A stretch of DNA of 64,000 bases. Source: Octopus sinensis (lineage: Eukaryota). The number at the start of each line of letters is the position of its first letter. The first letter of the stretch is position 1. The stretch covers positions 104,470,001 through 104,534,000 of the forward strand of contig NC_043003.1 of assembly GCF_006345805.1 (NCBI RefSeq), read 5' to 3'. The translations under genes and the position numbers were made by a program. The notes beneath the pieces were generated by a model that had not been told where the DNA came from, ran no database searches, and saw only the letters and a program-made list of their open reading frames with translations. Positions 1 to 64,000 of this stretch are shown piece after piece.

Positions 1-287
1 TTGTCCTGTTTTTACTATTATTGTTTTTTGTATTTTATATTCGCGTGGCATCGTCCGTTTTTCTGTCCCTGTTTTGTATACATTCGATCCTTTTTCCAAG
101 AAATCTAATGCTCGTAGCTTAGTTTTTCCTTGGGGCTGGCCAGATTGGAGCAATCTCAAGATTAATCAGCCGAAATTGCTAGGATGATCCGGTTCTTGAC
201 TGAAGATTGAAGGCTTCGAATGTTCCGTCCATGTTTTTTGTATCGTCTTCTAAATGTTTTACGTTCTTGTCCCAGTTTGTATTTTTC

Positions 288-289
<2 letters not shown>

Positions 290-346
<57 letters not shown>
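290..346. repeat. (TA)n microsatellite, Helitron insertion site
   Basis: Near-pure TA run; TA resumes after the Helitron pair at 3619. Confidence 0.95.
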
Positions 347-349
<3 letters not shown>

Positions 350-1735
350 TATTATAAAAGGCAGATTTTATCTGCCTCCCTTTGTCACTTATAGAAATCT
401 ACAATATAGGATTTCTTCAATTACAATTTACCTAGCATTTTTAAGAGTAGAATGCATCGGGTCATGCCAGGTCCAGTTTTTAAAATTTAAACTCCAATTA
501 AGCAAAATTTACAGAAAACTCACATTCTGGTGTGTATGTCAAATGCTTTTCTTAGTCTGGTTTACAGCACACGCAAATGCACACTTGTCACTTATAGAAA
601 TGTACAATATAGGATTTCTTCAATTACAATTTACCTAGCATTTTTAAGAGTAGAATGCATCGGGTCATGCCAGGTCCAGTTTTTAAAATTTAAACTCCAA
701 TTAAGCAAAATTTACAGAAAACTCTTAGTCTGGTTTACAGCACACGCAAACGCACACACACAGTGTGCAACGAATAAAGTGAAACTAATTCACTGTGTGT
801 GTGTTGACAGGTAGACAATAGAATGCGATGGCGATGTAATATTTGTTTCTGTCTATCACGCTGATAGATACATGAGTAAAATGTATGGCAAGCTAAGAGA
901 TAAGAGTGAGTGAAAATGTTCTTGGAAGAGAGTAAATAGCGACAGAGTGATTTGAGGAAGACTAAACTTAAAGTATGAAACAGTGTTTATGTATAAACAG
1001 ACGACACTTATATATAGTTATGTATGCATCCGTTTAACCCTTTCGTTACCAAACTGCCCGAATTTACCTATTCATATTTAAATGAGAATATCAGAGTAAA
1101 TCTCTTTAGTACATTCGTGAAAACACGTATTATACTTCGTAAACACTTCAAATACAGTTTTGTACAAAAATCGAAGTGTAATTTTAATTCCGTGAATTAT
1201 GGGAGATTTTTTTCCGAAATTTGTTCCTATTGTGTTTTCAAAATTTGTAATTCTGACAAAAAATGGATACGAATTTCATTATATCAAGCAGCGAGTCAGA
1301 ATTCGAAGGATTTTCTACTGAAGACCTTCATAAATCTAACTCTATGACTGAAAAAAAAAGCATCGTTATATAAGAGTGAAGTTGTGTGTCTGTCTCCTAC
1401 GATTTAGATTCGTAACTACTCCCACATTTTGCGGTGCAGTTTAACCAAAAGTGGGTATCTTATAGTTGTGATTCATATCGAGCCCTTCTGGGTATTAGCG
1501 CGCGTCTACGATTTAAAAAAAATTTACCATCATATTTTTCCATTTTAATGCATTTTTTTCGCTTTTATATAAGGGAAGTAACTCTCTAAAAATATCTACG
1601 ATGTGTCAACGATTTAAAAAAAAATTTACCTTAATTTTTTTTCAATTTTTAATGCATTTTTTGGCTATAACTCTCTAAAAATGCTTATATAGTTATTTCC
1701 CTTACAACCCGAGCAACGCCGGGCGATACTGCTAG
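347..1735 (+). mobile_element. Non-autonomous Helitron, unit 1
   Basis: 5' TC(TTATTATAAAAGG); 3' hairpin CCCGAGCAACGCCGGG followed by CTAG at 1732-1735; internal ~200-bp-period duplication (384-530 vs 586-732). Confidence 0.8.
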
Positions 1736-2184
1736 TCTTATTATAAAAGGCAGATTTTATCTGCCTCCCTTTGTCTCTTATAGAAATCTACAATATAGGA
1801 TTTCTTCAATTACAATTTACCTAGCATTTTTAAGAGTAGAATGCATCGGGTCATGCCAGGTCCAGTTTTTAAAATTTCAACCCCAATTAAGCAAAATTTA
1901 GAGAAAACTCACATTGTGGTGTCTAAGTCAAGTGCTTTTCTTAGTGTGGGCTAGAGCACACGCACACACACACACACACACAAAAACGGAGCGATCTGAT
2001 TCACTCATGCTATCACTCTAATTTCTATGACTTTCTCTTTGCAAGTGTGCAACGATTAAAGTGAAAGTAATTCACTTTTTGTAGTGAGTGACTCTTTCAC
2101 TCTGCATTCCCACTTCCTCTTTACACACATAGACACACAAATATATAAATAAAATTGTAAGCTAATGTGTGTGTGTGTGCGTGT

Positions 2185-2222
<38 letters not shown>

Positions 2223-3618
2223 GTGTGAGGGTGCGTGTGTGTGTGAGTGTGTGACAGGAAAGTTTTTTAGGACGAATATAAGACCTAAAGTATATCCAAG
2301 TAGCAGAAAGATCGCCCAAAAGTGTATATAGATATTTAAATGTATTTATATATTCATCTATACACAGATGTATGTATAATGTGTGTGTATATATTTCCAC
2401 AGAGGTAACCTTTCACTCCATACAAAGTTTTTTAGGACGAATATAAGATCTAAAGTATATACAAGTAGCAGAAAGATCGCCCAAAAGTGTATATAGATAT
2501 TTAAATGTATTTATATATTCATCTATACACAGATGTATGTATAATGTGTGTGTATATATTTCCATAGACGTAACCATTCACTCCGCACAAAGTTTTTTAG
2601 GACGAAAATAAGATCTAAAGTTATCTCTAAGTAGCACAAAGATCGCCCAAAAGTGTATATAGATATATAAATGTATTTATATATTCATCTATGCACACAT
2701 GTATGTATAACGTGTGTGTATATATTTCCATAGAGGTAACCATTCACTCCATACAAAGTTTTTTAGGACGAAAATATTTATATATAAAAGAAAGGTTGTG
2801 TGTCTGTCTACTCCGATTTAGATTCGTAACTACTCCCACATGCGATGCAGTTTAACCAAAACCGGGTATCTTATAGTCGTGATTCATATCGAGCCCTTCT
2901 GGGTATTAGCGCGCGTCTATGATGAGTCTACGATTTTACAAATAATTTACCATCATTTTTTTCCATTTTAATGCATATTTTTTTTAATAAAGGGAAGTAA
3001 CTCTCAAACTTCACACCAATATGCGTGCTCATATGCGACATAATATCACATCAGCAGCATTTCCTCACACCCTCCTTGCACTTGGTGAAGGCAAAATACC
3101 AGGGGATGAAAATGGTAATATTGCCATCGATTCCATTTGTACCATTGTTAAGACGCCTTCTGATCTCAGAGATGCAGTGTTCCCAGATCTACAAGCTAAT
3201 TATCAGAATATGGACTGGATTGGCAAAAAGGCTATACTGGCCCCGAGGAATAAAACTGTTCACCATATTAATGATGAAATGCTAAAACTCATTCCTGGGG
3301 AAGTCTATGTATATCAGTCTATCGATACAACTCCTGACCCACAGGACGTCATCAACTATCCAATAGAGGTACTCAATTCCTTTGAGCACCCCGGACTACC
3401 ACCACACTTTCTCAAACTTGAAGTTGGTGCCCCTATAATGCTCATCAGAAATTTGGTTCCCCCAAAACAATGCAATGGCACACGTTTGATCGTTAAGTCC
3501 TTATCTCCCACCGTAAGCTTATATGAATATTTGCCTGAATAATCATCATAATTCAGTGCAATTATTAACAGTACTTTCAAGCAATTCAGCCCCGAGCAAC
3601 GCCGGGCAATTCTGCTAG
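1736..3618 (+). mobile_element. Helitron unit 2 carrying a PIF1-type helicase fragment
   Basis: Same 5' TC end as unit 1; same 3' hairpin plus CTAG (3591-3618); ~165-bp tandem repeats at 2259-2775. Confidence 0.85.
3021..3542 (+). pseudogene. Helitron Rep-Hel helicase (PIF1 family) fragment
   Basis: AILAPRNKTVHHIN, YPIEVLNS..PGLPPHFLKLEVGAPIMLIRNL..CNGTRL motifs. Confidence 0.9.
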
Positions 3619-3697
3619 TATATATATATATATATATCTCAGTCAGTTGTTCATAAGTCTGAAAAAAAGCACGCACTAAAAATCTTTTGAGCAGTAG

Positions 3698-3920
3698 TAT
3701 TTAATGTAGTTTTGGTTATGGCCACCTGTCTGCACTTAGCAAAATAGGTGTCCTATCAAACCTGGCTGGAGGCACATAACCTCTCTACTACTGGAGACAG
3801 GAATATCTCCTGCAGAAGAGAGGTTATGTATGTCTCTGGCCAGTAGGTCTGATAGGTCGCTGATTTTGCAAAATCAATGGTAACTCCCTGACTGGCCATA
3901 ACCAACAACTACATTAAATA
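3698..3920. mobile_element. Fold-back MITE-like element
   Basis: ~27-bp TIRs TATTTAATGTAGTTTTGGTTATGGCCA / TGGCCATAACCAACAACTACATTAAATA, plus inner imperfect palindromic arms. Confidence 0.7.
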
Positions 3921-4945
3921 TATGTGTGCGTGTGTGTCCCACCCACAAGTAACAACACATTTTTCACCCACCATACCCTAAGAAGCCGAAATACATCTCT
4001 TTTAAACTGCATCTTTCTCTTCCTCACATTCCTATGATTGTTTTCCAATACCCTTTTTCTGCCCTCACTACTCTGCTCACTATATCACTGCTCCCCCACC
4101 CCCTATTTTACTACCCACGTTCTATGCTCAGATCCTTATTACTTGTGAGTACACACTAGCACTACACCATCTCTCTTCTACTCTCTCTTACACTTTTGCT
4201 GTTTCCTACTCTCCCCCTCTCTCTCTTTCTCTTTGGTCACTCTCTCCTCTTCTTTTTCTTCTGATTAGGTAACCAAGTATCTCCTTTACATTAGCACAAT
4301 TGTTTCTGGCCTCTTTCTTGTACCCCCCTCTCTCTCTCTCTCTCACTCTCTCTCTCTTTCACTGGGTAACCATGTACCTCCTCTATAGCAGGACACCTAT
4401 TTCTGCCTCTCTATTTCTCTGTCACACTAACCTTATATCATTTGATACTGGTTCACCTCCTCTAATGAACCCCTCTGTTGTGGCAAGACACCTGCTTCCG
4501 TCTCTCTGTCATCTTCAAAACTTTCATCCTCTGACACAAGTTCTCCCTCCTCAAATGCTCCTGCCCCTCTCATAATTCCTTGTCTTGCAAGTTGCTTGGT
4601 TACCCCGCCCCTGCTGGTGTCACATTAAAAGCATCCAGTCCACACTGTAATGCGGTTCACCTTTGGAAGGGCATCCAACTGTAAAAATCACACTAAAACT
4701 GCCAGTGTCACATAAAAAGCACCAAGTCTCCTCTGTGGAGTGGTTGGTGTTAAGAAGGGCATCCAGCCGTAAAATCCCTGCCAAAACAGACAGTAGCCTA
4801 GGGTAGTTTTTCTACCTGGCTGGCTCCTGTCAATCATCTTACCCATGCATGGAAGATGGACATTAAACGATGATGATGATATATTATTCACTTATATATT
4901 GAAATATTATTTTACCAAATAAAATATATAAATTTTTATACTTAC

Positions 4946-5107
4946 TACTGTCAAAAACTGGATTTGAAACAACAGAAGGCAATGAAATGGAAAATTTATT
5001 GTCTTCTTTGCTATAGAGGTATGCCTGGAAATTAAGTCTCACAACATTCAGTGACATATTCTTGCCTTGCTTTCTGGCTGATTCTTCAGCATCATTGATT
5101 TCATTCT
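4946..5107 (-). CDS. NFKB1: NF-kB exon: end of RHD N-terminal subdomain
   Basis: ttttctag acceptor, gtaagt donor; [54 protein letters not shown] (cf. p50 EMDLSVVRLMF...EPVVSDAIYDS). Confidence 0.94.
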
Positions 5108-8100
5108 CTAGAAAAGACAATAACAACAATGAAATAATAATAGTCCCTTCTATTATAGGCAAAAGGGATGAAAGTTTGGGGCAGGGAATTAGTTGATAAC
5201 ATCGACCCAGGACTGAACTGGTGCTCATTTCATTAATCTGAAAGGATGAAATGCAAAGTCAACCTCAGTGGAATTTGAACTCAAAAGGTAAAGATGGACG
5301 AAAAGCAGATAAACATTTCTCACAATTCTGTTAGCTCATAGCCATGATGATGATGATGACTATCATCATCATTTAAGGTCTGCTTTCCATGCTGGCATGG
5401 ATTGGATGGTTTGAGATGGAGCTAGATTGCAGGGAGCTGTCCAGACTCCAGCTGTCTATTGACGCAATGGCTTCTACATCTGGATGCCCTTCCTAACACC
5501 AACCACTTAACAAGTCCTCTAGAGCCAAAGCCCACGCTTCACCAACACGTAACATAGTTGTACATACACAGGCACCAAACAACCTACCTTTCACTCTAAG
5601 GGAGAGGCCCTTAGTTAACTACAAAGGTAGAAGCTCTCTGAACTTCGCCCCTAATAACTACACTTTCAGAACTCCCTTCCCCACTGCTAACTTGGTCTCC
5701 TAGGTAACAGAAGTTATCTACTATGTCTAATGATCTACATGAGCATTTCGGGGAGCCTACTGTAATAATAATAACTAGCAGGACTCGTGAATATTCCATG
5801 GAATTAATGGTAAACTTATTGGGTTATTTCTGAAAACATTATCCAAAAAACCTGAAAGTGTAGCCTGTGTTGTGTCTATATCAAAAGCTAGTTGCTCATC
5901 TGCTATTCACTGAAAAGTGAAGGAAATTGGAATACAATGATTACTTAATGCATTTTATATACACACTTTACATACTTTATGCACGGTTGTATAGACTTAA
6001 TACACAGTACACTCCCTCTTTTTGCTGGTGTCACATTAAAAGCATCCAGTCCACACTGTAATGCGGTTCACCTTTGGAAGGGCATCCAACTGTAAAAATC
6101 ACCAAAACTGCCAGTGTCACATAAAAAGCACAAAGTCTCCTCTGTGGAGTGGTTGGTGTTAAGAAGGGCATCCAGCTGTAAAATCCCTGCCAAAACAGAC
6201 ACAGTAGCCTGTCACTCTTCACCTTTACCTTTACCTTCTTCTAATCATGTGAAAGCATTACAGACAAGCTAAGTAATGGAGGAAACAAAAACTTCATTCA
6301 AATTATGTCTGATCTTTAGAATACTTCTGTATGTCTTCTCAAATCACAATCACAGGAAAAAACAAAGCTGATAAATATGCTCAAGTATTGCAAAATAAGT
6401 TTAATAACCAATAAGCATCAGCTTGGATTACACTTTACTCAACCAACACAGGAAGGTGGCCAATCAAACTGATTATGTAAACAGAATTCTGATTGGTTGA
6501 AAGTGTCTTCTTATCTCAAGCTCTGATTTTCTGCCTATCCCTGTCAGAATCTTTGATGCGGAGTATCAAAATTTTAATCCCTTTCACACTTATAAAATGT
6601 CGAGCAAACTTTAAAATTTGTCATTATCGTTTTGGCCAGGAGACCAAACTGACAGTTTGGTAACCCGCTAAAATAAACATTAAAAATCGAAAGGAGAAAA
6701 TAAACAGCTTCACAAGTTTAACCCAGTGTTTATTGAACAAGAGACACATGAAATTTAAGAAGCGACTTGTTAGAATATACACGTCTGTGAGGAAACATAA
6801 CCAAGAATCTACCATACCAAAAGAACTGGTAATACATACATTACAAGTGTTCTGTGAAGAGAACATAAGATTGCTGCATAATTCAACATGAATGCGAAAA
6901 GACATTAAACATCATATAAGGTAAATGAAGGTTTCTATAGGAATGGTAAGTCATATTCACTTAATGAGTTTACATGCCCAAGGATGAATTATGATTTTGT
7001 CATCAACATTAGATGCAGTAAGAGCTGGTGGCGGCGATGTTGGTGGTGATGAATTTCATTGTCCTGATGCAGAGAAAGCAAGCAATAGCTTCCAGGAGGC
7101 AAACACAAGCTAGAACTCTTAAGCAGAGAAAAACTGATCTATTTAAGGAAATTGCGGGGCTCCATTGTGATAGAAACTCCAAGCAATGTAAAATGTGGCC
7201 TGGACCGTGATTACCAGCATGAACATCAAACTTCAAAAAGTAGTTAACCATTTAATGATTTCAGTAAATTCATACAGAAAAAGTAAGCATGATAACCGTC
7301 CAACATAAATAAAAGTCAACTTCATTATACTTTTTCTGTAAAAACCTATTCTGACATTAAATGAGTCAACTTCCGGTATGAATGTTTATATTTGTATTTC
7401 ATTTTTCAACAAAAAAAAAATTCTGGAAACAATCCACTCATGTAATTTATGTACCTTCTAAAGTTTATTTTTGTTTTTGTGAAAAAAGTGCGTAAATTAC
7501 ATTTTACAGTAATTGTTCATGAACTGTCATGCATGAACTTGGAATATATCCACCTTGCAAATTCTGATTTCACATTTCAAGTACTTCTATTCTGGGCTCC
7601 AATTTATCATCACTTCTTTTTTCTTCTTGCACTAACATCATCAAAATGCAATATTTGTAAAATCTGTTGAAATCTTCCCCAGCTCATAATTTTGTTGAAT
7701 ACTGGGCGGCCATCTTCATGACTCCATAACTGTGTGATATTTTCATGTTTAGATTTATAAACACTTATAAGAAGAATCAGTCCAATGAATTTCTTTAGTT
7801 CAGAGTGATCAATTTCCCTTCCATTTATCGTTGTAAACAACCTGACCATCAACATTTGTCCATTTATCTTTGTAAACAACCTGACCATCAACATTTGTCC
7901 ATTTACAAATTACTTCAAGAAGATTCTGGCACATAAAGATAGTAAAACATGTTTCAATGCTATCACAAGACCTTTTAGCAAAATGGGATGGTCCACATTC
8001 TTGGCGCACAATATTGCAAGATGAAGTTCTTACTGCTACTTGAGTAAGAGGATTAGAATGCCAAACTTCTTGTTTGTCTCTAGAAACATATTGTTCATTC

Positions 8101-11100
8101 ATAACTGGGTGGCTTGTAGATAATTGTCTTTGAGTATCTTCATCTGATGACTCAGAACCTAAACTGTTCAGCACACAATCACTTTCACCATCATCTTCAG
8201 AGCAATAGAAGGAATCACTACTATCTTCTCATTTTTCATCTAATTCCAATAACCTTTTCAATATTTGGTCTTCATTCAAGTTTTCATGTCCATGCATATT
8301 GCAAACAACAACTGAAGTATATGAAACTTGATAGCAGACTAAAGGCAGATTTTGCTCTCACATATTTATACTGTCCTGAAAGATGATGCAATGTATTGTA
8401 AGAATTGCATCATCATAGAAATATTGCATCACCCTATAACCTAGCAGGTTGAAGGTGATGTATACCACACAAATTTACAGGAATAGTTTCATAACTTTGC
8501 CTATTTTATCTAAAATTCAGCAAATAAATTTAATACAATTTTATCTATTTTATATCTGATAAATATCTAGGAAATTTTGATACTGCTTTTACTCTATTTA
8601 GAATGTCAAGTGTATTGTCTGAATTTAATTCGAGAGACCAATGGACCCATACAGTAATGAATGTATAATGTGAAATTTGCTAGCTTTTATAAACATATAG
8701 AAATTTTCCCATTTGACATATAAAAGAGAGTCAAGAAAAAATGGGAGTCACAAGAACTGAAAAAACTGAAACTGCTCCATTGGACCCATTGATAGAAGGT
8801 TAAACAAGAGAAAGATGCTAAGGAAGAAAACAAGAAAAATAACACAAGGGAGATAACTAACGTTGCAGTAACCTAATGTCAAGCAAACATAAACAAGATA
8901 TTAATGATTTACTATATGGCTGGTGGCCTATTTTTAAATTCCATCAAGATGTATTTCTTAAAGTATGGACATATAGAAAAATTTTCATTCCTGGAATTTA
9001 TGTAGTTGTTGGAGGCTGCCAAGTTCTTAAAGAGATACAGTTCTTCAAGAGAATATACTGAAGATTTTTCGGCATCCTTGTCCATTCCCATTGTTGGACA
9101 TTATCTATTAAGTGGTACTTTAAGTTTTGGGAGTCTTCTACTCTCGGGTTCAAAATTCAAAACAATTCAAAATATTCTTCATGCTAGATTAAATGACATA
9201 TTGTTTTGGTGGGTTTGGGGTGTCATGAAATGTACAGTAAGTACTGCTTAAAATCTGTAAGTTTGCAGTTATTGTCTTTTTTTATGTTTATTTTCTTTGT
9301 TTTAGTTTTTTTTTTTGGTGGGGATTATAAAATATCCTTTTATTTTATTACATATATAACATGTATGAATATAATACATATCATACAAAACCACATTAAA
9401 ATACAAATCCAAAACTGAAGAAAATATAAACATGAGCAAAGAAAGAAGAAAAAAAGAAAAGGGGAAGGAAAAAGAGGGTGAAAGAGAAAAAGAAAAACGG
9501 AGGGAAAAGAGGAAGAAAAAAGAAGGAAAAAAGACATCAATTCAACACCAAGTATCTCAATTAGTCACACACCACATGGTTCACCGGAACCTACTGAAGC
9601 AAGCCAATATGCTCGCAGCATTACCACGGGCAACGGTAAGGCTAAGGTGTTGGAACAGCCAAGCACCCACCTGGATAGCAAAGATTGCTGACTGTGATGG
9701 TGCACCATTCTGAAATGTGTGGTATTATTTATGTTATTAATTAGGGTTCTAAAATCATTAAGCTTGTCAAGGCCGGGGTCCACAGAATAAGGCAGTCATC
9801 CAAGGAACACTTCCAATTTCCTAATAAATATTTATGGAAGTTGATACCATTATTTTAGTCTAGATTGTTCATTTTTCAACTATTTCATAACCCAATAATA
9901 CAACACAATCAACGTAGTACAAATTCTAAGTAACTACCACCCAATACTAAAACACAACTTATACAACCCAAATCTAAAACACAATTCACACAACACATAC
10001 GAAGCATTATCACTATCCAACAAAGTAACACAACTCACCTAATCCATGTGCTACACAAAGATGAAACACTAATGCAAGCAACACAAGAAACAACACAACA
10101 AACCTTAAGACCACACAAAACAGATGTAGCACAATTCAGGTACCAACATAATTCTACATTCCTAAAAAAAGACAAAGCTACACGCATCCAAAAAATATGG
10201 AGAGCTACCTTGTGGAACTGTAGAAACTCACAAAAAAAACTGTTGAAACTATAATAATAATAATGGTTTCAAATTTTGGCACGAGGCCAGTAGTTTTGGA
10301 GAAGGGGTAAATCGGTTACATCAACCCCCGTGATCAACTGGTACTTATTTTATCGACCCCAACAGGATGAAAGGCAAAGTCAGCCTTAGTGGAATTTGAA
10401 CTCAGAACATGAAGACATAAAAAGTGCTGCTAAGCATTTTGTTTGGTGTGCTAATGGTAACCATGATAATAATAACAATAACTGTTTCTCAATTAGGCAC
10501 AAATTAGTAACTTTCTTTTAATTTTATTCTTTTATTCGTTTCAGCCATGCAGCTGCAGTTATTATTATTTTTTTTAAGGGAAGCAGGTTAGTCAATTAAA
10601 TCAACCCAATACTTGAGTGGTGTTTTATTTTAACAATCCTAAAAGGATGAAAGGCAGCGGATCTTTTCGGTTTGAATGGCAGTTTTTAACATAATTTCTA
10701 GGTAACTAAAACATTTTAAACTTTGTATACTGGTAGAATGTGTTTATAAAACATCTTTTTCTCGTGGCTTTATTGAGAAAATTCTATAGTTTGTAAGATA
10801 TTTGTTGTTTTATTTCTTCAATTTCAACCAATCACTGATGTCTATTGAGGTAAAAAACATTGTGCTGTATGAATATGTCCCTCATTTAAGAAAAATATTG
10901 GGTTTATTTACATTTGTGAAGAAAAAAAGATACCCTTCTCCCCATCCCTAACCCTAAAACAGATTGAAAATAGATCGATACTAGGGTTATAATTATGGGT
11001 AACAATTTCATATGACACCGCTAGAAAAAACTGCCGTTCAAACCGAAAAGATTCAAGGCAGCTTTGGTGGTTCTGGTTTCAAATGCTGTCAGGTCAACTT

Positions 11101-14100
11101 TGCTTTGCATCCTTTCAACATTGATAAAATAAGTATTAATCATGTATCGGGAGTGATGGGATTGACAACACTTACCTTAAATCTTCTGGCCTAAATCAGA
11201 AACAATACACAATAATCATGAAAATAATACAGGCTTCAAATTTTGGCACAAGGCTAACAATTTTAGAAGAGGATAAGCCTTTTACATCAACCCCTGTACT
11301 TGACTGGTACTTTATTTTATCAATCGTAAAAGGATGAAAGGGAAAATTGATCTTGGAAGGAAAAGAGCTGGAAGAAATACTGCTCAGCATTTTGCCCTAT
11401 GCGCTAATGATTATGCCAGCTCACTACCTTAATAATAACAACAATAATCCTTTCTACTATAGGCACAAGGCCTGAAATTTTGGAGAAGCAGGTGGGGGTG
11501 GGGATTTAGTCAATTACATCAATACCAGTGTTCAACTGACCCCTATTTTATCAATTCCAAAAGAATGAAAGGCAAGGCAGACATCAGTCAGGTTTGAACT
11601 CAAGACTCAAAGCCCAAAGAAATATCAATAAGCATTTTGTCCAGCATGCTAACAATTCCGACAACTTGTTGCCTTAAATAGTAATAATAATAATAATAAA
11701 ATTATAATTACCATCAGCATTAATAGACGTGTCATTAACATTACCAGAATCAATACGTTTCTTAAGAATCATGGATTCTAAGATTCGTTCTCTCAGAATA
11801 TCGATAACTTTACGCTTTGTCACGTGCATCACACCAATGTTTTGCAACCTGCAGAGAGAAAAGAAGATAAATGAAAGTATGAAAAAAACAATTTTAAATA
11901 TGAAGAAGCACATTGGGTAGTAACTGTTACTTCCTTTTTGCTTACCCCAAGAAACTATGAAAAATGGCAAATACTTCCTTCAAACATTGCTTTCGTTACA
12001 TTTATTCAAACCATTTTGTTATTTTGTTACATTTATTCAAATGAAGATGTGTTAATTTTATTTTAATGTAATAAATATTTTTGTTGAAAATTAGTATTAT
12101 TTCACTATTTTGTACAAACCCCAAGAAGTTATGTAAAAGTTAAATCATAATTATTGTATGTATACTATATTTTCTGATTTTACTTATGCTGGTAAAAATA
12201 TACTTCCACAGTTAACCAAAATGAATTTTTTGCTCAAGCTGGCAAAAATCACTGGAGCATCAGACAAAATACCTTACAGTATTTGCTATGACTCTTTACA
12301 TTCTGAGTTCAAATCCCAGCAAGGTCAATTTAACCTTTCATCCCTCTGGGATCAACAAAATAAAATACCACTCAAGTACTGGAGTCAATGGTATTGACTA
12401 ATCCCATCTCCTCAGAATTGATGGTTTTGTTCCCAAATCAAAAACTATTACTACGTTGCTATTTGAAATGTAAATCAACACAAAATTTTGATGGAAAATT
12501 TCATTCAGACCACTTTAAAACATGAAATTTTACATCATAGAACCAGGGGTAGTTTTAGAAAAATTGGTACTACTTAACCCTTTCCCCTGTGAAATTAAAT
12601 TTCATGGTTATTCCAGTAACGATGCTAAATATCTACCAAAAATACAACTGGTATTTTTTGCAAGTCATGCTGCTTCAATAAACTTGAAATATTTCAACAA
12701 AAAATAGTTTCAAACATAACAATCTGCAACAAAGACTGATACATAAAACTGCTTCCCACAATAAGAGGGTTTTTATTGTTTAAAAGGGTTTATTGCTGCT
12801 GTTTATCAGATACTGGTTATGACAATACATGTATGCCTGTTTTGTTTTCATAAGTTTTGCATCAAAATATACCACCAAACCTTAGTCGCAATTTATATTC
12901 CTAATACTAGCTGAATGATAACTGAGTTATTTTACTAAATTCTTTGTTATATTTAAAATAATTGAAAGACACACAGAGCATCCCAAAATAAATACAGTAA
13001 CGAAAGGGTTAACATAGTTCTAGGTAAATAATTCTTCAGATGGCAGGATGATCAAGGTTAGAATACTTATAAGTCTAACTATTCCAGTCTGATCTGAAGT
13101 AAAACAATGTGTTAGTGAGACAATGGCTCAGATATGAATAGCTTACTTGCAGGTAGGATTGTTAGTACTTGGGACTTCAATTGTGCAAATACCCTTGCTG
13201 CAGTTTTTACCAACAAGTTCGTGAGCATGTAAATAGGGTTCAGGATCATCAGTGACCAAACTGACGACAAAAAGAGCTGGTCCTTTATAATTCAAGATCT
13301 AAAACAGAATACAAAAACAAAAAAAAAAGACATTTTAATTGTGCCATCGTTAGTGTCTGTATCAAATGGTTATCAAGTTGACAATATCAATGGAAACAAT
13401 GATAATGACAGCTTCAATGAGGACTGCAATGATAATGGTAACAATGTTGACAATGGCACTAATGAAAACTGTAATATTGAAAATGGCAAACATTGGAATG
13501 CAAATGTTCAATTCTGTTTCACTCTATTGCACTCATTATAATTCATCATCATCATCATTTAACGTCCGCTTTCCATGCTAGCATGGGTTGGACTATTTGA
13601 CTGAGGGCTGGTGAACCAGATGGCTGCACCAGGCTCCAATCTTGATTTGGCAGAGTTTCTACAGCTGGATGCCCTTCCTAACACCAACCACTCCGAGAGT
13701 GTAGTGGGTGCTTTTTACGTGCTACCGGCATGGGGGTCAGTCAGGTAGTACTGGCAACGAACTCACTCGAATCTTTTTACACATGCCACCAGCACAGGTG
13801 CCTGTAAGGCGACGTTGGTAACGATCACGCTCGAATGGTGCCCTTTTACATGCCACCGGCACAGAAGCTCTGGCAATGATCACGCTCGGATGGTGCTCTT
13901 GGCACCCTACTAGCACGGGGCACGAGTGCCAGTAAGGCGACGCTGGTAACAATCACACTCAAATGGTGCCTTTTATATGATTGTTATTCATTTAATGGCA
14001 TGGTATAGTAAAGTCAAGAGATCCAAATGTTCAATTCTGTTTACTCTTGCTGTAAATATAAAAAATTCCATCTCTTCATTTGTTTTGTTTTTTTACTTGC

Positions 14101-16824
14101 TATCTTATCCAAATGTCCCATGGTTTCATCGACCATCCTTAATTCTCAAAAATTTCACTGCTCTTCCTCTCTCTCTCGGTTTTGTTAACCACTTGCTTTC
14201 CCATGTTGATTGTTAAATAGTAGCTCAATTTGTTTGTGGCTATGCCACATCAGCTTTAGCTAGAGAAGAGGGCAGCCACAGTGGATTGCCATTCAAAGTG
14301 CGCCCTCCCATCCCACTCTCACCACCTATTTCTTTACTACCCACAAGGGGCTAAACACAGAGAGGACAAACAAGGACAGACAAACAGATTAAGTCGATTA
14401 TATCGACACCAGTGCGTAACTGGTACTTAATTTATCGACACCGAAAGGATGAAAGGCAAAGTCGACCTCAGCAGAATTTGAACTCAGAACGTAACGACAG
14501 ATGAAATACCGATAAGCCTTTCGCCCGGCATGTTAACGTTTCTGCCACTCCCACCACCTATACAGGAAGATGCATAATGCTGCTATCCCCCATCCTAGGG
14601 TCTTGCTGGTCCACACCTTCAGAGTTGGCACATTGAAAGGTAGATCTAGTGAGATTGTTGAGATGCTTGAACAGAGATGTGTAGATTTGCGCTGCATCCA
14701 AGAAGGTGGAGAGGAAGTTCTGCTAGGTTCCTCACAGGCAAAGAACACAAGTATAAGATTTTCTGGGTAGGGAACACTGATGGGGTCGGAGGCATGGGTA
14801 TACTCCTTGTGAAGAAATAGGTTGATAAAATAATTGAGCTAGCCAGAGTCTGTGATAGAATACTTAGGCTTAGACTAGTGCTGCAACATGGGTTAGCAAC
14901 CATTATCTTGGCCTATGCTCCTCAGATAGGGCTACCTGATGAACAGAAAGACCGATTTTATGACACCCTCTTGCAGACTACATTGTCAACAAATAACAGG
15001 GACCTTCTCTTTGTGACAGGCGACTTCAATGGACATGTTGGACAACATCCAAGGGGCTTCCATGGTGTGCATGATGGCAATGGATTTGGTTCCCGCAATG
15101 AGAAGGGAACCAGTCTGCTGAAGTTCTCTGATGCAAGTGATCTTATGATCTGTAATATTAAGTTCAGGAAACCTGTCAGTCACTTGTTCACCTACCAGTC
15201 TGGTGGGTACGCTAGTCAGATTGACTACATTCTCATCAGGAAATAAGAAAGATTGCTACTTATAAATGCCAAAACTTTCCCAGCTGAAGAATGCACCCTA
15301 CAACATAGGTTAGTAGTTAGCAACTTCAAGATCAGGGCTAAATGGCTGCCCAGAAGATCTGGAAGCTTAAGGATCCTCTGAATGGACAGAGATTTAGAGA
15401 CGCATTACTTGAAGCTTGACAAAAAAGTGGAGGATATAGCATCACATAAGATGGAGGACAACTGGAGGTTCCTACGGGACAACCTGTTGAGGGCTACTGA
15501 CCAGATCTGTGGCTAGTGCAAAGTTCCCTCTCGAGCTAAGGTAACCTGGTGGTGGAACAATGTAGGTGACAGGGCCATTAGGGAAAAGAAACAGGCATGG
15601 TAGGACTGGAAGTGTGATGGTAGCAGAAAACTGTATCAGATTGCCAGAAGGGAAGCTAGGAGACAGGTTTATTTAGCCAGAGGGGAAGCAGATAAGAAAA
15701 AATTTGCCAATGTTCTGCATTGTGTGGACCAGATTCTTGAAGCGTTTTGAATTGCAAGACAGTGTGTGAGAGAAAATTGCGATGTCATAGGAGAGAAATG
15801 TGTCCACATGGATGATGGCTCACTTGCATTTTATGATGCTGCAAAGACAGAGGCTTGAAGACACTACTATGAAAGGTTGCTAAATGAAGAGAATGAATGG
15901 GAGAAAGAGAGCCTGCCAAATGTCAACAGAGGAACCAGCTATTCAAATTGACAGTATCATGGTAGATAGAGCAATTAAGGGTATGAAGACAGGAAAAGCC
16001 CCCAGCCCATCAGGAATCACTGCAAAGATACTTAAAATATCTGGCAGTGTAGGATATAGTCACCCATATAGTTAACCAGGTGATACACGAAGGAGCCATA
16101 CACAATGACTGGTGTAGCAGCACCATAGTCAACTATTACAAAGGTAAAGGTGACGCATTAGACAGAAATAATTACAGAGGTATCAAATTGTTGCATCAGG
16201 TGATGAAAGTCACGGAGAGGGTCATAGCCCAACTAATTAGAGAGAGAGTTAGTTTAGATGAGATGCAGGGAGAAGCACAACTGATGCTCTATTTCTGGTA
16301 AGACAGCTGCAGGAGAAATTCCTAGCCAAAGATAAACCTCTGTACTTGGTTTTTGTTGACATGGAGAAAGCCTTTTCATCATGCCAGCGTGATGAAAAAA
16401 AGCATCCAGCATGCAATGTAATGTGGTTGACATTAGGGAGGGGATCCAGTTGTAGAAAGCATGTTAAAACAGGTATTGGCGCTTGATACAGCCTTCCAAC
16501 ATGTTACATCCTATCAACCCTGCCAACACGGAAAACAGACATTAAATGATGATAAAGCAAAAATTAGCTTTCGTTGGAGCAAATAGTGCAAAGGTATCAA
16601 TCATCTCAATAAAGTTCATTTAAGACTTATTCTAAGAGAGGAGGAGGAGATATTTACTTACTTGTACTGTTGGATAAGTCCTTTTAGACTTTTGGCTATG
16701 GGCACCTTGCAAACCTCCATGAGATGGTCCTTCACACTTGTATCGAAATCTGAATCCACGTGACTGTGGTTGTTCAATGAAAACTAATTTGGGGGTTGTT
16801 TCTGCAAAAGTGAATAAAAAAATA

Positions 16825-16863
<39 letters not shown>

Positions 16864-19800
16864 GGTAGCAAGTAAAGAAACACTGTTTCAAACCTGTGCT
16901 TGAGGAGATCTACTGAGTCAAGTACACCAACATCAAAAATCAATGGAAACTGTAGTTGTGATCCCTGGGCCGGTGGAACGTGAAAAGCACCATCCAAACA
17001 TGGCCGATCCCAGCGCTGCCTTGACTGGCTTCCCTGCCGGTGGCACATAAAAAGCACTAATTTGATCGTGGCCATTGCCAGCCTTGCCTGGCACCTGTGT
17101 CGGTGGCACGTAAAAATTACCCACTACACTCACGGAGTGGTTGGCGTTAGGAAGGGCATCCAGCTGTAGAAACTCTGCCAGATCAGACTGGAGCAGCCTT
17201 CTGGCTTCCCAAATCCCCAGTCGAACCATCCAACCCATGCTAGCATGGAGAACGGATGTTAAACGATGATGATGATATATATAGGTGCAGGTGTGGCTGT
17301 GTGGTGAGGAGCTTCCTTCCCAACAACATGGTTCCAGGTTCAGTCACACTGTAGCACCTTGAGCAAGTATCTATATATATAAAATTGAGGATATGTGTCT
17401 GTCTGTGTCTGTATGTGTGCATCACTAAAGCTCGAGAACTACAAAACCAATTTCATTCAAATTCCCACCTCTATCTCAACTTCTCTTCCTCCCACCCCTT
17501 CCACACCAAACGAGCCATCCCCTACTCCCAGTTCCTCCGCCTCCGACGTTTGTGCAGCCGCGACCAGGATTTCGAGACCCAATCTCAATACCTGGCCCGC
17601 ATGTTCAGACTCCGAGGTTACCCACCCATACTCCTCTCTGATGCCCTCACCCGCGCCTGTCGCATCGACCGCACTACCGCCCTGTCTCCTTCCCCCCGCC
17701 CACCCCCCAACCGCACCCCCTTCCCCCTCCTTTTCCACCCCTCTACCCTACCCCTTCGTCGCAAGATACTACGTGCCTTCCGTCGCCTCCAGCTTGATCC
17801 CACCACCCGCCCCATTTTCCCTAACCTACCCCTGTCCTCTTTCAAACGAGCCCGCAATCTGCGTGACCTCCTGGTCCACAGCACCCTCTCTCCTTCCCCC
17901 TCAGCCCCACACGGATCATTCCCTTGCTCTAGATCCCGCTGCAACACTTGCCCCTTCATCACCAACACCACCGCTGTCACCGGCTCCAACCTGCACACTG
18001 TACGCATTAGGCACTCTTTTACGTGCACCTCGTCTGGCCTTATTTACTGCATTAAATGCAACCTATGCGGGATGCTGTATGTAGGACAGACGGGACGCCG
18101 GTTGTCCGACCGTTTCACTGAGCACTTGAGGGACGTTCGCCTAAACTCTCTTTCTCCCGTCGCACGCCACTTCCGCTCGGCCGGCCATTCCCTAGATGAC
18201 ATCTCAGTGTTTGGTCTCGCCCCCCACCAAGGTCGCCCACTTTCCAGGCTCCACTTGGAGCAACGCTACATCTTCACCCTACAAACTACCACCCCACACG
18301 GACTTAACACAGCCCCCTCCTCTTGAGATCCGGTTTTTTTTTTTTTTTTTGTTTGGACCACCACCCACACCCACCCACCCACCTACCCCCACCACACACC
18401 CCACACCCACCCACCTACCTCCCACACACACCCAACCACCTACCTCCCACACGCCTGTTCACACACACACATACGTAGACCCATCTACGTACATACATTC
18501 ACACATTTAATCACACACACTTACAGACATACTAGCACACACTAACATACAAACCAACATGCAATACACAACACAACATACATACATACGCACACACACA
18601 CACACACACACAGACCACACATACACACATACACACACACATACATACGCACATACATACACACACACTCACACACACACCACCGCACGTACATACTTCA
18701 CACACACACATGCAAACATACATGTAGGCACATACATACATACATACCCACACATGCACACCCTTACACTGAATGCACACACACATACACCTTTTTGCAT
18801 CCAGGCAGCCCCCCCTCTTTTCTGCTTTCCGGTTTTGGCTGATGGATCCTCGGTTCCCGCGTAGCGGGGCGTTCGAGGGCCTTTGCGCTCGCGCGCCTTG
18901 GCGCGCGCTGGGGGCTTGGTCGGCCCCTTGGGCTTGCGTTGTACTGCTTGTGCGTTGTGTGCGTGAGCGCGCTTCGTGTGTGTGGGCTTGCTTCGGATGT
19001 GCGCGTGCGTATGTATGCATACATACCCACACACTCGCATGCATCCCTACCCACATACATACACGCACACCTACTCACACACACACATACACACACATAC
19101 CTGCACACACACACACATACATACATACACATACATACCTACTTCAGACATACACACACACAGACATACACCCATACACTCACACTCACACGCATACACA
19201 CACACACATACACACGCACACGTACACATACACACACACACACACACACCTACATACATCATTACACTTGTATACACATACACTTACATTCATACACACA
19301 CACACACCTACACAGCCATACCCTCACTCAGACACACACATCTACCTACACCACACACACAAACACACACGGACACACACACCTACATACATACATCTAC
19401 ACACACACGCCTACACACATACATACACACATACATAAACACACACACATACACATATACACACATACGCACACACACATATACTTATACACATGCACAC
19501 ACACACACAACATACATACACCCATATACATACATACACACATACTCCTATACGCACATACATACACACAGACATACACACATACACACTCACACAAACA
19601 TACACACACACATACTTACACACACACTCACCTGCACGCGCACACACATGCATGACAAACACCCATACACTCACACTCACATACGCACACACCAACATAA
19701 ACACGCACACGCACACACACCTACACTCCCACACACATACACACGCACCTACATACACACACGCACGCATACACACATACATTACACACGTACACACACA

Positions 19801-21378
19801 CCTACATACACATGCATACACACACACACACAAACATGCACGGACACACCCAGACATACACACATACACCTATATACACACGCCCACACACCTACATACA
19901 CACACGCCCACACACCTACATACACACACATACATACACACACATACACGGACACACCCATACATACTTACATACATACACCTATACACACACGCCTACA
20001 CACCTACATACACACACATGCATACAACACACACACATGTACGCACATACACACACATATACGCACATACATATATACCCACACACATGCACACACACAC
20101 ACACATACGCACATGCATGCATGCATGCACACGCGCACACCTACACGCATACACGCACGTACACATACATACATACACACACGCATACATACACCCATAC
20201 ACATACATGCATCCTACACACACATACATACACACTCACACATACATACACACCACACACTCACTCACACACCTGTATGTACGCGCACACACATGCACAT
20301 ACACACACTTCCCCACACCCACACGTACATACATACACACTCACAGACATACACACACACACACACACGGACATACATCTATGCACACACATACATACAC
20401 ACACATACTCACATACATTCATCGGACACACTGCCACCCAGACATACACACAGACACACTCACACATCCACACACATACATACTTACGCGCATACTCGCA
20501 GGCGCGCGCACATACGCGCTTGCGCCGGTTCGCGCACGCATACACCTCGCTCTTGGACCCGACGAGACCTCCCGCCCGTTCCTGGGACCGTCGCATGTCG
20601 TTGGGTTTTTCCCACGCCCGTCTCCGCGGGACCACTCTTCCATCTTCCCCTCAGCTGGAGTCCTTTTTTCTTAACCCCCCCCTTTTTTGTTACACACACG
20701 CGCACACATATACACACATTGCCTATATATATACATCACTCTTACACACATTCAATCTACTCGCCATTAATACCACCACGACACTGGACACACACACACA
20801 CTACTACTCAACACGCTGGCACGCTACATACGCCCCCACCCTTTCCCCTCCCTCCCTTCCTCCTTCCTTCTTTTTCTTACTACTGACCTCCCTTCCTCCT
20901 TCCTTCTTTTTCTTACTACTGACCTTGTCTGCTAGCTGACCAGTAGTCTCGCCCTACCTCACACGCCTACACACAGACGCACACACTAACACACACATAT
21001 TTTTTTGTTTTTTCATCTCGCTCTCACACACACACATACACACACACACAGCACACACTCACACATACACACACATCTGTTGCGTTACCAACCTTCTCCA
21101 CTCTTTTGCCTTTAAAAACCCACTTTGCTCTTGTTATCGTCAACATCCGCCTTTCACCATGTGCAACTCGTAAACACCAGTCGTCTTTTTTCTCTTTCCT
21201 CCCTGTTGCCCGCTCTGGGATCTTTCTTTCCTCTCTCTTCCTTCTTTATGTTTCCGACGAAGAGCTCCGCTCGAAACGTCATACCTCCCTGCTTCCATTT
21301 CCTGAGCGCCTATTAATAATAATACTGTAATTGTTCCTGTTGTTGTTGTTTTTTTGTTTCCCGTTTGGATTAAAATTA

Positions 21379-21417
<39 letters not shown>

Positions 21418-23352
21418 GTATATATATATATATAATATATATATATATGATATTGATACGAACGAAAAAAAATGAAGACGAGCAAAATAACATTATGTCC
21501 ACGGGCTGTTTGTGTGAGGGCCCATGGTGGCATCGTAGGCTTGCGTGCGGCATAAAAATATATACACACACACACACACACACAAATATACAACATGCTG
21601 GAATGTGTATGTCCACCTTGCAGGACTCCACTAACAGTGACCAACCCAGAAGCATTTAGCACTTACTGCAAGAGGACTAGGTTTGCAGTTCTCAGTGAAC
21701 CACAGGGGAGTGATCACTAATAGAACAAAGAGTAGGCTACATGCTGTACTGTCCAGACAAGCTAAGAACAACTGAAGACAGTCTGGAGTTGGCTTTACAA
21801 TAAAGAACACCATTTTCTCCAGGCATGAGAGTTTCCACATTGGTCATTCTCAGTACATCTATTTGGGGGCTTGTCAATGCCATGTACTTGTTTGACACTT
21901 GTCTAGATGAAATTCATGTGTTGATATATAACAGACAGTGAATAATACCTCTCTAGGTATTGCTGAAAATTTGCCAAGTTGTAAAAAACTCAGTGAACGC
22001 AACTGAAACAGCATTTAACTTTCTCTACAAGATGGCTATTATGCAAGCATCATCAGCATCTATGCTTCCACCCTTCAAGCTAATCCAGCTATAAAGTGAA
22101 TTGAGTTCTCTCAACCAAAAGACAACAGCAAAAGACAGAATCTTCCTTATGGGTGACTTTAACTCAAAGGTCAGCAGAAACCACACCATATGGCCAGGCA
22201 GACTCAGTCAACATGGCATTGGCAATTGCAACAACAATGAGTAAATGTTGAATGGATTCCGTGCAGAACATGGTTTCGTCATTACCAATATCCCGTTTTA
22301 GTAGAGAGCACAGTTCAAGACAACTTGGAGACACTTTTGGTTGAAACACTGGCCCCTGCTTCACTACATATTGGTGCAATAGATGGATATAAAGATCATG
22401 CTCAATGTCAGAGTCATGCCTAGTGCACACTGGTACACAGACCACAGGTTGGTTTGTGCACAAGTCAGACTGTTCATCAAATCTGTCAGGAAGAGAGGTC
22501 ATTTAACAAAGAAATTGCAGGTCAACAGACTTCTACAACTGCAGGAAGGGTTTCAGGGAAGGTGCCTCTGTGTGTATAGTCATTTGTGTATCATACTAAA
22601 TATATGTACACCACTGAAAGGTAAGTAGGCTGCTAAGGTGTTTGACTAAGAGAAAATCTCTTTATAGACATGTTAAAAACACAGTATATACCAGAGTAAA
22701 ATGAATATCATTGCAGCTGTACCTCACAAGAATAACAGACACATTTAGCCCTACTTGGGGGCTTGTCAATGCCATGTACCTGTTTGACACTTGGCTAGAT
22801 GAAATTCACGTGTTGATATATAACAGACAGGATCGTTACCAATGTCACTTCACTGGCACCTGTGCCGGTGGCATGTATAAAAGGATTCGAGCGAGGTCAT
22901 TGCCAGTACCACCTGACTGGCCCCTGTGCCAGAGGCACGTAAAAAACACCCACTACACTCTCGGGGTGGTTGGCGCTAAGAAGGGCATCCAGCTGTAGAA
23001 ACTCTGCCAGACCAATATCGGAGCCTGGTGCAGCCATCTGGTTCACCAGCCCTCAGTCAAAATCGTCCAACCCATGCTAGCATGGAAAGCAGACGTTAAA
23101 CGATGAGTGAATAATACCTCTCTAGGTATTTCTGAAAGTTTGTTAAGTTGTAAAATACTCAGTGAACGCAACTGAAACAGCATTAAATTAAAATTTACAT
23201 ATAAACTTACCTGATGCCTTTGTTATATCATTACTTTGAAGAAGACTAGTACTGTTCTCACTTGTTAGAGAACTGAAAATTTGTTTTACATGCTCATTAG
23301 TCAATTCTATAGACTCCTCAGAGTCACTTCTTGAAGATAAACAATCATCCAT
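4946..23352 (-). CDS. NFKB1: Class I NF-kB (p105/p100/Relish-like) transcription factor, N-terminal part; join(23352..23211,16801..16662,13298..13147,11848..11712,5107..4946); 3' part not found in the window
   Basis: Five GT-AG exons splice in frame (intron phases 1,0,2,1,1) to give MDDCLSS...[47 protein letters not shown]|[39 protein letters not shown]...|[13 protein letters not shown]...|...[14 protein letters not shown]...[11 protein letters not shown], a Rel homology DNA-binding domain with the p50/p52-type RFRYxCEGPSHG motif. Confidence 0.93.
6575..8803 (-). mobile_element. Decayed piggyBac (PGBD4-like) transposon
   Basis: Frameshifted transposase pieces [55 protein letters not shown] (7610-8174); degenerate TTAA-CCCT-like ends; boundaries approximate. 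Confidence 0.75.
8820..10250. mobile_element. Highly degenerate probable non-LTR retrotransposon remnant
   Basis: Strong strand-composition skew and interrupted reading frames; no clean motif recognised. Confidence 0.25.
10659..11054. mobile_element. Merlin-like (or hAT-like) MITE inserted in a SINE
   Basis: TIRs GGATCTTTTCGGTTTGAATGGCAGTTTTT / AAAAACTGCCGTTCAAACCGAAAAGATTC; perfect 8-bp TSD AAGGCAGC (10651-10658, 11055-11062). Confidence 0.85.
11712..11848 (-). CDS. NFKB1: NF-kB exon: RHD plus insert region
   Basis: ctctgcag acceptor, gtaatt donor; [26 protein letters not shown] (cf. p50 FANLGILHVTKKKV). Confidence 0.93.
13147..13298 (-). CDS. NFKB1: NF-kB exon: RHD
   Basis: ctgttttag acceptor, gtaagc donor; [42 protein letters not shown] (HAHxLVGKxC motif). 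Absent from the ORF track. Confidence 0.95.
13543..13975 (-). mobile_element. SINE/LINE-tail repeat with (GAT)n tail; related copies near 4690-4880, 16860-17276, 22830-23105, 28170-28430, 34635-34855, 55155-55300, 61632-61790
   Basis: Recurrent CATCATCAT...TTTAACGTCCGCTTTCCATGCTAGCATGGGTTGG...CAGCTGGATGCCCTTCCTAAC motif. Confidence 0.8.
14330..14557 (-). mobile_element. tRNA-derived SINE (GTCGACTTTGCCTTTCATCCTTTCGG core); degenerate copies at ~5140-5345, 10260-10460, 11225-11675, 54045-54280, 58615-58825, 62700-62885
   Basis: B-box-like GAGTTCAAATTC on the minus strand and a shared central domain across many copies. Confidence 0.75.
14590..16380 (+). mobile_element. RTE-clade LINE remnant (APE endonuclease plus start of RT), many stops
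   Basis: [63 protein letters not shown] motifs. Confidence 0.88.
16662..16801 (-). CDS. NFKB1: NF-kB exon: RHD recognition loop
   Basis: ttttgcag acceptor, gtaagt donor; [38 protein letters not shown]. Confidence 0.95.
18360..21075. repeat. ~2.7-kb degenerate (CA)n/(CATA)n tract
   Basis: Directly visible; interrupted by two GC-rich islands (18790-19010, 20490-20690). Confidence 0.95.
21250..21284 (+). ncRNA. Minimal type I hammerhead ribozyme-like motif (degenerate)
   Basis: GTTT-CCGACGA-A-GAGC-TCC-GCTC-GAA-ACGT-C-ATAC; U4 is replaced by C; palindromic ACGT stem III. Confidence 0.6.
21590..22560 (+). mobile_element. RTE-like LINE endonuclease remnant
   Basis: [46 protein letters not shown] motifs. 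Confidence 0.7.
23211..23352 (-). CDS. NFKB1: NF-kB first coding exon (exon spans 23398-23211; ATG at 23352)
   Basis: Acceptor tttttttag ends at 23399; in-frame TGA four codons upstream of the ATG; encodes [47 protein letters not shown]; donor CAG|gtaagt in phase 1 matches the next exon (G|AA = Glu). Confidence 0.8.
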
Positions 23353-23484
23353 ATTTAAATTTCACACAACGACGATTATCAGCTGAAGTTGGGAAAATCT
23401 AAAAAAACAAAAATATATACATATATAAAACAATAACATATAAGCATTTGGAAAAACAACTACAAAGTAATGAAAATAAACTAG

Positions 23485-23885
23485 TGGCTGTGTGGTAAGT
23501 AGCTTGCTAACCAACCACATGGTTCCGGGTTCAGTCCCACTGCGTGGCATCTTGGGCAAGTGTCTTCTGCTATAGCCCCGGGCCGACCAATGCCTTGTGA
23601 GTGGATTTGGTAAATGGAAACTGAAAGAAGCCTGTCGTATATATGTATATATATATATATGTATGTGTGTGTGTTTGTGTGTCTGTGTTTGTCCCCCTAG
23701 CATTGCTTGGCAACCGATGCTGGTGTGTTTACGTCCCCGTCACTTAGCGGTTCGGCAAAAGAGACCGATAGAATAAGTACTGGGCTTACAAAGACTAAGT
23801 CCCGGGGTCGATTTGCTCGACTAAAGGCAGTGCTCCAGCATGGCCTCAGTCAAATGACTGAAACAAGTAAAAGAGTAAAAGAGTA
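23485..23885 (+). mobile_element. tRNA-derived SINE with internal TA/TG microsatellite and (AAAAGAGT)n tail
   Basis: GGCTGTGTGGTAAG A-box and GGTTCAGTCCC B-box-like head; closely similar to the copies at 31950 and 38053. Confidence 0.85.
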
Positions 23886-23899
23886 TTCCTTGCGAGTTG

Positions 23900-25650
23900 C
23901 AAGTGAATTGCACATGCATGTGCATTATTCTATCCACTATTCCTGAGAGGAATGTGGAAGCTGAGTCCACAGGCATCTCCTCTGTAGGGTTCTATCAGAA
24001 GCAACTGTTAAATTTTCCAGCTGGATTCCCAAAGCACAACCAACTGAGACTATTCATATTAACCAATCATCTTGTAGGTCTCTTGACCATTGGATTGGCT
24101 AAAAGAATCAGTCTTGCAATTCTTTCTTGTGACTTTCTTAACACCTGTCCATAGTACTGGAGCCATGATCTCTCAATGTTGTCAAGTTGTGGCTTGACCC
24201 AGAGAGACTCCCTGATCTCCAAGTTAAGCATCCTGTCAAGTCGTGTTACTTCAGAGACCTTGAAGACCTCAGCTGCCTGTATTTGTGATCATACTTTTTC
24301 AGTTATTACCCAACATTCACGACCATAGGTGAGGATAGTCACAACAACTGAATTGAAGATAGCAAGTTTGGCCTTTTTACCAACCTCTCCTGAGGATCAA
24401 AAGCTGGAGCTGGTGTATTACTGTGCCAGCATCTGCCATTCTAGCATCCAGTTTAGCCTCCTTCTTGTTATGAAGTCAGCAGATGGTCAGCCAGAATAAT
24501 TTATTGGTCAATCTAAAGTCAGAGTCCAGCTTGACTTCAAAGTCCTCCTTCAGTTTAGCCTCAGACGTTTTTACAGTTTCTGCAACTTTTTGCAGCTCAG
24601 TGCACTGCCTGCACAAAACAGGAGGTTCATTTCCAAGCCAAGCCTAGTAAACCTCCTTCTCTGCATGAATGGTATATTTAACTTCCTGCTTAAACCAGGG
24701 GATTCTTTTGCTACCTGGTGCCAACCAAACCACATTCATCCACAGCACTTTACAGCCGAAAAAGAAACTGCTGAACAAAATCTCCATTCTGATTCGACAT
24801 CCTCAGTTTGTTCAGGAAGTTCTCTGAATTTGGATGCAATTGTTTCTGATTCCATCTACCAGGGGGCTTCCCACTTTATCCTGCACTGGGCTTACAAGTT
24901 TTGGGAGTTCTTTCTGTGGTACATAGTAGATAGTTGTTGGTTGCAGACAACCAGGTAGTGATCAGTTGATAGCTTTGCCACTTTCTTTATGTGTACATTC
25001 AGCACAGAGACAAAGAAATTGGAGACAATAACAAAATCTATCATTGACCTCTGTCCCAAAGTATCCCTATACCAGGCATACCTATGGATATCTCTGTACT
25101 AGGAGATTGTGTTCATAATGGAGAACCCATTTCCAGCGCAGAAGTCTGGTAAAGTCTCTCTATTTGCACCAAGGATCACCATTCCTACCAATCACTCCTT
25201 TCTACGTCTGGTGATTGGTGCCAACATGTACACTGAAGTCTCCTTGTCGGACAAATGACTTGGTCTTAACTATGTCTGCAGTGACCTTGTCAAGGGAAGA
25301 TTTGTATCTGACCTCACTGTTTGGTGCATATACTGGCAACAAACACAGTTCTTCCTTCAGCCTAAGGTTCAGAAGACAAACCTTCCCACCTAGTGGGATC
25401 CACTCCGTAACACAATCGAACAGCCAGGGACTTGTGAGTATCTCCATTCCCATCTGTACAGACATAGTTGGCACCACACCTGAATAGTGGAGTTTCTGCT
25501 CTCCATCCAAATCCTTGGTACCAGAGCCTCAGAACCTTGTACAGAAGACACCAACTATAGCTAGCCAGCAGTGTTTGGCCTCCTCCATTAGTTTCTGCTT
25601 TTCACCCATAAGGGTTGTGACATTTCAGTTCCCAATCCTTGATGGTAGTC
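23900..25650 (-). mobile_element. RTE/Expander-like LINE remnant with internal deletion
   Basis: WNVTTLMGEKQKL, YAPNSE, QRSMIDFVIVS, DHYLVVC and C-terminal ILTYGREC motifs on the minus strand. Confidence 0.75.
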
Positions 25651-25821
25651 CCCTCATGGACCCACTTCAGGGTCCCAAAACATGTATCCTTTGTACTTCC
25701 ACCCTGCACCTCTCAGAACAAGTTGCAAGCTTATTGCTAGTTTTACTGGCATTGGGTGGAGACAGCATTATATTTTTCAAACAGACCCCTCGATCTAAGA
25801 TCAGAATGCCTCCCTTGTTAA

Positions 25822-26021
25822 CCCTTTTGATTCCAACCTGCCTGAAACCGCCTCTTATTTTCAAAAGTTCTGAATTATATCTTCCACCAAACCTTAGTCA
25901 CAATTTATGTTCCTAACACTAGCTGAATGATAACTAAGTTATTTTACTAAATTCTTTGTTATATTTAAAATTAATTGAAAGAAACAAAGAGCATCTCATC
26001 AGAAATATGGTAACAAAAGGG
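25822..26021. mobile_element. piggyBac-type MITE, TTAA-flanked
   Basis: TTAA|CCCTTTTG...CAAAAGGG|TTAA. Confidence 0.8.
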
Positions 26022-27754
26022 TTAAATGTATTGTCTATTTATTAGATACATCCACAAGTTCAGTGGAGCAGAAATTGGTAGAAACTGAGTTCTGTTGGCA
26101 AATTTTATTTTCTAAATAACCCTGTGCTAACCTGAGAGGTTTGGGTTTTAATAAAAGGCCCAGAGTATTTGGAACTATTCTTGAGAAAAACCTGTAAAAA
26201 TTGAATCCAAATAAAGCCCATCAGAACTAGATCAATCCCACTTTACAAACTGCTGAAATTGCCATGGTTTCATAGCCAATAAAACTCACTTCCACTGTCA
26301 CTAAAACTACACATAAAATTCCATCTATATTTTATTTTACTTTTTCAGGCAAATAAACAGTGAACTAGGACTTAAAACACAAAATGTACAGGAATATTTA
26401 GCAGCAAGAGTTCCCATAAAAGGTAGTCCATAAAATGCTCAACTGATTCACTAGATATATAGGTCTAGGTCATTTTTGTTACATAATCATCATTTTAATG
26501 CCCCATTTTCCATATTTGTATGGGTCAGATGATATTTTTGTAAGGCCGACTTTTTACAACTGAATGCTCTACCTGTTCAGTCTGTAGCTATCATAAAAGT
26601 GCTCTCCCATGGGACTGAACCCAAAATTATGTGGTTGAGAAGTGAATCTCAAAACCACACAGCTATGCCTAGAAATGGTCAGCATGCACATAAGGAAAGG
26701 CTGAAAGAATTTTAGGGAGCTGTTATCTCTTTAATCAAACAAGAATTTCTCAGTATGAGACAAGTGGAACAAGTATGATAATGTATGGTAATAGGATATG
26801 GACATGAAATACAAAAGATCTGTAAAGGCTAGAGAAAGAAATTTGTTGAGTATGATTTGATATTAGTACAACATTAAGTTGCATGAAAAGCAGAGCACAA
26901 GTGTGCAACAAGTGCAACAGGATGTTAAAAATATAAATTAATGGAGAAGCTGATATGATGGACAACTGACACAAATGGAAGAAATGCTAAGATAAACTGT
27001 CATGCACAGACAGTGGAAGAAATCTATGCTTGAGAAAGACAAATAAAGACAAGAAATGGCATGATGATACCAGGCCTTAGGATGAGAGATCTCCCAGACT
27101 TCATAAAGGATCGAAGGTGACTACATACTGTATGCAGATTCACTCAACCCATGGTTGGAAAAAAATGGGCCACTAAAACTAATGATAATAATACTGATGA
27201 TGATGAAAATAACAGCAAGTTTCATACAGAAATTCAAAGTTATTGGTGGCATTTTACTCAAATTTTCGTGAAAATTAAAACCCGACTTTCTGAACTAAAT
27301 GGTTTTGCATATCTCATCCATCATAATCTGTCATACTAAAAAACTGACCTTGTTGTTTCTGAATCCACCTTCTCTGCATTTTTGCAAAATCCAACTATTA
27401 TGGTATTATCGAAAGTGCTTGGTCACATAACAAAATTCCATAAAAATTTACTGTGCCATTTAAACTACAGTTTCTCCCACCACCACCTCCAATAAATACC
27501 CATTAAATTTTTTTTAACATATTTGATTGGAAATTCACTAGCAGTATGAAAACTAAAACTTACAGAAAAATTGTCTGTTTGGAACCATCCTCATCATCAG
27601 CCTCTGATGTTAATTTTTCCATGCAAAGGTTTAAAATACTGTGCTTAAGATGTGCTGTAATTCTCCATGCAATGAAACTGAACCAGAAATCTCATGGTTG
27701 GAAAACAAACTTCTTAAACATTCAGTCATGCATGTACTTCATAATTTTGATTAA

Positions 27755-27976
27755 TCCTTTTGATACCAACCCACCTGAAACCGCCTCTGGTTCTGTAATA
27801 CAAATGTCTTGTTTTCAAAAGATCTGAATTGAAATCTTCCACCAAACCTTAGTCACAATTTATGTTCCTAACACTAGCTTAATGATGACTACGCTATTTT
27901 ACTAAATTCTTTGTTATATTTAAAATTAATTGAAAGAAACACAGAGCATCTCAACAGAAATATGGTAATGAAAGGG
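27755..27976. mobile_element. piggyBac-type MITE, same family
   Basis: TTAA flanks and a shared body CCACCAAACCTTAGTCACAATTTATGTTCC; partial copy at ~12840-13008. Confidence 0.8.
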
Positions 27977-28975
27977 TTAATGTTCTTGGTATTTTTGCAA
28001 TGTATATCATTTCGAATATGTATTTCCAGGACAGATTCAAATCTGCAATGCAACCACATTGTGATTTAATATCTACATCATTACTACACTTTATCATATA
28101 AAGTTTGGTTGTCCAGTTGTTTTGTGCATCTGAATTTACAGCTTATATAATTTTTGTATGCCTAACAACTTTATGCTGATGGGTTCAACAATTTGACTGA
28201 GGACTAGCGAACCAGATGGCCACACCAGACTCCAACCTTGATCTGGCAGAGTTTCTACAGCTGGATGCCCTTCCTAACTCTCGGAGTGGTTGGTATTAGG
28301 AAGGACATCCAAATGCCAGATCAAGATTGGAGCCTGGTACAGCCATCTGGTTCACCAGTCCTCAATCAAATCGTCCAACCCATGCCAGCATGGAAAGTGG
28401 ACGTTAAACAATGATGATGATGATGATGATGACTGTTTAGTTTCTTTTATTATGAGTATAATTTTAGCCAATCAGAAAATAGTTGTCTGTTGCTCTATAT
28501 TGTTCTTTTTTTTTTATTGTCTAGTTAATCAACAGAATATACAATTGTCCCTTTTCTCCCTCTCACTCTGTCATTTAAGCAATGATCAGGATTCTATCTG
28601 CTTCAACAGAATATCTATCAGTTTAAAATCATTATCGACATCTATCTTTACTTGCTATCAGTTATCTACTCGTAAATATTTTGTACGTACATGCATTTTC
28701 CATAACACTTTCTGCAACACATTCTATTGGCCTCGTAAGACATGGAAATACACAGCTGCTGACTGTTTCAGTCAGAGGACTGCAGCCATGCTGAAGAACC
28801 ACCTCGAATGGTTTTGTCAAACAAATCAACTCCGGTACTTTTATTTAAAGTGAGGTACTTGTTCTATCTGTCTCTTTTGCTGAACCATTAAGTTATGGGG
28901 GACATAAACAAACTGACAGCAGTTATCAAGTGGTAGGGAGGACAAACACACACTTTATACTTTATATATTTATAT

Positions 28976-29024
<49 letters not shown>

Positions 29025-29059
29025 TATATATGTATGTATGTATATATATATATATATAT

Positions 29060-30715
29060 AAAGTAGCAGACAAACGAAAGAAGGGCACTCAACACATTTA
29101 CTGAGAGTTACATGTGTGGATCAAGCAGTCCAATTCAAATTCCTTGGACAGGTTAGGAAGGACTTGGTAAAAATATTCAAAGAATTCAGCCTGTCCATAA
29201 CAGTTACCACCAACCTGACTGCGGCTGATTTGTTGGACATAACTTTAGGCCTGAACACAGGCAAGTACTACCCCTACAGGAAGCCTAATGAAGAAATGGT
29301 ATACATCCACAAAAGCTTACCCTCACCCCCATGGTTGAATTTAGAAACCTGGTTTCAGCCATTAGCAAACAGGTATCTAAACTCTCATCCACTGTTACAA
29401 TGATGCTTTGGCTAAGAATGGATTTTCTGAGAAGCTTACATACGTGGACATTCCCCAAACCCCCTCTCCACACCTAGAAGTTTCTACCAGCATAGCCAGG
29501 TGCTTCCTGTCATTAGATAAGAAACATTTCTCCAGAGACCATAAGTATTACAAACTCTTCAACCCCCATAATGTCAAGGTGAGCTATTCCTGCTTAGACA
29601 ACATTGCATCTAAGATCATATGCATCAGCAGATGTAAAAATGCACCCACAAAAACCCCAACCTGCAACTTCTGAAACCCCATTACCTGCCCTCTAGAAGG
29701 ATCCTGTCTGTTAAGAGCTGTAGTATACAGAGCCACCCTTACACCATCTGATGACATCACTAGGCACCATACAGATATGACAACCAATGACTTTAAAGGA
29801 AAGTACTCCCAGTACATGCACTCATTCATACCCAGGGATAGAGAGAACTCCACTTCCCTATTGTGCTTCCTCTGGAGACTCCAAGATATAAAACACCCAG
29901 CATCAAGTGGACTATTGTTCACAGAGCACCATCGTATTCACCTGGTACCCCTAATTGCCAGCTCTGCCACCGAAAAACTGCATATCCTCTACCAACCCAT
30001 CAACAAGAAATACAATCTATCCTATTGCTGTCACCAGAGGTGTGCCCTTGTGGTAAATTTCAAGCCATTGGCCAACAACCCAGATATACCTCTTTAGTAC
30101 CAGCTGCTCCCCTGCACAGCCTGCACCAAGGTCCTCATCACCAACTAACACCCATGAGCAGGACAGAAATCACCAACCTCCAACACTTCTACCTGCATAC
30201 TCTCACTCGTACATAACCACACGAGTTTATATATGTGCACACAAGTGTGCATTACCACACCATCTGCATACATGTTGATATATACACACTAGTGTGCATA
30301 CACATGCACATGTGTTCATGCATGTACACACTTACGTATGCGCAAGTGTGTGCACGAGTGGATACATGCATGTGTTCATGTATACGTGTATGTGCATACA
30401 TGTACGTGTGTGTGGGTGTGAATGTACATCTACGCACACACACACACTTGCATAAATACAGACACATACACATATATACTCGCATATCCACTGCCTCTTC
30501 CTACTTTCCCCACTAATCAGGCAACCAATTTCCTGTCCCCCACATCAAACTGTGACACTGCATGACCTTTCTCGACCAATCGCAAACTAACATCCAGTAA
30601 TAAACATTGACTTTCTCCTATCGACCTCTCATTCAAATTCCAATGGCTGAAGATTAGCATCAGGCTTGAAACTCAAAGTACCAATGAATTTGAATCAAAC
30701 TGTTTGATCCATATA
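29060..30715 (+). mobile_element. Decayed Penelope-like retroelement with inverted partial terminal repeat
   Basis: LLDITLGLNTGKYYPYRKPNEEMVYIHKS (RT), NVKVSYSC, CPLEGSCLLRAVVYRAT (endonuclease). 29113-29148 is an inverted copy of 30681-30712. Confidence 0.8.
30631..30695 (+). ncRNA. Type I hammerhead ribozyme-like motif
   Basis: ATTCAAATTCCAATGG-CTGAAGA-TTAGC-ATCAG-GCTT-GAAAC-TCAAA-GTA-CCAATGAATTTGAAT: intact core, long stem I. Confidence 0.65.
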
Positions 30716-31080
30716 TAATCATCATTTAACATCCATCTTCCATGGGCAGGATGGTTGACAGGAGCCAGCCAGATAGAAAAACTACTCTAGGCTACTGTGT
30801 CTGGTTTGGTAGGGTTTTTACAGTTGGATACCCTTCCTATCACCAACCACTCTGTAGAGTGAACTCAAGGCTTTTTATGTAGCACTAGCACAGGCGAGGT
30901 TAGTTTTGGCATGATTTTTGCAGCCGGATGCCATTCCAAATGCCAACCACTTTACAGTGTGGGCTAGATGTTTTATATGGCACCAGCACTTTCAGGGTCA
31001 CCAAGTAACTCACAAAACAAGGAATTAGGAGAGGGGCTGGGACATTTGAGGAGAGAAACTTGTGTCACAGGATGAAAGGT

Positions 31081-32689
31081 TATATCAAAAAGGTCCCAGA
31101 CTAGTTATGTTTAATTACAAAAATAAAATAACTTATTTACCTAAGTTTTAACATCTAAAGAGAAGAACCCCATTTTCAGTCCTGAATAACCATGGGATTG
31201 CACCTAGAACATTCCCCGCTCCTAGGCACAAGTCCAGGCAAGATTGTTTATGGAAGATCAGCAGTCACCTATGCATACCAGCCTCCTCCTCTCTTGATGC
31301 CATTGATGCTATCCAAGGATAAAGCAGAGGCCAATACAGCTTAGCATCAGTGACATCACAACTCATTGCTACAGCTGAGTGAAGTGGAGCAACGTGAAAT
31401 AAAGTGTCTTGCTCAAGAACACAACACGCAGCCCGGTCCGGGAATGGAACTCACTGCCTCATGATTGTTAGCCTGAGACTAACTACTGAACCATGTGCCT
31501 TCACTTTACCCTTTAAGTTGTAACATCATCTCCCTTGAAATGGTCCCAGCATTCCTACCACTTCTGGAATCTGACCTGGAAGTCATTTTCCGTAAGCAAG
31601 TCGCTCTTCATCTTGACAATCATGTTAAAACAGTGACCTTTGAGTAGCATTTTCATCTTGGGGAAAGAGATGGAAGTCTGCAGGTACTAAATCAAGTGAA
31701 TAGGGCAGGTGCGGAAGCAATACCATGTTGTCTTTGGCAAGAAACTCAAAAGAGAGGAGAGCTCAGTGATGGTGCACTGTCATCGTGAAGGATCCAATCC
31801 CTCACATTCTACAGATCCAGTCACTTCAACTAAATGTCATCCCTCAAATGCTTCCAAATGTTGCAGAACCCTCAATTGATGGTCTGGCCCTGGAGGATGA
31901 ATTCTCAATGCACAAATCCATGGGCACCAAAAAAAAAAACAAAGAAGACTGGCTGTGTGGTAAGTAGCTTGCTAATGAACCACATGGTTCCAGGTTCAGT
32001 CCCACTGCGTGGCATCTTGGGCAAGTGTCTTCTGCTATAGCCCCGGGCTGACCAATGCCTTGTGAGTGGATATGGTAGACAGAAACTGAAAGAAGCCTGT
32101 CGTATATATGTATATATAGATATGTATGTGTGTGTGTGTGTTTGTGTGTCTGTGTTTGTCCCCCTAGCATTGCTTGACAACCGATGCTGGTGTGTTTACG
32201 TCCCCGTCACTTAGCAGTTCAGCAAAAGAGTCCGATAGAATAAGTACTGGGCTTACAAATAATAAGTTCTGGGGTTGATTTGTTCGACTAAAGGCAGTGC
32301 TCCAGTATGGCCGCAGTCAAATGACTGAAACAAGTAAAAGAGTAAAAGAGAGTATGCTCTTGATTGAGTTACAACATTGTCATGCCTTTTGAAGTGCCCA
32401 TGACACTCAAAACATTGTGTATAACTCATTACCTCGTCGTTGTAAGCTTGCCAAAGTATGCTCAATGGCTGTAGCAGACTTCCCAAGTTTAACACAAAAT
32501 TTCACAGTTCCTGTCCATGGCAAAAATTGCAGGCTACAGCATACATGTGATCGCAAAAAGATAAATTTCACAACTTGCAAAGTAAACACAGCTGCCTCAT
32601 GAATGTCACTGCAAGCTCTCACAGCACATGCAACCATGTGCTGCTATTTGTCGGAATGTTCAGAACTCATCTGAAAACTTTTTTATACT

Positions 32690-32692
<3 letters not shown>
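31081..32692 (-). mobile_element. Decayed mariner-type transposon interrupted by SINEs
   Basis: Degenerate HPPYSPDLAP-like segment near 31670-31720; A/T-tract TIR-like ends; boundaries approximate. Confidence 0.45.
31950..32350 (+). mobile_element. tRNA-derived SINE, same family as 23485
   Basis: Closely similar sequence. Confidence 0.85.
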
Positions 32693-32720
<28 letters not shown>

Positions 32721-32769
32721 TGTGTGTGTGTGTGTGTGTAAGTATATATATATATATATATATATATAC

Positions 32770-33100
32770 GGTTATCAATTTGTGTTGCAAGATTCCTGAT
32801 GTGAAATTGTGTGTTGAAACCGATATTGTTGTATTTTGGGATGGTCATTCTTTTTTTTGCCAAATAAACACACTCACTATATATTTTTTTTAATTTGTTT
32901 ATTACTGTTCTTATTTTATTATTGTAACTCATGTCCAATGTCCAGAAATCACAAGAACACACATGAAAACGAAAAGTGTCACTGAAGAGGTCATAGATGT
33001 GTGCAAAAGATTTCCAGACATTGGACAGGAGTTAAAGTAATAAAATAAGAACAGGAATAAACGAATGAAGAAAAAATATATAGTGTGTGTTTTTATTTGA
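32770..33100 (+). mobile_element. Short inverted-repeat element (Penelope tail-like) with a degenerate hammerhead at 32977-33020
   Basis: Arms 32860-32930 and 33029-33100 are inverted; TGTCA-CTGAAGA-GGTCATA-GATG-TGTGC-AAAA...GACA; homologous to 39728-39935. Confidence 0.55.
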
Positions 33101-33124
33101 GGGGGGGGGGATAACTAACCAAAT

Positions 33125-33480
33125 TAATTGAAGGTGGTTATATTTCAGACCAAGTTTTCAACACAGATGAAACTGGTCTTTTTGGAAAAAGATGCCAAAC
33201 AGAACATATATAGCAAAATCAGAGAAAAGTGCCAGTGTTTTTAAGGCAGCTGAAGACCGTGTAACTTTTTTGTTATGTAGCAACACTTCAGGAGATTGTT
33301 AAAGCCGTTATTAATTAATAGATCAGTTAGTTTGCATGCAATGAAAGGTGTAGACTTAAGTAAATTACCAGTTCATTGGAGAGCCAATAAAAAATCATGG
33401 ATGACAGCAGAAATATTTACTGAATGGTTTAACAACTGCTTCATTCCCAAAGTAAGAAGATAAATGGAAGAGAAATGTGG
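33125..33480 (+). mobile_element. pogo/Tigger DDE transposase fragment
   Basis: NTDETGLFWKKMPNRTYI, DRVTFLLCSNTSGD, LPVHWRANKKSWMTAEIFTEWFNNCFIP. Confidence 0.85.
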
Positions 33481-35438
33481 ACAGGTGAATCAAAATTTTT
33501 TCTTCTTTGTTACATATGCAGGAGAAATAACTCTTGATATCATTTTGTCGAAGTATGAATCCATCTGAGAACATATTAAATTAAATTCTATTTGATCTTT
33601 GTCTGCGTGCAAGGTATGCATTGCCACTACGATGCCCTTTTTTCTCTTATGAACATTCTTATATAATTGATTATCCAGGTTTGAATAAACCTGCAATTGG
33701 TGAACCCAAAGTCAAAACAAAACAGCCATGCTTCTAAATTTAACAGCTATGAATCAGCCTACAATTGGTGAGCAGAAAACTTTCAAACCAAAAGTCATTT
33801 TGGTGTTAGAACGGTATCTTCATTCAGTAATATTTCTTACACGCTTCTACTGCTTTGGTTATAACAATTACAAAACTTTCAGGCTGTGTTCAAACATACT
33901 GCTGTCACTGCACCAATTTTAGTGAGATGATTAGCCATATATTCTTCAAAGACTATTCACAGTATGTGGTGGTAGGTTGTGTATGTAGACAATGATCACA
34001 CTAAAGCATAATTGAGTTTTCAAATATCTTATTAACCTGCATCATTATATTTACAAATGTACATCCAATAGATTGATAGAACAATATTCAAAAATAACAG
34101 GAATATTTTGTTTATAATTTGCAGTATAATATTATAAAAGTTGTGCAAGCAACTTCAATATAATTAATGTGTGTTACTTGACATTAAAAACTGGTGCCAA
34201 TTGTCAAGTAAGATATAAGCATGTTATATATAGAAAAAAAATTGTAACAGGAAGGGAGAACAACTTTTTCTCAACTATGCCTTTCTTCTCTCTCTCTCTT
34301 GTTCTTTACAATGCTCCCTATCCTCTTACCATTCCCTCTGTTATAGGACCTACATTAAGGACTTAGCTTTGCAAGGCAATCATCATTAGTCCTGGGAACA
34401 TGAAAAAACTGAGTACACTCTATAAAGTAGTTGGTATTGAGAAGGGTATCCAGCTACAGAAACCTTGCCAAAGAAGGTGTTGTTGGAGATATCCTTCAAT
34501 GTGGACTATGCCAAACTGTCCAGCCCTTGCCGGCATGCAAACCAGATGTTAAAGATGATGGTAACAACATACACAGACAGGAATATAGACACAATGAAAC
34601 TTAGTTATGCAGCTAAGTTATACAAACACAAACATCATCATCATTTAACGTCCGTTTTCCATGCTAGCATGGGTTGGACGGTTTGACCGGGGTCTGAAAG
34701 CCATGTAGGCTGCACCAGGCTCCAATCTCATCTGGCAGAGTTTCTACAGCTGGATGCCCTTCCTAATGCCAACAAACGGCTATGATCAGTCGGTGCTTTT
34801 ATGTGTCACCGGCGCTGGCATCTGCCACGTTCGGATGGTGCTTTTTACATGTCAACTTCTCTTTTCTATACTTGCATGAACTGGATGGAATTCATTAAGG
34901 CAGATTTTTTTTTCCTTCAGCAGAATACTTTCCCTGTTGCTAGCCCTCACCTGTTTCCAAGCAAGCTGTTTCAATGGTTGAATGGATTTTCAGGGAAGAC
35001 AGGAAACAGATGACATTGCTTCTATGATGGTGACTCATTCACAACTGTTGCACAATATCAAAACTAAGAGGCATACATTACATATTTGAAAGGTCATAAA
35101 ATGAATATTTTGAGGGAAATGTCTTTCACCTTTCCTCCTATTTTTAGTTATCCCCCCCCCCACTTAATTCTACAAAATATAAAATCCAAATTTTGAAAGA
35201 ATGCTTGCCATAATTACACTTTGTTGTTTGACAATTTTCCCTATCCCTACAGATGTTAGACATAAACAAAAATTGTTTAAAAATAAAAAATAAAAATAAG
35301 CATTTATTTTCCTCTCTTTTACAAAGCTACAGTTGTAAATTTTTTAGTAGGTATGTTTCTTTTGGTCATAGTTTAAATAAAACATTAAGCTTCTAGTAAC
35401 TAATTTTTAAATGTGTGACCTGCATTTGCAGTGATTAA

Positions 35439-35660
35439 CCCTTTTGATACTAGCCCGGCTGAAACCGCCTCTGGCTCTGTAGTACAAATGTCTTGCTTTC
35501 ATAAGTTTCGAATGAAAATCTTCCACCAAACCTTAGTCACAATTTATGTTCTTAACACTTGCTTAATGATAACTAAGTTATTTTACTAAATTCTTTGTTA
35601 TATATAAAATTAATTGAAAGAAACACAGAGCATCACAAAATAAATATGGTAACAAAAGGG
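35439..35660. mobile_element. piggyBac-type MITE, same family
   Basis: TTAA|CCCTTTTG...CAAAAGGG|TTAA. Confidence 0.85.
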
Positions 35661-37444
35661 TTAAATCATGAACAAGTTTTAAAATCTGTTTGCTTGTTTT
35701 TGTCAGACCCACCCGAACATGGTCATTTTTAATTGTACTTAATGCATAGAATTATCAGAATGAAAAATATACAAGAAAAAGTTAAATAAAACAAAATCTG
35801 GGGTCTTTATATATCAATGTATTCTCTTCATATCAAATTCAATATATAAAAAATATCACAGCATTCCCATTGAAAACATTGAGAAAAAGTTTATTTATTT
35901 CCTTCGCAGCAGAATAAGAGACAAATTTAAGATGGTTGTAAATGCTTGTAATTTGTCCAACACCATTGCAAACGAAAAAGAGGATTGAATGGATGCAAAT
36001 TTTTTGTGTTCTCAATGACATTTTGAAGCCCTAGGGGTACTACTGTGATATGTCTTTAGCATTTTTAGACTGAGTGCAACCAAAGCACATTTCTTTCAGA
36101 AGAAAGACTGAAAGAGAAGAATTGAGCTCAGTACAGGACCTTGGTGAGATTTGAACTCCAAACAATTACAGCAACACAATCTATTCAATGTTCTTGTGAC
36201 TCTGCCAACTGGCCACCTAATAGTTACGATTAGTATTATTGGTCAGAGCTTTTGCTGATAACAATTTGAAAAAGAACATTCCTGATTCCTAAAAAATGAG
36301 ATGGTCATGGTTGGAAAGCCACAGTTACATTGAAAATTCTTAGAGCATGCATATGACCCATATTTTCAAGTACAAAAATCAAAATGAAATCGATAAATAT
36401 TTGATTTGAAAATGTTGTACTTCAGACTGTGAAGACAAGAATATTTGAGAAAGTTAGCAATGCCATTGGTAGGATTTGAACTCAGAATGGAAAAGAATGT
36501 CTCTGAATAATTTGAATAAAATTTGTTCTTTTTTAAAGCAAACTTTCTATAAATATGAGATGATATAAAACTTTCGATAGAGACTTTATGAAAAACTTAG
36601 AAGTCCTGTTCTCCATTTGTTTTATACAAAACTTCATGGACCCCTGGCCATGCTGTTTCATATTATAACAGGTAAAACTGGAAATAAAAAGTTAATTAAA
36701 AAAAAAAAAAGCTTCATAAAAATTTTAATTTTACAAGATTATGACTTAATTTTGATATTTTTCATTTCAAACCATTACAAGAATAACAGAACATGGAACT
36801 GTTAGTCTTGCAATAGCAACAAGATATGTCGTCATCATTCCAGTAGTTAGTAGTGGTGTTAGTAATAGTAGTAGCAGCAGCAAATCCAGCAGCTGTTATT
36901 GCTGCTACTGCCAATGAAATGTCAAACAAATATTAACTGGAACAAACTTTACAGCAGAATCTTCGAGAATTTTCACATTCATTTAAGAGTAGATTTTTTT
37001 TTCCTTTTTTACCTCACTCTCTTAATATCTTCTAAGTATTATATCTTTAGAAAAAAAGGTCTTCTGGTTTTCATATTTCAAACAAGAAGCTCAGAATTTA
37101 CAAAAATAATTCATTTTTGAACTGGTTATAGTTTAGGGATTTATAGCTGCTGTTCTTTTTGAGGTGTGTCTGTTTATCAATATATATGAAAATACATTTT
37201 AGATATAAACGCATCCCATTTCTACTAGAAATATATTTATAAATATGTTTTGTATTTCTAATTGCATTTACATCCCTAATAAACTGAAAAGAATGTCTTC
37301 TTGACTATCAGAAAGTGAAAGTCAATACTAGATAATATTTTAATAATACAGCAACTGTTACCACACGAGATATCCATGTTGATTATTCATGTGATTAACA
37401 TATTAGTACATTTAGAAAGAAATGGATTAAGAGGGATTAATATA

Positions 37445-37578
37445 AAGATCTTCACCTGTTAACAAAAAAAAAAAAAAGAATATGACAAACACAAATTGCG
37501 TAAACGAACCTGGGGGGATGGGGACTTTCAGAAAATTCACGGATCCGATTTTTACCGTCATAACTTTAGGGAAAATGC

Positions 37579-37635
<57 letters not shown>

Positions 37636-38638
37636 TTTTTACGGAATCCCACGTTTTTGGTTATGGAGGATCCGATTCTAAAAAAAATTTTTTTAAATTG
37701 CATTTTCAAAATTTCAATACTCTCCCTCTTCATTTTTCAGCGGGATGGAGAGGGCGGGAAATTTGGGTCGGAATTTTTCATTAAAAAATCTGAAATAAAA
37801 ATTTGAATTTGTGTTTATTTTTTTTCATATTCTTAATCTCTGTATTTTCCCCACGGAGATTGATTGAAAAAAAAAATTCGAAAAAGTTTTAAAATTCGGA
37901 AAAAGTTATAAAAAAAGAGAAGAAAAAAAACTCTTTAATTTCACGTGAATTAATTTGTCGTATTACTGCGGGAAATTACTGAAAAATATTTTGAAAATTT
38001 TTTTCAGAATCAGATCCTCCATAACCAAAAATGTGGGATTCCTTAAAATATATGGCTGTGTGGTAAGTAGCTTGCTTACCAACCACATGTTTCCGGGTTT
38101 AGTCCCACTGCGTGGCACCTTGGGCAAGTGTCTTCTACTATAGCCTCAGGCCGACCAAAGCCTTGTGAGTGGATTTGGTAGACGGAAACTGAAAGAAGCC
38201 TGTCGTATATATGTATGTGTGTGTGTGTGTGTATATTTGTGTGTCTGTTTGTCCCCCCAACATTCCTTGATGTTGATGTAAACACACCAACCGATGCTGG
38301 TGTGTTTACGTCCCCGTAACTTAGCGGTTCGGCAAAAGAGACCCGATAGAATAAGTACTAGGCTTACAAAGAATAAGTCCTGGGGTCGATTTGCTCGACC
38401 AAAGGCGGTGCTCTAGCATGGCCACAGTCAAATGACTGAAACAAGTAAAAGAGTAAAGTATATCCATTTTCCCTAAAGTTATGACGGAAAAATCGGATCT
38501 TGTGGATTTCCCGAAAGTCCTCTCCCCACCCCCAGGTTTGTTTGCGCAAATTTTTTTATCATATTCGTTTTCTATACAGTTGATAACACCCAGCAAGTTG
38601 GGTTTTTTTTTTGTTTTTGTTAACGGGTGAAGATCTTT
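37445..38638. mobile_element. ~1.2-kb fold-back DNA element with a SINE inserted in its right arm
   Basis: Outer arms 37445-37578 / 38463-38638 and inner arms ~37643-37692 / ~37994-38042 are reverse complements. Confidence 0.8.
38053..38457 (+). mobile_element. tRNA-derived SINE, same family as 23485
   Basis: Closely similar sequence, retaining more CpGs. Confidence 0.85.
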
Positions 38639-39727
38639 GCGAAAATATATATTTAAAAACACCCATAAACGAAAAATGCTCTTTTAATTTAAATGCATTT
38701 CAAAAACGTTTTCTTCGATAATAAATGGACCCAGTAATGGAATTTTTCCAAAATCACCGAGTTCGGCTGGGGTTAATCACGATTGTAATGTTTTTTGCTG
38801 ATACAATTCGAAAAAAGAAATTTATTCCTTAAAGTCAAGATAGTCATGAGTGGATAGGCTACAGTTACATAAAAATTTCTTTGCGCAGATACATTTTTCC
38901 CCCCTTACGTGGAAATTACCAGAAATTTCTCGAAAGAAAAAGTGAAAACAAAAAGTTGCGCGAGGTTAAATTATACCCCCTCCTCTTGTTGCAAAATTGC
39001 AAATCATTATTGAAAACAAAGGAATCCAAAGAGATTATTGAAAATAAAAATAAAAGGATGAGGCGCGCCTGTCTAGACATTGCCGAATCGTGTGAATATT
39101 TCTGGAGAACAGTAAACCTCGGAGTGATTCGAACTCAGAACATAAGACCAAACTAAACCGACAATCTAATATTTCCTGCTACTTCACCGACCTTCGCCAC
39201 AATAATGAATTAGACCCAAGACTGAAAATAATAGCTTTTTGTTTTATTTTCACAAGACAATAACCAAACTCCAACTTGCTCCAATGGATTCTGTGTAAAG
39301 ATATCGAACAAACTGAAATCCAAATCGGATTGCGGATCTCAATTCAACAAAGTGCTTCGAAGGCTGTGAGAGCTTGAAAAGTATATTAAAGAGATAAGGT
39401 GCTGGAGTTACAAGGTTCTTTTAGTCACCATTTGTTTGTGTTGCTGGTTGCACCTCCATCAAGGAAGTCCTCAAACTGTGAATCTCCTGTCCTTTCACGT
39501 CGTGGGTTATCACTGACCAACGCCTCCACTTAAATTCATGTCAGCAATCTCTTATTTATTAATTTTCAATACAAATAAAATCTCCCTTCCAAACGTTCTT
39601 CAGATTTTATTAAATAAATCCGTGCTATGACTATATTTATCATCACAACCTCAGGGTTCCAATTATATATTTTTATATTATGACCGTTATTAAGGAGAGA
39701 CGCACAAATAAGAAAGAAGAAAGCAAA

Positions 39728-39772
39728 GGACCACTGATGCGGTCACAGGAGTGTGACGAAAGAACTCTGGCC
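39728..39772 (+). ncRNA. Minimal type I hammerhead ribozyme-like motif
   Basis: GGACCA-CTGATGC-G-GTCACA-GGAG-TGTGAC-GAAAG-AA-CTC-TGGCC; perfect 6-bp stem II; A9 is replaced by C. Confidence 0.65.
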
Positions 39773-40378
39773 GAAATAAGATTAAGATTAATGTAAAAAA
39801 TAAATAACGCTGAAGCAAATTAACACCAAATATATAGTGCGTGTGTTTTTATTGGCTAAACTGGCAAAATGACCATTCCGAAATACAACAACATCTGATT
39901 CAACACACGATTTCACATCAAGAATCTTGCAAAACAAATATATAAACGTAATATTTCGTTTTGGGATTTGGTTTGCAAGATTCTTTATACGAGTTCGTGT
40001 GTTGAAGCATATTCTCTTGTGTCTGGGGAGAATCATTTTCTTTTTGTGCCTTATTATTTAACTATTGAAAAGGTTGTAAGCCGCAAGGAAAATTTTAGGA
40101 CAATAAAAATAAGAAAAAAATGGAAATTTTACCGGTGAGTGTTAAATAATAAGGCCCAAAAATAACATGACTCTCCCCAGGCACAACAGAATAAACGTAA
40201 TATATTATTACCGTTATTATTTGAATACCTACTATACTACCTAATATACGAGTAGCTTTTTTCTAAGGGATGTTTATACTCTCACATACACATAGATATA
40301 TTTATTTATGGCGGGGCAAAATGAACTTCCTACATTTTACAGGTTGACAAACTTTCAACAGCAAATAGATAGTGTATA

Positions 40379-40503
40379 CAGTGTCCACAAAGTCTGGGTA
40401 CATGGGGTAAATAAAATCATAACATAAACAATTAAATATAAGAAATAATAATTTCTTAAAGTATGTGTTAATTCCCATGTACCCAGACTTTGTGGACACC
40501 CTG
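40379..40503. mobile_element. Tc1/mariner-type MITE
   Basis: TIRs GTGTCCACAAAGTCTGGGTACATGGG / CCCATGTACCCAGACTTTGTGGACAC, TA-flanked. Confidence 0.85.
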
Positions 40504-41232
40504 TATATCAGTATGAAGCATGAGGTAGCAGAAAAAAACCTGTATAACTTCACTAGTTCCACTTAAAGGCCATGTAAAAAAACAATAAGAGGTTTTCCTG
40601 CCGCACGTAAACATAGAAACAAGCTAACAGTCACCCAGTTTTCAAATGAATTATTATTTTCCATTAGTGACAAATACTAAGTTAGTTAATTACTGTTTTA
40701 GGTTATGCTTTGTTCACATAAAACACCACACCTAAGAATTCTTGAAACATTCGAATATTCCACAGGTGTTGTGTAAATAATTAATACCTTACTACTCAAC
40801 GAGGAACCTGTGATTACATATGCTAAATCTGACTTAATTACCAGTTTATATATTTTATAAATTTCAGAATTTTTGTAAACATTCGGGATTGTAGCGTATA
40901 GTTTGTAACGTTGGTCCTCCCGAGAGGTTTTTACGTGAAGACGAGGAAAGTAAATCGGAATAACATTTGGTACATTTTTGTTTAATATTATTTTTCCCCA
41001 GTTTTTTTTAAGTATGGTTTTAAGAATGTACTTTAAAAGTTCATGAGAGAAAAAGTACCAACGCAAATGTATTTGGGAGAGGTTTCCAAAAATTTGTTTA
41101 GAAAAGTAGAATCAACTTCCTCAAATGAAAGTGCTCGTATTCAAATAATTATAAATAAATTATATGCAATCAAAAATTATTAGATAATTAAAGATACGAC
41201 TCATGTTACAGTGAAAACGCTAAATATCTTAC

Positions 41233-41320
41233 CTTTAAAAAAAAAGTTACTAAAGTCATCCCATGTTTTTAAATGTATGAATACGAATTCTGAATAAAGT
41301 TTTTGAAGTTTTACACTTCC
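41233..41320 (-). other. Candidate non-coding first exon (5' UTR) of the NF-kB gene
   Basis: Minus-strand donor AAAG|gtaaga at 41232 in apparently non-repetitive sequence. The first coding exon has an acceptor upstream of its ATG, so a UTR exon is expected. The upper boundary is a guess. Confidence 0.5.
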
Positions 41321-41347
41321 TTTTATACTGCGTATAATTAGGGACGT

Positions 41348-41358
41348 GGGGAAATCCC
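41348..41358. promoter_or_regulatory. kB site GGGGAAATCCC
   Basis: Exact match to GGGRNWYYCC with an extra 5' G, just upstream of the candidate first exon; ETS-like CACTTCC at 41314-41320. Confidence 0.55.
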
Positions 41359-41919
41359 GGTGGCCAAATCGAGGTTACTTCACTTAGATGTTATAATAAT
41401 AAACCTGGAACAAAAATACTATAGAAACCAATGTATAAATATATAAAGCGGGGCAAAGATTGATTAAGTCATCTTTCTCACTTGACAGATTCTTTTTATC
41501 TGAAAAAGAAAAAGGAGCTGGGGTGGATTTGAACTCGGACACAGATGTAACCGAAATACCGCCGCTCTAACAACTCGGCCAATCGACTGCGTTATCGGTG
41601 CTCGGTTCACTTAACCTTGAATCTTTGTGGTTATCGTCACTGTCCACAATTTTGTTCCAATTATTTTCAAATTTGGTGTGTGGATTAAGTTTTGTATACT
41701 AATTATGAAAATGAAGTTAAATTTTCCTATAAATTCATCATTAAAAAGTTATTAGCCTTTAAAATTTGGGTATTTTAGCCAATCAGAAGCGAGTATTTTA
41801 TACATCACCGTGAAGTTTTGTTAGCATATTAAACGAAAGAGCACCGTGTTTTCCATAGCTGATTACGAAGAACGGTTTCTATAGTAACCAAAACTGCTGC
41901 ATGCGCACAAGGAGTGCAA

Positions 41920-42097
41920 GGTACTACTTGAGAACAGTGGTCCCGGTCGATCCTTACTTTGTGTAAAAAAATTATTTATTTTGTGTTTTATTTACTTTGC
42001 TAGGTTGTCGTTGTAGGATCGACTAGTCACGACTAGCTAGCGCGGATACGCGACTACACGAGTGCGCGCACCGAGACCACTGTTCTCAAGTAATACC
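41920..42097. mobile_element. MITE copy A (GGTACTACTTGAGAACAGTGGTCCCG TIRs)
   Basis: ~26-bp TIRs; body is the reverse complement of copy B. Confidence 0.8.
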
Positions 42098-42278
42098 GAG
42101 TACCTGGGCATTTTTAAAGCGTGGAAAGAAACGTCGGTGTGGGACACACCGTTCCATGGGTGACTCTTATCTTTGTGAATGTATGTGGAGAAGGAGATAC
42201 GAGAAAGAATTTATTTTATAAACTCCTAGAGTGTATTGCAAACGTTCGTTCTTGAATTTTTTAACTAATAAATGTCTG

Positions 42279-42478
42279 GGTACTACTTGAGAACAGTGGT
42301 CCCGGTGCGCGCAGTCGCGCATCCGCGCGAGCTAGTCGATCCTACAACGACTACCTAGCAAAGTAAATAAAACACAAAATAAATAATTTTTTTACACAAA
42401 GTAAGGATAGACTAGTCGTTAGTAGCTGGCACGAGTACGCGAGAGCGCGCATCGGGACCACTTTTCTCAAGTAGTACC
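42279..42478. mobile_element. MITE copy B, inverted relative to copy A
   Basis: Same TIRs and body. Confidence 0.8.
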
Positions 42479-42499
42479 ATGCCGTGTCTGTACGTCGGG

Positions 42500-42960
42500 A
42501 TGAGACAAAAAGTGTGTGCGTGCCGAAAAGGTTGCATGTGTGGGCTTCCATATATTCATCCATTTAGTTTCTGAGCAGGTCGCTGTCGAAATGCTGCATT
42601 TATGGACTCCCGTGGTCAGCGAATTTTTTGTGCGTCGTTGTGCATTCGGCAACAGGTGGAATGTGAGTTGTGGTTTGACGAAAGTGGAGTGCATTTGTGG
42701 CACTTGAGTAGTTATCAGAAGCAGACTGTGGAATCTCGGCGAGGGAATGCCGGATCTGATCGTCAGTAGACCGCACGTAGTTAGTTTGAGACTGCACATC
42801 AAGTTGATAAGGGTCCATATTGGTGCTGACGAAGGCTCTCGTTTTACTTTTTGTCTGGTATGACAACTGTTGGAGCGAAGCAAAGGCTGTATTTCTTTAG
42901 GTCTGATCACCAAATGTATGTGACGACGTAATGGAACATGTAGTATGAGAAAGAAAGTAA
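42500..42960 (-). mobile_element. Possible very decayed Gypsy integrase remnant
   Basis: RNTAFASLQQLSY..KSKTRAFVST resembles the integrase zinc-binding helix; weak. Confidence 0.3.
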
Positions 42961-43789
42961 TTCTTTTTGGCGTCGGAGTCAGCAAAATGTAGCGGCTAAT
43001 TTAGCACCAGAAAGCAGTGATTCCTTTTAGTTGGGGCAGCGAGTTCTTTTTAAGTCAGGGTTGTAGGGATATAGCTTGACCCTGCCTGAGATTTGAGACC
43101 AAATCTACCCGCTTGTTGCTTGTCAAAATAAGCGGGAAATCCTCTCCACACTAGACGATTGATGAGGAAACACTCGATGCCCTAGGACTGTGCTAGTCAA
43201 AGAAAGGTCAGTTTAGGGTTTGACCTACATTACTGACCAGTTTATAAAACAGAATTTCCTATCTTTTCCTCTTTTGTGTCAGCCAGACCAACGAGCAAGA
43301 AAGACGATGCCACCTTTATACTTTCTTCCTTTCTAGTCAGCACCGTGCATTCCTCACTCTTTCACTCTCTACTGACAGACAGCCTTTTTCTACACTATCA
43401 CTGGAATTACTATTATCTCCAACTATATGTCGGGCAAACGAATAAATATATGTAAATGATATTTCAGCAAGATTTCCTTTTGTACCCCCAACCCCCTTTA
43501 TTTTTCTTTTTTTTACCCACCATTTATTGTTTTTGGGTACGGAGATTACGAATCTGAAAAAGAAATTGACAAAAATCGGCATTTCAAAATTTCAATCCAC
43601 CCCCACCCACCCAATATCTTCATTTTGACTTTTTTCAGAAATTTCTTTTCTCAAAATATGTAGAAAAACACAGAGATTATGATTCTGAAAAGATATTCCA
43701 AAAATGTTTGTAAAATTTCAATTTAAAACAAAAGATCCCCCTTTCCCTCCCTTCCCAGTCTACGGCATAAACACGAAGTTTTGAAACCG

Positions 43790-46700
43790 TTTTCGCCATT
43801 GCAACTCGACTGGATCGTCGGTCCAGCGTCCCACGACGGAGGCGCTGTTGGAAGGCATGGGCTTGCTTCTCCAGGTGACGAGCCGCAAGTCCACTGACTT
43901 TTCCCGGTTGATTTTCGCTCCTGTTACCGCTTCGTAGTTTTCAGTATCTCGCCGACCAGCTCAATGTGCTCCTGGCTAGACACTAGACGGTGACGCTCGT
44001 CCCGCATCCCACTTCTCGCAGGATGCCCCTCAGCATCGCCAGCTTCCGCAGTAGTGGCTCGAGAGTCAATATGTACAGAAGCGATGCCACTTTTAATCGC
44101 CTCTTCTAGCTTCTTAACTGGATCGCCCTCTACTCTGTTTCTATCTATAGCTAGTGCTTTGCTATATCTAATCGATTCTGCTTTTATTGCTCTCTTGGGG
44201 GAAAACCACCATTGTTGTTGATTATGGCTCCCATCAAAGCCCTAGCGTGCTAATTCGATCTCTGAAAACCTGTCTTGACAGGAAAGAGCCGTTCAATTTC
44301 CAGTAACCGGGACCCTGCCTATGTGCCTTATCTAAGTTTAGCGTACACGTCACAAGCTTGTGATCTGCTATCTCTATCTGCTGTTCTACACTGTATCCTA
44401 TCTAGATACGATCTCGACGACCCGATGCAGTTGCTCCATGTCCACGTTGGCGCATTTGGGTGGTCGAGTCGGTACCTGTCACACAGTTGAAAGTGTCTGA
44501 GCAGGTCTCTGAGGTATTTGCATTCCCGTCGATTTCTTTTTCTGCCCACGTAGTCTAGATGCGTGTCCAAGGTAGCATTTCAATCCTCCACTAAAAGTAA
44601 AGAACGAGACCTTCCTAGGAATACTTCTGGACGTCGAAAGAAATCCGGCCTCCTGATAGGATTCGAAAAGCTCATCCATTGCTGCCGTCGACATCCAGGA
44701 CGACCATTCTACTCTCCGGGTCTACGAATATTGTCTTTACTTTGAGATCCAGACTCTTGCGGAAAACTACCGCCGTGCCACTACCGCCCATTCTCGGCAG
44801 ACAGGGAGAAAAATAAATGTTAAACTATCCGAAAAACATGGACTTTAGGGCCTATGGATTATGGAGTCTGGTCTCACTTATGGCTATGATTTCTAATTTG
44901 TGTGATTTTATGTCATTGAAGAGGTACCTTGTTTCCAAGGGGACCCCAAGCCACGCGCATTCACACAATAAATCTTGATCATAATCCTAGTGAGTTAAAA
45001 CACAAATGGAAGTGTAAGAATTAGCACTTCCTTTTCTAAGCCTAGATTCGAAATCGAATCCAAGAATCATCGGTCGTCCAAACCAATGCAATTAATCCCT
45101 TTTTAATCATGAAACAGTTTATGTATTTATTTACATACACACACATCCACTACAGAAGGAACACAGAGTTACTTAATGCTCAAAAGTTTTTGCTTTCTCC
45201 TCCTTCGGTTTGTCGTCGAGGAGATCCCAATAAAGTTTTTCCGAAAGGTATTTCTGGCATTCACCAATCGCACCGGGGTGCATGCCTTTTAGTGTGTGAT
45301 GTAGGCTTGGTGAGACGTGTAGTATTTTGATGTGCTCCGGTAGTGTTGTGTGTAGATGGTTGTTTGTTTTTATGTCATCTTTTGTTAGCTTTGCTTCGAT
45401 TTGATGTATTCCATCAGCTCTGTGTTTTTAGTGTATATGGCTGTGAGCATGGTTGCTGTATATATTTTTGTGGTGTTGGTGTTGCTGTTGTTTGTGTTAG
45501 GTTTTGAAATGTCTTCGGGAGTTGTATATCTCCCTACTTTGTTCGCGTTTGCATTTGGTTTGGTTCTATTTTTTTTGGCTCCTTTTCTTCCTTCCTTTTC
45601 TGGCTATTTGCCATTCCTCACTGCTTTCGTATTCCGACGAAATTTCTGAGGAATCAGAAGCAGGTAGGGGCATGTTGTAAGCTTCGATGTATGTTTATGT
45701 AAGTGGTTGTGTTGTTGTTTTCGTTGATGTTGGTTGATGACTGTTTGTGTGTGGTGTATGTGATGTAGGGGAAGGGGAATCAGTTTTTGTATTGTATTTT
45801 GGTTTTTGTTTCTTTAGTTCTTGCTGTTGTTGTTGGTGTTTTTCCAGGTGCTGTTGTGTGTTCATTCGTTGGTGTTGGTGGGTTTCTTTTGTCGTACTCC
45901 CTTTGCTTGTCTTCTGTGTTGATGGCGGTGTGGGTAGTAAGGGTTCTTTTTTCCTTTCACTTTTTCCATGTTGTGATTGTTATTCTTGTTCTTGTTTTTA
46001 TTGTTTCTTCGCTGTTGGACAATCAGCTTTGAGGTGCTCTTCGCTGCCACACGAATAACAGCGAGGCCTCCTACCTTCTACCTATACGTGTAGGTCATGG
46101 CCGTCTAGCAGCTCAATTTGGTGTGGGAAGCTATTGATTGAGTCCTGATCTATTTGCATTACCAGCTGAATCGTTTTTCCCGACCAATTTTGCAATCTCC
46201 AGGATGTTTGTGTTCTCCTCCATGTTGTAACAAATGGCGGACAACAGCCATTGTGACTCTACTTCCGGGGGGACATTTTTGATTGAGATTTTGGTCACAC
46301 GTTGACCAAGGTACGTCGGAATCAAAATTAGTTTCTCAGACTGTAGGGTGAGTGTTGAGAGTTCTTTGGCTTTTTCTTCGCTGTTGAAGCGAACTTGTAT
46401 TGTCGCATATCTCTTCCACCAGTACACATATGCCCATATCGGACGCAAACATTTTTCTATCCGTTCTTGTGGTGCTTGCTCTGGTTTGCGTGTTTTCGCG
46501 TTAATGATTTTATACACGTTTGTTCTCTTTTGTGTGGTGTCTATCATATTTTGTGGGATGTTGAGGTGTAGATTCGAACCTTCTTGAGTTAAGAGGGACT
46601 TTGTTTTATTTGTTCTGTTGTGAAGTGTAGTTTGGTCTTTTTTGTTTTAAGGCTTCCTCAACATTTGATTTGTTTTTGTTGTTGTTGTCACTGGTGGTGT

Positions 46701-46930
46701 CGGTAGCAGAGGAGGTAGCAGTAGCAGCAGAAGTTGTTGTAGTAGTGGTGTTGGTGTTGACGGCAGAGTTGATGTCTTTGGTGGAGGTGATGGTGAATGG
46801 CCTTGCGGCATTAGTTTTGTTGTTGTTGTTGTTGCTGGTTTGTTTGTTTGTTGAGCGAAGCGGTCTTCGTCCCAGAGCTCGCAAGCTGTAGTGGGAGAAG
46901 TCCGAAACGTGGTCCTTTGCTATTCGTAAG
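43790..46930 (-). mobile_element. Tx1/L1-clade LINE remnant: ORF1 with CCHC knuckle, ORF2 endonuclease and RT pieces
   Basis: ORF1 46131-46547 plus EGRRPRCYSCGSEEHLKADCP (~46015-46078); ORF2 start MIKIYCVNARGL (~44982), DRYRLDHPNAPTWTW..SYLDRI; RT piece LLYILTLEPLLRKL...GAKINREKS. Confidence 0.85.
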
Positions 46931-47027
46931 ACCCACAGAAGAGAAAGCAGGTCAACCCCTGACACCGAGAGCATCGACGGATGGATGAATGCGCATCCAG
47001 GCTCAGCGGTTGCGTAGGAAGTCGGGG

Positions 47028-47226
47028 ACAAGAAACAGGAAGAAAGAGTGAGAGAAAGTTGGAGCGAAAGAGTACAACAGGGGTCGCCACCACCCCCTGC
47101 CGGAGCCTCGTGGAGCTTTAGGTGTTTTCACTCAATAAACACACACAACGCCCGGTCTGGGAATCGAAACCGCGATCCTCCGACCGCAAGTCCGCTGCCC
47201 TAACCATTGGGCCATTGCGCCTCCAC
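47028..47226 (-). mobile_element. tRNA-derived SINE head
   Basis: GGAGGCGCAATGGCCCAATGGTTAGGGCAGCGGAC...GCGGTTTCGATTCCCAGACC (A and B boxes); no complete acceptor stem. Confidence 0.75.
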
Positions 47227-50200
47227 GCTGTTGCTGGTGGTGGTGGTGATGGTGGTGACAGTGGCGTTCAAGCTGTCAGGGGTGTCCTATGGGACGACCT
47301 AGATGAGATGATGATTGATTGATTGTTATGGAATAATTTCCTGCTGAAGAACCTTCCAAGTGAGTAAAGGTGAATTATCAGTCACAAGTGTACTTATTTT
47401 GTTCTGACTTATGAACACCTTTTAAATACTACACCACCTCCCCACTTAAGTATTCCACCAAAGTCTCGAAAGACAATTTGTGAAGTTGTAATAGTTTGGG
47501 TGCAAGAATGGCTTTAAAGATTGGAAGTTGAGTTCCGTATAATCAGATTATCCGTCAACGGTTCTTCCATAATTTCTATTTTATCAGAATTCAAACCAAC
47601 AAACTATTCAGAGACAATGTATGAATGTTGGAAAGTTCTCAGATATTTTAAAATACAACCATTTGTTTATGTACTTTTAATTTCATTTTCATTTATAATT
47701 CAATGATGTTACAATTGAGGATAAATGAATTTCGAGTCCATTAGAAATAAATTTGGATTTTCAAATATAAAAAAAATAGTCTTAAACATAATTTCACTAA
47801 CGAATCTAGCAATGAAAATGTTTTTAAATGTTTTGTTAAAAAATGTAGTAAAATAGACTATTTATTTGTAGGGGAAATAATCGAATTTGAACCCAGAAAT
47901 CTGTGAAGAAGAATCTTTTACAAAAAACAAAAAAATTAAAAAAACAAAAACAATAACGGAATTCTCATGACGTATAAGATGTTTAATGGGAAACAGTAGA
48001 AGAGACTTTGTCGTGGACAATCAGCTGAGGCATTTTCGAAGAATATTGCGTTAAGTAATTGAGTTTTGGTAATGTATTTGTACAATTTTCATCGGAAGTC
48101 TGTGTAAATTCATGTATTTTGTATAATTATTTCTTAAATGTCTTGTATATTTCTAAAGTCTTGGAATAATTTTGAATTCAATGAGCCTTTTTTTTTTATT
48201 TGCATCTTTGATTTTTCATTTGTAACATATAAATACGTACATCTTCTAGAATATTGCTCTCTCCACTGTGATAGAACTTCATCCATCTCCCTGTTGGAAT
48301 TAGTCCATCTTGGAGAGGATGTTGCCCACCAAGGGGCAGCAAGCGTGAATGGGGTAAAAAAAAAAACAGGGAAGCGATAAAGACGAACACTTGCGCAGAC
48401 CTAGAACCCCAAACCGTTTGTGCAAAGTAGCTTAGTCGCGTGAATGTGCGGAGAATCTGACATTGACCAAGCATTCGAATTTCCGGATGATTAGGTCGTC
48501 AAAGTATTGGAGGAATGACAGGAATCTGTAAGGGGAGGGGGACTAACTCTCAGAAAATACAATAGCTTAGAAATTGGCAAGTAATTCCTAAGTTTAAAAA
48601 AACCTTGGGAGCTCAATCACTTCGAGGTTTTTTAAAAGTTGTTCGAGGTTAGCCATTTTGTATCAAAAGATGGACTCGAAAGCTAGCTTCTTAAATCCTA
48701 TCTTTCGCTATGTCCTGTTATCTTGATCTGTGGCCTCGTGTTTAGTTACAAAGAAATTATTTTTAAAATCTGCCGGTCAAAGTGAAAAGATCCCAGAGCT
48801 GGATAACAAAACCGTTGCCTCATTTAGTGTCGACCCATAATTATGACCCCAGTATCGATCTCGAAATAGACACCGCCGGAAGTTGTTGAATTTCTTGGCA
48901 AGCAACAGCAGTAATTGTATTCACCTCAGTAGACGTCATTGATTGGTTGAAATTGCCGAAATACAAGAAATTAAACAAGAAATAGCTTACAAACTGCATA
49001 ATTTTCTCAAGAACGCCAAGAGAAAAAGATGTTTTATGTGACACATTCTACCAGTATACGAAGTTTAAAAGTGTTCAGTTACAAAGAAATTATTTTTAAA
49101 ATCTGCCGGTCAAAGTGAAAAGCTCCAATTTTATTTTTAATGGCAGCAGTCCTTGGAACCATCGTATTAAAACGTTTCTGTCTGTAGATATTTTATTTTT
49201 AGCTTGTTAATTTAGTTTTTCTTTGTTATTGTTTTGATATTTTATAGTCTTTAAGTGTTGTTTCAGAAACATTTTGCTTTGGTTTTTCTTCGAACCGGTA
49301 AACTCTTATTCACTAATATTAACTTCATTCACTTTTGTTTTCTGTGATACATACATGTTGGTCTATTTTGAGTAAAATAATAAACGAGGAACTACTTTGG
49401 CCAAGAGAAATTATTGAAATTAGTCATGGCTCATTTTTTGAAAACCGAAAGTTATCAAATTAGAGATTAGTGTGAGAATGAAATTGAATTGGAATCCAAC
49501 AGAGAAAAGAATATTGTTAAACATCTAAACCCCCCACCCCCGCGCCAGATATTTTATTAGCAACCGCAATTTCAATCGGGTCGAAGTTGCTGGAAAATTT
49601 TTTGGATCTATTCGGTTTGACCGGCAGTTTTTCAGGATTGTTTTCGGTCCTATTCGGAGAATGGGGGGATCTCCGAAATTTAAAGGATATGTACTTTTCT
49701 TTTTGTTGTTTTAGCCCGTTAGATATCTACTGACCCTTCGTAGGATCCCATCTCTTACAAACGCCTTTTAAAGCTATGTGCTTTCCATTTCGTTTGTCTA
49801 AGATGGAACTTAAGAACATACAGAATTGTTTCATCGCTATTACAACGCCATTCTGTTGTGTCTATTGTATCCAGCAATACTTACCTGATTAAATATACTT
49901 AATATACAATTACATAATTTATACTCTAATAATATTTGAAACGTTATTTCTTTCGAAAACAAAAATAGAAACGAAAGACAATTAATGTTTGTGCAGACAT
50001 TGCTTAATAAGTCGATGACGTTTTGTGAACATTTTCGACAAGTTTATCTCCGTGTGTGAAGTGCCTTCGTATGTTCTGGCAATAAAATATCTAAGATCTT
50101 GAGTAAGATGGAATTTCTTGATTTTTCTATATTTGTCTTCATTATATAACCTACAGCATACTAAAACAGAAGCGCTCACCTACTACGACTTTTGTTTCCT

Positions 50201-50789
50201 CGATAACTTCAAGAAAAATGAACTTCTGTGTTACTGAAATATTTTACCAGTATCTTTCAGATCGTATAGATTTCAGATTATGCACAAGACCGCATTATTT
50301 TCTTACAAATTTCAGAAAAATGGTTATTTTGCTTTAGTGAAATTTTCTACAAATGCTTTTTAGATGAAGATTACGTATCCGAATTTTGTGGGGGGGGGGG
50401 GGGGACTTACTGGGCTTAAATAATATTTCCTAAATTAAAAGTTTCATTTTCTCGGTATGGGATGTACGTCAGCATGTGTATGTGCGTACCCATCGATTAC
50501 CCACCCTTTTAAATTCCGATATACAATTTGAATAGTGTTAGCAGAAATTTTTATTAAAATATACTCAGCTTATCTGAAAGTTATAAGGAGGCAAAGTTGG
50601 CTCCTGTGAATTATCCGAAGCTCTATCCCCCAAAATTTGTTGCCGATATAATCGGAATGAACACCATAAAAAAAAAAAAAAAAAAAAAAAAGGATCTTGA
50701 AGAAAATTTCATTTAGAAATATCTTTTTCTGAAAGTTAGGTGTAAAAATAAATAAAATAAAATGTCTTGGAGATTTTGCATGTATCCCC

Positions 50790-51820
50790 TAAAACACGTG
50801 TAATTTACCCTGGAAATAAGTTCATCACCATCCAAAAAGTGCTTCCTTTTCAGAAAAGACTTGATGGTTAGAAAGAGGTATAAGTCAGATGGTGCATGGT
50901 CGGGAGAGTAAGGAGGATGAGGAAGGATTTTATAGCTGCAGGAGTTGTGCTTTAATCTGGGTAACATGAACTGGGGCATTGTCTTGGAGGAGGCAGACTT
51001 TGATCAGCATACCATGCTTCTCTGCTTTGATGGCACCCTGTAATTTGTGCAGCAGAGAACCGTTGTGGTGCCCTTTGCCAGAAAATCCATCATCACTACT
51101 CCTGCTGAGGGTTGAACACGATCCTTCTTTGGCAGTGGTATTATACTTCCTTTGCTTCAACTGGACTTTAGTTTCAGGATCATAGTGATGGACCCATGTC
51201 TCATCCTGTGTGATAAGTCTGCCGAAAATGTTTGTTTTTTTCTTTCACATTGTCAAAAAGCCCTGGGAACAATCGACACATTTCTGCTTCTGAAAAGGAG
51301 TGAGCATCTGGGGAATCCATGGTGCACACAACTTCTACATGTGCAAATGGTCATGAATGATTTTTTTCCACGGACCCTACACTTCACTTCATAGGCTAGT
51401 GGCTGAATAGTTATGTGCGAATCCTCCAAAATGGCAGCTTCCACTTTATGGATGGTGTCATCATCAATGGTGGAATGTGGTCATCCAGGAACAGAAGCAG
51501 TTTCCTTGATGTCCGACTACATTTGAACTGGCGATGCCAGTGCCTGACTACATCATATGATGGTTCATCGTCACCATAATTTTCATTTCATTGAAAATCT
51601 CTTCTGGTGCACAACCTTTCAAGTATAAGAACCTGATCACTGATCTGTGTTCGACTGCCTCCATTATAACACCTTAGTCCACTTCAGCAGCCGTAAAAGA
51701 CAAACGAATATTAGTGGAAAGCTGCAATCTACAATGTGACATGTAGAAACGTGTATGATTGTCTATGCAAGTTCCTGCAATAATCGGAATTGGCTCAGAG
51801 GAAATCTTTAATGAATACCC
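50790..51820 (-). mobile_element. Decayed mariner transposon
   Basis: VHHYDPETK, LLQDNAPVH, HPPYSPDHAPSDLYLF motifs with frameshifts. Confidence 0.85.
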
Positions 51821-53630
51821 TTTCATATAATGTCCCACATTCTGGAACATTTTTTGTCAAAAATCCATTTTACAAATTTTTTTTAATCCTCTACCCCTGC
51901 ATGCTATACGGCACAATTTAAATGACATTTAGCTGCTACTGGTTACTGGAGCTGTGACTTAATCGAGTAGATGTGTGGAAAAAACTTGGAATTTTGAAAG
52001 AAAGTATAATTTCAGTTTAAAATGGTAAAAAGAACTCTCATTTAGTAAGGAAAATAGTATAATGGAACAAATAGTATTTTTCTTTCTCATCTCTCTAATC
52101 ACATCAACAGTGTGTCCAGCAGCCTCAAAAGGTATATTTCTAATATATTTTTTGTTCTCTCTCTCTACATTTTGTAACTAATTGAATATCTTTTTCTTAG
52201 GGGTGGGGAATCTGGTCAAGAAATATTAAAAGCCTAAACTGAAGGATTAGCAGGGGATTGCAAATATCTTGATGTTTTAGTGTGAAGGGTGGTTTATCTA
52301 CAACTTTGTTGTCTGGGGAAATGAAGAAATGGTATGTAAATTCAATCTCATAGGAGAAACTTACAGAATTTTTTTATTTTTTTTACTCATTTTCAGTCTA
52401 GACAAACAGGCTGCAATATCAATATCCCCATTTGAGCCAGATACTGATCTGTGATGTACACAGAAATGACTGTCACACCTTGGCTCACTGACTTCAATTA
52501 TAAACATTAAGAAATAAACTGAACGTACCTTGACTCATGTGCATGACCTAGTGGTTAGGGTGTTACACTTATGATTGTCAGGTCTTGGGTTCAATTCCCG
52601 ATCCAGGTGGCATGTTGTGTTCATGAGTAAATCACTCGTGTTGCTCTAGTGTTGTCATAAAAGGTGACTAAGACATACTGTAGTTCCTATCGTAAAAGGT
52701 AACTCTAACCTCATAAAAACCCTCACCAACACTGACTACCCAAACAGACCCATTAGTTGGAGGGTTGCCACCTGAGTGTGCAGAGGTATCATCTGCCATG
52801 AGTAGTCGGTAATCACCAACAAACGGTGAATGCAGTTATGCACTGTTACATACTACCACTACCTTGACTCACTTCTCTCAACAAAATCTCTTCACATACA
52901 AAACTAAAGAAATGAAATTCACTTTGGTTCACCTCCATCAACAGAACTAAATCAAATATTGGGGAGACCAACATATCTATACTGGCACACTGCAACTCAT
53001 AATTATTTCCAAACCTTGTGTTTGCATAGCATTGTCTTCAGTGGGATTGGATTAGAACTAGGGAACGCATCTAGCTATTCCACAAACTACCTCCATACCA
53101 CTAGGTATTTAGGGCTCAATATGAGAATGGAAGAAGGAAACATTTGGTGAATTTTATTAGGGAAAAGAAAAAAAGCCAGTGATCATCATTATTTCTCTCT
53201 TTTGGCAACCCTAACCCTAATCTAAGATAATTTATTGATAAAATAATTTTCTGTTCATGTCTATCGTGTGAACCTTGGAACTATTTATTTGTGCTGATTT
53301 GTACATTTATAACTGAGATTTATCACCTGTTCATCAGGACATCTGTCTGTTCTGTGCTGATCATTATGACCTGTTCACTACTTTCACCTAACATATGAAG
53401 ATTTTGAAGCACTTCATTACTACAAGGTTATCATAGCTAAGGGCACTCTCTAATTGTGTGTGTGTATATGAGAATACAAGGGTTGTATATAAATGATATA
53501 TTAATAATATAAGGGTAAGTAATTATTAATTTAAAAAAAAAAACCAACAATTATTTCTGGGTAGATTTCGATATGAAAATATAACCATTATTGGTAGGAA
53601 CTTTTTAAAAAAAAGTTATATATATAAATA

Positions 53631-53964
53631 AATAAAAAGGGGCAAGCAACAGGTTGCTTAGCCACATACTGAAAAATTAGAAATAGCAGTCGAAGGAGGT
53701 ATGTATAGCATTTGCAAAATCTATTTAATGGAATGTTGCGCCGAAGAAGGAAATGAATTGATTTTAATTCTAATCCAGAAACGCATCCGTAACTAACCGA
53801 AGACTTTATTTTCGTTATTTTTTCCTTCTGTTTTACATATGTGAGTCACATGTATATGTTGTATGTGGAGTTATATTTGTAAAAAATAGAAATAAGCGGT
53901 CTTTGACTGCTATTTCTAATTTTTCGGTATGTGGCTAAGCAACCTGTTGCTTGCCCTTTTTATT
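53631..53964. mobile_element. Inverted-repeat element (~65-bp arms) in TA repeats with a central hammerhead-like motif (53735-53797)
   Basis: Arms 53631-53695 / 53901-53964; CCGAAGA-AGGA...TCC-A-GAA-ACG-CATC-CGT-A. Confidence 0.65.
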
Positions 53965-54555
53965 CATATATATATATAGGTGCATTGTAGGCTTTGTAGT
54001 TTAACTTTGAATTTAAGAACAGAAGCAATCTTTAGATTTATAACAATCCTTTCTTCTATAGGCACATGGCCTGGAATTTTTTAAGGGAGCGAGGCTAGTC
54101 AATTACATCAATCACAGTGCTTGACTGGTACATTATTGACCCAAAAGAATAAAAGGGGTACTTTATTGACTATGAAAGGCAAAGTCAGCCTCACTAAAAT
54201 TGGGACACATTGCAAAAACAGATGAAGCGCTGCTAAGCATTCTGTCCAGCATGCTAACAATTCTGCCATCTTGCTGCCTTATTTATGACGGATCATTTGG
54301 TGAATGAAGCAATGGTTTTGATTCTAATTTCCTGAGACTTATAATCAATGTTGTTTGGTTGAGCAGATCCTTTATATAAGGCATGCTAATAGAATATTCT
54401 AAAAATATCTTGTCTTTTTAATTTGACACTGTGGTTAAAAAGTTTCCTTGTTAAAGCATTTAACTGTTAATTCATTGATTCTAAGATCAAACCCATTCCA
54501 GACAAATTTCCTGTTTACTGCATTCATCTTATTGTTTGGGAGTTCATATCATTTC

Positions 54556-54564
54556 TTCCGGGAA
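54556..54564. promoter_or_regulatory. GAS/STAT consensus TTCCGGGAA
   Basis: Exact TTCCNGGAA match, 125 bp upstream of the first TRAF coding exon. Confidence 0.3.
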
Positions 54565-54688
54565 TTTTACTAAATTCCTATTAAAAGGAGATTTGCCTCT
54601 TTTATCAGTTTAACACCATGAATCTAAATCATATGATTAGTCTTAAAAGCTATCACAGTTTTAAGATTGTTATATTTTGCTATTGCAG

Positions 54689-54843
54689 ATGATGTCGCAC
54701 ACTTTTGATGAAGAGTTTGAATTAAGTTTAAAGGATGTAAATCAGAGATTCATTTGTCCCATCTGTTTAGCTTTGATGTCGAAACCAATGCAGACAAAAT
54801 GTGGCCATCGTTTCTGTAAGAAATGCATTTCTGGTGTCATTGC
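54689..54843 (+). CDS. TRAF6: TRAF6-like exon: RING N-terminal half
   Basis: tattgcag|ATGATG...ATTGC|gtaagg; CPICL...CGHRFCKKC. Confidence 0.92.
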
Positions 54844-57800
54844 GTAAGGATCAAATTTCTATTTTATATTTATAGTTTAATAGAAAGCATACTAGTTGGG
54901 AGGTTAGTGTTGCTGGATTACTGGATACGCAGTCGTGAGTTCAAACCATACCATAAACACTGATTTGTGCTCTTGAAAAAAGTCATGACACCCAGATAAG
55001 CAAAGTAAGTTTTTCTTTCCAGTGTTTTAAAGATGAATAATTAGCAGTAGGAAGTGCATCCAACCTATTTTGTTGTATATGGTTATTTCCAATGCCGACA
55101 TAAATGAAAATACTGGAGTTTGGAAGAATAATCTGTGAAGTGTAATTTTTACTCATCATCATCGTTTAGCATCTGCTTTCCATGCTGGCATGGATTGGAC
55201 GGTTTGACTGAGAACTGGAAGGCCAGGACACTGCACCAGGCTCCAATCTGATTTAGCAAAGTTTCTACAGCTGGTTGCCCTTCCTAACACCAACCACTCT
55301 GAAGGATAATCAGCAAATTCAAATTTGGAAGACAAAGACCTGGATGAAATACTTCAGGGTGTTGTGTCCCCCTCACTAGAGACTCTGCCAATCCACCACC
55401 ATTTATGATTTAAGCACAAAACCAGAAAGTGGTAAATCAACTACATTGGCTCCAATGCTTGGCAGGTCCTCCCAAGCTAATATTCAGCATCATCCCCTCC
55501 TGCACTCTTGTTCCTCATTTGCAGTATTCAACTACGTCTCCATCTCTAGCCATCTGTCACTCTTTTTATACTCATCAACTTACCTCTCTGTCCACCGTTT
55601 CCAATCCTCTCTGTTTTTCTTATATTCCCTTTCTTACACCTTGATGCTTCTTACTCTGACACTTCATCACCACAACCATTTTTTTCTCACTTTCCACCCA
55701 GGGTGGCCATGTATCTCCTCTACAGTAAGACACATGTTCCTCTGCCTCTATCATAGTTTAACCTCTCAACACTTAGTATAAAGCCACCTCCTTCAGTATT
55801 ATAACCCAGCTAAAATGGTGGTGGTGGGGTTTTGTCTTGCTAGTAACTCTGTGGCATCACTATTACTGGTGCCAGTTATACATTGTAAAATGATTGACTT
55901 TTAGAAGGGCATCTAGCTGTAAAAGCCATGTCCTTTGGATAATCAGATCCTTTCAAGTCATCCAACATGGAAGAGAGACATTAAATGATGATGGCCTCAA
56001 AAAGATAAAAAGCAAAGTTAACCTTAGTGATATTTGAACACAATATAAAGGGTTGTAACTAAATCCCAGAAAGTATTTTGTCTGATACTCAGTTTGTCTG
56101 ATACTCACTGTTTTGCCAATCTGCAATCCTCTTTATATTACCAATTGAAACTTTCCTCAGTATGTTAAATAATTTTCCTTTACAGGGGTCGTGATCGAGT
56201 AAAATGTCCTGTAGACAACAATTTCTTTTGGGTTCAATCAGATGTAAGTTCTCATATTCATTTATTCACTATTTGAAGTTCAAAATGACTCTACTTCTGG
56301 CAGCTCGAGCTTAATTCCCAATTTCTTATATAAACAATTCAACTATATCTGATGACAATGCAAAGCAAGAATGAAGTACAGCTTTTTCTTTTTTTTTTTT
56401 TTTTTTCTGTAAATAATTTCCAGATACAGAATACTCTGAATGTTAAATTATTCTAACAAATTATATTAAAATAGCAAACATTTTCAGAAAGAAGAGTGTG
56501 TGTGTGTGTGTGTGTTTAGGATTTGGTTCACTGAACCACCATGTTTGCTCATAACATACAAACAAGTTAATATTTTGAAACATTTAACTGAAATGACACA
56601 TCTTCCAGTTAACATGTGATTATCCCATTCTTATTAACAAATAAATTACAAAACATGAAAAATAGAAGTATGAAAGTAAAGATTTTTCACACTAGAATCA
56701 TATATCTTGGTGTACAAGAGAAACCTACTTTATTCATTATGGTAAAAGGTCCTATTTGCATGCATTCTCTTCAGGTTTAGTTTTTATAAATTTAAAAATT
56801 TTCTTCCTGTTTGCTTTCCATATGGAATTTGTGCTTTCTGATGCTGCTAGATTTTCTTCCTTAACCAAATAAATTTTTAAAATTAAGAGATTATAATGAA
56901 GGTACATCTTTTAACAGCTTTTCATCGACCAGGCTTTTGAGAGAGAACTTAATTCCTTACTACTCAGTTGCCCTAATCAGAGAAATGGCTGCTTGTGGAA
57001 TGGGGAAAAAGATGCATTTAAGGTGCGTTAGATGGAAGTTTAGATTCAGAAATTTATCAAGCATGTTGTTTTGTCTTTTGTTTTTACTTTTAAAATTTTT
57101 GTTAATATAACTTGAAGTGTTTTCATAATCCAATGAAAATTAGGTGAGAACTGGAATTTTGAAAAGCAACAAAATATTTGAAATGCAATTTTAAAAATTA
57201 AAATGAATTTTTTCATTGAATTTAATATTGACTTCTAATTTCAGTTAAACAATCTTATTTTACAACCAATCTCTCTAACTTAAGTTCATGGAAACAAATT
57301 TTTTAAATGAAGGAAAACCGACTGCAAAAGTAGATATAAAATTCTCATATTGTCATGTTTGTGATTGTTGAATAGGTGATACTGCATGTAGTCTTCTTCA
57401 TATTCTTGCATGTAATAGTCTTTCCAGAGAAGCTTAACTTAAAGAACTGTCTGGAGAATTCATACAAACTGTGGCCAGGAATTTGGAACAGACAAATCCA
57501 AACTCTTGTTTTTTGGAGGACATAAATGTCACCGAGTGGTGTCAATCCCCACACACATATATGCATGTCCTCTTTTACATGCATTTCACAGACTTCTGTA
57601 CACTTTCTATTTACCCAATTTCACTAACAAAGAATCAGTCAACTTGAGGTATTACTCATAAATTTTGTCAAACCTATAACCACGATTATAAAGTGAGCTT
57701 CTTAACTGCCTGGCTGTCTGTGCCATATTCATAGAATAATAGATATTAATTCTTTGTGGAGCAATAAAAGAATGGAATTTTGTCAAATTAACTACAGGTA

Positions 57801-60800
57801 TTATTTTAGTGACATAGTTAATGTGACTAAAGTTAACTCTGGAAAGGACATGCAAAAAAGTTCCAATATATTTAGTATGATGGGCTATCAAAAAGTAAAT
57901 ATTTGAATATAAAATCATATTTTAGTGAATTTCAAGTTTGTCATAAATAGGAACGCCATAACTTTTTTAATGATTAACAGCGTTAAGTACAGCCAGAGGT
58001 TTTTTTGGGGGGTGGGATTCCTATGCTTGCAAAACAGTAAAATAATACGATAAAACTAACTTGGAATTGGGTAGAATAGTTTGGGAATGCTTTAGTATAT
58101 TAAATAATACAGAGCAGATTCAAATAGTGTTAAACTCTTTTGACCACTGATATTTTAAACTTAGTGTTGATCAAATTGATTAAATAAAATTTTCTAAATT
58201 TAAATAAAATAAATTTTTCAACAGATATCTCAAACCTCTTCGAAAGCACTTGCTTTTAATATCTTCCACCTAAACACTTTAAAATTTTGTAAATATATAT
58301 TTAGCATTCAGTCTTAGTTTACAAAACCAAAAATTAAATGCAAATCTTGAATATTTTCTTTTTTATTCTTCTAATAGTCTCATGTCACCAACTGTCAATT
58401 TGTATTCATAAATTGTGAGCTGTGTGGTAAAGATGTCCTCTCAAAGACGTTTGCAACACACAAAAGCACAGATTGTCCTTGTAGAAGTGTTTTGTGTGAA
58501 CTTTGTGAAGAAGAGGTACCATATAACAATAAATTGGTAAGACATATTTTCATTTTTCAAGTATATTATCATTTAAAAATCAAAGAAATGTAAAGATGTA
58601 CATTATTATTAAGTTAGTGAACTGGAAGAATTGTTGTCACTCAAAATGTTTAGTGACATTTCTTCTAGCTCCCTGATTTATGAACTCAAATTTCAGGAAG
58701 GTTGACTTTGCCTGTCAGCCTTTCGGGGTTGATAAAATAAAGTACCAGTCAATAACTGGGGTCAATATCATTGCCTTACCCACTTCCATTAAAACTGCTG
58801 GCCTTGTGCCAAAATTAGAAATAATTAGGTTCACTAAAAGTACCAGTAATATAACTCATCATTTTAAAGGTCACATTTTCAATGCTTGCATAGGTTATAT
58901 GTCTTATTGAGGCAGTTTTTCTATAGCCACATGTCCTTATCACCAACCCTCATTTGTTTCCAAGGTACTATTTCTCCTAGCCTTTCAAAAGATGAACAGC
59001 TTAATGGATAGAGATGTTTCTGTGGAAGATGTAAAGGTGACATTTTTATGGAGGTTATAGATTACATCAACACAATGAGAAGATACATTCACATAAAATA
59101 TAATACACATGACAGGCTTTTTCCATACAGATTGTTTACCAATTCTACTGAACCTTGCCTACCATGTCACACAGTGGAGAGAGACTTGAAACCTGTTTGT
59201 GAAATGAACTCTTTAACCATGCCTTGGTAGAGTATTAGGCAAAAATGCTTTGTAGTATTAAGTTCTTTTCATTCTGAATTCAACTATCTTCCAGGGGTTC
59301 ATTTTTACCTTTCATTCACCTAGAGTTGACAAAATAAGTACTAACATATCTATATCCACCCACCACAAAATGTGCCCCGTTATTTAGAAATGAATAATTT
59401 ATACAACCATTACTGATTTTTGAAAAAAAAATGTGATGAGGGTAGCAATGATTAAGACGGTGGTTATAAAGTGATGCAAGCAATGAAGTATCTTTTGATA
59501 AACAACCTACATCTGATAATGAGACAGCTGATACCAGGGTGTAGGACTGGGAAATGGGGAAATAAAGGTTTTGATGTTTTTCATAATGTAAAACTATGAC
59601 CATTACTTGCAGTTGAGGATTCTATGAAGCCATAGAGTCACAAACGCCATACTGTGAATAATGGAGGATAATGGTTTGGGCAGCCATTTCTTGGAATTCT
59701 TTTGGTCAAATTGTTGCCTACATCGTAAGATCAACGGCACTGATTATCTGGATATTTTGGGAAATCAAGTCCTTCTCATGGTCCTGACATTATTCCCTGA
59801 TGGTGAGTGCAGCTTCCAAGATGACAATGTTCCAATAACCTCTTAAGTGGTTAAGAACTGGTGTGAAGAGCATAGTAGTGAGCCACAACACATGGAGTGG
59901 TCCCTTCAATCTCCAGATCTTAATATTATTGAGCTTCTGTGGTGCATCTTGGAGCAACAAGTTAGAAGTTGTTACCCTCCACTGTCATGTCTGCGACACA
60001 TGGAACAGGTTTTACAGGAAGAGTGGCTCAAGATTCCTCTCAATGAAGTTGGGAAGCTGTATGAATCAATTCCTAGATGCATCGAAGCTGTTCAGAAAGC
60101 TAAAGGAGGACCAACTCCATATTAAATAAATAAATCATTGAATTTAACACGTGTTCCAATTATTTTATCCAACCCCTGTATATTGGGTCAACCCATAAAT
60201 AATGCAGTTTTTTTATACTTTTATTTTTCAAAATTAAGATAAAGTTCTTTTTTAATCTAAAATATACTTTCCTTCATATTCTGCAATGCTCTTCCATCTA
60301 TCTGGTATTTTTGCAAGGCCCCTCTTCTAAAATTCACAAAAAATACTCCTCCAGTACTGTTCTGACCTCTCTACATAATTCATATTCTTTTCCATCCAAA
60401 TGATTTTGAAGACCGTGGAATAAAAGATAATCAGATGGGGCAATGTCTGATGAATATGGTGGAGGTCATTGTATACAGTTCAAACTGCTCCAGCCTTTGG
60501 AATGTCATCCTTGCTGTATGTGACCAACCATTATCCTGATGGAAGTACACCTTTTGTCTCGAATCCAAAGATAATCGTTTTTCATCTAGTACTAACTTAG
60601 ACTGCTTGCAGTAGATCTCCTTTGTTATCGTTTGGTTTAGGTTTAAAAGTTCAAAGTGGACTTAACCTTTTACATCCCACTTGGAAAGTTTGTGAGGAAC
60701 CCATTGACCCAATTTACTGACTTTTCAGATGGCACGCAGGTGTCAGTGACTGGCTGAATGACCAAATCTCTGCTAGTTTGTCAACAGTTACAATGGGATT

Positions 60801-63800
60801 TTGTTCCACCAGGGCTTGCAGGACATCCTTGTCAAGCTCTGCTGATCTTCCAGGATGTGGTTCATCTTCTAGACTATAGTTTCTGGCTCAGAATGTCAGG
60901 AACCACTGTTGACACTGACTTACGCTTATTGTCCAATCCCCATATACTGCATTAATATTCCTCACACTTTCCATTGCATTGTTGCCTTTGTTGAACTCAT
61001 AAAGCAAAATATGCCGAATGTGCTCCTTTGTCACTTCCATTATAGCTTTGAAAAAATAACTGTTAAAATCGAACTGCACTCTTCAAAACTTGCACTAAGA
61101 ATAAGCACAAGGTAAAATTACTACCTGCTTTTATAGCAAATTGATGCAGGTAGTTTATCCTGTCTCTCTTTGTTGCCGAGTTTACACTTACATATCATTA
61201 TATATTAGAATTAACATATAATCAAATATTTTTCAGCAACAGCTGTGTGTGGGTATTTCCTCAGGTGAAAAATATTTAATTATGTTAATTCTAAAAAATA
61301 ATCCTATATCAAGATAAACTCAGTAACTTAAAGTTCAGGTCTGATGCAGAGACAAATATTGTGATTTGTTATTAAAGCCTGATATTTTCCATCCTCATGT
61401 TATAATACTTTTATATTCTATACAATATCAAAATTCCACATGTTTATCCAGACTTGGAAAATATCCTGGCACCAGTTTTAACACTTCTGTTGTGGAGTAT
61501 GGGTCTTCTTGAGTACAGCAAGGCACCAGGCATCTCATTCCTTTGTCAGGGGTAGCTAATAACAGTATAGGAGCTCTGAAATGCATGTTGAGGGTATCTC
61601 AATTATACTAAAGCTATATATATATATATAATCATCATTTAACATCTGTTGTCCAAGCTGGCATGGGTTGGACAGTTTGACCAAAGCTGAGGAAGTGCAC
61701 CAGACTCCAGTCTGATTTGGCATGGTCTCTATTGCTGGATGCCCTTCCTGATGCCAACCACTTTACAGTGTGTGCTTTTATGTGGTACCAACACAAGTGC
61801 TTTGCTCCACCAGAGGTACCAGTCTTAACACTTCTGCTGTAGAGTACAGGTCTTCTTGAGTACAGCAAGGTACCAGGCCTCTCTCATCCCACCTATCAGC
61901 TGAGATGACAAGGGAGGTTGTTCTCCAGTACTTCATTCCATGTCTTCCTGGGTCTCCCACTTCCTTGTGGAACTGTTGGCATCCATCCACATCACATGAC
62001 CAAACCAGTACAGCCTTCTCTCTTGCACACAGCATCGAATTCCTCTTGTGCCCTAAATTCTCTCATTCCTTTCTAACCTTCACATGTCCTCTGCATTCAT
62101 GTAGAATTGCTGTTCATATATATATATATACATCATACAATCTTCCTTTCACTCAGAGAGAAACCTTTTGTGGCCAATAGAGGTGAGAGCTCTCTGAATT
62201 TCCTCCATCATATTCTTATTTTAGCTATCACACTCGCCATGCATCCTTCCCCACTACTAATTTGGTCCCCTAGGCAGCAGAAATTTACTACCTCCAATGA
62301 GCCACCAGGGCATTTCAAAGAAACAATTTCCCGAGTCTCTAAAGTTTTTATGGACCCAGTGCATCTTATATTGTGTGTGATAACAATGAAGTACCAAGAG
62401 ATCAAAGTGGAAAGAAACTATAGAAGACCAATGGAGACATGGGCAAAGAGGATGAAAGCTGATCTGAAGATGATCATGGCCCTTGCAAAGTAATACAAGA
62501 AGTAGTGGGAGGTTGTATTGGAAAGGACCTATCCAACCCAGGCAAGCATGCAAAAGTGGGCATTTAAATAAGGACAGGGACATACTCATGTATTTACAAA
62601 TGAGGGAAAAGAATTACTCAACATGAAGCAGCTCCTACATGTGCAGAGGTATATTGCTTACTTAATCAGAATGTGAAAGTATTACTACTCATAAATTTTG
62701 CATACTGGACAAAATGCTTAGTGGCATTTCATCCTTCTTTACAGCTTTAGTTCAATTTCTGCCAAGGTCAACTTTCTGCCAAGGTCATCCTTTCAAGGTT
62801 GATGAAATAAGTACCAGTTGAGCATCGCAGTTGATGAAATCGATCAGCTTTTTCCTCAAAATGTCTGGCCTTGTGCCTATAGTAGTAAAGTTTATTACTT
62901 ATGAATTTTGTCAAACTTAACAGATAAGGACATGGATGAAATGCAAGCTACATAGAACAGCTTTTCTCTACTTTCCACCTCACCAAGGTGGAGTGGGGCT
63001 TTTAGCATCATCCCCAACTCTTTCCCAACCTTGTAGACCTTAGATTACCCCTAGTTCCTAAAACTTATGTTCATCACTAGATAAGCAAAATAATGTTCTA
63101 TACTTACATTTTGTTCTTTAAAATTCTCATTAATACTGTGAAAAATGCCTGGCACTGTGGTAAATATATCTCCCCAACCTTCAAAAACTAAGGCCTTAAG
63201 CCTACATTAGAAGCATTTATTATAGCAAAGACACAGTGGAATTATAACATGTGGATGGATGAAAGCAAATGTCCCAAGGTGCTGTGGTGAATTTGAAATT
63301 GATCAAATAAACACCAGATGTGATTTTGAGTTGTTTTCATCAATTGTATTCTGTTACAAATGTTTAGCTCTGTGACAGAAACAGCAAAATGCTGGACTAA
63401 ATATGTTAAGTATTTCTAGCTCAAGATTAGGAGTCTAAAATCTGACCAATGTTGTATTTGCCTTTCATTTCTCTAAGGTCATTTAATTGGTTCCAGTATG
63501 TATGACTGCTGAGTCAATCAGTTATATATCCCCTCTCGTGTTTTGAGTTCTATTTATTCTGTTAGTACTACCAAACCTATCCTCTCTGGTAAATTTGTGG
63601 TTCTGTACTAACGTAAGAAATTGTCTTAAATTATAATTTTCAGAAACATCAAGTGTTGAGCTGTGAGTTATTTCCTGTTGGTTGTCCCCAGTGTGGTCAG
63701 AAAGGTATCCGAAGAAAGGACATTGCTCAGCACATTGACCAAGCATCTGGCCATTGTCCTCTTACACTTATTCTTTGTCACTATCAGCCATTTGGCTGCA

Positions 63801-63808
63801 CACACATG
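54689..63808 (+). CDS. TRAF6: TRAF6-like E3 ubiquitin ligase (RING + TRAF-type zinc fingers), N-terminal part; join(54689..54843,56186..56243,56918..57022,58378..58536,63644..63808); continues beyond the window
   Basis: Five GT-AG exons in frame (phases 2,0,0,0,0): FDEEFE...FICPICLALMSKPMQTKCGHRFCKKCISGVIA|GRDRVKCPVDNNFFWVQSD|LFIDQAFERELNSLLLSCPNQRNGCLW...|SHVTNCQFVFINCELCGK...HKSTDCPCRSVLCELCEE...|KHQVLSCELFPVGCPQCG...HCPLTLILCHYQPFGCTHM. C3HC3D RING with KCPVDN as in TRAF6. Ortholog versus paralog is unresolved without the MATH domain. Confidence 0.88.
56186..56243 (+). CDS. TRAF6: TRAF6-like 58-bp exon: end of RING
   Basis: cctttacag acceptor, GAT|gtaagt donor; GRDRVKCPVDNNFFWVQSD. Confidence 0.9.
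56918..57022 (+). CDS. TRAF6: TRAF6-like exon: linker helix and zinc finger 1
   Basis: ttttaacag acceptor, AAG|gtgcgt donor; LFIDQAFERELNSLLLSCPNQRNGCLWNGEKDAFK. Confidence 0.9.
58378..58536 (+). CDS. TRAF6: TRAF6-like exon: TRAF zinc fingers
   Basis: ttctaatag acceptor, TTG|gtaaga donor; HxxxC-x6-CxxC...HxxxxC-x6-CxxC pattern. Confidence 0.92.
59640..60180 (+). mobile_element. Tc1-family transposase 3' remnant
   Basis: FQDDNVP, WSLQSPDLNIIELLW, RCIEAVQKAKGGPTPY*; ends CCCCTG|TA. Confidence 0.88.
60181..61160 (-). mobile_element. Decayed mariner transposon abutting the Tc1 end
   Basis: EHIRHILLYEFNKGNNAMESVRNINAVYG N-terminus; PPYSSDIAPSDYLLF. Confidence 0.85.
61900..62380 (-). mobile_element. 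RTE LINE RT C-terminal fragment (related piece at ~5520-5760)
   Basis: LEVVNFCCLGDQISSGEGC...WRKFRELSPLLATKGFSL. Confidence 0.75.
63644..63808 (+). CDS. TRAF6: TRAF6-like exon: TRAF zinc fingers
   Basis: aattttcag acceptor, ATG|gtatgt donor; KHQVLSC...CPQCG...HIDQASGHCPLTLILCHYQPFGC. Confidence 0.92.
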
Positions 63809-64000
63809 GTATGTAAAGTCATTCATTATTTTGACTCTTTCTCTTATACTCCCATTTCATAACATCTCTTAACTCTGTTCTGCTTGTCCAGCTTGCCTGT
63901 CCATCATTCAGAACCTCTGAGATTAGCCACTAAATATTTACTCCAGCAGCAAAATGTCTACATTTGTAGATCTATTCAACTCATCTCAATCATTGATAAA

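What the first reader, a model, noticed from the sequence alone, without database searches (positions are those of the whole stretch)
41228..41360. Perfect kB site at the candidate NF-kB promoter: predicted autoregulatory loop
Seen: a minus-strand donor at 41232, ETS-like CACTTCC at 41314-41320 and GGGGAAATCCC at 41348-41358, all within 130 bp of apparently unique sequence. Known: vertebrate NFKB1/NFKB2 promoters are NF-kB-inducible through kB sites. Inference: the same feedback operates in this invertebrate gene, with an ~17.8-kb first intron.
Basis: partly seen in the sequence, partly recalled or inferred. Interest (0 to 1): 0.7.

Follow-up and report, generated by a model that had tools for sequence, protein, structure and literature searches.

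The report
Octopus NF-kB promoter with kB site
The octopus NF-kB gene begins with a short non-coding exon spliced across a 17.8-kb intron, and a rare, perfect NF-kB-type binding motif lies just upstream of that exon's TATA-like box, so the gene is likely switched on by its own pathway as in vertebrates, though binding and induction are untested.

Summary
The window holds the 5' half of the Octopus sinensis NF-kB p105/p100-class gene. Contigs of 3 of 4 runs laid, from three studies, join 41233 to 23398; the fourth, DNA-like, runs on into the intron. The intron is 17,834 bp, GT-AG. Spliced contigs end at 41280, 41314 and 41337, short of the kB 11-mer (41348-41358). The 11-mer occurs 512 times and the consensus 88,844 times in 2.72 Gb, so a consensus site within 150 bp of a given start has p about 0.005. 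The IkB/cactus gene has a similar kB-like/TATA layout. Against: exact start unmapped, low-depth contigs cross the site, IL-17 control negative, deep conservation untestable, no binding or induction data. Feedback by Rel-containing dimers is likely (0.6) and is a known kind. Side finding: octopod NF-kB lacks the glycine-rich region and C-terminal degron, so the loop may be mainly inhibitory.

The parts
41348..41358 (+). 11-bp kB site GGGGAAATCCC (minus strand GGGATTTCCCC); half-sites GGGGA and GGGAT around a central A; matches GGGRNWYYCC on both strands
   Evidence: 512 exact copies in the genome; unchanged in near-identical contigs of X4, X17, X18
41320..41327 (-). TATA-like box TATAAAAG, 20 nt downstream of the 11-mer; would place a main start near 41291-41297 (inferred)
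   Evidence: function inferred
41314..41320 (-). GGAAGTG ETS-like core overlapping the last base of the TATA-like box; not distinguishable from chance
   Evidence: 15 copies in the window
41233..41337 (-). Non-coding upstream exon, likely exon 1; 5' end unmapped (spliced contigs stop at 41280 with adapter, 41314, 41337); holds uATGs at 41264 and 41259
41338..41578 (.). Low-depth (3-7), unstranded contigs across and upstream of the kB site: minor upstream starts, antisense RNA or DNA
   Evidence: X4 41259-41452, X6 41237-41551, X18 41348-41578; none in X1
23399..41232 (-). Intron of 17,834 bp, GT-AG
23211..23398 (-). Exon 2, with the start codon at 23352 (MDDCLSS...)
16662..16801 (-). First Rel-homology exon, [13 protein letters not shown] (NF-kB subclass, His present)
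4920..13298 (-). Three further RHD exons (about 13146-13298, 11707-11853, 4920-5108); dimerisation and ankyrin exons lie beyond the window start

Best explanation
41233-41360 is the spliced upstream exon and likely the core promoter of the octopus NF-kB p105/p100-class gene, and the kB 11-mer just upstream of its TATA-like box likely lets signal-activated Rel/NF-kB dimers raise the gene's own transcription. Steps: (shown) exon spliced to the ATG exon across 17.8 kb; (shown) site 11-78 nt upstream of the three spliced contig ends and 20 nt upstream of TATAAAAG; (shown) the genome search found two RHD genes, this one and one Rel-class gene, and an IkB/cactus gene; (inferred) after IkB degradation, a dimer containing Rel, which would supply the activation domain, binds the site and boosts initiation from the TATA promoter; (inferred) the new ankyrin-bearing precursor restocks the pathway and, while uncleaved, would hold dimers in the cytoplasm, giving delayed feedback in parallel with a kB-driven IkB gene.
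For: Junction in X1, X4, X18 (3 of 4 runs laid, three studies); loose end equals 23369-23398; record lengths 2965 and 1186 match those on exon 2; DNA-like X17 bridges the donor without a loose end. Deepest run X1 (depth 186) stops at 41337, short of the site. Site rarity: one consensus match per about 31 kb; P=0.005 within 150 bp. kB plus TATAAAAG pairs have a background of about 49 genome-wide at a control spacing. CpG o/e is about 0.5-1.8 from 37.5 to 50.5 kb and mostly under 0.5 in both gene bodies, as expected around a start. IkB/cactus gene (100% to P0076): GGTTTTTCCC 23 nt before TATAAAAG (21 nt in NF-kB, counted from the 10-mer) and a strict GGGAAATTCC 0.4 kb into intron 1. DNA-contact loop [13 protein letters not shown] matches p52/p50; the Rel gene has RFRYQCEGRSAGS. 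Papers (passages seen): nfkb2 has kB sites and needs p65 (PMC8286839); ChIP peak near the NFKB1 start (PMC4430024); snail NF-kB binds upstream of TLR-pathway genes, and GGGAAATCCC is a predicted snail site (PMC8995041); shrimp Dorsal drives Cactus (PMC6683665).
Against: No binding, reporter or induction data. Contigs cannot show a start; X18 and X1 extend 17-46 nt past the start predicted from the TATA-like box, and 3 of the 5 RNA-like runs laid (X4, X6, X18) have low-depth contigs across the site, so the start may be broad or further upstream. The runs are RNA only by guess. Only one strict site in 40200-42500; vertebrate promoters often have several (recalled). IL-17 control: 0 strict sites in 30 x 1.5 kb upstream of the domain (30 of 52 matches examined; expected 0.9-1.5; starts unknown). 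No kB-TATA excess once a retroelement family is removed (7 of the first 100 listed hits look non-repeat, about 37 of 530, against 49). No strict site near the IkB TATA; its proximal motif was picked by eye after the fact. Conservation seen only in contigs 98-100% identical, which is uninformative.
Confidence: 0.6

Rival explanations
1. The exon and promoter are real but the 11-mer is a chance match with no regulatory role.
For: 88,844 consensus matches in the genome; window count not above shuffles; single site; kB-TATA pairs arise by accident in this genome, as in the coding sequence of a retroelement family; IL-17 control negative.
Confidence: 0.2
2. The site is bound mainly by homodimers of the gene's own processed product, which lack an activation domain and would damp basal transcription (autorepression) rather than induce it.
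For: The 11-bp GGGRN-W-NYCCC geometry suits p50/p52-type dimers and the protein keeps the His of that subclass (the base-contact rule is recalled); p50/p52 homodimers are thought to repress (PMC8286839 passage).
Against: The same site matches the 10-bp heterodimer consensus on both strands; octopod NF-kB lacks p100/p105 processing signals and a canonical basic NLS, so homodimers may be scarce in the nucleus; cnidarian and protist RHDs activate reporters (passages).
Confidence: 0.12
3. The main start lies further upstream, so the site is inside the 5' exon, or it acts as an enhancer shared with the head-to-head TRAF6-like gene.
For: Low-depth contigs to 41452-41578; TRAF6-like coding exons begin at 54689 on the plus strand; one CpG-rich domain spans 37.5-50.5 kb.
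Against: The deepest spliced contig stops at 41337 without a loose end; upstream contigs have about a tenth of the depth in X4 and X6; DNA beyond 41620 is repeat; the TRAF6-like ATG is 13 kb away and its first exon is unmapped.
Confidence: 0.08

Closest known systems
Vertebrate NFKB2 (p100) and NFKB1 (p105) promoters under NF-kB control
   Same: NF-kB-subclass gene (RHD plus ankyrin repeats) with a start-proximal kB site. nfkb2 kB sites, p65 dependence and late negative feedback by p100: passages of PMC8286839; ChIP peak near the NFKB1 start: passage of PMC4430024.
   Different: AT-rich TATA-type promoter with one strict site, against GC-rich human promoters (52-56% GC); one NF-kB-class and one Rel-class gene found; protein lacks the glycine-rich region and C-terminal degron; function untested; common descent of the site cannot be shown.
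Biomphalaria glabrata kB sites upstream of TLR-pathway genes (Humphries and Deneckere 2018)
   Same: Mollusc; NF-kB binds upstream of genes of its own pathway; GGGAAATCCC is among predicted snail sites (review passages, PMC8995041).
   Different: The primary paper is not held, so whether the snail NF-kB gene itself was tested is unknown to me; the review's table counts positions from the ATG, which would miss a promoter 17.8 kb away.
Shrimp Dorsal-to-Cactus feedback (Litopenaeus vannamei)
   Same: Invertebrate kB-driven feedback; parallels the kB-like motifs at octopus IkB (review passage, PMC6683665).
   Different: The target is IkB, not the NF-kB gene.
Drosophila Relish
   Same: RHD plus ankyrin protein without a glycine-rich region or C-terminal IKK sites (passage, PMC5700166), like the octopod protein.
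   Different: Relish is caspase-cleaved (abstract start, PMC434151); octopod cleavage is untested. I found no passage on kB sites in the Relish promoter.

Membership tests
NF-kB subclass (p105/p100/Relish) gene | N-terminal RHD closer to p50/p52 than to Rel proteins | tested here: met
   E 3e-17 to p52, 2e-15 to p50, 2e-9 or weaker to c-Rel/p65/RelB; PF00554 and PF16179 above cut-off
NF-kB subclass (p105/p100/Relish) gene | C-terminal ankyrin repeats in the same protein | tested here: met
   Ankyrin exons in L006 and L007; Pfam finds 3 stretches in P0166, fewer than the six reported for a nemertean orthologue
p100/p105-type proteasomally processed precursor | Glycine-rich region after the RHD | tested here: not met
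   At most 2-3 Gly per 30 aa in 4 of 4 octopod proteins, 7-19 in 7 of 7 other mollusc and fish proteins examined (11 proteins chosen)
p100/p105-type proteasomally processed precursor | C-terminal DSGxxS-type IKK degron | tested here: not met
   0 of 4 octopod proteins, 6 of 7 others (absent in chiton P0006); rests on predicted protein ends
NF-kB-autoregulated NF-kB gene promoter | Consensus kB site near the transcription start | tested here: met
   11-78 nt upstream of three spliced contig ends; exact start not mapped
NF-kB-autoregulated NF-kB gene promoter | Site bound by Rel/NF-kB dimers | not testable with these tools
   needs EMSA, ChIP or CUT&Tag
NF-kB-autoregulated NF-kB gene promoter | Induction depends on the site and on Rel/NF-kB | not testable with these tools
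   contig depths cannot rank expression; no induction data for this gene in the passages seen
NF-kB-autoregulated NF-kB gene promoter | Site conserved across related species | tested here: inconclusive
   Unchanged in X4, X17 (organism B), X18 (organism C), but these are 98-100% identical; no distant cephalopod genome held
ETS-family binding site | GGAA core in a context above chance and apart from the TATA footprint | tested here: inconclusive
   15 copies in 64 kb; overlaps TATAAAAG

The most novel reading that the evidence does not exclude
Octopods have rewired the ancient loop: their single NF-kB-class gene lost the glycine-rich region, the C-terminal IKK degron and the canonical basic NLS that other molluscs keep, so the kB site makes it a Rel-induced, non-processed inhibitor (an IkB-delta-only p100), or else a caspase-cut Relish-like factor evolved independently of insects, further gated by two overlapping upstream ORFs in the leader.
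Probability: 0.25. Interest if true: 0.6.

Novelty: new member of a known kind. Interest (0 to 1): 0.36.

Why it matters
NF-kB control of its own genes is established in vertebrates, and feedback onto IkB is shown in shrimp. A mapped cephalopod promoter with one clean site gives a simple test of whether this loop also runs in lophotrochozoans, and a ready kB reporter element for octopus immunology, where none of my 10 paper searches surfaced a functional kB site. Scans upstream of the ATG would miss this promoter by 17.8 kb. The stripped-down octopod precursor raises a separate, testable question about how cephalopod NF-kB is activated at all.

Tried and rejected
No RNA holder was listed on record as RNA; runs were judged by their spliced contigs. 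Laying runs on the whole intron was swamped by repeats (15 of 388 joints shown, none at the junction); X6 and X11 carry only 11-12 letters beyond exon 2, too few to place, so other upstream exons are not excluded. Idea that the CCAAT, X-box and NRF1-like motifs at 41770-41910 (names recalled) form the promoter: rejected, the stretch is a dispersed repeat. Idea that the kB-TATA module came from a mobile element: rejected; 27 of 30 loci fetched share a roughly 1-kb element whose match is coding sequence (WDFPVQTDRTIKANKP), and the promoter aligns to them only through a 38-nt AT-rich stretch away from the site. Genome-wide kB-TATA enrichment: none after that family. IL-17 promoters as positive control: negative. 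Rel gene: 2 loose matches in 60 kb upstream of its RHD exon, start unknown, uninformative. PDB search to name IkB was uninformative; one search named it. Papers not held: PMID 29746981 and three ids recalled from memory, so the original NFKB1 promoter, horseshoe-crab and binding-specificity papers are recalled only. Passages searched without finding NF-kB gene autoregulation in invertebrates or protists: PMC8677719, 10.1101/691097, PMC12485861, PMC12922788, PMC9496462, PMC5700166, PMC13042239, 10.1101/640177. No supplements were read. No structure or complex prediction was run.

Full report
Setting. The window is G000:C7:104470001-104534000 of a 2.72-Gb genome. A minus-strand exon at 16662-16801 encodes a Rel-homology segment that matches human p52 (E 3e-17) and p50 (2e-15) far better than c-Rel, p65 or RelB (2e-9 or weaker). 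Its best protein hit is 'NF-kappa-B p105 subunit [Octopus sinensis]' on a contig of the same length as C7. Pfam confirms RHD, dimerisation and ankyrin exons, the last two beyond the window start. A search with this exon found 2 RHD loci in the genome: this gene and a Rel-class gene on C11 with RFRYQCEGRSAGS.

Observation. The donor (first intron base 41232), CACTTCC (41314-41320) and GGGGAAATCCC (41348-41358) are all present. 41150-41520 matched once in the genome and is bounded by repeats. Across the window, kB consensus matches are not enriched (6 against 5.38), and CACTTCC occurs 15 times.

The exon is real. Twenty runs from nine studies hold exon 2; none is on record as RNA. Laid on 40700-41515, contigs of X1, X4 and X18 (3 of 4 runs, three studies) start at 41233 with a loose end identical to 23369-23398. 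The X4 and X18 records have the same lengths (2965, 1186) and adjoining coordinates as those on exon 2. The fourth run, X17, is DNA-like and bridges the donor into the intron. The intron is 17,834 bp, GT-AG. X6 and X11 had too few letters beyond exon 2 to place.

The start is bracketed, not mapped. Spliced contigs end at 41280 (adapter), 41314 and 41337, the last in the deepest run. The TATA-like box would put the start near 41291-41297 (inference), so two contigs pass it. Low-depth unstranded contigs cross the site in X4, X6 and X18 (to 41452, 41551, 41578), none in X1. The simplest reading is a main start at 41290-41340 with minor upstream or antisense RNA. A CpG-rich domain from 37.5 to 50.5 kb between two CpG-poor gene bodies fits a promoter region.

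Is the site more than chance? The genome has 512 exact 11-mers and 88,844 GGGRNWYYCC matches, giving P=3e-5 (post hoc) and 0.005 for one within 150 bp of a given start. The 11-mer is unchanged in X4, X17 and X18, but these differ from the window at 0-4 places in about 200-330, which says nothing on conservation.

Controls in the same genome were mixed. The IkB/cactus gene on C11 (100% to P0076) has TATAAAAG 233 nt before its ATG, GGTTTTTCCC 23 nt before that (21 nt in NF-kB), and a strict GGGAAATTCC in intron 1, 1 of 2 matches in 40 kb; the proximal motif is looser and was picked by eye. IL-17 genes showed 0 strict sites in 30 x 1.5 kb (30 of 52 matches; 0.9-1.5 expected; starts unknown). kB plus TATAAAAG at 14-30 nt gave 530 hits against 49 at 114-130 nt, but 27 of 30 fetched hits are one repeat family whose match is coding sequence of a non-LTR-type element (the element class is my recall from the motif). 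About 7 in 100 listed hits are non-repeat, so there is no excess. The NF-kB promoter is not a copy of that element.

Mechanism. Most likely (0.6), signal-activated dimers containing Rel bind the site and raise initiation at the adjacent TATA promoter, restocking the precursor; the uncleaved precursor would also hold dimers in the cytoplasm. Gene structure, site position and the cast of genes are shown; binding, induction and sign are inferred. Rivals: chance motif (0.2), repression by homodimers (0.12), upstream start or enhancer shared with the head-to-head TRAF6-like gene whose coding starts at 54689 (0.08).

A twist bears on the sign. Four of 4 octopod proteins have at most 2-3 Gly per 30 residues after the RHD and no C-terminal DSGxxS; 7 of 7 other mollusc and fish proteins examined have 7-19 Gly and 6 of 7 have the degron; the basic cluster after the RHD is reduced to IKRSK or FKKIK (11 proteins chosen by me). 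So p100/p105-style processing signals are not met, as in Relish (PMC5700166 passage). The induced product may be mainly an inhibitor, or be cut by a caspase in its acidic linker; both are untested.

Known context. Passages seen: nfkb2 carries kB sites, needs p65 and gives late negative feedback (PMC8286839); ChIP signal near the NFKB1 start (PMC4430024); snail NF-kB binds upstream of TLR-pathway genes (PMC8995041); shrimp Dorsal drives Cactus (PMC6683665); cnidarian and protist NF-kB is regulated at mRNA level (PMC8677719); octopus and squid transcriptomes list the pathway, with no promoter work in the passages seen (PMC4199593; PMC3349304). Ten searches surfaced no paper on a cephalopod NF-kB promoter; the library lacks most subscription journals, and reports of kB sites at arthropod Relish or NF-kB genes are recalled only. 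The scan's own notes held nothing on this place or idea.

Verdict. Observation confirmed, gene model confirmed, regulatory loop likely but unproven, and of a known kind. Interest 0.36; the rewired-precursor reading has probability 0.25 and would deserve 0.6.

Noticed in passing
P0166, P0002-P0004 (gene continues to G000:C7:104406344): Octopod NF-kB (738-799 aa) lacks the glycine-rich region, C-terminal degron and canonical basic NLS seen in most other mollusc and fish orthologues examined; Pfam finds 3 ankyrin stretches, and a weak Death hit only in Argonauta. The acidic linker has DETE or DETD, a caspase-like site (recalled).
   Followed up: partly
window 41264-41256 and 41259 through the junction to about 23346: Two overlapping upstream ORFs in the leader: Met-Gly-stop in a strong start context, and a 26-codon ORF that crosses the junction and ends just past the main ATG, out of frame. 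Possible translational control.
   Followed up: partly
window 54689-63808, plus strand: TRAF6-like gene (P0162, 450 aa) head-to-head with NF-kB; first coding exon begins right after an acceptor AG, so an unmapped upstream exon is likely; a consensus GGGGATCTCC lies at 49665.
   Followed up: partly
L015:3300-3650 and 2595-2604 (G000:C11, about 70.405 Mb): IkB/cactus promoter: GGTTTTTCCC, TATATAAAAG and an initiator-like TCATT 30 nt after the TATA; strict kB site in intron 1.
   Followed up: partly
L067-L096: Repeat family of roughly 490 copies (estimate from 93 of the first 100 listed hits) whose coding sequence spells a kB-like site plus TATAAAAG; a trap for motif scans, and possibly a source of latent promoters.
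   Followed up: partly
window 40010-40193, 40381-40499, 41920-42097, 42279-42478, 41620-41920, 41519-41600: Several short inverted-repeat (MITE-like) elements, a dispersed 300-bp repeat and a tRNA-like short element flank the unique promoter.
   Followed up: no
window 49884 (minus strand): Another AG|GTAAG donor inside the CpG-rich domain; could mark an alternative upstream exon; no RNA laid there.
   Followed up: no
G000:C11:70.40 Mb and 71.67 Mb: The IkB and Rel genes lie 1.3 Mb apart on one chromosome; IL-17 domains form two large clusters on C1, 52 matches in all.
   Followed up: no
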